Positions 1-36,908 of a stretch of DNA of 36,908 nt are shown here, in pieces. Numbering within the stretch: position 1 is the stretch's first letter; each line of letters opens with the position of its first letter. The position numbers and the translations under genes are program-made. The DNA comes from Caldilineae bacterium (GTDB lineage: Bacteria > Chloroflexota > Anaerolineae > DTLA01). The DNA lies in contig JBBIHX010000012.1 of the NCBI GenBank assembly GCA_037446815.1, forward strand, positions 1 through 36,908, read 5' to 3'. The notes under the pieces are model-generated. The model was not told where the DNA came from. It did not search any database and worked only from the letters and a program-made list of their open reading frames with translations.

Positions 1-307
1 CCGCCACTCGGTTCCAAAGCCTCTTGCTAACCGTCATTGCGAGGGCGCGAGCGGGAATACCACACCTAGCGCGGCGGCCTTAGCCCCGCGCGACCATCCC
101 TCCCCAACTGTCATTCTGAGCCGCGAAGCGGCGAAGAATCTCGCGCCATCGGGCCGCCACTCGGTTCCATCATGTGTTGGTGGAACCGTAGGAGCACTCT
201 CCTCGTGTGTCATTGCGAGCGAAGCGAAGCAATCCCACGCCCCGGGGATTGCTTCGGGCACTGCGTGCCCTCGCAATGACAGCCACCAACAGACTCTGGA
301 ACCGAAT
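1..307. repeat. Cluster of REP-like palindromic intergenic repeats (GTCATTCTGAG...GAAGAATCTC and GTCATTGCGAG...GAAGCAATC types)
   Basis: 106-144 is identical to 23426-23464 (39 bp). 247-307 reverse-complemented nearly matches 23359-23419. 6-38 resembles 30300-30332. 209-280 is an imperfect inverted repeat. Confidence 0.85.
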
Positions 308-325
308 CCTCCCCGCGAGTCGGTT

Positions 326-353
326 TTGCCATTCGCCCCGCGCCCGCTATAAT
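326..353 (+). promoter_or_regulatory. sigma70-type promoter for the ydcF-like/radical SAM genes
   Basis: TTGCCA-N16-TATAAT, about 35 nt upstream of ATG 388. Confidence 0.6.
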
Positions 354-387
354 GGGCGCAAAACTGCGGGGGCAGAACGTACAACGC

Positions 388-1059
388 ATGAAGCGCATTG
401 TCCTCTGGCTGCTAATCGGCGTCGCCGCGGGGTTTCTCGCGCTGTGCGCGGCCATCAACCTGTACGGCCTGTGGGACCAGGCCGCGCCCGCCGACGCCAT
501 CGTAACCCTGGGCGCGCGCGTCCTTGCCGACGGCTCGCCCGGCCCCGACCTCACCAGCCGCACCACCCACGGCGCCGCCCTGTTCCGCGCCGGCCTGGCC
601 CCCTACCTCATCTGCACCGGTGGGTTCCCAGGCGACCGCTCATCGGCTGCCGCCGTCGCCCGCAACCTCGCCGTGCAACTTGGCGTGCCGGCCGAGCGCA
701 TCCTCCTCGCCGAGGATTCCATGTCCACGCAAGAGGACGCCGAGCAGGTGGCCCGCATCATGCGCGAACGGCAGTGGACATCGGCCATCGTCGTCAGCCA
801 CCCGCTCCACCTGCTCCGAGCCCGCATCCTGTTCCAGCGCGAGGGCATCCACGTTCTCACCAGCCCCACGCCCCTGGCCCCGGGCGAAACGTCGCTGGAG
901 ACACGTGCGTACTACACCGTGCGAGAGGCCCTCGGCGTCATCGCCGCGCTCCTGCCGAAGGACTGGACCGGGCTGCTCCCCGGCGCGTCCACGCGCGTGC
1001 ACGCCCGCGCCGGCGACCTGCCCTCTCGGGCCGAGACTGCACCAGAGACTGCACCATGA
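388..1059 (+). CDS. YdcF/DUF218-family protein with N-terminal membrane anchor
   Basis: MKRIVLWLLIG hydrophobic start. Motifs ADAIVTLGA, LICTGG, EDSMSTQEDA, IVVSHPLHLLRA. Stop overlaps the next start (ATGA). Confidence 0.85.
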   Translation: MKRIVLWLLIGVAAGFLALCAAINLYGLWDQAAPADAIVTLGARVLADGSPGPDLTSRTTHGAALFRAGLAPYLICTGGFPGDRSSAAAVARNLAVQLGVPAERILLAEDSMSTQEDAEQVARIMRERQWTSAIVVSHPLHLLRARILFQREGIHVLTSPTPLAPGETSLETRAYYTVREALGVIAALLPKDWTGLLPGASTRVHARAGDLPSRAETAPETAP

Positions 1060-2684
1060 GCGACTGGCGTTCCATCCAGACGTTGCGAAGGCTCCTTGCC
1101 CAGGAAACCGGCTTCATCTCCAAAGACTGGGGCGGGCGCATCCCCATTGCCATGGCGTATCCCAACACCTACTACGTGGGCATGTCGGCGCTGGGATTTC
1201 AGACGCTGTACCGCTTGCTGAATGCCCACGGGGCGCTGGTGGCCGAGCGAGTTTTCTGGGACGAGAAGGCCGCAGGTCCTACCCTGTCCCTGGAATCCCA
1301 ACGGCCCATGAGCGACTTCGCCTTTGTCGCGTTCTCGGTTACCTACGAACTGGACTATTTCCACGTCGCCCTGATGCTCAAGCAGGCGGGGCTGCCGCCT
1401 CGCGCCGACGAACGCGGCGAGGACGATCCCATCATCCTCATGGGCGGGCCTGCGGTGATGGCCAATCCGCTGCCCCTGGCCCCTCTGGCCGACGCCATCT
1501 ACATCGGCGAGGTGGAGCCCGCGCTGGAGGCGCTGGCCGCCGCCCTGGAGTCCCGCGTGGAGCGCACCCGCGACGAGACGCTCCGGGCGTTGAGCGCCAT
1601 CCCGGGCTTCTACGTGCCCGCCCATCCGCGCCTGCCGGTGGCGCGCCGGTGGCTGCGCGACGTGGACGCCTTCCCGACCCACTCGTCCGTCCTCACGCGC
1701 CGCACCGAGTTCGGCGACATGTTCCTCATAGAGATCGCGCGTGGGTGCGGTCGCGGCTGTCGGTTTTGCCTTGCCGGTTATGTCTACCGCCCCATGCGCG
1801 AACGCAGCCTGGAGACCATCCTCGCCCAGGCGCGCGCGGGCCTGGCCCATCGCCGCAAGATCGGCCTGGTCAGCGCCGCCGTGTCCGACTACTCTCGGCG
1901 CGACGAACTGGTGGCCCGCCTGCGCGAGATGGGTGCGCGAATCTCGGTCTCATCCCTTCGCGCCGACTCCCTGTCCCCCGCCCTGCTCCAAGCCCTGGCC
2001 GACAGCGGCACGCGCACCCTGACCTTTGCCCCTGAGGCCGGCTCCGACCGATTGCGCCGCGTCATCAACAAGAACATCTCCGAAGAGCAGATTCTGGCCG
2101 CAGCGGCCCTGGCGGCCCAGGCCCGTTTCCCCGAACTCAAACTCTACTTCATGTTCGGGCTTCCAACGGAAACAGAGCACGACATAGAGGAACTCTGCCG
2201 ACTGAGCCAGGCCGTGGCCCGAGCCTTCGGCGGCAGGGTAACCGTCAACCTCTCGCCGTTCGTGCCCAAGGCCCACACCCCCTTCGCGCGCGCCCCGATG
2301 CTGGCCGCCGACGAATTGGAACAGAGGCTTGCCGTCGTGCGGGCGCGCCTTCGGCCGACAGGCATCTCCGTCAAGGCCGACAGCGTGGCGTGGGCGCGGG
2401 TTCAGGGCGTGCTGGCGCGCGGGGGCACAGAACTCGCCGATGTCATCGGGGGGATGGAGAGCGTTTCGCTGACCGCGTGGCGTGCGGCGCTGGCGGCGCG
2501 CGGCCTGTCCGAGGAGGCGTACCTGGGGCCTGTGGCGCCGTCCAGTCCCATGCCGTGGGAGGGCATCATCGCGTCCGGCGTTACCGACGCGTACCTCGCC
2601 CGCGAGCAGCGCGCCGCCGAGCAAGGCCGCGCCACTGCGGGTTGTCCGCCCTCCGGCTGCACCCGTTGCGGCGTCTGCCCGTAA
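1056..2684 (+). CDS. Radical SAM protein with B12-binding-like N-terminal region (TIGR03960-like)
   Basis: CxxxCxxC motif RGCGRGCRFC, YPNTYYVGMSALG, TFAPEAGSDRLRRVINK, FVPKAHTPF, C-terminal CxxxxCxxCxxC. Start MSDWRSI at the ATGA overlap. Confidence 0.85.
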   Translation: MSDWRSIQTLRRLLAQETGFISKDWGGRIPIAMAYPNTYYVGMSALGFQTLYRLLNAHGALVAERVFWDEKAAGPTLSLESQRPMSDFAFVAFSVTYELDYFHVALMLKQAGLPPRADERGEDDPIILMGGPAVMANPLPLAPLADAIYIGEVEPALEALAAALESRVERTRDETLRALSAIPGFYVPAHPRLPVARRWLRDVDAFPTHSSVLTRRTEFGDMFLIEIARGCGRGCRFCLAGYVYRPMRERSLETILAQARAGLAHRRKIGLVSAAVSDYSRRDELVARLREMGARISVSSLRADSLSPALLQALADSGTRTLTFAPEAGSDRLRRVINKNISEEQILAAAALAAQARFPELKLYFMFGLPTETEHDIEELCRLSQAVARAFGGRVTVNLSPFVPKAHTPFARAPMLAADELEQRLAVVRARLRPTGISVKADSVAWARVQGVLARGGTELADVIGGMESVSLTAWRAALAARGLSEEAYLGPVAPSSPMPWEGIIASGVTDAYLAREQRAAEQGRATAGCPPSGCTRCGVCP

Positions 2685-2694
2685 GGCGCGGCCC

Positions 2695-3960
2695 TTACCG
2701 CGCGGCGTGGCCCAGCGACCGCATCAGCGCCTCCAAATCGCCCACGGTCGGGTCTATGAGGTGCGGCTTGCCGGTCGCCCTGATGGCGCTGGCCACATCC
2801 TTTAGCCCGTTGCCCGTTACCAGCACCACGATCTTCTCATCGGGGTTGACGCGGCCTTCCGCCAGCATCTTCCGCAGGCCCGCGAACGCCGCGACCCCCG
2901 CAGGCTCCCCGAAGACCGCCGCGCCTCGCGCCAGGACGCGCATGGCGTCCAGAATCTCATCGTCGCTGACGGTGATATACTCGCCGCCCGTCTCGCGCAC
3001 GGCCCGCAGCGCCTTGATGCGATCGCGGGGGATGCCCACCGAGATGCTATCGGCCAGCGTGGTGGGCACAATGGGCGTAATCTCCTCGGTGCCCGCCTTC
3101 CACGCGTTGTACAGCACCGCCGAGCCTTCCGCCTGCACGCCCATCAGTTTGGGCATGTGGTCAATCCAGCCCAGCGCGACCAGGTCCTTCAGCCCCTTCC
3201 ACAGGCCGCCGATGATGCACCCATCGCCCACCGACACGAAGATGCGGTCGGGCGCTTGCCACCCCAACTGCTCGCAGATTTCCAGGCTCGCGGTCTTCTT
3301 CCCTTCCGAAAGGTAGGGGTTGTACGCCGTGTTGCGGCTGTACCACCCGTACCGAGCCGACGCCTCCAGGCAGAGGTCAAACGCCTGATCATACGTTCCG
3401 CGCACCATGATGACATTGGCGCCGAAGATGAGGAGTTGGGCGATCTTGGCCTGGGGCGCGGTCTCGGGCACGAAGATGTAGGTCGTCATGCCGACGCTCG
3501 CGGCGATGCCCGCCAGGGACGAGGCCGCGTTTCCCGTGGACGCCGCCGTCATGATGGGCCGGCCCAATTCGCGTGCGCGGGCCACGCCCACGGCGCTGGC
3601 GCGATCCTTGAACGAGGCCGTCGGGTTCCGCCCGTCGTCTTTGATCCACAGGTCGCGCAGCCCTAGTTGCTCGCGCAGCCGTTGCGCCGGATACAGCGGC
3701 GTCCACCCCACGGGCAGCGGCGGGATGGCCGCCGTGTCGGCGACGGGCAGGAGCGGAAGGTAGCGCCAGATGGAGGGCGTGAGGTCCTGGGCCAGCGCCT
3801 CGCGGGACCACCGCGCGCAGATGTAGGCGTAATCGTACACCACGTCCAGAATCCCCTCGTTGCCGTGGCGCGGGCAGACGTAGGGGTGCTCATCCATGGA
3901 ATATTCTGCGCCGCACAGGACGCACTTCATGCCAAGCACGTTCTTGTGAAGTAGGGCCAC
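2695..3960 (-). CDS. thrC: Threonine synthase (PLP-dependent, fold type II)
   Basis: NPTASFKDR PLP-lysine motif, ASTGNAASS, EGKKT, VSVGDG, TGNGLKD. GTG start with GGAGG RBS. Confidence 0.85.
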   Translation of the reverse strand: MALLHKNVLGMKCVLCGAEYSMDEHPYVCPRHGNEGILDVVYDYAYICARWSREALAQDLTPSIWRYLPLLPVADTAAIPPLPVGWTPLYPAQRLREQLGLRDLWIKDDGRNPTASFKDRASAVGVARARELGRPIMTAASTGNAASSLAGIAASVGMTTYIFVPETAPQAKIAQLLIFGANVIMVRGTYDQAFDLCLEASARYGWYSRNTAYNPYLSEGKKTASLEICEQLGWQAPDRIFVSVGDGCIIGGLWKGLKDLVALGWIDHMPKLMGVQAEGSAVLYNAWKAGTEEITPIVPTTLADSISVGIPRDRIKALRAVRETGGEYITVSDDEILDAMRVLARGAAVFGEPAGVAAFAGLRKMLAEGRVNPDEKIVVLVTGNGLKDVASAIRATGKPHLIDPTVGDLEALMRSLGHAAR

Positions 3961-4065
3961 GGTATCCTCCCGCAGAGGTCTCTCATACCCAAGGTAGGCA
4001 AACCTAACACGCCCTCCGCGCCGACGGCGAAGCGCGTGTCGTTGCGACGGCCTTGCGATGGGGCT

Positions 4066-4109
4066 TGAGAGAACAGCCCTCGGGAGCCCCGGTGAACTCC
4101 CGAGACTGT
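4066..4109 (-). terminator. Putative intrinsic terminator after the zinc-ribbon gene
   Basis: Minus strand reads ACAGTCTCGGGAG-loop-CTCCCGAGGGCTGT followed by TCTCTC (weak U tract). Confidence 0.45.
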
Positions 4110-4126
4110 CTCAGCCATTACAGGGT

Positions 4127-4429
4127 CTATCGGCCCGTTCGGTGTTTCTCAAAGCACTCGCGGCAATAGACGGGGCGGTCGCCGCGAGGTTCAAAGGGAA
4201 CTTCGGTCTGTGCGCCGCAGTCCGCGCAGACGACGGAGTACATGCGGCGTGGTCTGGGGTTGTCCGAGCCGCCCGGCCGAGGGTTGCCGCGGCGGGACGC
4301 GCGACACTCGGGGCAGCGGGTCGGATCGTGGGTAAAGCCCTTCTCTCGGAAGAACTCCTGTTCCCCGGCTGAGAACACGAATTCTTTGCCGCAGTCACGG
4401 CAGATCAATGTTTTGTCGGCGAATGCCAT
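4127..4429 (-). CDS. Zinc-ribbon domain protein with CxxC-x17-CxxC domain
   Basis: MAFADKTLICRDCGKEFVFSAGEQEFF...PTRCPECR and CADCG...VPFEPRGDRPVYCRECF. AGGAGG RBS. Confidence 0.9.
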   Translation of the reverse strand: MAFADKTLICRDCGKEFVFSAGEQEFFREKGFTHDPTRCPECRASRRGNPRPGGSDNPRPRRMYSVVCADCGAQTEVPFEPRGDRPVYCRECFEKHRTGR

Positions 4430-4550
4430 CCAGGTCCTCCTAACTGAATAGTGGTTCGTGGTGTTGGTGGGTCATCCGCTGGAACTCTTACGCAGCCAGC
4501 ACCGGGGACTGGGAGTGCCTCAGAGAGCCGTGCCAGACCACAACAGCCAC

Positions 4551-4598
4551 AGAAAACCGAAACCGGACAGCAAGCCATAGCCGTGGCCGCTGTCCGGT
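4551..4598 (-). terminator. Terminator-like hairpin inside the 5' leader of the zinc-ribbon gene
   Basis: ACCGGACAGC (4589-4598) pairs with GCTGTCCGGT (4562-4571), with an inner GCCA/TGGC stem, followed by TTCGGTTTTCT. Confidence 0.55.
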
Positions 4599-4726
4599 CG
4601 TCCCTTGCCGATCGCCTTTGCCCATCGCGGAAGCCGCGCGGGCGAGAAACGGGTTACCATACGGAAAATCTAGACCTAGCCATCCTCAGCGATGGAGCCC
4701 CAGGCTCCGAGCGTACATCCACGGAT

Positions 4727-4755
4727 ACTATACCATGCTTTTGCAAATATGTCAA
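4727..4755 (-). promoter_or_regulatory. Strong sigma70 promoter upstream of the zinc-ribbon gene
   Basis: TTGACA-N17-TATAGT with extended -10 TG. Confidence 0.8.
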
Positions 4756-4767
4756 GCCCTTTTTGTT

Positions 4768-4830
4768 GTAGCCGTACCGGCCGAGAAGCCGCGCGAGGTC
4801 CGCGCCGCTCACATCTCTGGGCAGCCTCAT
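4768..4830 (-). pseudogene. hicA: 5' remnant of a HicA-family toxin gene
   Basis: ATGA overlap with the hicB-like stop. Reads MRLPRDVSGADLARLLGRYGY, a typical HicA N-terminus, then loses similarity before the GSH motif. Confidence 0.7.
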
Positions 4831-5036
4831 GCCACCATGACCTCTTCACGCACCACATGCATGCGGATGAGATCGGGCAAGTCGTCTTCGTCAAAGTGGC
4901 ATTTCACGGCATCCCGGATCGCCGCCTTCAATTCGTCCCAGGTATCGGCTTCTGTAAAGATTGAGTGTCCCAGCGCCCGAGCCGTGTAACCGCCTTCCGG
5001 CGCTTCTTCAATGAGGAGAATTACTTCTTTCGCCAC
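4827..5036 (-). CDS. Short HicB-like antitoxin (69 aa)
   Basis: MAKEVILLIEEAPEGGYTARALGHSIFTEADTWDELKAAIRDAVKCHF is a HicB/RNase-H-like fold pattern. GTG start with GGAGGG RBS. Coupled to the hicA-like start. Confidence 0.8.
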   Translation of the reverse strand: MAKEVILLIEEAPEGGYTARALGHSIFTEADTWDELKAAIRDAVKCHFDEDDLPDLIRMHVVREEVMVA

Positions 5037-5139
5037 GTTCCCTTGTCCCTCCACGTGCAAGGCCCGTGCACGCCAACCCATGCCGGCCTGCAAGGACTGC
5101 CTCTCGGTGTCCTGCGCCTGCTTCCTGACTCTACAAGAC

Positions 5140-5167
5140 ATTCTACCACATCTGCGAGACGCGTCAA
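5140..5167 (-). promoter_or_regulatory. Putative sigma70 promoter of hicBA
   Basis: TTGACG-N16-TAGAAT with extended TG. Confidence 0.5.
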
Positions 5168-5380
5168 CAACCGTCCGGGCTGCCGACCATGGCGCCGACG
5201 GAGCGACGCGCGGCGCGCCTGGGAAGCGGCGTCGCTTTCGGCCCCGCGCGACCCGCCGCGATTGTCGTTCTGATCGGTGCAGCGCGAAGAATCTCGCCCT
5301 CTGTTCGCGCAATCCGTGTTATCCGTGGATACAACCCCGGAGGTTGCCTCGCACCAATGGCAGTCCCGGCGAGCGCCGCG

Positions 5381-5420
5381 CAAACAAACAAGAGGGGCTA
5401 CCGCACGGGCGGCAGCCCCT
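5381..5420 (-). terminator. Intrinsic terminator of the hydrogenase operon
   Basis: AGGGGCTGCCGC-CCGT-GCGGTAGCCCCT stem followed by CTTGTTTGTTTG on the minus strand, about 30 nt after the last stop. Confidence 0.65.
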
Positions 5421-5451
5421 CCATCGCCTTGTATATGGGACTACGCTACGC

Positions 5452-6366
5452 TTACTCCACGCTCTCCATCTTGATGTGCCGCCGACTGATGAGGAACGCC
5501 CCGATGGTGGCCACTGCGCTCAGCCCGATGACGACGGCCTCTGCGGGCTGCAGGATGTTCTTCCACGCGCGGGCCAGGGTGGGCGTCGCAACGCTCATCG
5601 GCAGCGCGTAGCGGCCCGGCTCGTCCAACAGGATGCTCAGCCGATTCAGCCCTCCCGCCTGGGTCTCCCCGTAGAGCGCCGCCCGGTCAAATCCGCGCCC
5701 CTTCAGGAACGAGACCCGCTGCTTCGCCTTGTCCAGCAGTTCGTCGCGGCGGCCCCATACCAGAGCCCCCACCGGGCACGTGGTGGCGCAGAACGGCCCG
5801 CCGATGCCGGCGTAGATGCGATCTTGGCAGAAGGTGCACTTGGCCGCCTTGGCCTCGCCGGTGAGCGCATTCGCCACCCGAAGGTGCGGCACGCCATACG
5901 GGCAGAACTGCGTGCAGTAGCCGCACCCGATGCACTTCGCCTCATCGTAGCCGGTGAACCCCCTGGGGTCCTTGTACAGCGCCCCCGAGGGGCACACCGT
6001 TACGCACGCGGCATCGGTGCAGTGCATGCACTGGTAGTTGACGAAATGCCAGTCGGTATTGCTTCGCTTGCTCAGTTTGATGAGCGTCCAGGTATCCGCC
6101 GACAGGCTCCGGGGCGTGTCGTACAGTTTCGCCGCGCCGACCGCCTCCACGGGCAGCCGCGCCGCCGTCTGGGTATCCGCGGGCAGTTTGTTCCATCGCT
6201 TGCAGGCCATCTGGCAAGCGCGGCAGCCCACGCACTTGGACGCATCAAACAGGATGGCGAGCGGCGCATCCGCCGGCGCGGCCTGCGCCAGGCCCGTCGG
6301 CCGTATCGCCCCGGCAGCCAGCAGAAGCCCCGAGAGTTTCAGGAAGTCTCTGCGGTTGATGTCCAT
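5452..6366 (-). CDS. Tat-exported 4x[4Fe-4S] electron-transfer protein (HybA/HupX/FdnH-like) with C-terminal membrane helix
   Basis: NRRDFLK Tat motif. CVGCRACQMAC, CMHCTDAACVTVCP, CIGCGYCTQFCP, CTFC...PFCATTCP. C-terminal hydrophobic helix. Confidence 0.9.
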   Translation of the reverse strand: MDINRRDFLKLSGLLLAAGAIRPTGLAQAAPADAPLAILFDASKCVGCRACQMACKRWNKLPADTQTAARLPVEAVGAAKLYDTPRSLSADTWTLIKLSKRSNTDWHFVNYQCMHCTDAACVTVCPSGALYKDPRGFTGYDEAKCIGCGYCTQFCPYGVPHLRVANALTGEAKAAKCTFCQDRIYAGIGGPFCATTCPVGALVWGRRDELLDKAKQRVSFLKGRGFDRAALYGETQAGGLNRLSILLDEPGRYALPMSVATPTLARAWKNILQPAEAVVIGLSAVATIGAFLISRRHIKMESVE

Positions 6367-6372
6367 AGGCTC

Positions 6373-6909
6373 TTACCTACCTTCCTCACGTCCGACCGTC
6401 GCAAGGGGTTCTCGGGCCTGGGCATTGTGCCGTTCCGCGCGGGGGCGGATTCCCCACCGCGACAATTCGGCCAGCACCCGACCCACCAGCGCGCCCATCT
6501 GCGCGGCGATAGATGGCGACAACTCCAGGCCGGTGTCAATGACCTCAGGCTCCACGCCCACAAGCACCAGTTCCCGCGGGAACGTGCCGCGCAGGCGAGT
6601 CGCCGCCAGCAGGTCCGCCAGGCCCATCTGGTGGGGCGAGATTTTGATGCCCAAGCAGGCGGGCACCTCATCTCCGCTCAGGCGAACGAGGGCCCCAGGC
6701 GGGTTGCCCATCGCCACAGCGTCCACGATGAGCACGCGGTCCGCCTCTTCCATGTAGTGCAACAGGTCCAGCCCAAGGGTTCCCCCGTCCAAGACCTGCA
6801 CGTCGTCTGGGAACTCAAACCGTTCCGCCAGACGCTGCACGACCCGAACGCCCACGCCCTCATCGCGCAGCAGGATATTGCCCAGGCCGAGTACCAACGT
6901 CTTCCCCAC
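6373..6909 (-). CDS. Hydrogenase maturation endopeptidase (HyaD/HybD/HupD family)
   Basis: LVLGLGNILLRDEGVG, DGGT, IVDA, SPHQ motifs. Confidence 0.93.
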   Translation of the reverse strand: MGKTLVLGLGNILLRDEGVGVRVVQRLAERFEFPDDVQVLDGGTLGLDLLHYMEEADRVLIVDAVAMGNPPGALVRLSGDEVPACLGIKISPHQMGLADLLAATRLRGTFPRELVLVGVEPEVIDTGLELSPSIAAQMGALVGRVLAELSRWGIRPRAERHNAQAREPLATVGREEGR

Positions 6910-6912
6910 GGG

Positions 6913-8622
6913 CTACATGCTTCCGTCAATGCGGATGCGCGTGAGTTCGCGCCCGCGGGCGTCCACCACATGCACCGCGCACGCCATGCAAGGGTCAAAC
7001 GAATGAATCGTGCGCAGAATCTCAACGGGCTGCTCCGGGTCCGTTACCGGCGTGCCGATGAGCGCGGCCTCGTAGGCACCCGGCTGGCCTTTGGCATCCC
7101 TGGGCGACGCGTTCCATGTGGAAGGCACAACACACTGATAGTTGGCGATCTTGCCGTCCACAATGTGCACCCAGTGCCCCAGCGCGCCGCGCGGAGCCTC
7201 GTGGAAACCCCACCCTTTGGCCTCTTTGGGCCATGTGGCGGGATCCCACTTCTCGCCGTTGTGCACCTTGAGGTCCCCATCCGCCATGCGGGTGGCCAGT
7301 TCGTCCAGCCAGGAGATGAGTTTTCCCGCGACGACGGCGGTCTCAATACCTCGGGCCGCGGTGCGCCCCAGCGTGGAGAACAGCGCCTCCGCGCCGACGC
7401 CGAGTTTGGCGAGCACGGCGTCCACCAGCGTCTTGACCTCGGGCCGGCCCGCCACATAGGCCACCAGCACCCGCGCCAGTGGGCCCACTTCCATCGCCTT
7501 GTCGTCGTACCGCGGAGCCTTGAGCCACGAGTACTTGCCGTCCGTCTGCAAGAATTCGTAGGGCGGCCTTGGCCCCGTGTAGTTCGGCTGCGTCTCCCCG
7601 TCCCACGGGTGCTTGGACACCCCATCGCCCGCCCCGTACCGATACCATGAATGCGCCACGTACTCGGCGATCTTGGTGTGGTCCAGGGGGTGCAGGGTGC
7701 TCAAATCGCGGTTGAGGATGACCCCCGACGGGAACAGCATCGTGCCTGCCGCGTCAGGGAACTCGCCGTAGGCCAGGAAATTGCCCAAGCCCTCACCCAG
7801 CCCGGCCCACTCCTTATAGAACGAGGCCACGGCGAGCAGGTCGGGGATGTACACCTGGTCCACGAACTGCTTGGCCTTGACGAATAGCCTGCGGATCAGG
7901 GCCAGTTTGTCGGCGTTGATGGCCGTCTCGCTGTCTGGATCCAGCGTGATGGACATGCCGCCCACCAGGTAGGTCTGCGGGTGGGGGTTCTTGCTGCCCA
8001 GAATCGCGTGGACGCGGATGACATCCCGCTGCCAGTCCAGCGCCTCCAGGTAGTGGGCCACGGCCATCAGGTTGGCCTCCGGCGGGAGTTTGTACGCCGG
8101 ATGACCCCAGTAGCCGTTGGCAAACGGCCCCAACTGGCCACTCTGCACGAAGGCGGTGAGTTTGTCCTTGACGGCCTTGAAGTAGTCGGCGCTAGAGTTG
8201 GGCCAATCGGAGATGGATTGGGCCAGTTGGGAGGTCGCCACGGGGTCTGCGCGCAGGGCGCCGGTTACATCCACCCAGTCCAGGGCGTGCAAGTGGTAGA
8301 AATGAATCACATGGTCTTGAACATACTGAATCCCCGCGATGAGGTTGCGGAGGATGCGGGCGTTATCGGGAATCCGAATTCCCAGGGCGTCTTCTACGCT
8401 TCGCACGGAAGCGACGGCATGCACCGTTGTTCAGACGCCTCATATGCGCTGGGCCATGAGCCAGGCTTCGCGGGGATCGCGGCCCTTTTGGATGATTTCC
8501 AGCCCGCGGAACATGGTGCTGGAACTCCAGGCCTCGGCCACGCGCCCGTTCTCCACCTTGGCCTCAATGCGCAGATGCCCTTCAATCCGGGTAACGGGGT
8601 CAATCGCGATTCGCTCGGCCAC
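6913..8622 (-). CDS. Group 1 [NiFe]-hydrogenase large subunit, 569 aa, with two in-frame TGA codons (61 and 64) at the N-terminal CxxC ligands; predicted di-selenocysteine protein
   Basis: ORFs 8440-8622 and 6913-8424 are in the same frame: CAG CGC ATA TGA GGC GTC TGA ACA ACG GTG CAT = QRI*GV*TTVH, matching canonical QRICGVCTTVH. N-term IDPVTRIEGH and MFRGLE, KNPHP, EAPRGALGHW, C-term SFDPCMACAVH plus cleavable tail. AGGAG RBS before GTG 8622. Confidence 0.9.
8368..8427 (-). promoter_or_regulatory. Candidate bacterial SECIS-like hairpins 3' of the two TGA codons
   Basis: ACGGT-GCAT-GCCGT (8414-8427), CGCTTC-CGTGC-GAAGCG (8397-8413), GGGAAT-TCGG-ATTCCC (8368-8383). Confidence 0.55.
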
Positions 8623-8624
8623 TT

Positions 8625-9725
8625 TTACTCCTCCTCTTTCTCCTTGCTGAGACGACTGGCCGCCACCGCGCCCGCGGCGCCGACTACCAGGCCGGCAGCA
8701 GCGCCGATGGCCCCTGCAGCCGCGGGAGAAAGCCCTCCGGCAGCAGCCTCCACCTCGGGGTACGCGCTCGGTGGGGTCAACTGGTGGATGGGCACCGGCT
8801 CATAAGCAGGGCTTTCCCAGAAGTTCGGGGCGGCGCAAGCGATGCATCCGTGCCCCGCGCCGACGGGCCAACTGGTGCCTTCGTTCCAGCGGAGCGTAGG
8901 GCAGTTGTGGAATGCCACCGGCCCCTTGCACCCCATCTTGTACAAGCACCATCCCTTGCGATGGCCTTCATCTCCCCATGCCTGCACGAACTCTCCGGCG
9001 TCAAAGTGCCCGCGCCGCTCGCAGTTGTCGTGAATCCGCCGCCCGTAGGCAAACAGGGGCCGGCCCAGGTCATCCACCGCCGGCAGGCTCCCAAAGGTCA
9101 GGAAATGCACCACCGTTGCGGTCAGGTTGTCCACGTTGAACGGGCAGCCCGGCAGGTTCACGATGGGGACGCCCGAGATCACGTCTTTCACGCCCTTCGC
9201 GCCGGTGGGGTTAGGTGTTGTCGCGGGCCAGCCCCCGTAGAAGGCGCAGGCGCCCACCGTGATAACGGCGGCCGAATGCCCCGCCACTTCCTTGAGAATA
9301 TCCAGAGCCGTGCGCCCGCCGATGCAACAATAGATGCCGTCATCTGCCGTCGGTATGGAGCCTTCAACGACCGTGAGGTACCCGCCCTCGGCGACCGTGT
9401 CCGCCAAGGATTTCTCGGCGCGCTTGCCGGAAGGGGCCATAATCGTCTCGTGGTAGTTGAGGGACAGGGTATCCAGCACCAGTTCTGCGACGGTGGGCCT
9501 GTTGGCGCGGAGCAGCGATTCGGTGCATCCGGCGCAGTCCTGCATCTCCAGCCAGACCACCGCCGGGCGCTTGGCGGACTCCAGCGCCCGCGCGATCCTG
9601 GGCGTGAAACTCGCGGGCAGGGCCAGCGTCCCCGCCATAATCGCGCAGAACTTCAGGAACTCCCGGCGGGATACCCCGTGCTGAGTGAGAGCGGTTTTCA
9701 AGGGGCCTTTCTGGTGTCTCTCCAT
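8625..9725 (-). CDS. [NiFe]-hydrogenase small subunit with Tat signal and C-terminal membrane anchor
   Basis: SRREFLKFC Tat motif. DCAGCTES, VGACA, LPGCP (proximal cluster), IHDNC...CLYKMGC (distal), C...SWP...HGCIAC (medial). Hydrophobic C-terminus. GGAGG RBS. Confidence 0.95.
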   Translation of the reverse strand: MERHQKGPLKTALTQHGVSRREFLKFCAIMAGTLALPASFTPRIARALESAKRPAVVWLEMQDCAGCTESLLRANRPTVAELVLDTLSLNYHETIMAPSGKRAEKSLADTVAEGGYLTVVEGSIPTADDGIYCCIGGRTALDILKEVAGHSAAVITVGACAFYGGWPATTPNPTGAKGVKDVISGVPIVNLPGCPFNVDNLTATVVHFLTFGSLPAVDDLGRPLFAYGRRIHDNCERRGHFDAGEFVQAWGDEGHRKGWCLYKMGCKGPVAFHNCPTLRWNEGTSWPVGAGHGCIACAAPNFWESPAYEPVPIHQLTPPSAYPEVEAAAGGLSPAAAGAIGAAAGLVVGAAGAVAASRLSKEKEEE

Positions 9726-9933
9726 GTGCGTGTCTCCTCCCTGATGAATCCGCAGGCCAGCGGCGCAGCGAGGTTGGGCTGACGCTGGCCGAACGCTTTC
9801 CCGATATCAAGGCTTGACCGCGGTGGGCATCCCCCCTTCCGTATTCAAGACTGCCGGTGGCTATGTACAACACTGCGCTGTGGGTTCGCAATTCATAACG
9901 ATGATGCGCTGTTCGGGACGGAATGCTATCGCA

Positions 9934-9962
9934 ATTATAGCATGCTATACGATAAATGTCAA
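9934..9962 (-). promoter_or_regulatory. Consensus sigma70 promoter of the hydrogenase operon with overlapping palindromic operator
   Basis: TTGACA-N17-TATAAT with extended TG. Perfect palindrome TATAGCATGCTATA at 9936-9949. Confidence 0.8.
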
Positions 9963-10118
9963 TAGGTGGTGTATATTGTTCTGAAAATCGCAAACGTCGA
10001 CTTTTTTGCAAGTTGTGATTCGCGAGGCATTAGCGAGGCGCTGCAAAGCAAGGAACCCCTCACCCAGCGGCGAGAGGCTCCTCACACGCATCAAGCCCAG
10101 GGCAGGCCGCCCCGTGCG

Positions 10119-13100
10119 TCAAGGTATCTCCCAGGTGCATCCCTCGGCGGCCAGAATCCAGTATCCCTTGCCGGGCTCCAGCAGCCGCAGGTCGTTGACG
10201 AAGTCGGGCGCGCCCGGCCTGTACCGCCGCCATGTGCCGCCCCACGCGCTCGCGTCGTAGGTCATCACCGCTACGATCTTGTCGGCGATGGGGGCCAGGG
10301 CGGTCTCTGGACTGCGCGGCTCCGTGGCGGGGAACCCCACCATGTTCCACCCCGCATACAGCGGAATCTGTGTCCCGCTGGGCGGCTGGCCCTGTACCCT
10401 CAGCGTTGTCGGCGCGATGACCTTCACCCACATCCCCATGCGCTCATCCACAAACGTCAGCGAGTTGGCTCCCGGCGGCATCAGCGGGCTGTACGATTTC
10501 CAGGTTCCCGCGCTCGCGTCCCAGTAGTACACGCTCACCAAGACATCCGATATGGGCCCGAACAGCACATCTGGGTTATTGGAACTGGGCACCACGGGCA
10601 GCGAGATGAGGTTCCACCCCTCGTGAAGGGGCACGCCGGGCGTCGTGGCCGTCCCCGTAGCGGTGGGGGTGGGCGTGGGCGTATCCGTCGGCGCGGGCGT
10701 AGGCGTCCACGTTGCCACGGGCGTGTCCGTCGGCGTGGGCGTCGCGGTCGGCGTCCGCGTCGCCGTGGCCGTGTCCGTCGGCGCGGGCGTGGCGGTCGGC
10801 GTCCACGTCGCCGTGGGCGTGTTCGTCGGCGCGGGCGTCGCGGTCGGCGTCGCGCTGGGGATAGGCGTCGGCGTGGGCGTCGGCGTCCACGTTGCCGTGG
10901 GCGTGTCCGTCGGCGTGGGCGTCTCGCTGGCCACCGAATACGCCACCTGCAACAGCGGCCGCTTGGACACGTCCGGATACTCCGCCGAGGCGAATCGGTA
11001 CTCCACGGAGCCGCCCGTGGACGCGCCCCTCACCACCAGGCCGAAGTTCTCGCTCGGGTGCGTTACCCAATGCCGCACCGAATCGGAGACGTCCACCGTT
11101 ACGGCGCTGTTGGCCGCGTCCATGTGGAACGTCGTGCCGGTGGCCGTGCGGTCGTAGGTGGTTCCGTTGCAGCCATCAACTTCCCACCGCTCGCCGGCCC
11201 GCGGCTGCTGCCATGTGGCCTCCGTAGCGACCCAGGGCCGTAGCACGCGGTACACCAGCCCGTCAAACATGTTGCCGTTGCTCTGGTACGTGGCGTACAG
11301 CGTGAGCGACGCGCTGATGACGTTGGCGCCCGACGGGATGGACGACACATCAAACCGCACCAGCCCCGCCATCACGTCGTAGGTGCGGACGCTGAAGTGC
11401 GTGAGGCCCGCGAAGTTGCTCGTGGGCTGCCACTGATCCATGTACGTGTCCACGCTCCCCGTGTAGCCATTGGCGCCGAAGCGGAACGTGGCCGTCTGCA
11501 CGGGGCCGCCCGGCGTGGGCGTCGGCGGGACAGGCGTGGCACTCGCGGTATGGGTTGCCGTCGCCGACGGCGTGGGCGAAGGCGTCGCCGTGGGCTGCGG
11601 GGTGCCGGTGGGAGTGGGCGTCGCCGAGCCGGTGCGGGTCGCGGTTGGCGTCGGCGAGGCGGTGGGTGTCCGCGTGGGCGTCGCCGTCGGCCCGCCGGGC
11701 CAGTATTCTATGATGAGTTTCGGGCGGATAGAGGCGTTGGTATTCTCCGACGAGGCAAACGTGTAGCCCACCGAGTTGCCCCCCGCGTCCCGCAGCAATA
11801 GCCCCAAGTTGGTCGCGGGCACGGCTACCCAGTTCCGCACAATGTCGGTAACATCCAGGCTGACCCACACGTTCGTGATGCTGGGCGGCGGCTGCTGCAT
11901 GTCCGTGGCCGTGGCCGAGCGGTCCTGATTGGGCGGCTCCGTGCTGTTGCAACCGGCCAGGCCCCAGAAGGTACTGCTGGTGGCGCGGTTCCACGTGGCG
12001 CCCGACTCCGTCCAAGAGCGCATGACCTGATATGGGCTGAAGTAGGCCGAGCCGGCATTGCTTCGCGCCGTGAGGTAGATTTCCAGCCGCGCCGAGCCTA
12101 CCGACGCGCCCGCGGGCAGCGGCGACAGGTCAAACCGTAGCAGCGCCGAATGGATGTCCTGCCGCCCGTAGTCGTAGTTGCCGCCGCGAATGCTGAAGGT
12201 CGGCTCGTTCCCGTAGTTGGTATCCTTGGCCCACCAATCTATCAGCGTGTCGGTCGCGCCCGTATATCCATTCAGCCCCTGCTGGAGCGTGAGGACGGTA
12301 GGCGGCGTGGACGGCGTCGGCGTCGCCGTCGCCGTGGGGGCAGACGTCGGCGTGCGCGTCGGCGGCTGGCCCTCCAGGGTGTACTGGACAACGAGTTTCG
12401 GCCGCACGGCTCCGTCCTCGTAGTCGGCCCCCGCCAGGCTGTATTGCACCAGTTCGGCCATGGTGCACGTGGACTTCAGCACCAGGCCCTGGTTGTTCGC
12501 GGGGTCCAGCACCCATGCTTGCACCATGTCCGTTATGTCAAAGGTGTACCAGCGGTTGGTGTACTGGAGCCAAATCTCTTCGCCGCCGATGTTGGAGCGG
12601 TCGGTGCCGATGCCGTTGCAGCCGGGCGTGGCCCAGGGCGCGCTGCTGGTGGCGCGGTTCCAGGTGGCCTGCGAGTCCACCCACGGCCGCAGGACGGCAT
12701 AGGGCCGGGCGCACATGTAGGCGCTGTTGCTCTGGCCTACCGTGTACACCTGGAGTTGCGCGTTCAGAATGGTGGCATTGCTCGGGATGCTGCTCACGTC
12801 AAAGCGCAGGAGCGATGCGATGATGTCCCCCGAGCGCACGATGAGGATCGTGTCCCAGTTGTAGTTGGAATCGTCGCTGTAGTCCGAGATGTACGTATCG
12901 CGCACGCCGCCGTAGCCATTCAGCCCCTGCTGGAAGGTAACGGTGGTGGTGGCGGGCGTGGGGCCGGGCGTGAACGTGGGCGTCTGCGTGGGTGTGGCGC
13001 TGGGCGTGCGGGTTGGCGGGGCCGGGGGGCCCGGGGTGAAGGTCGGCGGCCGCGGCGGTGTGTTGCTCGGGGTGGCAGGGACAGGCGTCGGCGTCGGGGT

Positions 13101-14765
13101 GGACGTCGGGCCGGCGCTCCCGCTCTTGGTAACGTCCACGAAGTGGATGTACTCGTCGCCGTCGCTGCGTCCGTCAAGGTAGAAGTCGCTCCCCCCGGCC
13201 AGGCTGTTGGCAAACCGCGCGTTGGGCAGGACGAAGGTCGCTTTCTTCCACGTGAGGCTGTTGGTCTTGTATACGCTGCCGCCGAGCCGCTCGCCCGACG
13301 TGGAGTCGTAGAACAGGTCCCAGCGGTCGGTCCCGCGGTCAAAGTACGTAACGGTAACCGTTACGGTCTGGTTGCCGTTGTACAGGTACCCATCGTCCAC
13401 CTTGAAGAACATGTAGGGATTGCCGGAGGAAGCATCGGTGCGGCGGGTGATCCACGACTCCTTGCCCACCCACGAGCCGCCCAGGTTCACCCCCTGCTCC
13501 GTCTTGTTGGTGATGGCGCAACCGGAAGTGGTGGTGGGGAAGTTCAGCCCTGTGCGGTAGGTTACGACCACCGTCTTGCCGCCGGGCACCGAATCGTCCT
13601 GGTACAGCCAGAAACTGAAGTTGCCGCACTCCGGATACCACGAATAGCCCGACTCGCGCATGGCCACCCACACGCTGGGCGTGTCCTGCAACGTCCGCCC
13701 CAGGTATCGGTTGGCGAACTCCAGGATGGGGAAGTTGTAGTAGCGGATGTTGCCCTGGGCGTCCTGCAACAGCCACCCGCGCCAGTCCTGGGGCGAGTAG
13801 TCAAGGGTAAGCCAGGTGTTGTGGCGATGGAGGACGCCGAGCACGCCCCAGTAGGTCTCCTCTTCGGTCGGCGTCATGTACTGGTACGCCTCTTGTCCGG
13901 TGGGATACGTCAGGCTCCACTTGTGGATGGGGTCCACCGTCCCGCAACCCTCAAAGCCGGGCTTGTCGGGGATGTACTGCGAATCCGCGTCGGCCTGCAT
14001 CGCGGCGTGGAAGTCGCCGATGCCGTAGGTGAGCGCCGCGTAATCGGTCCACTCCTTGCGCTCGCAGATGTGCTGGAAGCGCGGCGTGCCCGGAATCACC
14101 ACGCGGGTCGTGTGGAAGGATTGGCCGTACATGTCCACAATCTGCTTGACGGTGCTGACCCACAGCGGCCCCGAAAGCCCGTTGTCGCGCATGCACTGAT
14201 CGTAGGCCTCCACGCAAGGCTGTGTCTCGCCGTACACGCCCACGCCCATAATGACGAACTCCAGGCGCGGGTCGCCGTCAAAGCGCTGGCCGAGGGCGCG
14301 CACGAAGTTGCCGTACTTCTGCAAATAGGCCCAGTGCCAGTACTTGGGAATCTGCTCCGAGCCGCAGGTCAGGACCGCATCGGGGTAGCGGCTCTGGAAC
14401 CACGAGGGGACCATCAGGCCGCCCGCCTGGCCTGCGTAGGTCTGCAAGTGCAGGGCAGCCGGCTTGCCTTTGGCCCACTGGGAGGCCAGGAAGTTCTCAA
14501 TCAGGTCCCAGCGATATTGCCCCTCGCTCGGCTCCAGTTGCTTCCAACTGAAGGTCATATGCCCGCCGACGATGGGCCATTGAGCGGGGTCCAGGTTCGC
14601 GCTGTCGCGGGCCACGTACACGCCCGGCCGGGGCGTGGCGGGGGCGGCATTGCTGCGAATGCCCTGCGCCGAACTGTAGTTCCGCCCACCCGCGCTCAGC
14701 CCGACGACGGTGAAGCACACCACCACCGCCGCAATCCAGAGAAAGCGAGATCGGCTTGTCCTCAT
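10119..14765 (-). CDS. Large secreted multidomain protein (1548 aa): GH-A/beta-galactosidase-like N-terminal domain, three DNRLRE-like domains, Pro/Thr linkers, C-terminal GWN-repeat domain
   Basis: Signal peptide [16 protein letters not shown] with [24 protein letters not shown]. Three repeats of QGLNGY.G..DT.I.../LLRFDVS/ATW/RPKL. PT-rich spacers. EGWNLISLP and AGWNMVGFP. Confidence 0.8.
10640..10925 (-). repeat. Degenerate coding tandem repeat encoding a Pro/Thr linker (about 16-aa unit [16 protein letters not shown])
   Basis: Repeated GGCGTCGGCGT/GGCGTCCACGT blocks; translation is TP-rich. Confidence 0.8.
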
Positions 14766-14979
14766 GTCGCAATCGCTCCTGATGTCGGATGTAAAACCCC
14801 TAGTGTAGAGTGTATCCGTGTATCTTCCACGCCGCAATGGGGAAATGGTACCATGGGCGCTTCGGAGCGGGCCGTTCCGACGGTGGCGCGGCCTGCCCCG
14901 TGGGGGGCATTCACCCTCCTGTAACGCCGCGAGCCCGCGCCGAGATACGCCCTGGCGCACGCAACGGCAGTTGCAGGCC

Positions 14980-15380
14980 GTCATTGCGAGGGCGTGAGGC
15001 ACCCGAAACAATCCCACGCCCCCCATCCGCCCCATCTGTGCTATCCGTGGATAGCGGTTCTCCATTCGCGTGGATTCGTGCTATTCGCGGTTACACGAAC
15101 CGTCATTCTTCGCCGCTTCGCGGCTCAGAATCTTGCCCCCCATCCGCTCCATCCGTGCTATCCGTGGATGCAACCCTGGAGATGCTTCGCCTTCGGCTCA
15201 GCATGACAGACGGGGTCAACGTGCGACGCACCTCGGAGGTGCGTCGCACGTGAACTCCCTCACTCCACCCCTCTCCGGACGGGCGACCAGGCGCCCACCG
15301 TTATCCCGAGCGGCGAAGAATCTTATCCACCATCCGCGCCATCCGCGCTGTCCGTGGATACCCGTCCTCTATTCGCGGTT
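14980..15380. repeat. Dense cluster of mixed REP-like repeats
   Basis: GTCATTGCGAGGG...AATCCC, CTTCGCCGCTTCGCGGCTCAGAAT, TCGCCTTCGGCTCAGCATGACA, three (A/G)TCCGTGGAT-ending units, and a 33-bp palindrome at 15219-15251. Confidence 0.8.
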
Positions 15381-15397
15381 ACAATTGTGCAAGCCCC

Positions 15398-15426
15398 TTG
15401 CCAGAAACGTCGCGTTGCGCTATCAT
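15398..15426 (+). promoter_or_regulatory. Putative sigma70 promoter of yedF
   Basis: TTGCCA-N17-TATCAT. Confidence 0.6.
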
Positions 15427-15459
15427 AAAGGCAGAACTCCCGACGTTCAGGAGGCGCCC

Positions 15460-16056
15460 ATGGGCAAAATCGTTGACGCGCGCGGGCTTCCGTGCCCGCA
15501 GCCCGTAATCCTCACCCGCAACGCGCTCGCCGAAGAGGCGTCGGTTACCACCATTGTGGACAACGAAACGGCCCGCCAGAACGTGCAGCGCATGGCGCAG
15601 GGCCTCGGCGCCGACATCCGCGTGGAAATCCGCGAGGACGGCATCTACCTGCACATCTCCCGCGCATCGCAGCCGCAGGCCGTGCCCCAACCCGCGGCGG
15701 AGGCCACGCCGGCGTCGGGGCCGCTGGTGCTGGTGGTGCCCGGCGAGTTCATGGGGCGCGGCGACGACCCCGAACTGGGCCGCATCCTGATTCGCGCCTT
15801 CTTCCACACCCTCGGCGAGGTGGAGCCGTTGCCCGATGTCATCATCTTCTTCAATGCAGGCGTCAAACTGGTGGTGGAAGGCTCGGCGGTGCTGGACGAC
15901 CTCAACGCCTTGTGCGGGCGCGGGGTGAAGGTGCTGGCCTGTGGGACATGCCTGGGCCACTTCGGGCTGAAGGACAAAGTCGCCGTGGGCGAAATCTCCA
16001 ACATGTACACCATCGCCGAGACCATGCTGCGGGCGGGCAAGGTGGTCAGCCTGTAG
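15460..16056 (+). CDS. yedF: Sulfurtransferase-like selenium metabolism protein YedF (TusA-like + DsrE-like domains)
   Basis: VDARGLPCPQPVI TusA motif. MGRGDDPELGRILIRAFF, FFNAGVKL, LACGTCL, VGEISNMY. AGGAGG RBS. Confidence 0.88.
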   Translation: MGKIVDARGLPCPQPVILTRNALAEEASVTTIVDNETARQNVQRMAQGLGADIRVEIREDGIYLHISRASQPQAVPQPAAEATPASGPLVLVVPGEFMGRGDDPELGRILIRAFFHTLGEVEPLPDVIIFFNAGVKLVVEGSAVLDDLNALCGRGVKVLACGTCLGHFGLKDKVAVGEISNMYTIAETMLRAGKVVSL

Positions 16057-16103
16057 CGCGATGGGAAAATAGTCCCAATTTGGCGCAATTTGTGCCAAAA
16101 CCG

Positions 16104-16132
16104 TTGCGCGTTTGGCGGTTTGCATGTATAAT
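16104..16132 (+). promoter_or_regulatory. Putative promoter of the response regulator
   Basis: TTGCGC-N17-TATAAT, preceded by the inverted repeat TTGGCGCAATTTGTGCCAA (16080-16098). Confidence 0.5.
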
Positions 16133-16192
16133 AACGTTGTACCTACAGCGCCACCGCCCATACAACCCAGCCAGAGCGACAAGGAGGCCTCA

Positions 16193-16924
16193 GTGACAGG
16201 GCCATCACAACCGACAACGCCGTCGCCCCTCCGCCGAACGCGCATCTTGGCGGTGGATGACGAGCGATCCATACTGGACATCATCCGACGCCGCCTGGAA
16301 CCTGAAGGGTACGAGGTCATCACCGCCCGCGACGGGGAGGAAGCCCTCAAGGTTGCCCTGGAATGGGAGCCGGACCTGGCCATCTTGGACGTCATCATGC
16401 CCAAGATGGACGGGCTGGAACTGTGCCGCCGCATGCGGGAGCATCCGAATCTGGCCACCCTCCCCGTGCTGTTCCTCACCAGCCGCGAGTCGGTGGAGGA
16501 CCGCATCCGCGGGTTTGAGGCGGGGGCCGACGACTATCTCCCCAAGCCTTTTGACCTGCGCGAACTCTCGCTGCGCATCCGCGCCCTTCTGCGCCGCATG
16601 CGGGCCGTCCCCGAAGAGAGAGGCGTGCTCCGCGTCGGGCGCCTGGCCCTGAACCTCAACTCGTTCGTCCTGGAAGCGGGAGACCGCCAGGTGCTCCTCA
16701 CGCCTGTGGAGTTCCAACTCATGCAGCACCTGATGAAGAATCCGGGCGTCGTGTTCACCTCCGAGCGCCTGCTCAAGGAGGTCTGGGGCTACCCGACGGG
16801 GGCCGGCAGCACCGACCTGGTGCGCGCCCACATCCGCAACATCCGCGCCAAAATTGAGCCAGACCCCGCCAACCCCATCTACATCCGCACGGTCTCGCGC
16901 CACGGGTATACGGTCAGCGGCTAG
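16193..16924 (+). CDS. OmpR/PhoB-family response regulator (no adjacent kinase)
   Basis: ILAVDDE, ILDVIMPKMDG, GADDYLPKPF, winged-helix IYIRTVSRHGY. AAGGAGG RBS before GTG 16193. Confidence 0.92.
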   Translation: MTGPSQPTTPSPLRRTRILAVDDERSILDIIRRRLEPEGYEVITARDGEEALKVALEWEPDLAILDVIMPKMDGLELCRRMREHPNLATLPVLFLTSRESVEDRIRGFEAGADDYLPKPFDLRELSLRIRALLRRMRAVPEERGVLRVGRLALNLNSFVLEAGDRQVLLTPVEFQLMQHLMKNPGVVFTSERLLKEVWGYPTGAGSTDLVRAHIRNIRAKIEPDPANPIYIRTVSRHGYTVSG

Positions 16925-17454
16925 ACGGCAAGGCCTCGCTCTCACGGAACGTTTACGTTGCATTCACCCAACCTTCACGCCCGTTGCTGGGGTATTGTTG
17001 TACAATGGAGCGCGGAAAGGGTAAGCGAAACCAGCACAGCATCATCCCGATCGTTCACACGCATCATCCCGTTATACTGTTTCGGAGTGCGGCAGGCGTC
17101 CCGGCGCACTCCCCAAGCGACGCACCCACACCGTAGCCGGACACCGAGTCCGGAGTCGCTATCCTCCGCAGGGCACCCAGCGCACCGGTGCCCCCAACCG
17201 AACAGCGGGCCTCGCAACCGGCAAGCGGCGCGAACCGCAAACCCGCCACCTCTCCCACGGGCCGGCGAGAGGCCCCGAAATCTCCGAGGGCTTCCCACGA
17301 AGCCCTCTTCCCTTTGCCTTCGGGGGGAACCTTCCGACCCTCCTCCGCGTCCATACGGTGTACCTTGTGGGGCAATTGCCAATTTGCCCAACGGATGCGT
17401 TCCATTGCAGCAACGAGAGTCAATAACAACTATCCGTGTGGAGGAGAACAGACC

Positions 17455-18198
17455 ATGAGGAACCGAAGCATCATCATCGCAGGAACGCTCCTGCTCATCG
17501 GCGCGCTGGCGCTCAGCGCGTGCGGCACGCCCGCTTCATCCCAAGGCCCCGCACAGCAGCAGCCGGTCCGCACCATCACCGTCGTCGGCCAGGGCAAAGC
17601 CACCGGAGCGCCGACCGTGGCCCATGTGAACATCGGCGTGGAAACCACCGGCGCATCGGCCCAGGAGGCCATGGACGCCAACCGCGCCAAGATGAGCGCG
17701 CTTCTGGAGAAAATCAAGGCCCTGGGCATTGCGGAAAAGGACATCCAGACCAGCAACTTCAGCATCTACGCCGAGCAGCGGCCCAGCGCTGCGCCCCTGG
17801 GCACCGGCAAGGAGGAGTACACCCTGGTGTACCACGTGTCCAACCAGGTGAACCTGACCATCCGCGACATCGCCAAGGTGGGAGACACGCTGGACCAGGC
17901 CGTGGCCGCCGGCGCCAACAGCGTCTACGGGGTGTACTTCACCATGGAGGACACCGCCGACCTGGAAGCCCAGGCGCGCGAGAAGGCCATCGCCGATGCC
18001 CGCGCCCGCGCCGAGGCCCTCGCCTCGCTCAGCGGGGTTAGCGTGGGCGAGGTTATCACCATCAGCGAGGTCATCGGCACGCCCAGCCCGGTGTACTACA
18101 ACATCGCCAAGGTGGAAGGCATGGGCGCGGCCACGCCCATCCAGCCCGGCGAGTACGAGGTCAGCCTCAACGTCCAGGTAACCTACGCCATCCAGTAA
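17455..18198 (+). CDS. SIMPL (DUF541) domain lipoprotein
   Basis: Lipobox LSAC. RTITVVGQGKA, IQTSNFSIY, AREKAIADARARAEALA, PIQPGE...VQVTY. GGAGG RBS. Confidence 0.9.
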   Translation: MRNRSIIIAGTLLLIGALALSACGTPASSQGPAQQQPVRTITVVGQGKATGAPTVAHVNIGVETTGASAQEAMDANRAKMSALLEKIKALGIAEKDIQTSNFSIYAEQRPSAAPLGTGKEEYTLVYHVSNQVNLTIRDIAKVGDTLDQAVAAGANSVYGVYFTMEDTADLEAQAREKAIADARARAEALASLSGVSVGEVITISEVIGTPSPVYYNIAKVEGMGAATPIQPGEYEVSLNVQVTYAIQ

Positions 18199-18226
18199 GT
18201 AAAGCCGCACCAAGCGGGACGCAACG

Positions 18227-18263
18227 AAACGCAGGGGTGATTCACGAATCGCCCCTGCGTTTT
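18227..18263. terminator. Bidirectional terminator/REP-like hairpin between convergent genes
   Basis: AAACGCAGGGGTGATTC-AC-GAATCGCCCCTGCGTTTT. Confidence 0.7.
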
Positions 18264-18272
18264 ACCGTGTAT

Positions 18273-20159
18273 CTACTGCCCGGACGGAGCCACCGCGCAG
18301 CGCACGGCATCATCGGCCAGCCGCGCGCCGCTCCCATCGGTTGCCACCCAACGTGTGCCCACCGACGGCTCCCACACACCGAAGGCGACCGTGAGAGGGC
18401 CGGGCGGCGCGTCCCGGAACACGCGCACGTCGCGCACCGTATCGCCCTGTCGCCACTGCGCGATGGGATACAGCCCCCGGATGGGATCGCCGTCCGCCTG
18501 GGCCACGAGGCGCCCATCGGCATCCAGCAGGTGAGCGAACACCGTTGGCCCGCCGTCCTCCTGCGCCGTCAAGTGCCACGTTGCAATCAATGTAACTTGC
18601 CCGCCCTCCCTCCGACAGTCCGCCGACAGGAGCAGAAGACGGTCGCCGAAACGCGCCAGGGGCGTGGATATAGCCGCCGAGGGCATCACAGCGCCGGCCT
18701 CCTCCAGCGCCATCGTCCCGCCGGCGTGGTACGTCGTAACCATGACGCGCCCCGCTGCGCGGATGTCGTCCGGCGAGAGCGGCGGCCCAGCCAGTTCCAC
18801 CCTATACGGCAGCGACGGCAAGATGCTCCCCGCCGCGCGCTCAAAGGCCGCGCCCGCCTTCCCCGTGTGCACCTGCACCAGCAGGTCGGCGTCCGACGGC
18901 GGCGGCATGGGGATGACGCCCTCGTGGCCCAGGGGATACATCCGCGTCGGCGGCGTGATGCGCCCGGGCAGGTTGACGAGAAGCACAGGTCCGGCCTCGT
19001 CCGCCGCGCCAATGGCCTGCCACAGGATGTCGCCCGCGCGCCCGTACAGGCCCATCGTCCGATGCACGAACATTGCGGCCGGCGCCAGCGCCGCGACTGC
19101 CACCGCCGCGCCGATTGCCACGCGAACCCACGCGCGCCTGGCCGCCGCGAGGCTCGTCAGCCCCGCCGTCCAGAGCATCGCCACGCCCGCCGCGCCGACG
19201 TACAGAACGCGGGGCGGGTCGCGCATCCAGTCATACTGCTGAGTCGCAAGGGGTATGGCGCTCCAGAGAACCGCCCAAGCCGCGCCCAGCAGGAGCAGCC
19301 GCGCCTGCCTGGCCCGCACGGCCGCCCAGGCCAACGCCCCCGCCACGCCGGCCATCGCCGCGACCGAAAGGGGCCACACTGCCCCCCCAAGGCGATGCGT
19401 CCACGTTAGGACGGGGGCCAGCGGATACGCCGCCGCCAGAATCGCCATGGCCAGATTCGCGCCCCAGTTGCCGACATTCAGCGAGTAGGCCGTCCCCGCA
19501 GGCGCAAAGTGCAGCACGCACGCCAGGGGCACCGCGCCGGCCAACAGATACGGCGCCGCCCTCCGCACATCGGGCCTCGGCGCGGTCAACAGCACAGCCA
19601 GAAACGCCACAGGCCCCGCCATCACCGCCGGCTCGTACGCGAACCCGGCCAGCGCCACCAGCGCCAGGCCCGCCGCGTAGCGCCAACCTGCGCCCGCGCC
19701 CAACAGGATACCCCCCAGCGCAAGGGCCACCGCCAACGGGTACGACAACGACGACGCCCACGCTACCGCGTCCGTCGCGAAGGGAAACGCCGCGAACAGC
19801 GCCGCTGCCAGCGCGGACGCCGCCACGGGTCGGCGGCTCCATCGGCTCGCCAGGATGCCCACCAGCGCGCCGCATAGCGCATGCCCCAGGAGATTCAGAC
19901 CGTGTGCAACCGCCGGCGTGAGCAAGCCGACCCAATCCAGGAGTTTCCACAGGCTGAAATGCAGCGGCCGATAGTCGCCGTAGGGACTCACGGAGCGCCA
20001 CAAGTCCAGCAGAGGCGTGGCGCGCACCCACAGGACTTGCAGGAGATCATCGGAGTAGAAGGGCAAGCCGATGGCGCGTCCGTACAGCACCACCGTCAAA
20101 GCGAACGCAGTGAGCAGGGCTATCGCAGCCTCCCTGCGCCGCCCGACCATCCTCGCCAT
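18273..20159 (-). CDS. Polytopic membrane protein, GT-C/PMT-like N-terminus with extracytoplasmic C-terminal domain
   Basis: FYSDD acidic motif after TM1, YRPL, about 11 hydrophobic helices, C-terminal TVFAHLLDADGRLVAQADG...WRQGDTVRD module. Confidence 0.65.
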   Translation of the reverse strand: MARMVGRRREAAIALLTAFALTVVLYGRAIGLPFYSDDLLQVLWVRATPLLDLWRSVSPYGDYRPLHFSLWKLLDWVGLLTPAVAHGLNLLGHALCGALVGILASRWSRRPVAASALAAALFAAFPFATDAVAWASSLSYPLAVALALGGILLGAGAGWRYAAGLALVALAGFAYEPAVMAGPVAFLAVLLTAPRPDVRRAAPYLLAGAVPLACVLHFAPAGTAYSLNVGNWGANLAMAILAAAYPLAPVLTWTHRLGGAVWPLSVAAMAGVAGALAWAAVRARQARLLLLGAAWAVLWSAIPLATQQYDWMRDPPRVLYVGAAGVAMLWTAGLTSLAAARRAWVRVAIGAAVAVAALAPAAMFVHRTMGLYGRAGDILWQAIGAADEAGPVLLVNLPGRITPPTRMYPLGHEGVIPMPPPSDADLLVQVHTGKAGAAFERAAGSILPSLPYRVELAGPPLSPDDIRAAGRVMVTTYHAGGTMALEEAGAVMPSAAISTPLARFGDRLLLLSADCRREGGQVTLIATWHLTAQEDGGPTVFAHLLDADGRLVAQADGDPIRGLYPIAQWRQGDTVRDVRVFRDAPPGPLTVAFGVWEPSVGTRWVATDGSGARLADDAVRCAVAPSGQ

Positions 20160-21130
20160 TATGTCAACTCCCGCCCCTTGCCCGAATCGGTAACCTCGGC
20201 CAGCGCCTCCGGGTACGGGTCAAAGAAGACCTGTTCCGCCAGGTACGCGTTGTCAAACCGCACAATCCACGCGCGAAGGATGGCGACGGCGGCGCTGAGC
20301 GGAATCTTCCGGTCGCGGTACCGTTCCAGCGTGTCCAGGAAGAGCGCCTTCTCCCGCGCCGACAGGCCGTCGGAGAAATAGCCCAGGGCGTGCATGAGGA
20401 CGTTGATAATGGCGCCGGCCCGCGGCGGACGCGACAGCGCCTTGCCGAAGTGCGCCCGATAGTCGGCGGCCACATCGGCAAACGGCCGCCTGTCCGGGTT
20501 GGCAACCACGCGGCCCAGGGTGCGCAGCGCGGTCTGATTGTAGGCCATCAGCAGCAGTTTGTGGCGCGCGTGGAAGGCCACCAGGTCGCGCATGGCGCCC
20601 GATGCCAGGGTCTCGCGCAGGCGCGCCAGCGCGAATACCCGCGTGAGGAAATGCTCGCGAATGCCGAAGTTGGTCAGCCGCCCCTCGTCCTCCACGGGCA
20701 AGTCGCCGAACCGCTCCAGCACCGCCGCGGCGAAGAACCCCGCGCCCTTGCCCGAGGGGGATGTGGCCTCAGCGGTGGGGTACACCTTCACATCCTTGAT
20801 GCCGCAGGACGGCGAGCGGCTCTTGAGGATGAATCCATCCACGTCGCCGACGGCATCCAGGTAGCCCTGCGCGAAGCGGGTCATCTCGGCGGTAACGTCC
20901 CTGCCGGTCGCGGGCTGAATCAGCCGCAGTTCGCCCCCCACCGACACGACGCGCACCGGATCGCGCGGCACGCCCAGGCCAATCTCCACCTCGGCGCACA
21001 CGGGGACGAACTCCACATGCGGCTCTAGGAGGCTCACGAACGCGTCGGGGATGGTTACGCCGTTCCAGCGGCACGCGGCGAACCCCAGGCACCTACTCAC
21101 AACGATTCGGGGCTTGGGAAACTGGGACAT
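20159..21130 (-). CDS. DUF523 (thiouracil-desulfurase-like) + DUF1722 (YbgA) protein
   Basis: VSRCLG...CRWNG, VCAEVEIGLGVPR, FILKSRSPSCG, VEDEGRL, FHARHKLLLMA, YLAEQVFFDPYP. Confidence 0.88.
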   Translation of the reverse strand: MSQFPKPRIVVSRCLGFAACRWNGVTIPDAFVSLLEPHVEFVPVCAEVEIGLGVPRDPVRVVSVGGELRLIQPATGRDVTAEMTRFAQGYLDAVGDVDGFILKSRSPSCGIKDVKVYPTAEATSPSGKGAGFFAAAVLERFGDLPVEDEGRLTNFGIREHFLTRVFALARLRETLASGAMRDLVAFHARHKLLLMAYNQTALRTLGRVVANPDRRPFADVAADYRAHFGKALSRPPRAGAIINVLMHALGYFSDGLSAREKALFLDTLERYRDRKIPLSAAVAILRAWIVRFDNAYLAEQVFFDPYPEALAEVTDSGKGRELT

Positions 21131-21179
21131 GCGACGCCTCCCGTGTGGGTGAACCTAATTATACCAAGTGCGGCGCGTA

Positions 21180-21279
21180 NNNNNNNNNNNNNNNNNNNNN
21201 NNNNNNNNNNNNNNNNNNNNNNNNNNNNNNNNNNNNNNNNNNNNNNNNNNNNNNNNNNNNNNNNNNNNNNNNNNNNNNN
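21180..21279. other. Assembly gap (100 N)
   Basis: Run of N. Both flanks carry GTGCGGCGCGTA. Confidence 0.99.
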
Positions 21280-21289
21280 GTGCGGCGCG

Positions 21290-21325
21290 TAAGGGCAGGG
21301 CTGAGACCTGCCCCACTGCCCCTAC
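21290..21325. repeat. GTAG-type REP-like hairpin
   Basis: Minus strand GTAGGGGCAGTGGGGCAGGTCTCAGCCCTGCCCTTA. Confidence 0.5.
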
Positions 21326-21339
21326 CTATGCGTCCGCCC

Positions 21340-22053
21340 TCAGGACTCCGCCTCGCGCTCGGCCCCCTTGTAGCGGCCCTGGAACGCCTCCATCAGCGCC
21401 TTGCGCTGCTCGGGCGAAAGGGTCTCTTCTTTGGACACGCTCCGCAGAAAGTCCTTCAACTGCTTCTCGGTGAGCACCGGCACATCGGGGTTCTGCACGG
21501 TCAGTTCGGCGCGCGGCGACGAGAACACCACGGCCCCGTGCACGGGCACCTCCACATCGGGCAGCACGCGAGCCACGAACTTCCGCGCCGCGTCCACCAG
21601 CGCCTTCAGGTCCCGCGACGGGTTCCCCAGCGACTCGGTGCCGAAGAACCCGAACAGTCGGCGGAACGTGAAGGGATGTTTCCACCGATTGCCGTTGACG
21701 ATAATCCGCCCGTCCTGCGGCTTGACCAGGAACACGATGACGCCGGAAGGCCCCACCACCGCATGGGGCACCGGCCCCGTGTAGTTGAACAGCGTGAACT
21801 TGTTGCTGAACCCCTTCAGCCCGCGCGTCAGCACCTGATCGGCGCGGGGCTCCTTGATCCACTGGTTGGCGTTGTACACGCCGATGTTGGATACGGTGAA
21901 TCCGATGACAAGGCAACCCAACGATACCAAGAAGAGTTGCGGCGAGAAGGACACCACGAACCCCACCAGGAGAATCAGCAAGCCGATGAGGCTCGCCCGC
22001 TTCCCCAACTTGGCGCGCGTGGCAATCAACTGTTCGTCGGTTACGACCTTCAT
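21340..22053 (-). CDS. Membrane-anchored NERD (nuclease-related domain)-like protein
   Basis: Two N-terminal TM helices. LFNY...VPHAVVGPSGVIVFLVK...G.I...GNRW, GNP, VPVHGAVVFS pattern with catalytic acidic residues degenerate. Confidence 0.6.
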   Translation of the reverse strand: MKVVTDEQLIATRAKLGKRASLIGLLILLVGFVVSFSPQLFLVSLGCLVIGFTVSNIGVYNANQWIKEPRADQVLTRGLKGFSNKFTLFNYTGPVPHAVVGPSGVIVFLVKPQDGRIIVNGNRWKHPFTFRRLFGFFGTESLGNPSRDLKALVDAARKFVARVLPDVEVPVHGAVVFSSPRAELTVQNPDVPVLTEKQLKDFLRSVSKEETLSPEQRKALMEAFQGRYKGAEREAES

Positions 22054-23063
22054 CTATCCTCTCCCGAGATGCCCATGCGTTCGGACACCCCCTGCTTGAT
22101 CTGCTCCACAATCTTGCCGTTCACCGCCCGCTCGGCCACGCGGATAGCGTTGCAGATGGCCTTGGCGTTGGAGCGGCCATGGGCGATAATCACCACGCCG
22201 TCCACACCCAGCAGCGGCGCGCCGCCATACTCCGCGTAGTCCAGGCGGTGCTTCACGGCGCGGAACGCCGGCTTGGCTAACAGCGCCCCCAGCATCGCCA
22301 CCTTGCGCCGCCGAATCTCCTCGCCGATGATGCCCAGCATCAGCCCGGCAGCTCCCTCGGCCAACTTGATGATGACATTCCCCGTGAACCCGTCGGTAAC
22401 CACCACATCGGCCATGCCCGCGGGGATATCCTTGCCCTCCACATTGCCGATGAAGTTCAGGTTGCTCGCCTTCAGGAGTTCAAACGCCTCCTGCACGAGC
22501 ATGCTTCCCTTACCCGGCTCCTCGCCGTTGGAGACGATGCCTACTTTGGGGTTGGCCACGCCCAGCACCCGCTCGGCGTAGATACTGCCCATGATGCCAA
22601 ACTGCTGGAGGTAGAGCGCCTTGCAGTCCGTGTTCGCGCCGATGTCCAGGATGAACGTGAACCCCTTCTGCGTGGGGAAGACGGTGGACAAGGCGGGCCG
22701 CTTGATGCCTGGGATGCGGCCCAGCCGGAACAGCGCCGCCGCCAGCACGCCGCCGGAATTCCCCGCCGACATGAAGGCGTCGGCCTCGCCGCTCTTCACC
22801 AGGTTCATCCCCACGACCATAGACGAGTCCTCTTTCGCCTTCACCGCTTCGGCGGGGTGCTCGTCCATCTCAATCACCTGGCTGGCGTGGCGGAATTGAA
22901 CTTTGTCGGCGGGAAGGGTGTATTTTTCCAAAAGGGGTCTAACCCTCTCTTCCTGGCCGACCAGGATGATGTCGGCCGAACCGTCGGCCAAATAGGCCTG
23001 AACGCCCTGGATGACCACTTCGGGGGCATAGTCGCCGCCCATCGCGTCCACGACAATTCTCAT
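22050..23063 (-). CDS. plsX: Phosphate acyltransferase PlsX
   Basis: MRIVVDAMGGDYAP, SAGNSG, LDIGAN, NFIGNVEG, VVTDGFTGN, YGGAPLLGVDG, IAHGRS. AGGAGG RBS. Confidence 0.97.
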   Translation of the reverse strand: MRIVVDAMGGDYAPEVVIQGVQAYLADGSADIILVGQEERVRPLLEKYTLPADKVQFRHASQVIEMDEHPAEAVKAKEDSSMVVGMNLVKSGEADAFMSAGNSGGVLAAALFRLGRIPGIKRPALSTVFPTQKGFTFILDIGANTDCKALYLQQFGIMGSIYAERVLGVANPKVGIVSNGEEPGKGSMLVQEAFELLKASNLNFIGNVEGKDIPAGMADVVVTDGFTGNVIIKLAEGAAGLMLGIIGEEIRRRKVAMLGALLAKPAFRAVKHRLDYAEYGGAPLLGVDGVVIIAHGRSNAKAICNAIRVAERAVNGKIVEQIKQGVSERMGISGEDR

Positions 23064-23131
23064 GGGGTGCCTCCTGGTGAGATTGCCCGGGAACAAGGGG
23101 CTTACTCGGATTGTAGTGGATTTTTCTCCAG

Positions 23132-23160
23132 TTGACAACTGGGGCTACGCGGGGTATAAT
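23132..23160 (+). promoter_or_regulatory. Consensus sigma70 promoter of tRNA-Leu
   Basis: TTGACA-N17-TATAAT, 10 nt before the tRNA. Confidence 0.9.
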
Positions 23161-23170
23161 GAGTGCCAAA

Positions 23171-23253
23171 GCCCGCGTGGTGGAATTGGCATACACAGCA
23201 GGTTGAGGGCCTGTGCCGGTGACGGCGTGGAGGTTCGAGTCCTCTCGCGGGCA
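23171..23253 (+). tRNA. tRNA-Leu(GAG)
   Basis: Acceptor stem GCCCGCG/CGCGGGC-A. D loop TGGTGGAATTGGCATACAC. Anticodon arm GCAGG-TTGAGGG-CCTGT. Long variable arm. T arm GGAGG-TTCGAGT-CCTCT. Followed by CCT, so CCA is not fully encoded. Confidence 0.95.
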
Positions 23254-23358
23254 CCTTCATGCGCGACCGTTGCGACCGTGGGCCAGACGAGGTCGCGTGC
23301 GCCGTGGGCCATTCGGTTCCAACGTCCATGGAGCCGAGTCCGAAACCCTACAAGACCC

Positions 23359-23464
23359 ATTCGGTTGCAGAGTGTGTTGGTGGCTGTCATCGCGAGGGCA
23401 CGCAGTGCCCGAAGCAATCTCGGCAAACTGTCATTCTGAGCCGCGAAGCGGCGAAGAATCTCGC
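23359..23464. repeat. REP-like composite repeat (copies of elements at 106-144 and 247-307)
   Basis: Direct sequence identity to the window-start repeats. Confidence 0.85.
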
Positions 23465-23575
23465 CGGCCGTGACGTTTTGCCTTCGGCGCGGCACACGGG
23501 GCAGGAAGGCAGTGCGTAGGACAGGCCAACACTGTTTGGGACCAGGTCAAATTCCGAGCACTTGGCGACAAGACC

Positions 23576-23604
23576 TTGACAGGAGCCTGTAAACCTTATA
23601 TAAT
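23576..23604 (+). promoter_or_regulatory. Consensus sigma70 promoter of the liv operon
   Basis: TTGACA-N17-TATAAT, about 285 nt upstream of the livK ATG. Confidence 0.8.
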
Positions 23605-23891
23605 GGCCCTTGTTGAGGTCATCACAAATCGGTATATCCTGCGAGGATTGGAGTGCCAATGGGGGTAATCTCCAGTTGCTGCTCCAGCACAGGTGTGTGT
23701 CGTGCGCTATGACAGCGCATTCTTGCCTGCCTCGCAGATTTTTTGTAACTTCTGGCCGGTGAAGGGAGGTGATCGGACAAGACATACCTCGTGCAGCGGC
23801 TAGGTCGCTGCCAATCTCCGCACAGTGTGTGCAGTTGGGACCCCAGGATTCTGGCCCCTTGGGCCAACCATGTTGAGGAGGAGAGGTGTTT

Positions 23892-25037
23892 ATGAAAACC
23901 GCGAAGTATGTCGGATTGATCGTGCTGGTCGCCATGCTGGCGAGCCTGTTGGCGGGCTGCGGCGGCGGCGGCGCCAAGACCATCAAGATCGCCATCATCG
24001 CCCCCATGACCGGCGACGTGGGCACCTTCGGGGCGTCCACCCGTGATGGCGCAGTCCTCGCCTTTGAGGAGTGGAACGCCAAGGGCGGCGTCCTCGGCAA
24101 GAGGATTGAGTGGGTTGTCGCCGACGGCCGTTGCGACCCCCAGGAAGCCCGCAACGCGGCCAACAAGGTGATTGACCAGGACAAGGTCAAGTTCATCGTG
24201 GGCGAGGTCTGCTCCAGCGCCTCCATCCCCGTCTCCGAGGTCGCCAACGAGAAGAAGGTCCTGCAGATTAGCCCGACGTCCACCAACCCCAAGGTAACGA
24301 CCTTTGCCGACGGGTCCACCAAGCCCTTCACCTTCCGCGCCTGCTTCATTGACCCGTTCCAGGGCACCGTGATGGCCAAGTTCGCCTTGGAGAACCTGAA
24401 GGCCAAGACGGCGGCCGTCCTCCTGGACCAGGGCAACGACTACGTGCGCGGCCTGGCCGAGTACTTCCGCGATGCCTTTGAGAAGGGCGGCGGCAAGGTC
24501 GTCGTCTGGGAGACCTACACCAAGGACGACACCGACTTCTCGGCCATCCTGTCCAAGGTCGCCGATGCTAAGCCCGACTTCCTGTTCCTGCCCGACTACT
24601 ACAACAAGGTGAACCTCATCGCCAAGCAGGCCAAGGAGAAAGGCATCACCGCGGTGATGGGCGGCGGCGATGGCTGGGACTCTGAGGAGTTGGATGTGGC
24701 GGCGGTGGACGGCGGCTTCTTCAGCAACCACTACGACGCCGCGGACCCGCGCCCCATCGTCCAGTCCTGGCTCAAGACCTACGGCGCCCGCTACGGCGGC
24801 AAGGTCCCCGATGCCCTGGCGACCCTTGCCTACGACGCGGCCAACATGCTCGTAACTGCCATCAAGAACGCCAACAGCGACGACCCGGAGAAGGTGCGCG
24901 TCGCGCTGGAGAAACTCACCTTTGAGGGCGTCTCCGGCAAGATCACCCTGGACGCGCAGCACAACCCGATCAAGTCGGCCGTCGTCATCTCCGTCAAGGA
25001 CGGCAAGAAGTCCTACATGGCCACGGTGAACCCGTAG
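23892..25037 (+). CDS. livK: Branched-chain amino acid ABC transporter substrate-binding lipoprotein
   Basis: Lipobox LAGC. IKIAIIAPMTG, NAKGGVLGK, GEVCSSAS, ISPTSTNP, FRACFIDPFQG, AYDA. Confidence 0.9.
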   Translation: MKTAKYVGLIVLVAMLASLLAGCGGGGAKTIKIAIIAPMTGDVGTFGASTRDGAVLAFEEWNAKGGVLGKRIEWVVADGRCDPQEARNAANKVIDQDKVKFIVGEVCSSASIPVSEVANEKKVLQISPTSTNPKVTTFADGSTKPFTFRACFIDPFQGTVMAKFALENLKAKTAAVLLDQGNDYVRGLAEYFRDAFEKGGGKVVVWETYTKDDTDFSAILSKVADAKPDFLFLPDYYNKVNLIAKQAKEKGITAVMGGGDGWDSEELDVAAVDGGFFSNHYDAADPRPIVQSWLKTYGARYGGKVPDALATLAYDAANMLVTAIKNANSDDPEKVRVALEKLTFEGVSGKITLDAQHNPIKSAVVISVKDGKKSYMATVNP

Positions 25038-25054
25038 GCTCGTTCGCACCCTGC

Positions 25055-25085
25055 GCAGGGGGCGGAGCGCTTCCGCCCCCTGCGA
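25055..25085 (+). terminator. Stable intercistronic hairpin after livK (no U tract; probable mRNA stabiliser)
   Basis: CGCAGGGGGCGGAG-CGC-TTCCGCCCCCTGCG. Confidence 0.55.
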
Positions 25086-25149
25086 ACGAGGACCCTATGC
25101 ACATCTTTGGGCCACCAGCACCTCGGAGTCTCTGTTCAGGAGATTTGGC

Positions 25150-26442
25150 ATGAAGCGTACTGTGAGATCATTGGCTCTGTTCCTTGGGGGGATTGCCCTG
25201 GGCCTTGCTGCGGCGGGCCTGTTTTTGCTTCTAAACTCCTCCATCACCCCCCAGGAAATAGAAGCCTGGGACAAAGATGGCATCGTTCCCGGGCTTGTGA
25301 TGCAGGCCGGATCCATCGGGTTTGGCGTCTGGTTCCTCTACCTGGTCGGGCTCATCACGCGCGCTCAGATTCGCAAGCAGGCTGGTGCCGGGTTCGGCAA
25401 GATCGCCCGTTCGGTGGCGGGCAACGCACTCATGATTCTGCTGGGATTGTGGTTCCTGTGGCGGATGCTGATTCAGCACCCCGAAGGCGTGCTCATCAAC
25501 CCGACCCTGTTCGCCCAGTACGTCGTGGATGGGATCCGCCTGGGCTTTGTGTACGCGCTCATCTCGCTGGGCTATACCATGGTGTACGGGATCGTCCGCC
25601 TCATCAACTTCGCCCACGGCGATGTGTTCATGGTCGGCGCCTTCGCCAGTTTCTACGCCATCAAGGCAATGCGCCTGCACCTTCTCCCGGCCAAACTCTT
25701 TCCGTCCCTCTCGCCGTGGGTGGCCATTACCATCGGCACGGTCTTGGTGATCCTGCTCTCCATGGCCGTGTGCGCGCTGCTGGCCGTGGTCATTGAGCGG
25801 GTCGCCTACAAGCCGTTGCGCAACGCGCCGCGCATCGCTGCCCTCATCACCGCCATCGGCGTCTCGTTCTTCCTGGAATACTTCTCGTCGCTGCCCGAGG
25901 TCTTCACCTCCAACTACATTATCTACGAGCAGCCGTTCAAGGTCGTCAGTTGGAAGATCGGGGGCGTGCAGTTTTCCAACGTTACGGTGATCATCATCCT
26001 GGTCTCCATCCTGTTCCTGCTCCTGCTGCGCTGGATTGTGTACAACACCAAGACGGGCAAGGCCATGCGCGCCACATCGTGGGACAAGCCCACCGCGCGC
26101 CTCATGGGCATTGACGTGGACGCCGTCATCACCAAGACCTTCGCCATCGGCGCGGCGCTGGCAGGAGCGGGCGGCGTCCTGTACGCCATCGCCTACCCGC
26201 AACTCATCGTGTTCATGGGCATCATGCCCGGCCTCAAAGCCTTCGTGGCCGCGGTGTTGGGAGGCATCGGCAACCTCAACGGCGCGTTCGTCGGATCCCT
26301 CATCATGGGCCAGGCCGAGATGCTCAGCGCGGGCTATATCCTGACGCCCATGCGCGACGCCATCGCCTTCACCATTCTCATCATCGTGCTCCTGATTCGG
26401 CCCACCGGCATCTTCGGCGAGCCGGAGGGCGAAAAAGCCTAG
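25150..26442 (+). CDS. livH: Branched-chain amino acid ABC permease with N-terminal extension
   Basis: YALISLGYTMVYGIVRLINFAHG, TKTGKAMRA, GLKAFVAAVLGGIG, RPTGIFG. Confidence 0.9.
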   Translation: MKRTVRSLALFLGGIALGLAAAGLFLLLNSSITPQEIEAWDKDGIVPGLVMQAGSIGFGVWFLYLVGLITRAQIRKQAGAGFGKIARSVAGNALMILLGLWFLWRMLIQHPEGVLINPTLFAQYVVDGIRLGFVYALISLGYTMVYGIVRLINFAHGDVFMVGAFASFYAIKAMRLHLLPAKLFPSLSPWVAITIGTVLVILLSMAVCALLAVVIERVAYKPLRNAPRIAALITAIGVSFFLEYFSSLPEVFTSNYIIYEQPFKVVSWKIGGVQFSNVTVIIILVSILFLLLLRWIVYNTKTGKAMRATSWDKPTARLMGIDVDAVITKTFAIGAALAGAGGVLYAIAYPQLIVFMGIMPGLKAFVAAVLGGIGNLNGAFVGSLIMGQAEMLSAGYILTPMRDAIAFTILIIVLLIRPTGIFGEPEGEKA

Positions 26443-26544
26443 GCCCGTGGCTACCCGCCGCGCAAACCCTGCGGCGGGTTGTACAGAGGTCCGTGGATTC
26501 ACGACATCCGTTCTCACCAGAAATCGGCACACCGGAGACAGGTT

Positions 26545-27630
26545 ATGAAGAGAAGGTTTGAGTTTCTAGGAGCGTCTTGGCTCTTCTGGGTCGGCGCGAT
26601 AGTCGTGTATGCGGTGGTGCAGGTGCTGTTCAGCACTAACGTCATCACCGACTACATGAAGACCGTCATCCAACTCGGCTGCGTCATGACCATCGTCAGT
26701 TTGGGCCTGAACCTCATCTACGGGTTCAACGGCCAGTTCTCGCTGGGACAGTGGGGCTTCTACGCCATCGGCGCCTACGCCTCGGCGGACATCACGTACC
26801 GGTACGCCGCGAAGGTCAGCATCCCCCTGGACCTGGGGTTCGCCACCTTTGACGCAGGCAAAATCGCCATCTTCTTGGTGGCCATCGCCTTCGGCGCGCT
26901 GCTGGCCGGGGTTATCGCGTACCTGTTCGGGCTGCCGGTGCTCAAAATGGGCGGCGACTACTTCGGCATCGCCACGCTGGGGTTCACCATCGTGGTCAAG
27001 GTGCTGGCCGACAACACCGACACCATCCTGCCCTTCCCCGAGATGAAAGGCGCGCGCGGCATGGTGGGCATCCCGCGCCTCACCACGTGGTTCTGGTCGT
27101 TCTTCCTGCTGGTGCTGTGCATCATCATCCTGCGCAACATCCTGCACTCCTCCACGGGGCGGGCCATCGTGTCCGTGCGCGAGAACGAGATCGCCGCCAA
27201 GGCCATGGGCATTGACACGGTCAAGTACAAGACCCTGTCCTTCGTCATCGGCGGCATCTACGCGGGGCTGGCCGGGGGCATCTACGCGCACCTGTACGCC
27301 TTCCTGCACCCCAGCCTGTTCCACTTCATCAAGTCTTTTGACCCGATGATCATCGTCGTCTTCGGCGGCCTGGGGTCCATCACGGGCACCATCGTGGCGG
27401 CCTTCGCGTGGGCATTCTCGCTGGAGGGGCTGCGGATCATCTTGCCGTCCGGAGCGGAGGCGTGGCGGTACATCATCTACCCCATCGCGCTGCTCCTCAT
27501 CATGCTGCTCAGGCCGCAGGGCCTGCTGGGCGGCGTGGAATGGGGGTTCCTCAAGCCCATCGTGTGGCCGGCCCGGAAGTTTGACACCGGCGCGCCCACC
27601 GTTGAAACCGCTGGTCAGGAGGCAGTCTGA
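26545..27630 (+). CDS. livM: Branched-chain amino acid ABC permease
   Basis: LGLNLIYGFNGQFSLG, GDYFGIATLGF, GRAIVSVRENEIAA, GGLGSITG, RPQGLLG. Confidence 0.9.
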   Translation: MKRRFEFLGASWLFWVGAIVVYAVVQVLFSTNVITDYMKTVIQLGCVMTIVSLGLNLIYGFNGQFSLGQWGFYAIGAYASADITYRYAAKVSIPLDLGFATFDAGKIAIFLVAIAFGALLAGVIAYLFGLPVLKMGGDYFGIATLGFTIVVKVLADNTDTILPFPEMKGARGMVGIPRLTTWFWSFFLLVLCIIILRNILHSSTGRAIVSVRENEIAAKAMGIDTVKYKTLSFVIGGIYAGLAGGIYAHLYAFLHPSLFHFIKSFDPMIIVVFGGLGSITGTIVAAFAWAFSLEGLRIILPSGAEAWRYIIYPIALLLIMLLRPQGLLGGVEWGFLKPIVWPARKFDTGAPTVETAGQEAV

Positions 27631-28430
27631 TGGGCCCGCTATTGCAGGTAGAACGTTGCACGAAATACTTCGGCGGCCTGCGCGCCGTCTGCAACTTTGA
27701 CATCACCGTCAACCAAGGCCAACTGGCCGGCCTCATCGGCCCCAACGGCGCGGGCAAAACCACCGTGTTCAACATGATTACCGGCCTGTACACGGTAACC
27801 GACGGCGACATCCTGTTTGACGGCAAGAGCATCGTCGGCATGCCCCCGCACGCCATCGCCCAACTGGGCATCTCGCGCACGTTCCAGAACATCCGCCTGT
27901 TCCCCAACCTGTCGGTGCTGGACAACGTGCGCACGGCCTACCACACCCACGCGGGCTACGGCATCCGCGACGCCATCTTCCGCACGCCACACTTCTGGCG
28001 CAAGGAAAGGGAACTCACCGAGCGGGCGCAGGAATTCCTGGCCGTGTTCAACCTGGCCGACCGCCAGGATGAGATCGCCAAGAACCTGCCCTACGGCGAG
28101 CAGCGTCGGCTGGAAATCGCCCGCGCCCTGGCCACCAGCCCGCGACTGCTCCTGCTGGACGAGCCTGCCGCCGGCATGAACCCGAAAGAAGTGGTCAACC
28201 TGATGGACCTGATTCACTTCATCCGCGACAAGTTCTCGCTGACCATCCTGCTCATTGAGCACCAGATGCGCGTGGTGATGGGCATCTGCGAGGAGATCAC
28301 CGTCATGGACTTCGGCGAGGTGATCGCCCGCGGCACGCCCGCCGAAATCCAGAACAACCCGCGCGTCATTGAAGCCTATCTCGGCCGCGGCGCTGCGGCT
28401 CGGCTAGGGGGATTGCGCCATGCTTCTTGA
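27630..28430 (+). CDS. livG: Branched-chain amino acid ABC ATPase
   Basis: GPNGAGKTT, RTFQNIRLF, LPYGEQRRLEIARAL, LLLDEPAAG, IEH. Confidence 0.95.
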   Translation: MGPLLQVERCTKYFGGLRAVCNFDITVNQGQLAGLIGPNGAGKTTVFNMITGLYTVTDGDILFDGKSIVGMPPHAIAQLGISRTFQNIRLFPNLSVLDNVRTAYHTHAGYGIRDAIFRTPHFWRKERELTERAQEFLAVFNLADRQDEIAKNLPYGEQRRLEIARALATSPRLLLLDEPAAGMNPKEVVNLMDLIHFIRDKFSLTILLIEHQMRVVMGICEEITVMDFGEVIARGTPAEIQNNPRVIEAYLGRGAAARLGGLRHAS

Positions 28431-29130
28431 AGTTGAAAACCTCAACGTATACTACGGAGCCATTCACGCCCTCCAAGGCATCTCCTTCCACGTGGAAGAG
28501 GGCGAGATCGTAACCCTCATCGGCGCCAACGGGGCCGGCAAGTCCACCACGCTCAACACCATCTCGGGCATCCTGCGCCCGCGCGAAGGCTCCATCCGCT
28601 TCAAGGGCCAGGAACTCACCCGCATGCGCGCCCACGACATCGTCCGCCTGGGCATTGTCCAGGTCCCCGAGGGCCGCAAAATCTTCGCCACCCTCACCGT
28701 CGCCGAGAACCTGGACATGGGCGCCTACACCCGCACCGATGCGCGCGAAATCGCCCGCAGCCGCGAGCGCGTCTTCGCCTCCTTCCCGCGCCTGAAAGAG
28801 CGCCTCAACCAGTTGGGCGGCACCCTGTCGGGCGGCGAGCAGCAGATGCTGGCCATGGGCCGCGGACTCATGTCGCGCCCCACGCTCCTGCTCCTGGACG
28901 AGCCGTCCATGGGCCTGGCGCCCATCCTGGTGGAGGAAATCTTCTCCATTATCCAGGAGATCAACTCCCAGGGCACCAGCATCCTCCTCGTGGAGCAGAA
29001 CGCCAATATGGCCCTGTCCATCGCCCACCGAGGCTACGTGCTGGAGACGGGCAAGATCGTGCTGGAGGGCACTGCGCAGGAACTGCGAGATAACCCGCAG
29101 GTCAAGAAGGCGTACCTAGGCGAAGCCTAG
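28420..29130 (+). CDS. livF: Branched-chain amino acid ABC ATPase
   Basis: GANGAGKST, VPEGRKIF, LSGGEQQMLA, LLDEPSMGLAP, VEQN. Confidence 0.95.
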   Translation: MLLEVENLNVYYGAIHALQGISFHVEEGEIVTLIGANGAGKSTTLNTISGILRPREGSIRFKGQELTRMRAHDIVRLGIVQVPEGRKIFATLTVAENLDMGAYTRTDAREIARSRERVFASFPRLKERLNQLGGTLSGGEQQMLAMGRGLMSRPTLLLLDEPSMGLAPILVEEIFSIIQEINSQGTSILLVEQNANMALSIAHRGYVLETGKIVLEGTAQELRDNPQVKKAYLGEA

Positions 29131-29151
29131 TTTCACCGGAACCCGAAACCC

Positions 29152-29179
29152 AAGCCCCGGTGAAACGCCGGGGCTTTTT
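29152..29179 (+). terminator. Intrinsic terminator of the liv operon
   Basis: AAGCCCCGG-TGAAACG-CCGGGGCTTTTT. Confidence 0.85.
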
Positions 29180-29192
29180 CGTGGAGCGAGGC

Positions 29193-30089
29193 ATGGCAGC
29201 ACCGATTGCGCTAACCGAACACACCTACCTGCTCCCGTCCGGCTCCAACAGCGGCCTCATCGTCGCCGATGGCAAGGCCATCATCGTGGACGCCGGACTG
29301 GACGCCGATACGGCCCGCCGCGTCGCGAAGGCCGTCGCCGACCTGCGCGCGCAGCCCGTGGCGCTCCTGCTCACCCATGCCCACGCCGACCACTTCGGCG
29401 GCGCCGCGGCCATCGCCGAGCGATTCGGCATCCCGGTCTACGCCCCCGCGCTGGAAGCCGCCGTCGTGGAGAACCCGTACTTGGAGCCGCAGTTCCTGTT
29501 CTCGGGCGCGGCCCCCGTGCCCGAACTCCTGGGCAAGTTCACGTTGGCCACGCCCTGCCGCGTCAGCGCCCTGGTGGAACCCGGCCCGCTGGAGGTGGGT
29601 GGCGTCTCCGTGGAGGTCGTGGCGTTACCCGGCCACGCGCCGAATCAGGTGGGCTACGCCTTCGGCGAGACGCTGTTCTGCGGCGACGTGTTCTTCCCGA
29701 GCGAGACCCTGGCCAAGCACCCGATACCGTTCTGCGCCGACGTGGGCCGCGCCCTGGATACGTTACAGCGCCTGCCGGGCATGCCCTACGGCCAGTTTGC
29801 CCCTGGGCACGGGCCTGCGCTGACCGACCCTGCCGCCGAGTGCCGCGCCAACGCCGACCGCCTCCTCGCCATCGCCGACATCATCCTGCGGGCGTGCGCC
29901 GTGCCCATGTCCACCAGCGACCTGGTGAAGGCGGTCATGGACGCCCTCGGCGCAACGCTGAACCAGATCGCGCAATACTGCCTGGCCCAGACCACCGTCC
30001 TGGCCTGCGCCGCCTGGCTTCGGGCCGCGGGCCGGCTGGACGTCGTTTTCGCCGACAACCGAATGCTGTGGGCGCGATCCACGGCGTAG
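29193..30089 (+). CDS. Metallo-beta-lactamase-fold hydrolase
   Basis: IVDAG, THAHADHFGG (HxHxDH), PGHAP, FCGD, PGHG. Confidence 0.9.
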   Translation: MAAPIALTEHTYLLPSGSNSGLIVADGKAIIVDAGLDADTARRVAKAVADLRAQPVALLLTHAHADHFGGAAAIAERFGIPVYAPALEAAVVENPYLEPQFLFSGAAPVPELLGKFTLATPCRVSALVEPGPLEVGGVSVEVVALPGHAPNQVGYAFGETLFCGDVFFPSETLAKHPIPFCADVGRALDTLQRLPGMPYGQFAPGHGPALTDPAAECRANADRLLAIADIILRACAVPMSTSDLVKAVMDALGATLNQIAQYCLAQTTVLACAAWLRAAGRLDVVFADNRMLWARSTA

Positions 30090-30120
30090 AGATGAATGCA
30101 AGAATGATAGAAGGCGCGAT

Positions 30121-30155
30121 AACGTGCGACGCACCTCGGAGGTGCGTCGCACGTT
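30121..30155. repeat. 35-bp near-perfect palindrome, second copy of 15218-15251
   Basis: AACGTGCGACGCACCTC-G-GAGGTGCGTCGCACGTT. Confidence 0.9.
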
Positions 30156-30299
30156 GGGCAGCCCCTATTCGCGTGGACGCGTGTTACTCGCGGATGCGGT
30201 CCCGTCGGAATGATCAGCGTTCGGCGCGGCATCACGGAGCAACGGGATTGCCGCGGCGGTAGAGACCGGCAGACCTTGGAACCCGTAGCAATCGCTCGG

Positions 30300-30420
30300 A
30301 CTCGGTTCCAAAGTCTGTTGGTAACCGTCATTCTGAGCGGCGAAGCCGCGAAGAATCTCGCCCTTCACCCCAGCCCTCTCCCGAAGGGCGAGGGCGTATC
30401 GCCTTCGGCTCAGCATGACA
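30300..30420. repeat. REP-like composite repeat
   Basis: CTCGGTTCCAAAGTCTGTTGGTAACCGTCATTCTGAGCGGCGAAGCCGCGAAGAATCTC ... TCGCCTTCGGCTCAGCATGACA. Confidence 0.8.
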
Positions 30421-30485
30421 GAGCGGGGAGGCGGCGTGCGGGGCAGACCAACACAAGATGAAACCGTATCCGTTCGCGCGGTTGC

Positions 30486-30513
30486 TTGACAATCGTGAAG
30501 ACTGTGGTATACT
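30486..30513 (+). promoter_or_regulatory. sigma70 promoter of the hybrid ABC operon
   Basis: TTGACA-N16-TATACT with extended TG. Confidence 0.7.
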
Positions 30514-30791
30514 TGGCGTGCGTCCCGGACGCGCCGGCTGGCCCGATCCGGCACCCACGATGAATTCTATCGGGCACAGGCTCCGACGGCGCAGTCTCCT
30601 CGTCGCAACGATGCGGCATTCACCGATGTTGCCGATTCGCGGGAATCGGAATCCAGATTCAGGACTCTGTGTCTGGGACACGACGGTTGCTCTGGTTTCT
30701 CTGTCGTGAGAGGAGGTGATGCCCAAAGGTTACCCTGGCTTTCCGAGGAAACCGGTTACCCCATTCAGTATCGTAGAGGAGGAGAGACAGC

Positions 30792-33164
30792 ATGTTAGGG
30801 AAACACAAGTGGCTAACCGTGCTTCTTGTCGTTGTGACGGTCGTAACCATGCTCGGAGCCTGCGGCGCCAAGCCTACGCCCACGGCGCCCCCGCCGTATC
30901 AGGCCAAGCCCACACCGACGCCCGAGCCGACGACCCCACCGGAACCGACCAAGGCTCCCCTGAAGATCACCGTGGCGACGGATGCCACCTGGCCCCCGTT
31001 TGAGATGGTGGATGAGACAACCAAGGAGTTCGTCGGGTTTGACATTGACCTGATGAAAGCCATCGCCGCCGAAGCGGGGTTTGAGGTGGAATTCGTCAAC
31101 GTGGCGTGGGACTCGCTGTTGGCGGGCATGGCCACCGGCCAGTACGACGCCGCCATCTCGGCCATGACCATCACCGAGGAGCGCAAGCAGCAGTTTGACT
31201 TCTCGGAGCCGTACTACAACGCCGGCCAACTCATCGCCGTCCGCGCCGATGACACCCGCATCAACGGCCCGGCCGACTTGGCGGGCAAGGTCGCGGGCGC
31301 CCAACTCGGTACCACCGGCGCCATGGAGATTGAGAAAATCCAGGGTGCCACCCTCAAGAACTACGACACCGTGGACCTGGCCTTCCTGGACCTCATCAAC
31401 GGCCAGATTGACGCCGTGGTGGCCGACAACCCGCTGGTAACCGGCTATGTGGCCAAGTACGCCGGCAAGATCAAGGCCGTCGGCAAGCCGTTCACCGATG
31501 AGTTCTACGGCATCGCCGTGCGGAAGGGCGCTCCGGAAATCCTGGAGGCCATCAACAAGGGCCTCAAGGCGGTCATGGACAAGGGGATCATCGCCGAACT
31601 GGAGAAGAAGTGGCTTGCGGCCGCTCCAGCCGCGGAAGTTCCCCCGCCCGATCCGACCAAGAACAGCCTTGTCCGCTACATTGAGAAGGTGGACGACTAC
31701 ACGGTCAAGATCTACCTGAACCGGCCGGACGTCGCCTTCACCCAGAAACTGGCGTTCAACGCCTTCTCGTTCCTCAGCCCGGAGGTCATCAAGAAGTTCA
31801 ACGGCGGCGGAGACCTGTTCAAGAACCCCGTCGGCACCGGCCCGTTCATGCTCAAGGAATGGGTCCCGGATGACCACATCACGCTGGCAGCGAACCCCAA
31901 CTACTGGGGCGGCGCGCCCAAACTCAAGAACCTGGTCTTCCGCGTCGTGAAGGAAGCGCCTGCCCGGCTGTTGGAACTCCAGGCCGGCACCGTGGACGGG
32001 CTGGACAACCTGGCCCCGGACGACTTCCCGACCGCCCAGGCCGACCCGAACCTGCAGGTCTTCCCGCGTCCCCCGTTCAACATCGGCTACCTGGGCATCA
32101 ACCGCGCGCACGAGCCGTTTGACAAAGTGGAAGTGCGCCAGGCCATCGCCCACGCCATCAACAAAGAGGCCATCGTGAAGGCGCTGTACCCGCCCACGGC
32201 CATGGCGGCCAGCCAGTTCGTCCCGCCGCCGGTCTTCGGCCACTCCAAAGACCTGAAGGACTACCCGTATGACCCAGACAAGGCGAAGGAACTGTTGGCG
32301 AAGGCAGGCTTCCCCAACGGCTTCAAGACCACGCTGTGGGTCATGCCCGTGTCCCGCGGCTACTACCCCACGCCGGCCAAGGTGGGTGAGGCGATCCAGG
32401 CCGACCTGAAGAAAGTCGGCATTGAGACCGAGATCGTAACCTACGACTGGGGCGTGTACCTGGACAAGGTAGCCGCCGGCGAGGCCGACCTGTTCATGCT
32501 GGGCTGGATGGCCGACTACGCCGACGCCACCAACTTCCTGGACGTCTTCTTCGGCAAGGGTGCGGACCAGTCCTTCGGCCCCACCTTCCCGGAGATCGTA
32601 GAGATTCTGGACAAGGGCGCCAGCACCATGGATCCCGCCGAGCGCCAGAAGATCTACGACCAGGCCAACCAACTCATCCACGACCTCGTGCCGGCGGTGC
32701 CGGTGGTGCACAACAGCAGCGGCCTCGTCTTTAGCAAGGCCGTCAAGGGCGTGCTCCCCAGCCCGCTGTCGCTGGAAGACTACTCCACCGCCGAGGTGGC
32801 CGGCAAGGACACGCTCATCTTCGCCCGCAGCGGCGACTCGGTGGGCCTGGACCCGGCCGATGAGACCGATGGCGAGTCCTTCATGGTCTGCCAGCAGATC
32901 CTGGAAGGCTTGCTCGGCTTCAAGCCCGGCACCGTGGAAGTTATCCCCGTCCTGGCCGAGAAGTACGAAGTCTCTGCGGACGGTCTGGAGTGGACCTTCC
33001 ACCTGCGCAAGGGCGTGAAGTTCACCGACGGCACCGACTTCAACGCCGATGCGGTGATCTTCAACTTTGAGCGCTGGTGGGACAAGGCCAATCCGTACCA
33101 TGTCGGCCATACGGGCGACTTCTTCTACTGGTCCTACTTCTTCGGCGGCTTCAAGGGAGAGTAG
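30792..33164 (+). CDS. Fused substrate-binding lipoprotein: family 3 (polar amino acid) domain + circularly permuted family 5 (DppA-like) domain
   Basis: Lipobox LGAC and PT linker. VATDATWPPFE, GFDIDL, TITEERK, DFSEPY (SBP3). Then VDDYTV, PVGTGPF, VRQAIAHAINK, YDPDKAKELL, and finally TLIFARSGD...LDPA...WTFHLRKGVKFTDG..FNADAVIFNFER (SBP5). Confidence 0.9.
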   Translation: MLGKHKWLTVLLVVVTVVTMLGACGAKPTPTAPPPYQAKPTPTPEPTTPPEPTKAPLKITVATDATWPPFEMVDETTKEFVGFDIDLMKAIAAEAGFEVEFVNVAWDSLLAGMATGQYDAAISAMTITEERKQQFDFSEPYYNAGQLIAVRADDTRINGPADLAGKVAGAQLGTTGAMEIEKIQGATLKNYDTVDLAFLDLINGQIDAVVADNPLVTGYVAKYAGKIKAVGKPFTDEFYGIAVRKGAPEILEAINKGLKAVMDKGIIAELEKKWLAAAPAAEVPPPDPTKNSLVRYIEKVDDYTVKIYLNRPDVAFTQKLAFNAFSFLSPEVIKKFNGGGDLFKNPVGTGPFMLKEWVPDDHITLAANPNYWGGAPKLKNLVFRVVKEAPARLLELQAGTVDGLDNLAPDDFPTAQADPNLQVFPRPPFNIGYLGINRAHEPFDKVEVRQAIAHAINKEAIVKALYPPTAMAASQFVPPPVFGHSKDLKDYPYDPDKAKELLAKAGFPNGFKTTLWVMPVSRGYYPTPAKVGEAIQADLKKVGIETEIVTYDWGVYLDKVAAGEADLFMLGWMADYADATNFLDVFFGKGADQSFGPTFPEIVEILDKGASTMDPAERQKIYDQANQLIHDLVPAVPVVHNSSGLVFSKAVKGVLPSPLSLEDYSTAEVAGKDTLIFARSGDSVGLDPADETDGESFMVCQQILEGLLGFKPGTVEVIPVLAEKYEVSADGLEWTFHLRKGVKFTDGTDFNADAVIFNFERWWDKANPYHVGHTGDFFYWSYFFGGFKGE

Positions 33165-33184
33165 GCCCAATACGTAACTCTGGA

Positions 33185-33219
33185 CAGACCTCCGAGGTCC
33201 CCCGTGCCTCGGAGGTCTG
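33185..33219. repeat. Hairpin with ACCTC(C/G)GAGGT core after the SBP gene
   Basis: CAGACCTCCGAGG-N9-CCTCGGAGGTCTG; same core as the 15219 and 30121 palindromes. Confidence 0.65.
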
Positions 33220-33239
33220 GTCCCCTGATGGAGGCGAGG

Positions 33240-34319
33240 GTGACCCGTTACATTGCACAGAGACTTGTTCTGCTTGTGCCGGTGCTGCTCGGCATCTTGG
33301 TAATCACGTTCTCCATGCTTCGCCTCATTCCGGGCGACCCCGCCCGCATCATGCTGGGGGAGCACGCCACCGAGGAATCCATCGCGCGATTCCGCGAGGC
33401 CATGGGCCTGGATGACCCCATCCACGTGCAGTTCTGGCGCTATCTCACCAACATCCTCCACGGCGACCTGGGCCGCGCCATCCGCACCAACGAGAAGGTA
33501 ACCGTGGAACTCATGCAGCGCCTCCCCGCCACGGTGGAACTCACGTTCGGGGCCATGTTCCTCGCCTGCCTCATCGGCATCATCGCGGGCATCATCTCCG
33601 CCTACTACCACAACAGCGTCATAGACTTGGGCACCATGGTGGGGGCGCTTGTCGGCGTGTCCATGCCCGTGTTTTGGCTGGGCCTCATCCTGATGTTCAT
33701 CTTCGGCTTCAAACTCAAGTGGCTTCCGCCGTCGGGCCGCCTCACCGTGGGCGTGGAACTCCAGAGCCTGACGGACTTCTTCCTGGCGGGCGCGGCCGAA
33801 GGCACGTGGCTCTACAAACTCAAGCCCATCACCGATTTCCTGTCCAACTTCTACATCCTCACCGCCGTTCTCACCGGCAACGGCAAGGCGCTGTGGGACA
33901 CGGTGAAGCACCTCATCCTGCCGTCGCTGGCGCTGGGCAGCATCCCCGCCGCCATCATCGCCCGCATGACCCGCTCCAGCCTGCTGGAGGTCCTCGGCGA
34001 GGACTACATCCGCACCGCGCGGGCGAAAGGGCTCGCCGAGCGCGTGGTCCTCTTCGGCCACGCCATGAAAAATGCCTTCCTGCCCATCATCACCGTTGTC
34101 GGCCTCCAATTCGGGTCGCTGCTGGGCGGCGCCATCCTCACCGAGACCATCTTCTCGTGGCCGGGCATGGGAAGGCTCGTCGTGGACCGCATCCTGGCGC
34201 GGGATTACCCCGTCGTGCAGGGGGCCGTCCTGGTGATCGCGCTCATCTTCGTCATCGTGAACCTGCTGGTGGACATCTCATACGCATACCTGGATCCTCG
34301 CATCCGGTACGGGAGTTAG
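33240..34319 (+). CDS. dppB: Dipeptide/oligopeptide ABC permease B
   Basis: IPGDPA, GLDDPIHVQF, RLPATVEL, EDYIRTARAKGL, ETIFSWPGMG, RDYPVVQG, LDPRIR. Confidence 0.9.
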   Translation: MTRYIAQRLVLLVPVLLGILVITFSMLRLIPGDPARIMLGEHATEESIARFREAMGLDDPIHVQFWRYLTNILHGDLGRAIRTNEKVTVELMQRLPATVELTFGAMFLACLIGIIAGIISAYYHNSVIDLGTMVGALVGVSMPVFWLGLILMFIFGFKLKWLPPSGRLTVGVELQSLTDFFLAGAAEGTWLYKLKPITDFLSNFYILTAVLTGNGKALWDTVKHLILPSLALGSIPAAIIARMTRSSLLEVLGEDYIRTARAKGLAERVVLFGHAMKNAFLPIITVVGLQFGSLLGGAILTETIFSWPGMGRLVVDRILARDYPVVQGAVLVIALIFVIVNLLVDISYAYLDPRIRYGS

Positions 34320-34322
34320 GCC

Positions 34323-35231
34323 ATGGCCGACGTACCTGAATCCATCCCAACCGCAAAGACGCGCGCCGCGGAGTTGCAACTCCCGCCGCAGACGACCCTG
34401 TACCTGGACGCGCTGCGCCGCCTGGTGCGCAACCGCCTGGCCATCGCCGGCATGGTCATCCTGGGGCTCCTGCTCATCTGCGCCATCTTCGCCGAGCAAC
34501 TGGCCCCCTACGACCCCATCGCCCAGGAACTGCTCCTGCGGCGCCAGCCCCCGTCGGCCCAGCACTGGATGGGCATGGACGAGGTGGGCCGCGACATCCT
34601 GAGCCGCGTCATCTTCGGCGCCCGCATCTCGCTGCAAATCGGCGTCGTGTCCGTCTCCCTGGCCATCGTCGTCGGGGCGCTGCTGGGCGCCATCGCCGGC
34701 TACAAGGGCGGCTGGGTGGATGACCTCATCATGCGCATCATGGATATCCTGCTGGCGTTCCCCAGCCTGCTGCTGGCCATCGCCGTGGTGGCCATCCTCG
34801 GCCCGGGGCTGATGAACATGCTGTACGCCATCGCCTTCGTGTCCATCCCCGTGTACGCCCGCATCGTCCGCGCGTCGGTGCTGTCGGTGAAGGCGCAGGA
34901 CTACATCCTGGCGGCGCGGGCCATCGGCGTGCCGTCCACGCGCATCCTGTTCCGCAACGTCTTGCCCAACTGCCTCACGCCGCTCATCGTGCAGGGCACG
35001 CTGGGCATCGCCACGGCCATCCTGGACGCCGCAGGCCTCAGTTTCCTGGGCCTGGGTGCTCGGCCCCCGACGCCCGAATGGGGCGCTATGCTGGGCCAGG
35101 GCCGCGGCTCCGTATTCACCGCGCCCCACATCGTCATCTTCCCTGGCCTAGCCATCATGATGACCGTCCTCGGGTTCAACCTGCTGGGCGACGGCCTGCG
35201 CGACGCCCTGGACCCCAGACTGCGAATCTAA
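34323..35231 (+). CDS. dppC: Dipeptide/oligopeptide ABC permease C
   Basis: HWMGMDEVGRDILSRVIFGARISL, YILAARAIG, LSFLGLG..PPTPEWG, LLGDGLRDALDPR. Confidence 0.9.
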   Translation: MADVPESIPTAKTRAAELQLPPQTTLYLDALRRLVRNRLAIAGMVILGLLLICAIFAEQLAPYDPIAQELLLRRQPPSAQHWMGMDEVGRDILSRVIFGARISLQIGVVSVSLAIVVGALLGAIAGYKGGWVDDLIMRIMDILLAFPSLLLAIAVVAILGPGLMNMLYAIAFVSIPVYARIVRASVLSVKAQDYILAARAIGVPSTRILFRNVLPNCLTPLIVQGTLGIATAILDAAGLSFLGLGARPPTPEWGAMLGQGRGSVFTAPHIVIFPGLAIMMTVLGFNLLGDGLRDALDPRLRI

Positions 35232-35258
35232 CCACTCCAAGAGTTGGGAGGTGCACGA

Positions 35259-36105
35259 GTGCCTGACGTTGAGAGACTAGAGAGAACCATAGAAACACGG
35301 ACAGCAGCCGCGCCGCTCCCCAAGGAGCGCGAACGATTTGACACCTGGTGGCTGCTGGTCATCGCGGTTATCTGCGTCGTAGCCCTGCTGGTCTTCGCCA
35401 AGCCGGACCCGTTCATGCGAATCGTTCTGTTCCTGCGCGACGGCATCGGCGTTACCGTTCGCATCACCGTGATCTCATTCGCCTTCATCCTTGTGGTCGG
35501 ACTCATCGGCGGCCTGGGGCGGCTGGCGAAGAACTGGCTCATCCACGGCATCGCGTCCCTGTACGTAGAGATCATCCGCGGCATCCCGCTGCTCGTGCAG
35601 TTGCTGTTCCTTTACTTCGCCTTCCCACAGGTGCTGGACACCGTGGGCGCGTGGCTGATGAAACTCTCGCCCGCGCTCCACGGCCCGGGCAAGTGGCTGG
35701 TGGACGTGAAGCCCGACCCCTTCGTCATGGCCGTGGCCGGCCTCACCATCTGCTACGGCGCGTACATGTCGGAAATCTACCGCGCCGGCATCCAGAGCAT
35801 CTCCAAAGGCCAGATGGAAGCAGCCCGCTCCCTGGGCATGTCCTACTTCCAGGCCATGCGCTACGTCATCCTGCCCCAGGCGGTGCGAGTTATCCTGCCC
35901 CCGGTGGGCAACGAGTTCGTGGCCCTGCTCAAGGACTCGTCGCTGGTATCCGTGGTCGCCGTGTCCGACATGACCCGCCGCGGACGCGAATTCATGTCCA
36001 GTTCGTTCATGTCGCTGGAAACCTGGACTATGGTCGCGCTGCTCTACCTGGTCATGACGCTGTTCGCGTCGCGGATCGTAGCCTTTATAGAAAGGAAGAC
36101 CGCCT

Positions 36106-36116
<11 letters not shown>
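35259..36116 (+). CDS. Polar amino acid ABC permease (GlnP/HisM family)
   Basis: [59 protein letters not shown] before GTG 35259. Confidence 0.92.
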
Positions 36117-36840
<724 letters not shown>

Positions 36841-36908
36841 AGAACGGGGCAAAGATACGGCGCGGAGTGTCTGAAAGCCGCGCAAGGCTAAAGCCGCCGC
36901 GCTGAGGG

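Follow-up and report, generated by a model that had tools for sequence, protein, structure and literature searches.

Group 1 [NiFe] enzymes are structurally and electrochemically the best understood of all hydrogenases. To our knowledge, the four ligands are all cysteines in the solved standard members, natural selenium variants have so far been studied only in the form with one terminal selenocysteine (Sec) in the C-terminal motif, and no characterised hydrogenase contains a selenium bridge. In the canonical [NiFeSe] enzymes, namely the Group 1a HysAB of sulfate reducers and the Fru/Vhu enzymes of methanococci, a UGA-encoded Sec replaces a nickel-ligand cysteine in the form DPUxxC. Baltazar et al. 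2011 is said to be the source for a CXXU motif in Group 1. A recent in silico study (PMC13582414, Sept 2026) describes, in its available part, N-terminal UXXU, CXXU and UXXC motifs in Group 4 [NiFe] hydrogenases; the same part leaves Groups 1-3 out of the survey and refers to previous examples of an N-terminal CXXU from Groups 1 and 3. Sec has also been engineered into the same two N-terminal positions of a Group 1 enzyme, E. coli Hyd-1. According to the available text of that report (Evans et al., PNAS 2021, PMC8020662), the single substitutions C76U and C79U, introduced via UAG and EF-Tu, gave active variants that retained 3% and 13% of the native activity and lost almost all of it at 10% O2.

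Here, we describe a Group 1-type locus in which both N-terminal cysteine codons of the large subunit are replaced by TGA. The window, i.e. the whole stretch of Anaerolineae DNA that was analysed, comprises 36,908 nucleotides. The [NiFe]-hydrogenase large-subunit gene (6913..8622, minus strand) has a GTG start, an upstream GGAGG, 569 codons and a TAG stop, and is interrupted by two in-frame TGA codons. On the minus strand, the region of the L1 motif reads CAG CGC ATA TGA GGC GTC TGA ACA ACG GTG CAT. UGA codon 61 (8440..8442, minus strand) occupies the first and UGA codon 64 (8431..8433, minus strand) the second cysteine position, so that the recoded motif would be R-I-U-G-V-U. Pfam PF00374 matches residues 39-551 over profile positions 1-508 of 508 (E 1.6e-239), and the alignment with the solved large subunit 3myr_B of A. 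vinosum (E 7.5e-226, query 2-551) places the two TGAs on both cysteines of QRICGVCT. Sequence, translation and alignment thus agree with the sequence-only reading, which had located the TGAs on the L1 cysteines of an otherwise intact frame with an all-Cys C-terminal motif. U61 and U64 are the only codons that depart from table 11; there is no further in-frame stop and no frameshift. The L2 motif DPCMAC (C545 and C548; 6979..6996, minus strand) is built from ordinary cysteine codons of the TGC/TGT type. Hence, all four ligand positions are in place, the N-terminal pair as TGA and the C-terminal pair as cysteine codons. Among 81 genes, i.e. the window gene and 80 relatives, 79 share DPCxxC with cysteines, and the remaining two are cut or frameshifted. 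A further 18 residues follow His551 as a putative cleavable C-terminal extension. The available part of PMC13582414 gives the first L1 position as terminal Ni ligand and the second as Ni-Fe bridging ligand. Homology to solved Group 1 enzymes, together with this literature, suggests the same roles for U61 and U64.

By its homologies, the enzyme is a predicted periplasmic uptake hydrogenase of Group 1, an assignment that holds at group level. The best 40 PDB matches are all membrane-bound or periplasmic Group 1 enzymes, and the large subunit scores below the NCBIfam equivalog cutoffs for Hyd-1 (659.8 of 1101) and Hyd-2 (630.5 of 969). It also stays below the HysA model NF045518 (410.5 bits, cutoff 780) and NF033181 (565.7, cutoff 600), and HysA-type PDB chains align only partially (E about 1e-100, query 158-561). 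As the C-terminal motif is DPCMAC, the protein lacks the DPUxxC that defines the canonical HysA-type [NiFeSe] enzymes. NuoD models reach 21-24 bits against cutoffs of 360-459, which speaks against membership in Group 4.

The surrounding genes fit a hydrogenase operon. Upstream of the large-subunit gene lies a small-subunit gene (8625..9725, minus strand; 366 aa, PF01058 and PF14720), whose product matches TIGR00391 hydA (440.1 bits, cutoff 179.5) and carries a TAT signal at residues 18-47 (TIGR01409). Downstream are genes for a maturation endopeptidase of the HyaD/HybD family (6373..6909, minus strand; PF01750, E 4e-35; TIGR00140, 169.3 bits, cutoff 151.8) and for a HybA/FdnH-like 4Fe-4S protein with a TAT signal and a hydrophobic C-terminal tail (5452..6366, minus strand; Fer4_11 and TAT_signal), which scores under the cutoffs of both the FDH-beta (194 bits) and the HybA model (178 bits). 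The small subunit, protease and FeS partner noted earlier are therefore present as family matches, and the promoter and terminator as consensus or pattern matches. The promoter-like site upstream of the small-subunit gene (9934..9962, minus strand), TTGACA-17-TATAAT with TG, matches the sigma-70 consensus at 12/12 positions, three such sites being found in the region where 1.1 are expected. At the operon end, a terminator-like hairpin of 14 pairs precedes a T-rich tail (5391..5422, minus strand); the total count of terminator-like sites is not above that in shuffles. Two small ORFs at 4654-5033 on the minus strand, by eye a possible HicA/HicB pair, had no NCBIfam match at E <= 0.01, and the idea was dropped. 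Five TGA/TGA sister loci show the gene order small subunit, large subunit, protease, FeS protein and cytochrome b. No cytochrome b or NrfD homologue was detected in the whole window (tblastn, E > 0.6); a membrane quinone-reducing partner may be encoded elsewhere in the genome.

In-frame stops could simply mark a pseudogene, in which two nonsense mutations leave a large subunit of only 60 residues, or they could reflect a sequencing or assembly error or a genome-wide reassignment of TGA (e.g. table 4 or 25). The table 11 frame does stop at codon 61, and the window operon is without the cytochrome b gene present in the sister loci; for error or reassignment nothing speaks beyond the in-frame TGAs themselves. 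The relatives of the gene point elsewhere. From 619 relatives found, 80 independently assembled loci were kept, and their L1 codons are TGA/TGA in 17, TGY/TGA in five and cysteine at both positions in 58. TGA thus occupies the second position in 22/80 and the first in 17/80 loci, and never the first alone (UXXC, 0/80), which answers the earlier proposal to look for homologues with TGA at one or both positions. Because the double replacement recurs in 17 of the 80 independently assembled relatives, chance is excluded. By their labels, the carriers belong to Anaerolineae/Chloroflexota, Nitrospirota/Thermodesulfovibrio, Thermodesulfobacteriota and Methylomirabilia, i.e. at least four phyla, and the protein divergence of the TGA/TGA relatives reaches about 30%. 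Cysteine-type relatives at 83% identity also exist. In all 23 TGA-bearing genes (22 relatives and the window gene), in-frame stops occur at the L1 positions only, and the residue aligned to the TGAs is always Cys, never Trp or Gly.

In the 12 of 15 chosen pairs that were computable on both sides (dS was saturated in the other three), pairwise dN/dS of the TGA-bearing genes was 0.03-0.16 upstream and 0.05-0.27 downstream of the TGAs. Purifying selection operates on both sides of the stops. With values of about 0.1-0.2 after the TGAs, both TGAs in 17 other assemblies, 569 codons free of further stops or frameshifts, and compensatory changes that maintain a downstream hairpin, the pseudogene explanation is rejected as very improbable. 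A single origin of the TGA state was also considered; an AU test rejected one clade (delta lnL 185, p 4.8e-54) for the 23 TGA-bearing rows, a group chosen after the tree had been seen, on an unrooted tree in which gain and loss are indistinguishable. As the sequence-only reading anticipated, gene callers miss the full-length product: fragments of 497-506 aa that start at residue 67 or 73, just past the second TGA, make up 22 of the 120 best database matches. Full-length database proteins close to TGA/TGA loci occur as well, e.g. P0009, which is 98.4% identical to the product of locus L010.

Error and reassignment are rejected as more improbable still. Beside the recurrence of the TGAs in independent assemblies and their alignment to Cys only, TGA is a regular stop codon in this DNA. 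It closes six of the 24 family-supported genes in the window, including those ending at 1057-1059, 10119-10121 and 27628-27630, and even eight of the 17 TGA/TGA hydrogenase genes themselves. Three of the four ordinary TGA stops listed earlier are thereby borne out (1057, 10119 and 27628); the fourth, at 4827, ends an ORF without a family match. TGA being an ordinary stop in the window genes, it is not reassigned.

Bacterial SECIS elements are stem-loops located shortly downstream of the UGA with a G in the apical loop. A SECIS-like hairpin of this kind lies at 8397..8413 on the minus strand, beginning 17 nt beyond UGA-64, at a distance of 26 nt from UGA-61. Its 6-bp stem pairs 8413-8408 with 8402-8397 and encloses the loop 8407-8403 (CGUGC). 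The structure was recovered by RNAalifold (alignment columns 30-35/41-46). Across the 23 TGA-bearing genes, 92.0% of 138 cells are paired, including 23 compensatory cells in three pairs with double changes (GC/UA/AU, GC/CG and CG/UA). None of 500 shuffles scored as high, and slid controls were 33-60% paired. Related sequences can outscore shuffles without any structure, so that the 58 Cys-type genes serve as the main safeguard; at the hairpin columns they are 50.9% paired, no better than the slid controls, which confines the hairpin to the TGA-bearing genes. All six pairs form in 18 of the 23 TGA-bearing genes, and the other five adopt a shifted register with a bulge (-9.5 kcal/mol). The mean minimum free energy is -8.74 versus -3.78 kcal/mol. 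All 23/23 TGA-bearing genes, but 18/58 Cys-type genes, have GTG as the loop codon; the loop variants are CGUGC, CGUGA and GGUGA, in agreement with a bacterial SECIS feature given in the available part of PMC13582414, a G as first or second nucleotide of the loop.

Rfam yielded no family at gathering thresholds in the window and matches at chance level only (E <= 10) over 8250-8550. As no Rfam family matches, it is covariation and position on which the predicted function of the hairpin as a bacterial SECIS is based. The hairpin overlaps the coding sequence of the conserved peptide A-S-V-R-x-V, and the RNA pairing forces residues 71 and 75 to change together. Two other structures were set aside. 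A long-range stem of GGCGUCU (8439-8433) with AGACGCC (8392-8386), seen in a single-sequence fold (z -1.3), is by eye lost in relatives and was taken as chance, and a second alifold helix (columns 7-26) contains no varying pairs and is uninformative.

The occurrence of both TGAs or the second one in 22/80 relatives, the covarying hairpin and purifying selection bear out the earlier argument that two chance nonsense mutations are unlikely. With the rest of the operon intact, the prediction that the two L1 TGAs are recoded, Sec being the simplest choice, is strongly backed. The genomic context offers some links to selenium. The window encodes YedF, the 'sulfurtransferase-like selenium metabolism protein' of NCBI (TIGR03527, 195.7 bits, cutoff 110). 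In the sister Anaerolineae contig L011, which is of the CxxU type, the genes directly preceding the hydrogenase include one for formate dehydrogenase-N alpha, which is interrupted by a single in-frame TGA at HQARI-U-HS (TIGR01553, 1186.7 bits, cutoff 814.2). A blind scan of the window and 22 TGA-bearing loci returned 264 candidate TGA-interrupted genes, mostly spurious in GC-rich DNA. Among the 26 run against Pfam, the formate dehydrogenase was the only real read-through; the remainder either lacked a match or turned out to be adjacent genes, and none lay in the window. Genes for tRNA-Sec, selA, selB and selD were not found within the 36.9-kb window, nor was tRNA-Sec in the 22 TGA-bearing loci, whose flanks say little about whole genomes.

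We infer that decoding is carried out by SelB with Sec-tRNA(Sec), that both codons rely on one hairpin and that Sec is placed at both residues. The large-subunit mRNA has UGA in place of the two cysteine codons in its N-terminal nickel-binding motif. SelB carrying Sec-tRNA(Sec) would bind the hairpin and deliver Sec at UGA-61 and, three codons on, a second one at UGA-64. Hyp-dependent metal insertion and C-terminal cleavage would then complete maturation. Two N-terminal Sec codons combined with an all-Cys C-terminal motif predict one terminal and one bridging Se ligand, so U61 would bind the Ni of the Ni-Fe site as a terminal selenolate, U64 would connect Ni and Fe as a bridging selenolate, and DPCMAC would contribute its two ordinary thiolates. 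SECIS-dependent decoding is about 30-40% efficient in E. coli, according to the accessible portion of PMC4513850; at such an efficiency for each, two successive events would be costly. UxxU motifs are tabulated for other predicted bacterial selenoproteins in the parts available of PMC13188914 and PMC9312934. Overall, we regard it as likely that the operon is functional and encodes a periplasmic, membrane-associated uptake hydrogenase of Group 1 that receives Sec at both L1 positions through SelB/Sec-tRNA(Sec) and a single SECIS.

Sec at both positions is nevertheless a prediction, because a SelB- and SECIS-dependent tRNA-ReC can put cysteine at such UGAs. By the same SECIS/SelB route, tRNA-ReC (selC*) could insert cysteine at one or both codons, giving an ordinary all-Cys or a single-Se enzyme, with the codons serving a regulatory or selenium-independent purpose. 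The codon states, the hairpin and the dN/dS values fit Cys insertion as well as Sec. Moreover, the accessible text of PMC13582414 reports tRNA-ReC-like genes in about 56% of UXXU Group 4 genomes versus about 2.3% of other Sec-type genomes, and considers that in their presence one or both UGAs may be read as Cys. Against this, ordinary Sec use in the lineage is indicated by the CxxU genes (5/80) and the canonical Sec-type FdnG beside one of them, and it has no obvious benefit for four phyla to maintain so costly a recoding signal just for Cys. No tRNA-ReC-like tRNA was found in the window or the 22 loci, a weak point as it covers flanks only. We therefore judge Cys insertion unlikely, if well short of negligible, and retain dual Sec insertion as the preferred reading.

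The window enzyme can be set beside several described systems. The Group 4 UXXU proteins, as presented in the available part of their survey, are alike in having TGA at one or both N-terminal CxxC cysteines with an all-Cys C-terminal motif, a single downstream SECIS-like hairpin whose loop has G as its first or second nucleotide, a patchy distribution including Chloroflexota, and genes truncated by gene callers. In contrast to the window enzyme, a TAT-exported Group 1 uptake type, they belong to energy-converting, NuoD-like membrane complexes, and the UXXC type reported among them is absent from the 80 relatives studied here. The novelty seen by the sequence-only reading, which knew of no natural hydrogenase with such a two-selenium centre, was thus overstated, as N-terminal UXXU had already been reported in silico for Group 4 (PMC13582414, available part). 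For UXXU in a Group 1 enzyme, we found no published report. HysAB is likewise periplasmic and belongs to Group 1, but the canonical [NiFeSe] enzymes have one terminal-ligand Sec in DPUxxC, whereas the window enzyme combines DPCMAC with two N-terminal Sec codons at the terminal and bridging positions. The standard membrane-bound Group 1 enzymes (A. vinosum MBH 3MYR, E. coli Hyd-1/Hyd-2 and D. vulgaris MF) share full-length homology (E 1e-163 to 1e-226), a small subunit with TAT signal, a HyaD/HybD protease and the C-terminal extension after His551. Compared with engineered Hyd-1, both positions are changed together, naturally, and conserved under selection.

We lean towards the view that a multi-phylum set of Group 1 hydrogenases naturally builds a two-selenium Ni-Fe centre, terminal plus bridging, from two UGAs three codons apart and a single SECIS. 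The locus would then offer good support for the decoding of two UGAs by one bacterial SECIS, with the shared use of the hairpin as the inferred part. Given the near-full-length homology to 3myr_B, it would also provide a direct experimental handle on selenium at other ligand positions. The engineered single substitutions lowered activity, yet selection keeps the pair; compensating features must therefore exist and can be sought. Repeated moves between Sec/Sec, Cys/Sec and Cys/Cys suggest that the environment tunes some catalytic property, for instance bias or the tolerance to O2 or sulfide. Finally, as the genes are split or shortened by gene callers, the hydrogen-oxidising capacity of Anaerolineae and Nitrospirota MAGs is under-annotated.

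On the minus strand of the window, positions 8451-8419 of the hydrogenase large-subunit gene read CAG CGC ATA TGA GGC GTC TGA ACA ACG GTG CAT, with TGA codons at 8442-8440 and 8433-8431. The frame starts at a GTG eight bases after GGAGG, and translation of 8622..6913 (-) with TGA as selenocysteine (Sec, U) yields 569 residues followed by a TAG stop, U61 and U64 being the sole deviations from translation table 11. The protein matches the Pfam Ni-dependent hydrogenase large-subunit model end to end (residues 39-551, E 1.6e-239). In the alignment with the solved Allochromatium vinosum chain 3myr_B (E 7.5e-226), the TGAs occupy the positions of both cysteines of QRICGVCT, the N-terminal (L1) motif. 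In the C-terminal (L2) motif, DPCMAC, both Cys codons are ordinary. Strand, frame, alignment and codons thus bear out the TGA pair at the L1 Cys codons and the all-Cys L2 motif of the sequence-only reading. Its view of TGA as an ordinary stop elsewhere in the window also holds: the 24 family-supported genes of this 65% G+C stretch end in TAG (10), TAA (8) or TGA (6), so TGA serves this organism as a normal stop.

A pseudogene, an assembly error or chance could each place stop codons at these sites. The sequence-only reading had proposed homologues with TGA at one or both sites and dN/dS behind the TGAs as checks, and both came out in favour of recoding. In a scan with one genome per species, 619 relatives were found, the best 80 were kept and both L1 codons were read in each: 17 loci have TGA/TGA (UxxU), five TGY/TGA (CxxU) and 58 TGY/TGY (Cys type), while TGA/TGY did not occur. 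By their labels, eight of the 17 TGA/TGA loci come from Anaerolineae, Thermoflexus or Chloroflexota, six from Nitrospirota or Thermodesulfovibrio, and one each from Thermodesulfobacteriota and Methylomirabilia; the unlabelled L043 groups with the Nitrospirota or Thermodesulfovibrio loci. The true stop is itself TGA in 8/17 TGA/TGA genes, and in all TGA-bearing genes in-frame stops are confined to the L1 positions. Among 15 chosen pairs, 12 of them computable on both sides, dN/dS was 0.03-0.16 in the 60 codons upstream and 0.05-0.27 in the roughly 500 codons downstream, so the region behind the TGAs is under constraint equal to that of the region before. Both C-terminal ligand positions are Cys in 79 of the 81 genes (window and 80 loci), the exceptions being L044, at a contig end, and L065, with a frameshift. 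Taken together, these comparisons rule out a pseudogene, assembly error and chance. Two loci showed individual peculiarities: at L065:2717-4198 the frame is lost in the 3' third of the gene (494 aa, without the L2 motif), probably through an error in the assembly of that MAG, and at L039:9056-11704 the open frame reaches about 310 codons further upstream than the real start.

Alignments of 69 nt from the first L1 codon were made for the 23 TGA-bearing genes (window and 22 loci) and the 58 Cys-type genes, and a hairpin was seen in the former but not in the latter. RNAalifold predicted six pairs (columns 30-35 with 41-46) enclosing a 5-nt loop. In the window, 8413-8408 pairs with 8402-8397 (-) around the loop CGUGC (8407-8403), and the hairpin starts 17 nt past UGA-64 and 26 nt past UGA-61. 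In the TGA-bearing alignment 92.0% of the 138 cells in the hairpin columns are paired, compared with 33-60% when the partner is slid along it, and double changes (GC/UA/AU, GC/CG, CG/UA) are found in 23 cells, spread over three pairs; neither the pairing nor the covariation score was reached in any of 500 shuffles. The same columns of the Cys-type genes are 50.9% paired, no better than slid versions (35-56%). All six pairs form in 18/23 TGA-bearing genes; the other five (L003, L043, L046, L064, L065) have a register shifted by one and a bulge (-9.5 kcal/mol). Mean minimum free energy of the 21-nt segment is -8.74 kcal/mol in TGA-bearing genes versus -3.78 kcal/mol in Cys types, and the loop codon is GTG in 23/23 versus 18/58 genes.

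The compensatory changes in the stem are non-synonymous and coupled. Residues 71 and 75 occur as A/S (GCU..AGC), C/A (UGC..GCA), S/A (AGC..GCU) or A/G (GCC..GGC), and they covary because their codons (8410-8412 and 8398-8400 (-) in the window) make up the hairpin's lower stem. RNA pairing therefore appears to dictate this amino-acid pair. The hairpin matches no Rfam model; its G as first or second nucleotide of the loop is a feature of bacterial SECIS elements according to section 18 of PMC13582414.

A quick, unrooted maximum-likelihood tree (LG+G4, SH-aLRT) places every one of the 23 TGA-bearing rows in a single 60-row group (support 96), together with 37 Cys-type rows. It requires at least seven changes among the three states and six between any TGA and Cys; forcing the 23 rows together, a group named after the tree was seen, cost 185 log-likelihood units (AU p 4.8e-54). 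In the window and L001-L076, the codon before UGA-61 (Ile in the window, 8443-8445 (-)) is ATA in 17 of 18 TGA/TGA genes; CxxU genes have ATC, ATT or TTC there, and most Cys types carry something else. L012 and L067 are the only Cys-type genes with ATA, and both keep 5/6 hairpin pairs and the CGUGC loop. These details point to Sec-to-Cys reversions, seemingly recent, although an unrooted tree by itself shows no direction.

In line with the expectation of the sequence-only reading that gene callers would miss the gene, relatives appear in databases as truncated proteins. The best 120 of 8000 scored database proteins include 22 fragments of 497-506 aa whose start corresponds to residue 67 or 73 of the complete protein, right behind the second TGA. 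Their sources are JGI, ENA, Logan and NCBI, and their identity to the window or to TGA/TGA loci is 80-95%. Full-length Cys-type relatives (P0002-P0006) share 83% identity. A full-length JGI protein of 572 aa (P0009) shares 98.4% identity with the TGA/TGA locus L010, yet its record shows Cys at both L1 positions; this is either a Cys allele of very recent origin or U rendered as C in the record.

All of the best 40 solved matches are membrane-bound or periplasmic uptake hydrogenases of Group 1 (A. vinosum MBH, Salmonella Hyd-5, E. coli Hyd-1 and Hyd-2, Desulfovibrio [NiFe]), whereas HysA-type [NiFeSe] chains match only partially (E about 1e-100). The window's large subunit reaches no NCBIfam equivalog cutoff, and its assignment stops at Group 1, without subgroup. 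The gene is apparently part of a complete minus-strand transcription unit, and all the parts named in the sequence-only reading were located: a perfect sigma-70 consensus (9962-9934), a TAT-signal small subunit (9725-8625), a HyaD/HybD endopeptidase (6909-6373), a HybA- and FdnH-like TAT-signal 4Fe-4S protein (6366-5452) and a 14-pair terminator-like hairpin (5422-5391), promoter and terminator by pattern match and the genes by family match.

Genes with TGA were found in operons of three layouts: small-large-cytochrome b-protease (nine TGA/TGA and 43 Cys-type loci), small-large-protease-FeS-cytochrome b (five TGA/TGA Anaerolineae loci) and a Hyb-like small-FeS-NrfD-large-protease order (three CxxU loci and one TGA/TGA locus). 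The window has the second of these orders, small-large-protease-FeS, without cytochrome b, and in L014 it is cut short. In sister Anaerolineae loci a cytochrome b gene follows, while in the window the FeS gene is directly followed by the terminator-like hairpin, and the 36.9 kb hold no homologue of cytochrome b or NrfD. ORFs at 4654-5312 (-) have no family match, and 4127-4429 (-) encodes a CxxC-x17-CxxC domain protein (TIGR04272). Directly upstream of the promoter on the same strand, and unrelated to the finding, lies a 1648-aa protein with CBM96, disaggregatase-repeat and glycoside-hydrolase-42-like domains (10119-15065 (-)). The window also encodes a 2-thiouracil desulfurase/DUF1722 fusion protein and an 825-aa B12-binding radical SAM protein (TIGR03960, under cutoff), listed at 20159-21130 (-) and 207-2684 (+), respectively; a DUF218 ORF (352-1059) was called within the latter in another frame, and just one of the two can be real.

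In the proposed mechanism, hairpin-bound SelB carrying Sec-tRNA(Sec) would decode UGA-61 and then UGA-64, three codons further on. U61 would be the terminal Ni ligand and U64 the Ni-Fe bridging ligand, following the discussion in PMC13582414 and homology to solved enzymes; C545 and C548 would supply the remaining two ligands. The protein would be exported with the small subunit by TAT and pass electrons via the FeS protein, the rest of maturation resembling that of other Group 1 enzymes. The alternative that matters is that a tRNA-ReC-type tRNA inserts Cys at one or both UGAs via the same SECIS; PMC13582414 found tRNAs of this type over-represented in genomes that carry Group 4 enzymes with UXXU. 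Searches found no tRNA-Sec or sel gene within the window and, looking for tRNAs only, no tRNA-Sec in the 22 TGA-bearing loci. Only one gene with a link to selenium was seen in the window. Located about 6 kb from the operon, it encodes YedF (about 15472-16056 (+) in ORF 15070-16056; TIGR03527, 195.7 bits, cutoff 110), an NCBI 'sulfurtransferase-like selenium metabolism protein' with TusA and DsrE-like domains. On a sister Anaerolineae MAG contig of the CxxU type (L011), the genes immediately preceding the hydrogenase form a group that begins with a TAT-signal formate dehydrogenase-N alpha gene (3562-6603 (+)), followed by FeS and NrfD genes. It has a single in-frame TGA at HQARI-U-HS, is split by table-11 gene calling and is full length on read-through (TIGR01553, 1186.7 bits, cutoff 814.2). 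Formate dehydrogenase is a classic bacterial selenoprotein, so the L011 lineage decodes Sec. Together with YedF, this lends indirect support to Sec use.

The relevant passages of two reviews place Sec in hydrogenase large subunits only in a C-terminal UxxC motif (PMC9312934, PMC13188914), and the BSepDB main text does not mention hydrogenase (PMC13326102). Evans et al. 2021 state that natural replacement usually affects the terminal C576 position, and report 3% and 13% activity for single Sec engineered at the two N-terminal positions of Hyd-1 (PMC8020662). Takano et al. term UXXC and UXXU previously unrecognised, in a survey that left out Groups 1-3 (PMC13582414). The observation of the TGAs in the sequence-only reading was thus correct and its recoding interpretation has strong comparative support. 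Its claim of novelty stands in part: full-text searches, limited to main texts in non-subscription journals, retrieved no account of a Group 1 hydrogenase with UXXU, but N-terminal Sec variants as such have recently been described by Takano et al. The window enzyme, with Sec predicted from comparative evidence, is best described as the Group 1 counterpart of these variants. Group 1 hydrogenases with N-terminal TGA codons are widespread yet hidden by gene calling.

Follow-up and report, generated by a model that had tools for sequence, protein, structure and literature searches.

The window analysed here is a stretch of 36,908 nucleotides from a Caldilineae bacterium of the Chloroflexota (contig JBBIHX010000012.1, assembly GCA_037446815.1), and it carries on its minus strand a hydrogenase operon whose large-subunit gene contains two in-frame TGA codons (Table 1). 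Translated with TGA as selenocysteine (Sec, U), the product encoded from 8622 to 6913 is, judged by its sequence, the large subunit of a Group-1-type [NiFe] hydrogenase. Its best NCBIfam matches are NF007550 (E 3.4e-198, 659.8 bits) and NF007778 (E 2.1e-189, 630.5 bits), both under their equivalog cut-offs, and NF033181 also matches under its cut-off (E 1e-169). The two TGA codons occupy both cysteine positions of the N-terminal RxCGxC nickel motif, with residues 59-64 reading R-I-U-G-V-U, and the remaining frame is open. The C-terminal motif, DPCMACAVH, retains its cysteines. Standard gene calling with table 11 breaks the gene into two ORFs of 60 and 503 amino acids. The operon partners are intact. 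The TAT signal of the small subunit (TIGR01409) scores above its cut-off, as does the TIGR00391 match, and the ferredoxin-type subunit is HybA-like going by domain content, with a TAT_signal match (E 7.4e-4) under its cut-off. A Hya/Hyb-type large subunit, a TAT-signal small subunit and a dedicated endopeptidase are what is expected of Group 1, the membrane-bound or periplasmic uptake enzymes.

Table 1. Hydrogenase operon and RNA features around the two UGA codons (window positions; mRNA nt 1 is the U of UGA1, at 8442)
Feature	Position	Strand	Remarks
4Fe-4S ferredoxin-type subunit, weak TAT signal	5452..6366	-	Pfam Fer4_11 E 1.1e-17
HyaD/HybD-type maturation endopeptidase	6373..6909	-	TIGR00140 169.3 bits (cut-off 151.8)
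[NiFe] hydrogenase large subunit gene	6913..8622	-	TGA=U translation; 569 aa, two UGA read through
Hydrogenase small subunit, twin-arginine signal	8625..9725	-	TIGR00391 440 bits (cut-off 179.5); TIGR01409 TAT signal
AUA (Ile) codon	8443..8445	-	directly 5' of UGA1; UGA1-linked context feature
UGA1	8440..8442	-	codon 61; first Cys of RxCGxC
UGA2	8431..8433	-	codon 64; second Cys of RxCGxC
Hairpin 1, ACGGU-GCAU-GCCGU	8414..8427 (mRNA nt 16-29)	-	5-bp stem, 4-nt loop; putative accessory helix linked to UGA1
Hairpin 2, CGCUUC-CGUGC-GAAGCG	8397..8413 (mRNA nt 30-46)	-	putative SECIS; apical loop 8407-8403, G37-U38
Enclosing helix, GGCGUCU (8439-8433) with AGACGCC (8392-8386)	8386..8439	-	not Sec-specific
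Hairpin 3, GGGAAU-UCGG-AUUCCC	8368..8383	-	not Sec-specific

The machinery that a functional SECIS presupposes is present in the genome: a tRNA-Sec (69.9 bits, the cut-off being 47; called SeC with anticodon tca by ARAGORN), SelB (358 bits), SelA (587 bits) and SelD (373 bits), the SelD gene carrying one TGA itself. Two further TGA-bearing genes of the genome encode molybdopterin enzymes. The remaining sub-threshold Rfam tRNA-Sec matches are Ser, Leu, His and Cys tRNAs, and a 101-nt "tRNA-Trp(cca)" that ARAGORN calls beside the tRNA-Sec is without Rfam support and was treated as a false call. SelA occurs in 47 of the 49 genomes of the class that have a UGA-bearing homologue (a tally that takes in genomes G345 and G388); since SelA is present in 348/401 genomes of the class at large, this co-occurrence discriminates weakly.

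Homologues were compared in a main-clade set of 79 genes from the class, comprising 36 with both codons as TGA (UxxU), 16 with the second only (CxxU) and 27 with neither (CxxC). L036, L037, L038, L041 and L084 (another subgroup) and L030 (a C-terminal fragment) were left out of these counts. The Cys comparison set consisted of 18 of the stop-free places of one listing together with those of a second listing. TGA stands at the UGA1 position in 36/79 of the class homologues, and in at least 118 further stretches from other genomes in several phyla; at the UGA2 position it stands in 52/79 (the 36 UxxU plus the 16 CxxU genes). The converse form, UxxC, was seen in a single one of 119 stretches among the matches listed, and that copy is frame-shifted. 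All genes of the 79-gene set that reach the C-terminus have Cys at the C-terminal motif. On a FastTree protein tree built with the motif columns removed, the distribution of the UxxU, CxxU and CxxC states needs at least 19 changes.

The sequence-only reading had placed four structures on the minus strand between 8368 and 8439, and all four are there in sequence and position. The loop distances that it gave, 17, 23 and 32 nt, are likewise correct: measured to the loop of hairpin 1, the distance is 17 nt from UGA1 and just 8 nt from UGA2, and measured to that of hairpin 2 it is 32 nt from UGA1 and 23 nt from UGA2. Its remark that the stretch uses codons atypical for the gene holds as well. GC3 falls from 0.823 for the whole gene to 0.538 for codons 60-85, among the 3 lowest of 544 26-codon windows; the AUA before UGA1 is the sole ATA among the 31 Ile codons of the gene, and GCT (3/68), CGA (3/33), GTA (3/47), GGA (3/47) and ACA (3/27), all used in the stretch, are rare gene-wide. 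The RNAfold minimum-energy structure contains both hairpin 1 and hairpin 2 as well as the outer helix, as had been proposed, but its energy is unremarkable (-32.8 kcal/mol, z = -0.50; 55 of 200 shuffles equal or better), and the predicted fold of this sequence taken alone is no more than chance level. Folded alone, hairpin 1 gives -4.6 and hairpin 2 -6.6 kcal/mol, and both together -11.4 kcal/mol. The enclosing helix has a predicted pairing probability of about 1 in free mRNA. Removal of the first 12-24 nt, which mimics the ribosome, leaves hairpin 2 with a probability of 0.1-0.3 in RNAfold; a 4-bp hairpin (nt 29-32 with 39-42) that RNAfold prefers without the 5' end is absent from the other stem types, and was rejected. 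An Rfam scan of 8250-8550 gave three chance-level matches (E 1.9-9.7) and no SECIS family.

A functional SECIS, of which E. coli fdhF provides the bacterial type, should be kept and compensated where UGA is present and lost where Cys takes its place. This is the behavior of hairpin 2, and it is not that of the outer helix or of hairpin 3. All six pairs of hairpin 2 form in 36/36 UxxU and 16/16 CxxU class genes, against 0/27 CxxC genes, and the stem is preserved through compensating versions (CUGCUC/GAGCAG in 24, CGCCUC/GAGGCG in 12, CAGCUC/GAGCUG in 9 and CGCUUC/GAAGCG in 7). UGA goes with a perfect hairpin 2 in 8 of 8 independent contrasts on the tree (p = 0.008). Compensatory changes affect four of the six pairs. 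Among the matches listed, 139 distinct UGA-bearing sequences have pair 31-45 as UA (48), AU (26) or GC (24) and pair 32-44 as GC (77) or CG (24), and G37 and U38 of the loop are invariant in 139/139. The covariation score of the hairpin, 0.166 against 0.117 in shuffles, was reached by 0 of 500 of them, and RNAalifold, given 30 of the 123 listed UxxU sequences, predicts the hairpin with four compensated pairs and none broken. The comparative evidence thus supports the view that hairpin 2 behaves as a bacterial SECIS, and the RNA-level constraint that had been suspected in the stretch appears to be tied to UGA decoding. Two other pairings were considered and rejected. A shifted, bulged register (28-32/43-47 plus 34-35/41-42) is less specific, being found in 29/54 Nitrospirota UxxU genes and also in 4/19 CxxC genes among the matches listed, and a hairpin that includes UGA2 (UGAAC with GUUCA), predicted by RNAalifold for GUU-type sequences, cannot be formed with the GUG codon of the window.

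Hairpin 2 also resembles the SECIS elements of its own genome. Those of FdhA, of the second molybdopterin enzyme and of SelD have 6-7 bp stems from nt 15-16, with loops GGUCU, GGUCU and UGA, respectively; hairpin 2 matches the FdhA element in its 6 bp and in a pentaloop xGUxx, with GU at positions 2-3. In this comparison, which the sequence-only reading had recommended, hairpin 1 fares less well, as it is without the loop GU. The loop of hairpin 2 lies further from the UGA than the three other SECIS loops, by 5-6 nt counted from UGA2 and 14-15 nt from UGA1, and alone it is weaker (-6.6 kcal/mol) than their hairpins (-8.0 to -11.3). In the summary given by PMC13188914, the bSECIS consensus model of Zhang and Gladyshev has a loop of 3-9 nt, an upper stem of 4-16 bp, a G in the first two loop positions that is usually followed by G or U, a distance of 16-37 nt from UGA to loop, and a minimum free energy of at most -7.5 kcal/mol. 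Hairpin 2 agrees with this summary (PMC13188914) in loop length, stem length, loop G and, for both UGAs, spacing; at -6.6 kcal/mol the hairpin alone is weaker than the -7.5 limit, a value that applies to the whole candidate structure, whose bounds are a matter of choice. Like a bSECIS, it lies within coding sequence just 3' of UGA. The arrangement differs in that a single hairpin stands downstream of two UGAs that are 9 nt apart, and in that a second, UGA1-linked hairpin abuts it on the 5' side. Hairpin 1 is within the loop and stem limits of the summarised model (4 nt, 5 bp), and its loop GCAU has G first, then C. The claim that both loops fit the SECIS rules therefore stands for hairpin 2, and fails for hairpin 1 once its loop G is looked at as a feature of the family.

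The enclosing helix and hairpin 3 had been offered as further Sec structures, to be abandoned if they were equally present in Cys-only homologues. They are as common there, and so they fail under that rule. The number of pairs formed by the enclosing helix is distributed alike in UxxU, CxxU and CxxC genes, and its tree contrasts split both ways; all six pairs of hairpin 3 form in 7/36 UxxU, 2/16 CxxU and 4/27 CxxC genes, with no association on the tree. As far as the homologues tell, both are by-products of coding that follow from the protein sequence, hairpin 3 being that of the motif G-I-x-I-P. The comparison of TGA with Cys homologues, which had been proposed as a check, thus bears out hairpin 2, finds hairpin 1 enriched in UxxU genes and discards the other two.

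Hairpin 1 behaves differently from hairpin 2. All five of its pairs form in 29/36 UxxU genes, 2/16 CxxU genes and 0/27 CxxC genes of the class, the other seven UxxU genes having a mismatch within it. The full 5-bp stem is found in 0/54 Nitrospirota UxxU genes among the matches listed, where a 3-bp core is left. Its loop varies (GCAU, UCAC, UCAU, ACAC, ACAU, GCAC) and never contains a GU; a G stands at its first or second position in 16/36 class UxxU genes. On these grounds a role as a second SECIS is not supported, and the proposal of one SECIS per UGA could not be upheld. What tracks UGA1 is narrower. Among the matches listed, and with no control for relatedness, G18 is present in 120/123 UxxU against 48/123 CxxU genes, while the third positions neighboring it vary freely in both sets; the G18-U20 core can pair with 25-27 or 28-30 in 121/123 listed UxxU and 49/107 listed metagenome CxxU sequences. 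The core (G18-G19-U20) and its codon choice thus appear almost fixed with UGA1 and free without it. The codon directly before UGA1, or before the Cys codon in its place, is ATA in 111/123 UxxU, 14/123 CxxU and 2/19 CxxC genes among the matches listed. Tests on the tree point the same way with less force: contrasts bearing on the link of hairpin 1 with UGA1 give 5.1 in the same direction, 0 opposite and 3.9 ties of 9, those of UxxU against CxxU are not significant (p about 0.25; of 7 contrasts, 3.4 agree, 0 are opposite and 3.6 are ties), and the test of G18 is not significant (p about 0.06).

We lean, by a small measure, toward a reading in which both UGAs encode Sec, hairpin 2 is the SelB-binding SECIS for both, and hairpin 1 is an accessory helix, not a second SelB site. 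Hairpin 2 is probably the one SECIS shared by the two UGAs, with hairpin 1 probably in a helper role. Reuse of hairpin 2 from 23 and 32 nt, which the sequence-only reading had named as the option to tandem elements, is the best fit to the data. Hairpin 2 would serve UGA2, 23 nt upstream of its loop, as in the many relatives that have UGA2 only, and it would also serve UGA1, 32 nt upstream. For the part of hairpin 1 we tentatively prefer a collapsible spacer. While UGA1 occupies the A site, hairpin 1 would begin 12 nt past the codon, where the ordinary SECIS hairpins of this genome begin, and, when folded, it would bring the base of hairpin 2 beside the mRNA entrance. Three codons on, the ribosome would have melted hairpin 1, and hairpin 2 would stand 17 nt from UGA2, the spacing found in all CxxU genes. 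A fuller version, possible but doubtful, is a two-register SECIS in which the mRNA acts as an "accordion" and shows one SelB-binding hairpin to UGA1, and then to UGA2: the folded helper would set the SECIS at working distance from UGA1, and the advancing ribosome would melt the helper and leave that SECIS within working distance of UGA2. The AUA before UGA1 might add a context or pausing effect. The product of such two-register decoding would be a natural uptake hydrogenase that holds nickel on two seleniums, a terminal and a bridging ligand, and this enzyme would be widespread in uncultured Anaerolineae and Nitrospirota.

The helper role of hairpin 1 has to be weighed against the view that hairpin 2 alone matters, and that hairpin 1, G18 and the AUA codon are baggage of a UxxU cassette spread by descent, transfer and recombination. 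We hold this to be unlikely, though much is consistent with it: the missing full stem in the listed Nitrospirota genes and the imperfect ones in the class, a distant UxxU subgroup (L037/L168) with a single hairpin, the tree-controlled tests of hairpin 1 and G18 that fall short of significance, and DNA that is very similar in the UGA and hairpin stretch of UxxU genes across phyla, among the matches listed. But the synonymous columns 6, 9, 15, 21 and 24 vary freely while G18 stays in the listed UxxU genes, which argues that G18 had time to drift. Where the Ala codon is GCA, which gives no G18-27 pair, the next codon is ACC in 33/33 cases, providing another partner; L143 has U-A in place of G18-C27, in the CxxU gene L069 the stem is compensated as ACCGU/GCGGU, and the tree contrasts never run in the opposite direction. 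The same hairpin could instead be the first of a pair, each binding its own SelB-Sec-tRNA, with no reloading of one site within three codons. Its start at 12 nt and loop at 17 nt past UGA1 reproduce the geometry of the FdhA, molybdopterin enzyme and SelD elements, it is enriched in UxxU genes, and a divergent UxxU subgroup (L147 and L161, two near-identical sequences only) folds as two tandem hairpins of other sequence. An improbable reading nonetheless, it is opposed by the variable, GU-free loop of hairpin 1 set against the invariant G37-U38 of hairpin 2, by the shortness and weakness of the stem (-4.6 kcal/mol), and by its reduction to 3 bp in the listed Nitrospirota UxxU genes.

Two further alternatives concern the codons themselves. 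One or both UGAs might be read as Cys by a SelB-dependent tRNA of the tRNA-ReC type through the same hairpin; such tRNAs occur in about 56% of the genomes with UxxU Group 4 hydrogenases in the account of Takano et al. 2026 (PMC13582414). We consider it very improbable here, since the 45 tRNAs that ARAGORN calls include a single tRNA-SeC(tca) and a single tRNA-Cys(gca), the latter of ordinary type at 74 nt, and no second Sec-like tRNA of the tRNA-ReC kind was found among these; the genome is 93.6% complete, so that a tRNA gene may be missing from the assembly. That the gene is simply broken, its TGAs terminating translation and its hairpins arising by chance, would agree with the two ORFs of standard gene calling and with the unremarkable fold energy. 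Conservation, as seen in the sequences compared, already contradicts this scarcely credible reading: the same TGAs stand at the same Cys codons in the 36 class genes and at least 118 further stretches from several phyla, with the frame intact, hairpin 2 covaries with them, and the partners in the operon are intact.

The closest precedent for the favored arrangement, one hairpin serving two Sec codons, is the UxxU Group 4 hydrogenases of Takano et al. 2026, in the passages of PMC13582414 available to us. These have Sec codons in the N-terminal nickel motif, UxxU included, and a SECIS-like stem-loop whose loop G is conserved, as here, and the authors propose that a single SECIS downstream may account for the decoding of both UGAs; they also note that Sec and Cys cannot be told apart there by sequence alone (PMC13582414). 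The Group 4 enzymes belong to an energy-converting complex, whereas the present one is uptake-type, Group 1-like, with a TAT-signal small subunit. Four UxxC forms are reported for Group 4, compared with the lone frame-shifted copy here, and the main-text passages on Group 4 describe no accessory upstream hairpin of the kind present here (PMC13582414). UxxU hydrogenases in print were found for Group 4 only (main-text passages of PMC13582414), and what the same source gives as known for Groups 1 and 3 is only C-terminal UxxC, plus CxxU in two Group 1 and one Group 3 cases (Baltazar 2011). The canonical [NiFeSe] hydrogenases (Desulfovibrio/Desulfomicrobium; Methanococcus Vhu/Fru) share the [NiFe] large subunit in which Sec is a metal ligand; theirs is one Sec in a C-terminal DPUxxC, whereas here the C-terminus reads DPCMAC and the Sec codons are N-terminal. 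According to the part of PMC13582414 that cites Evans 2021 and 2024, the only approach to a nickel site carrying two selenium ligands has been the engineering of single Cys-to-Sec substitutions.

How two nearby UGAs are fed by one SECIS is a question that Takano et al. raise for Group 4, with no answer in the passages of PMC13582414 available to us. The CxxC, CxxU and UxxU forms constitute a natural series with many switches, and three features are linked to UGA1, namely the AUA codon, G18 and the core of hairpin 1; with these, the reuse of one hairpin becomes testable with few synonymous mutants. Ordinary gene callers split such genes, so that the hydrogen-oxidising capacity of the Anaerolineae and Nitrospirota is likely under-counted. 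Two Sec codons separated by two codons are shared with other bacterial UxxU selenoproteins, which differ in protein family: a table in PMC13188914 lists a Prx-like oxidoreductase, a putative mercuric-reductase-like metal-binding protein and the FmdB family.

The large-subunit gene of a [NiFe] hydrogenase lies on the minus strand, its frame fully open when two TGA codons are read through; gene calling with table 11 yields two separate ORFs instead, one of 60 aa and one of 503 aa. The TGA codons 61 (UGA1) and 64 (UGA2) fall precisely on both cysteines of RxCGxC, the nickel motif near the N-terminus, which reads R-I-U-G-V-U-T-T-V-H here, and the C-terminal motif DPCMACAVH retains its cysteine. 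The sequence-only reading had placed two tandem SECIS-like hairpins here, potentially one per UGA, together with an enclosing outer helix and a third hairpin. All of them are present as proposed, and the stated spacings from UGA to loop (17, 23 and 32 nt) hold. The atypical codon usage also holds, as GC3 is 0.538 in codons 60-85 compared with 0.823 in the whole gene, among the three lowest of 544 windows. RNAfold includes both hairpin 1 and hairpin 2, together with the outer helix, in its best structure. The energy of this fold is ordinary (z = -0.50, with 55 of 200 shuffles at least equal to it).

Features of the hydrogenase gene, of reading frames near it and of the genome's other selenocysteine-related loci. 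Nucleotides are counted from the U of the UGA (UGA1 in the hydrogenase); fractions give class genes with all pairs formed, for UGA (U) or Cys (C) at the two motif positions.
Feature	Location	nt	Stem (bp)	Loop	Energy alone (kcal/mol)	UxxU	CxxU	CxxC	Remark
Hydrogenase large subunit	8622-6913 (-)
Ile codon before UGA1	8443-8445 (-)									ATA
UGA1	8442-8440 (-)	1-3							codon 61
UGA2	8433-8431 (-)	10-12							codon 64
Hairpin 1	8427-8414 (-)	16-29	5	GCAU	-4.6	29/36	2/16	0/27
Hairpin 2	8413-8397 (-)	30-46 (loop 36-40)	6	CGUGC	-6.6	36/36	16/16	0/27
Outer helix	8439-8433 with 8392-8386 (-)	4-10 with 51-57
Hairpin 3	8383-8368 (-)	60-75	6			7/36	2/16	4/27
SelD	C13:14206-15138	15-29	6	UGA	-9.5				TGA at SCAG-U-AGK site
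FdhA-type formate dehydrogenase	C57:4905-6938	16-32	6	GGUCU	-8.0				HCARL-U-HSS; one in-frame TGA
Second molybdopterin oxidoreductase	C15:10153-10902	15-33	7	GGUCU	-11.3				HQARI-U-HSA; one in-frame TGA
101-nt 'tRNA-Trp(cca)' call	C109:1830-1930 (L001:566-666, -)
Two short adjoining reading frames	about 4650-5110 (-)
1648-aa ORF	10119-15065 (-)

The genome (93.6% complete) carries the selenocysteine machinery: one tRNA-Sec (scoring 69.9 bits where the cut-off is 47; SeC with anticodon tca by ARAGORN), SelB (358 bits), SelA (587 bits) and SelD, whose own gene contains one TGA. No second Sec-like tRNA was found by ARAGORN among the 45 tRNAs of this assembly. ARAGORN also places a 101-nt 'tRNA-Trp(cca)' roughly 800 nt away from selC, a tRNA-like fold of unusual length; Rfam gives no tRNA at this site at E up to 1, and the call is probably false.

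Homologues were compared at two scales. The protein is present in 104 of 401 genomes of the class, from which we took 25 initial loci, all 26 further two-TGA places, all 16 further one-TGA places and 18 TGA-free ones; five rows belonging to a different subgroup and a C-terminal fragment were set aside, and 79 distinct genes remained (36 UxxU, 16 CxxU, 27 CxxC and no UxxC). Relatedness among them was controlled with a FastTree protein tree built without the motif columns, on which the UxxU, CxxU and CxxC states require at least 19 changes, 8-9 of them forced by well-supported branches. More widely, when each species was represented by one genome, the pattern Q-R-I-UGA-G-V-UG[A/C/U] matched at least 119 stretches. 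Those listed come from Anaerolineae and other Chloroflexota and from many Nitrospirota (Thermodesulfovibrionia), with a few from Deltaproteobacteria, Methylomirabilota, Rokubacteria and Acidobacteriota. UxxC is nearly absent from this gene family among the matches listed, 118 of the 119 being UxxU; the lone UxxC (L216:310-372) lacks hairpin 2 and loses its protein frame after H-A-A to regain it in another, which indicates a frame-shift or an assembly error. Combined with the class set, the matches give at least 123 distinct UxxU and 16 CxxU stretches of 63 nt (139 in total), and a search for CxxU genes in metagenome contigs yielded at least 120 stretches, 107 of them distinct among the matches listed. 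One 50%-identical homologue (L084, G106:C125:4116-5633) has CxxC at the N-terminal motif and a single in-frame TGA elsewhere.

In the best-supported reading, hairpin 2 is the SelB-binding SECIS of the gene. It is perfect in every class gene bearing a UGA and in none of the CxxC genes, and on the tree all 8 independent pairs contrasting any UGA with none point the same way (opposite 0, ties 0, p 0.008). Its stem occurs in compensating versions (CUGCUC/GAGCAG in 24 genes, CGCCUC/GAGGCG in 12, CAGCUC/GAGCUG in 9, CGCUUC/GAAGCG in 7), some of which alter the encoded residues 71 and 75, around a loop that is CGUGC in 50 class genes and CGUGA in 2. Among the 139 UGA-bearing sequences (matches listed plus class), G37 and U38 of the loop are invariant, while pair 31-45 is UA in 48, AU in 26 and GC in 24, pair 32-44 GC in 77 and CG in 24, and pair 33-43 CG in 125 and UA in 10. 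The covariation score on this set is 0.166, against 0.117 for shuffled alignments (none of 500 reaching the observed value) and 0.04-0.12 with slid partners. RNAalifold on 30 of the at least 123 UxxU sequences, picked for diversity, recovers hairpin 2 without a broken pair and with four that are compensated, and reduces hairpin 1 to a 3-bp core. About 40 unpaired hairpin 2 cells belong to a Nitrospirota version with a shifted register and a bulged C (29 of 54 among the matches listed). In this register, apparently used by L112, L124, L133 and 26 other Nitrospirota UxxU loci, a 5-bp lower stem, the bulged C and two top pairs carry the loop GGUGA; as it also fits 4 of 19 CxxC genes, it is given less weight.

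The genome's three ordinary SECIS elements have stems that begin 11-12 nt and loops that begin 17-18 nt after the UGA. Hairpin 2 is built like them, its 6-bp stem carrying a pentaloop in which GU takes positions 2-3, and it lies further off, with its loop 23 nt downstream of UGA2 and 32 nt downstream of UGA1. Hairpin 1 occupies relative to UGA1 the exact site of an ordinary SECIS (start nt 16, loop nt 21) with a loop that lacks the GU. The bSECIS model, as presented in the Fig. 2 legend of a May 2026 review (PMC13188914), limits the loop to 3-9 nt and the stem to 4-16 bp, and specifies a G within the first two loop positions, a spacing of 16-37 nt and an MFE of -7.5 or lower. Hairpin 2 falls within the loop, stem, G and spacing limits for both UGAs, and its energy alone is short of the -7.5 limit; folded jointly, hairpins 1 and 2 reach -11.4 kcal/mol.

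For a tie between hairpin 1 and UGA1 there is evidence on both sides. For its perfect form, 7 independent pairs of UxxU against CxxU score 3.4 in the same direction, 0 opposite and 3.6 ties (p about 0.25), and 9 pairs of UxxU against the rest score 4.8, 0 and 4.2 (p about 0.06); G18 gives 5.1, 0 and 3.9 over the same contrast (p about 0.06). Its loop sequence is variable. Since the 5-bp form occurs in none of 54 Nitrospirota UxxU genes among the matches listed, 7 of 36 class UxxU genes carry a mismatch, and a distant Anaerolineae UxxU subgroup (L037, L168) has instead just one hairpin, placed 12 nt after UGA2 and bearing the loop AGUU, hairpin 1 is not generally required for UGA1. In favor of the tie, a divergent Thermodesulfovibrionales UxxU subgroup (L147, L161; two near-identical genes) folds into a tandem pair of hairpins whose positions match and whose arm sequences are unrelated. 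In both subgroups Pro follows the second Sec codon, and the second tandem hairpin of L147/L161 has loop AGUUA.

Codon and base choices also favor the tie. At nt 16-18, Thr is encoded by ACG in 118 of 123 UxxU sequences (matches listed plus class), 5 of 16 class CxxU and 5 of 19 CxxC genes. G18 is retained in 120/123 UxxU compared with 48/123 CxxU sequences overall (matches listed plus class) and in 41 of 107 distinct metagenome CxxU sequences among those listed, figures that, as the metagenome comparison has no relatedness control, represent strong associations and not proof; neighboring third positions vary freely in both sets. The core G18-G19-U20 pairs with nt 25-27 or, in genes that use GCA for Ala, with an ACC at nt 28-30 (present in 33 of 33 such genes listed), and either pairing is possible in 121/123 UxxU vs 49/107 metagenome CxxU genes among the matches listed. 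Isolated compensations occur, a U-A replacement in L143 and an ACCGU/GCGGU version in L069. These data strongly associate G18 with UGA1. The AUA codon directly before UGA1, the sole ATA among the 31 Ile codons of the gene, is a second UGA1-linked feature (111/123 UxxU and 14/123 CxxU, matches listed plus class; 2/19 CxxC). In the alignment at nt 10-23, UGA2 itself can pair in a small hairpin (UGAAC with GUUCA) where the Val codon is GUU, which the GUG of the window cannot do.

The outer helix and hairpin 3 were rejected as Sec-linked structures: their pair counts are distributed alike in UxxU, CxxU and CxxC genes, and their tree contrasts point both ways. The original observation is confirmed in part and its interpretation partly supported. 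As judged from sequence comparison, the four structures are one predicted SECIS, one putative UGA1-linked helper and two by-products.

In the best-supported reading, hairpin 2 would serve UGA2 across the 17-nt spacer that all CxxU genes have, and would be used again for UGA1. For hairpin 1, the role that we favor would be that of a collapsible spacer. With UGA1 in the A site, the channel would be filled by the 12 nt preceding hairpin 1, and folding of hairpin 1 would bring the foot of hairpin 2 to roughly one helix width past that point; this reach would approximate the 17 nt between UGA2 and hairpin 2 after a three-codon move melts hairpin 1. Alternatively, hairpin 1 may help by blocking a competing 4-bp hairpin, because nt 28-29 are tied up in hairpin 1. 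A caution on hairpin 2 is that, when the 5' end is removed, RNAfold prefers this competitor and gives hairpin 2 a probability of only 0.1-0.3 in the window's sequence; the competitor is not conserved among relatives. The blocking role is not separable from the spacer role that we favor.

The best NCBIfam matches of the large subunit are of Hya type (E 3.4e-198) and Hyb type (2.1e-189), both under their equivalog cut-offs. A small subunit with a twin-arginine signal lies upstream, and a HyaD/HybD-type endopeptidase followed by a 4Fe-4S ferredoxin-type protein downstream, the gene order of periplasmic uptake (Group 1-type) hydrogenases. For Group 4 hydrogenases, Takano et al. (Front Microbiol, Sept 2026, PMC13582414) describe CxxU, UxxC and UxxU variants; for Groups 1 and 3 they give as known C-terminal UxxC, plus CxxU in two Group 1 sequences and one Group 3 sequence, citing Baltazar 2011. 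They suggest that both UGAs may share one SECIS and caution that Cys insertion by tRNA-ReC is possible. The corresponding section of the May 2026 review lists [NiFeSe] enzymes only for sulfate reducers and methanogens, and UxxU motifs in three other families (PMC13188914). Our full-text literature search returned no report of UxxU in a Group 1 enzyme, nor of a helper hairpin. What is added here is the sorting of the four structures, the UGA1-specific G18 and AUA signals and the near absence of UxxC; with this gene, how two UGAs could share a single SECIS becomes directly testable.

The region from 3960 to 5450 showed neither a membrane cytochrome gene nor a HybB-like one. The two short frames downstream of the operon presumably resemble a HicB/HicA-type antitoxin-toxin pair, as judged by eye. 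The 1648-aa ORF adjoining the operon has long Pro/Thr-rich linkers and repeated modules.

Follow-up and report, generated by a model that had tools for sequence, protein, structure and literature searches.

Characterised [NiFeSe] hydrogenases carry selenium at one terminal L2 site, whose special character has been shown by engineering. In these enzymes, namely HysA (group 1a, Desulfovibrio/Desulfomicrobium, PDB 1cc1 and 2wpn) and the archaeal FruA/VhuU, a UGA-encoded selenocysteine (Sec) acts as a Ni ligand within the C-terminal motif DPUxxC (C576 equivalent). HysA also contains a medial [4Fe-4S] cluster, with Cys replacing Pro. As regards the N-terminal L1 motif, its first ligand (C76 equivalent, E. 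coli Hyd-1 numbering) is terminal to Ni, while the second (C79 equivalent) bridges Ni and Fe (PMC13582414). Takano et al. 2026 predicted in silico 16 N-terminal UXXU sequences in Group 4b, where a tRNA-ReC, present in about 56% of the Group 4 UXXU genomes, may insert Cys at the UXXU codons (PMC13582414). For Group 1, bridging Sec is represented by two CXXU sequences of Baltazar 2011, as cited in PMC13582414, which appear there as single-Sec exceptions. Furthermore, the accessible part of Evans et al. 2021 (PMC8020662) describes engineered E. coli Hyd-1 retaining 13% (C79U) and 3% (C76U) of native activity, both variants having a lower KM for H2, being nearly inactive at 10% O2 and less O2-tolerant than the native enzyme. 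Among hydrogenase alpha subunits, the portion available of a 2026 selenoproteome review mentions only UxxC, and the text and supplement of BSepDB have no hydrogenase entry. The preliminary description of the locus studied here took a two-selenium centre to be undescribed. This has to be narrowed, since UXXU has been published for Group 4b; no published account was found of UxxU in Group 1, or of the frequency of N-terminal Sec there, in a search outside which most subscription journals and bioRxiv supplements fell.

The window analysed is the whole 36,908-nucleotide stretch of contig JBBIHX010000012.1 (assembly GCA_037446815.1) from a Caldilineae bacterium. Its minus strand reads CAG CGC ATA TGA GGC GTC TGA ACA ACG GTG CAT in the L1 region of a large-subunit gene, and it is considered probable, at roughly 78%, that the product is a functional Group 1 H2-uptake hydrogenase, exported by TAT and attached to the membrane, with selenocysteine as both N-terminal Ni ligands. 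The features concerned are:

9934..9962, minus strand: sigma-70-type promoter-like site TTGACA-17-TATAAT with extended TG, a 12/12 consensus match only
8625..9725, minus strand: hydrogenase small subunit, 366 aa, with TAT signal and C-terminal hydrophobic tail (TIGR00391, 440 bits; TIGR01409)
6913..8622, minus strand: Group 1 [NiFe] large subunit, 569 aa with both UGAs read through, GTG start
8443..8445, minus strand: Ile60 codon ATA, immediately 5' of the first UGA; no other of the gene's 31 Ile codons is ATA
8440..8442, minus strand: UGA codon 61, first L1 ligand (Hyd-1 C76 equivalent), predicted Sec
8431..8433, minus strand: UGA codon 64, second L1 ligand (C79 equivalent), predicted Sec
8397..8413, minus strand: SECIS-like hairpin with 6-bp stem and 5-nt loop CGUGC (8407-8403), from comparison and a bacterial model
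6970..6996, minus strand: L2 motif DPCMACAVH, both ligands Cys (TGC/TGC)
6373..6909, minus strand: HyaD/HybD-family maturation endopeptidase (TIGR00140, 169.3 bits, cut-off 151.8)
5452..6366, minus strand: TAT-signal 4Fe-4S dicluster protein (HybA/FdnH-like) with C-terminal hydrophobic tail, open frame
5391..5422, minus strand: intrinsic-terminator-like hairpin at the operon end, 14 pairs; weak alone, with 3 such sites found against 3.4 expected

Reading of the minus strand confirmed TGA at 8442-8440 and 8433-8431 in place of both L1 cysteines. The claims that the remainder of the 569-codon frame is intact and that the L2 motif is all-Cys were likewise borne out: translation of 8622..6916 with TGA as U gives the 569-aa frame with these two as the only recoded steps and no other stop, and the product covers the whole PF00374 model (796.5 bits). 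The UGA-bearing L1 aligns to QRICGVC of PDB 3myr in the structure-sequence comparison, and the RxCGxC-type L1, with UGA at the ligands, and the DPCxxCxxH L2 thus lie at homologous positions of a Group 1 hydrogenase. The best solved relatives belong to Group 1, namely 3myr (754 bits), which we take to be the Allochromatium enzyme of group 1e, and 4c3o (697 bits), whereas NiFeSe HysA-type structures score only 306-342 bits. The HysA profile NF045518 gives 410 against a cut-off of 780, and the NCBIfam HyaB (660/1101) and HybC (632/969) models also stay below their cut-offs. Database homologues at 69-70% identity include Geobacteraceae group 1 large subunits, which, like 3myr, are all-Cys. Named homologues nearest to the gene belong to Anaerolineae, and the genome is taken to be of this class. 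His551 presumably precedes the protease-cleaved tail, a site assigned from knowledge of the family. Compared with the canonical [NiFeSe] enzymes, the locus shares the UGA-encoded Sec as a predicted Ni ligand and, with HysA, the Group 1 heterodimer fold, but its L2 ligands are Cys and its Asp103, aligned with position 118 of 4c3o, keeps the canopy Asp for which HysA has Ser (Asp118; accessible part of PMC8020662).

The gene order is small subunit, large subunit, endopeptidase and FeS protein, with TIGR00391, TIGR01409 and TIGR00140 all above cut-off for the TAT-exported small subunit and its cognate endopeptidase. This arrangement and the Group 1 best structures differ from Group 4b, which clusters with antiporter-like subunits; the enzyme would be a TAT-exported uptake hydrogenase and not an ion-translocating complex as in the Group 4 of Takano. 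The small subunit has the standard proximal-cluster motif CAGC and Pro at the medial-cluster position (SWPV, aligned with NWPV of 1h2a), unlike the Cys of HysA, and scores 226 against the NF045520 cut-off of 470. O2-tolerant group 1d enzymes have supernumerary proximal-cluster cysteines in the small subunit; here the proximal region (CAGC plus GACAFYGG) is without them. The operon had been described as intact throughout, which holds for the small subunit, protease and FeS open frames, while the promoter and terminator are consensus-type matches only. A further point, absent from that description, is the missing cytochrome b anchor: no cytochrome b or NrfD-type membrane partner gene was found in the window or, as far as these were read, in the corresponding regions of four congeners. 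Related operons carry HyaC-, HybB- or FdnI-like genes, and close relatives append an FdnI-like gene. An FdnI-like gene in a formate dehydrogenase operon of this genome (contig C15) is 57% identical to the copy in a relative's hydrogenase operon, and its product would be the most likely electron partner.

The double TGA is widely conserved. Both codons occur in 4/4 congeneric genomes, and selection downstream of them (505 codons, against three congeners) was found to be purifying and not relaxed, with dN/dS of 0.037, 0.048 and 0.069. A protein-based sample of the class covered 401 genomes, 107 of them with a homologue, at 122 homologous places (one genome, G376, counts only in the denominators of the 401-genome homologue and selA counts). 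Chloroflexota homologues with TGA at one or both sites, the existence of which had been raised as a check, proved frequent: two TGAs were present at 36 places and one at 18, with another stop elsewhere in the gene at 2 and none at 66. The sequences read comprised all 36 double cases, every one UxxU, all 18 single cases, every one CxxU, and 39 of the remaining 68; UxxC occurred in 0/54 TGA genes. A TGA form was carried by 50 of the 107 class genomes having a homologue.

Two pattern scans extended this picture. A GTDB scan demanding TGA at the second ligand gave at least 120 matches; among the 120 listed, 113 were hydrogenase L1 motifs and 7 chance, with at least 55 UxxU and at least 58 CxxU, compared with the single-Sec exceptions cited from Baltazar 2011, with which the bridging Sec at the second L1 position is shared. 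The matches listed fell in Chloroflexota, Nitrospirota, Desulfobacterota, Bacillota and a few other phyla, and two of the 113, L045 and L088, are divergent and possibly lie outside Group 1. Where TGA loci among the matches listed had full flanks (n=75), the frame reached L2 in 63, ran off the locus in 6 and closed early in 6, and L2 was Cys-Cys in 63/63 of those reaching it. A metagenome scan demanding TGA at the first ligand gave at least 116 matches; of the 116 listed, 15 were chance and 101 real, and all 101 also had TGA at the second ligand, with UxxC in 0/101. Moreover, in one Nitrospirota family (23 genomes) two TGAs were counted in 20/21 matches, the last match ending before the motif, the positions of the TGAs having been read for a minority of these matches.

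A hairpin downstream of both codons tracks them. The bacterial SECIS model in the accessible part of PMC13188914 has a 3-9 nt loop, a 4-16 bp stem, G at loop position 1-2, a spacing of 16-37 nt and an MFE of at most -7.5; the hairpin, whose loop lies 23 nt past UGA64 and 32 nt past UGA61, fits this model, as far as that part gives it, for both UGAs (-12.6 kcal/mol for 8430-8390). In the class sample it was intact in 54/54 TGA genes and in 0/39 Cys-only genes. Over 48 distinct TGA rows, 288/288 stem cells were paired, 42 of them changed on both sides; 0/500 shuffles paired as highly and slid registers came nowhere near. The top mutual-information pair within 120 nt is one of the stem pairs, and the amino acids encoded by the two arms change jointly with the stem kept. 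Since single-sequence folding of the region was no better than shuffles (z -0.35 to -1.16), the support for the hairpin is that of covariation. A bulged form occurs in Nitrospirota, and a looser, bulge-tolerant rule applied to both lineages passes 43/47 UxxU, 29/42 CxxU and 5/25 CxxC genes, with about 8/11 independent pairs in agreement. Synonymous change in 21 Chloroflexota UxxU genes has its minimum at codons 61-80 (0.20-0.21; overall mean 0.44, sd 0.08), codons 186-225 being almost as low. A lower stem, GGCGUCU/AGACGCC, was also considered and set aside: it appears in the MFE fold, yet lies outside the top covarying pairs. The loop spacings of the other Sec candidates of the genome are about 17-27 nt, and the 32 nt of UGA61 is longer.

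The codon before UGA61 shows a comparable association. ATA makes up 5.3% of the Ile codons in this genome, and at this position it was found in 35/36 UxxU, 2/18 CxxU and 3/31 CxxC genes of the class sample, in 49/55 UxxU against 2/58 CxxU among the GTDB matches listed, and in 84/101 metagenome matches listed. The pattern recurs in a second lineage, about 48% identical, and on a tree built without the motif columns about 8/10 independent pairs are in agreement, with a median p of 0.008 (range 0.004-0.07); Nitrospirota genes use ATA often in any case, mostly for 26-65% of Ile. In this genome, FdhA and HdrA likewise have ATA ahead of their Sec codons (Ile-Sec junctions). Both names we assign from motifs, that of FdhA also from operon context. 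A pattern search for FdhA, of which 30 loci out of 70 matches were read, returned mostly chance hits, with 8/30 real FdhA and 6 of those 8 with ATA. Because ATA is shared with these accepted Sec codons, UGA61 appears to be under the same context selection. The effect might be a ribosome pause or act through the P-site tRNA; a literature search found no published report on an ATA or pause effect at Sec codons, and this context was not met in the part of PMC13582414 available. Re-initiation at the out-of-frame ATG of ATA-TGA was considered and rejected, the frames being 10-45 codons long with no conserved product in 9 genes.

The genome, whose assembly is 93.6% complete, is equipped for Sec insertion. 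The search for selA-selD and hypA-hypF suggested in the preliminary description recovered all of them: selC (69.9 bits), selA (587 bits), selB (358 bits) and selD (373 bits), with hypB, hypC, hypD and hypF above cut-off by family profile search (hypC by Pfam), and hypA- and hypE-like ORFs read by eye on contig C36. The tRNA-Sec is single and canonical, with G73, and selD carries its own TGA. SelD and UGA64 both escaped an ab initio Sec scan, which is thus not exhaustive. At the level of the class, selA occurs in 48/50 TGA-bearing and 42/57 Cys-only genomes, which are kin and not independent, and its background of 355/401 genomes makes this co-occurrence weak and uninformative.

Regarding the order in which the two sites were acquired, the bridging Sec (U64) would be the base state and the terminal Sec (U61) an add-on, because U61 was seen only where U64 is present. 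This U64-first asymmetry parallels the higher activity of C79U over C76U in engineered Hyd-1. There, Sec sat at the same two positions of an active enzyme, although in single artificial variants according to the accessible part of PMC8020662, while the locus described here would be a natural double. Three CxxU genes keeping ATA (L142, L355, L356) and one CxxC gene keeping ATA and a partial hairpin (L023) look like revertants, we infer. The L1 states form a mosaic: over 114 rows they change 24 times, and U61 was counted to change 12 times (FastTree, unrooted); other counts were 25 on another tree and 15 on a 114-row tree, gain and loss being inseparable on such unrooted trees. Residues co-adapted to Sec were sought in 112 main-lineage rows and consisted only of scattered positions tracking phylogeny, and no active-site residue was found to co-vary with U61. 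Since the Hyd-1 variants are O2-sensitive with a lower KM, and the small subunit here is without extra Cys, an anaerobic enzyme tuned in affinity or bias would be expected. By this analogy, a benefit in O2 tolerance is not to be expected, and the gain more likely lies in the tuning of H2 affinity or catalytic bias.

The alternatives differ in what the two codons deliver. It is conceivable, though improbable, that the UGAs are SECIS-recoded but that one or both receive Cys, through a missed tRNA-ReC/SelC* or a Cys-charged tRNA-Sec at scarce selenium, giving 0-1 Se or a mixture. The occurrence of tRNA-ReC in Group 4 UXXU genomes (PMC13582414) speaks for such insertion, as do tRNA-ReC-like genes (GCA anticodon, U73) first met as second tRNA matches in Nitrospirota. 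A covariance model made from 12 of these genes was run on 63 genomes, with 63 candidates scored per genome. It was positive in 12/28 Nitrospirota UxxU genomes, the same 12 used for the model, and Cys insertion is therefore a live alternative reading in those relatives. The present assembly is, moreover, incomplete. Nevertheless, ARAGORN, Rfam, nhmmer --max, regex and the covariance model all failed to find a tRNA-ReC in it; the covariance model was positive in 0/28 Chloroflexota UxxU genomes (this one and 27 others, in contrast with the Group 4 carriers of Takano) and in 0/7 others, while canonical tRNA-Sec is present in 24/28 Chloroflexota UxxU genomes. As cysS is single, with no second copy, and the Sec set is full, the only decoding route found in this genome is one for Sec. 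Besides, maintaining UGA, ATA and a hairpin in order to insert Cys would be a cost with no chemical gain.

Another view accepts Sec in the full-length product and differs about its use: UGA61 would be mainly a translational checkpoint, with poor Se-dependent read-through and most ribosomes stopping at a 60-aa peptide, so that the second Sec would throttle synthesis and not improve catalysis. UGA61 is never found without UGA64 (0/101 metagenome matches listed, 0/54 class-sample TGA genes) and is far from the hairpin, C76U was the poorest engineered variant in the accessible part of PMC8020662, and the lack of a co-varying active-site residue together with the 12 U61 changes on the tree, a frequent switching, fits the same view. 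Yet UGA61 has the ATA context in common with the catalytic Sec codons of FdhA and HdrA, which suggests that efficient insertion has been selected for, and UxxU is fixed across a Nitrospirota family, making a mainly regulatory UGA61, like a second Sec kept only as a throttle, distinctly unlikely. Of negligible probability is that the codons reflect a pseudogene, a sequencing error or genome-wide UGA reassignment. This could draw on the N-truncated gene-caller proteins of 497-506 aa found among 22 of the best 120 database homologues, and databases do store the double-TGA hydrogenase as such a truncated protein. However, contigs from 4 public runs span the site and none of the differences listed falls at 8431-8442, although that list leaves out 225 more. 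The same two TGAs occur in all four congeners and in independent genome and metagenome records, which excludes chance and error, and over 100 records across several phyla have their stops only at ligand codons, which, with dN/dS below 0.07, argues against both error and pseudogene. The hairpin tracks TGA, and reassignment, already discounted in the preliminary description, conflicts with TGA ending 519/1589 coding-like ORFs and with the tRNA-Trp(CCA) of the genome.

The sequence evidence therefore supports a real recoding of both codons in this Group 1 uptake hydrogenase, conserved and directed by a SECIS. The proposal that both TGAs are recoded, most simply as Sec, gains support from conservation, purifying selection, the covarying SECIS, the Sec machinery and the tRNA-ReC not being found. 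In the Sec reading, SelB bound to the single hairpin 8413-8397 would deliver Sec-tRNA(UCA) to UGA61 first (32 nt) and then to UGA64 (23 nt), and the rare ATA before UGA61 may aid the more distant decoding through a pause or a P-site tRNA effect. The Hyp proteins would assemble a Ni-Fe(CN)2CO site in which U61 is the terminal and U64 the bridging ligand, alongside both L2 Cys, the endopeptidase would trim the large-subunit tail, and electrons would pass from the small subunit to the HybA/FdnH-like protein and to a cytochrome b encoded elsewhere. The fuller picture, which has perhaps an even chance of being correct as a whole, is that of a widespread Ni(Se,Se,S,S)-Fe Group 1 centre served by one SECIS and an ordinary tRNA-Sec, in which the bridging Sec would obligatorily come first and AUA would be a second cis signal shared with FdhA and HdrA.

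With the Group 4b sequences of Takano, the locus shares the N-terminal UXXU, the all-Cys C-terminal motif and one downstream SECIS. Nevertheless, N-terminal Sec codons occupy 54/122 class-sample places here against about 0.2% in Group 4, and N-terminal UxxU is far commoner in Group 1 than in Group 4b; UxxC, known from Group 4e, was unseen here; and no stepwise path is clear in Group 4, while here U61 strictly depends on U64. What this locus adds is thus a case without a detected tRNA-ReC, the strict U64-before-U61 dependence and the ATA context. In a standard uptake enzyme, evolution would repeatedly have taken the two sites other than that of the characterised [NiFeSe] hydrogenases, including the bridging one, and a natural test is offered of the effects of bridging and double selenolates on H2 affinity, bias and O2 damage, in a Group 1 enzyme whose expression is simpler than that of a Group 4 complex. 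In addition, a system of this kind, clean in that no tRNA-ReC was found, could show whether two UGAs can share a single bacterial SECIS and whether the identity of the 5' codon has an effect. Finally, gene callers truncate the TGA forms present in 50 of the 107 homologue-bearing class genomes, and counts of H2-uptake capacity in Anaerolineae and Nitrospirota are therefore probably too low.

In the large-subunit homologues read in a sample of 401 genomes of the class, the Val codon on the 5' side of UGA64, the second of the two in-frame TGA codons at the L1 ligand pair, avoids GTG where TGA is present: this codon (window 8436-8434 and its counterparts) is GTG in 2 of the 54 TGA genes versus 11 of the 39 Cys genes.

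Eight further loci of the genome itself (G000) contain in-frame TGA candidates, with G-loop hairpins at most of them. The five named kinds are putative assignments from sequence motifs (U, predicted Sec):

G000:C205:1581, plus strand, Grx/AhpF-N-like, TPTUPYC motif
G000:C39:21324, minus strand, peroxiredoxin-like
G000:C11:26720, minus strand, HdrA-like
G000:C15:10476, minus strand, FdhA
G000:C13, SelD (selD)
G000:C117:7542, plus strand, and G000:C64:11689, minus strand, two paralogues, CGURPPKGG motif
G000:C70:4309, minus strand, protein of unknown kind, EGEGUAG motif

The same genome encodes a second hydrogenase (G000:C36:77-13633), all-Cys and of 473 aa, with partners of 179, 571, 1035 and 127 aa, a set which may resemble the electron-bifurcating NiFe-HydABCSL and is immediately followed downstream by the hyp genes.

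Outside the operon, the window holds the following features:

about 4750-5035, minus strand, short ORF, presumably HicB-like, overlapped by a truncated start, presumably HicA-like
10119-15065, minus strand, protein of 1648 aa that contains DNRLRE/CBM96 repeats and long Thr-Pro linkers and matches GH42 weakly
23171-23255, plus strand, tRNA-Leu(GAG) gene

At about 4750-5035, where a 161-aa frame had no match in Pfam or NCBIfam, the spacer is ~460 bp longer than in the congeneric genome G004, a difference in length which suggests a small insertion. The 1648-aa protein lies upstream of the hydrogenase operon, and a similar tail is also found upstream in two of the congeneric genomes, G003 and G004.

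In three Nitrospirota genomes (loci L301, L303 and L311, in G085, G058 and G059), the gene of tRNA-ReC, a Cys-inserting tRNA-Sec-like tRNA, is directly followed by an ORF whose start, with the motif DARGxGCPKPV, is presumably TusA/YedF-like, and LysR-type regulator genes adjoin several of the tRNA-ReC genes.

Among the relatives of the large subunit, only 0.014 changes per column separate the UxxU gene of a Thermoflexus sp. (L056) from an all-Cys protein (P0009), so the switch between the two forms is very recent. Two all-Cys homologues carry stops away from the ligand positions (TAG at codon 27 in L367 of G195; TAA at codon 138 in L368 of G431) and are probably broken genes or errors. Divergent CxxU large subunits, with TGA at the second position only, occur in a Myxococcales MAG (L088, 37% identity, on a very long branch in the tree) and a Coriobacteriia MAG (L045, 32%), and both may fall outside this hydrogenase lineage. 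The second lineage of the large subunit is represented by two CxxU copies (L068 and L122) in the complete genome of Desulforudis sp. Tu-874, an organism that could serve as host for experiments on the bridging-Sec form.
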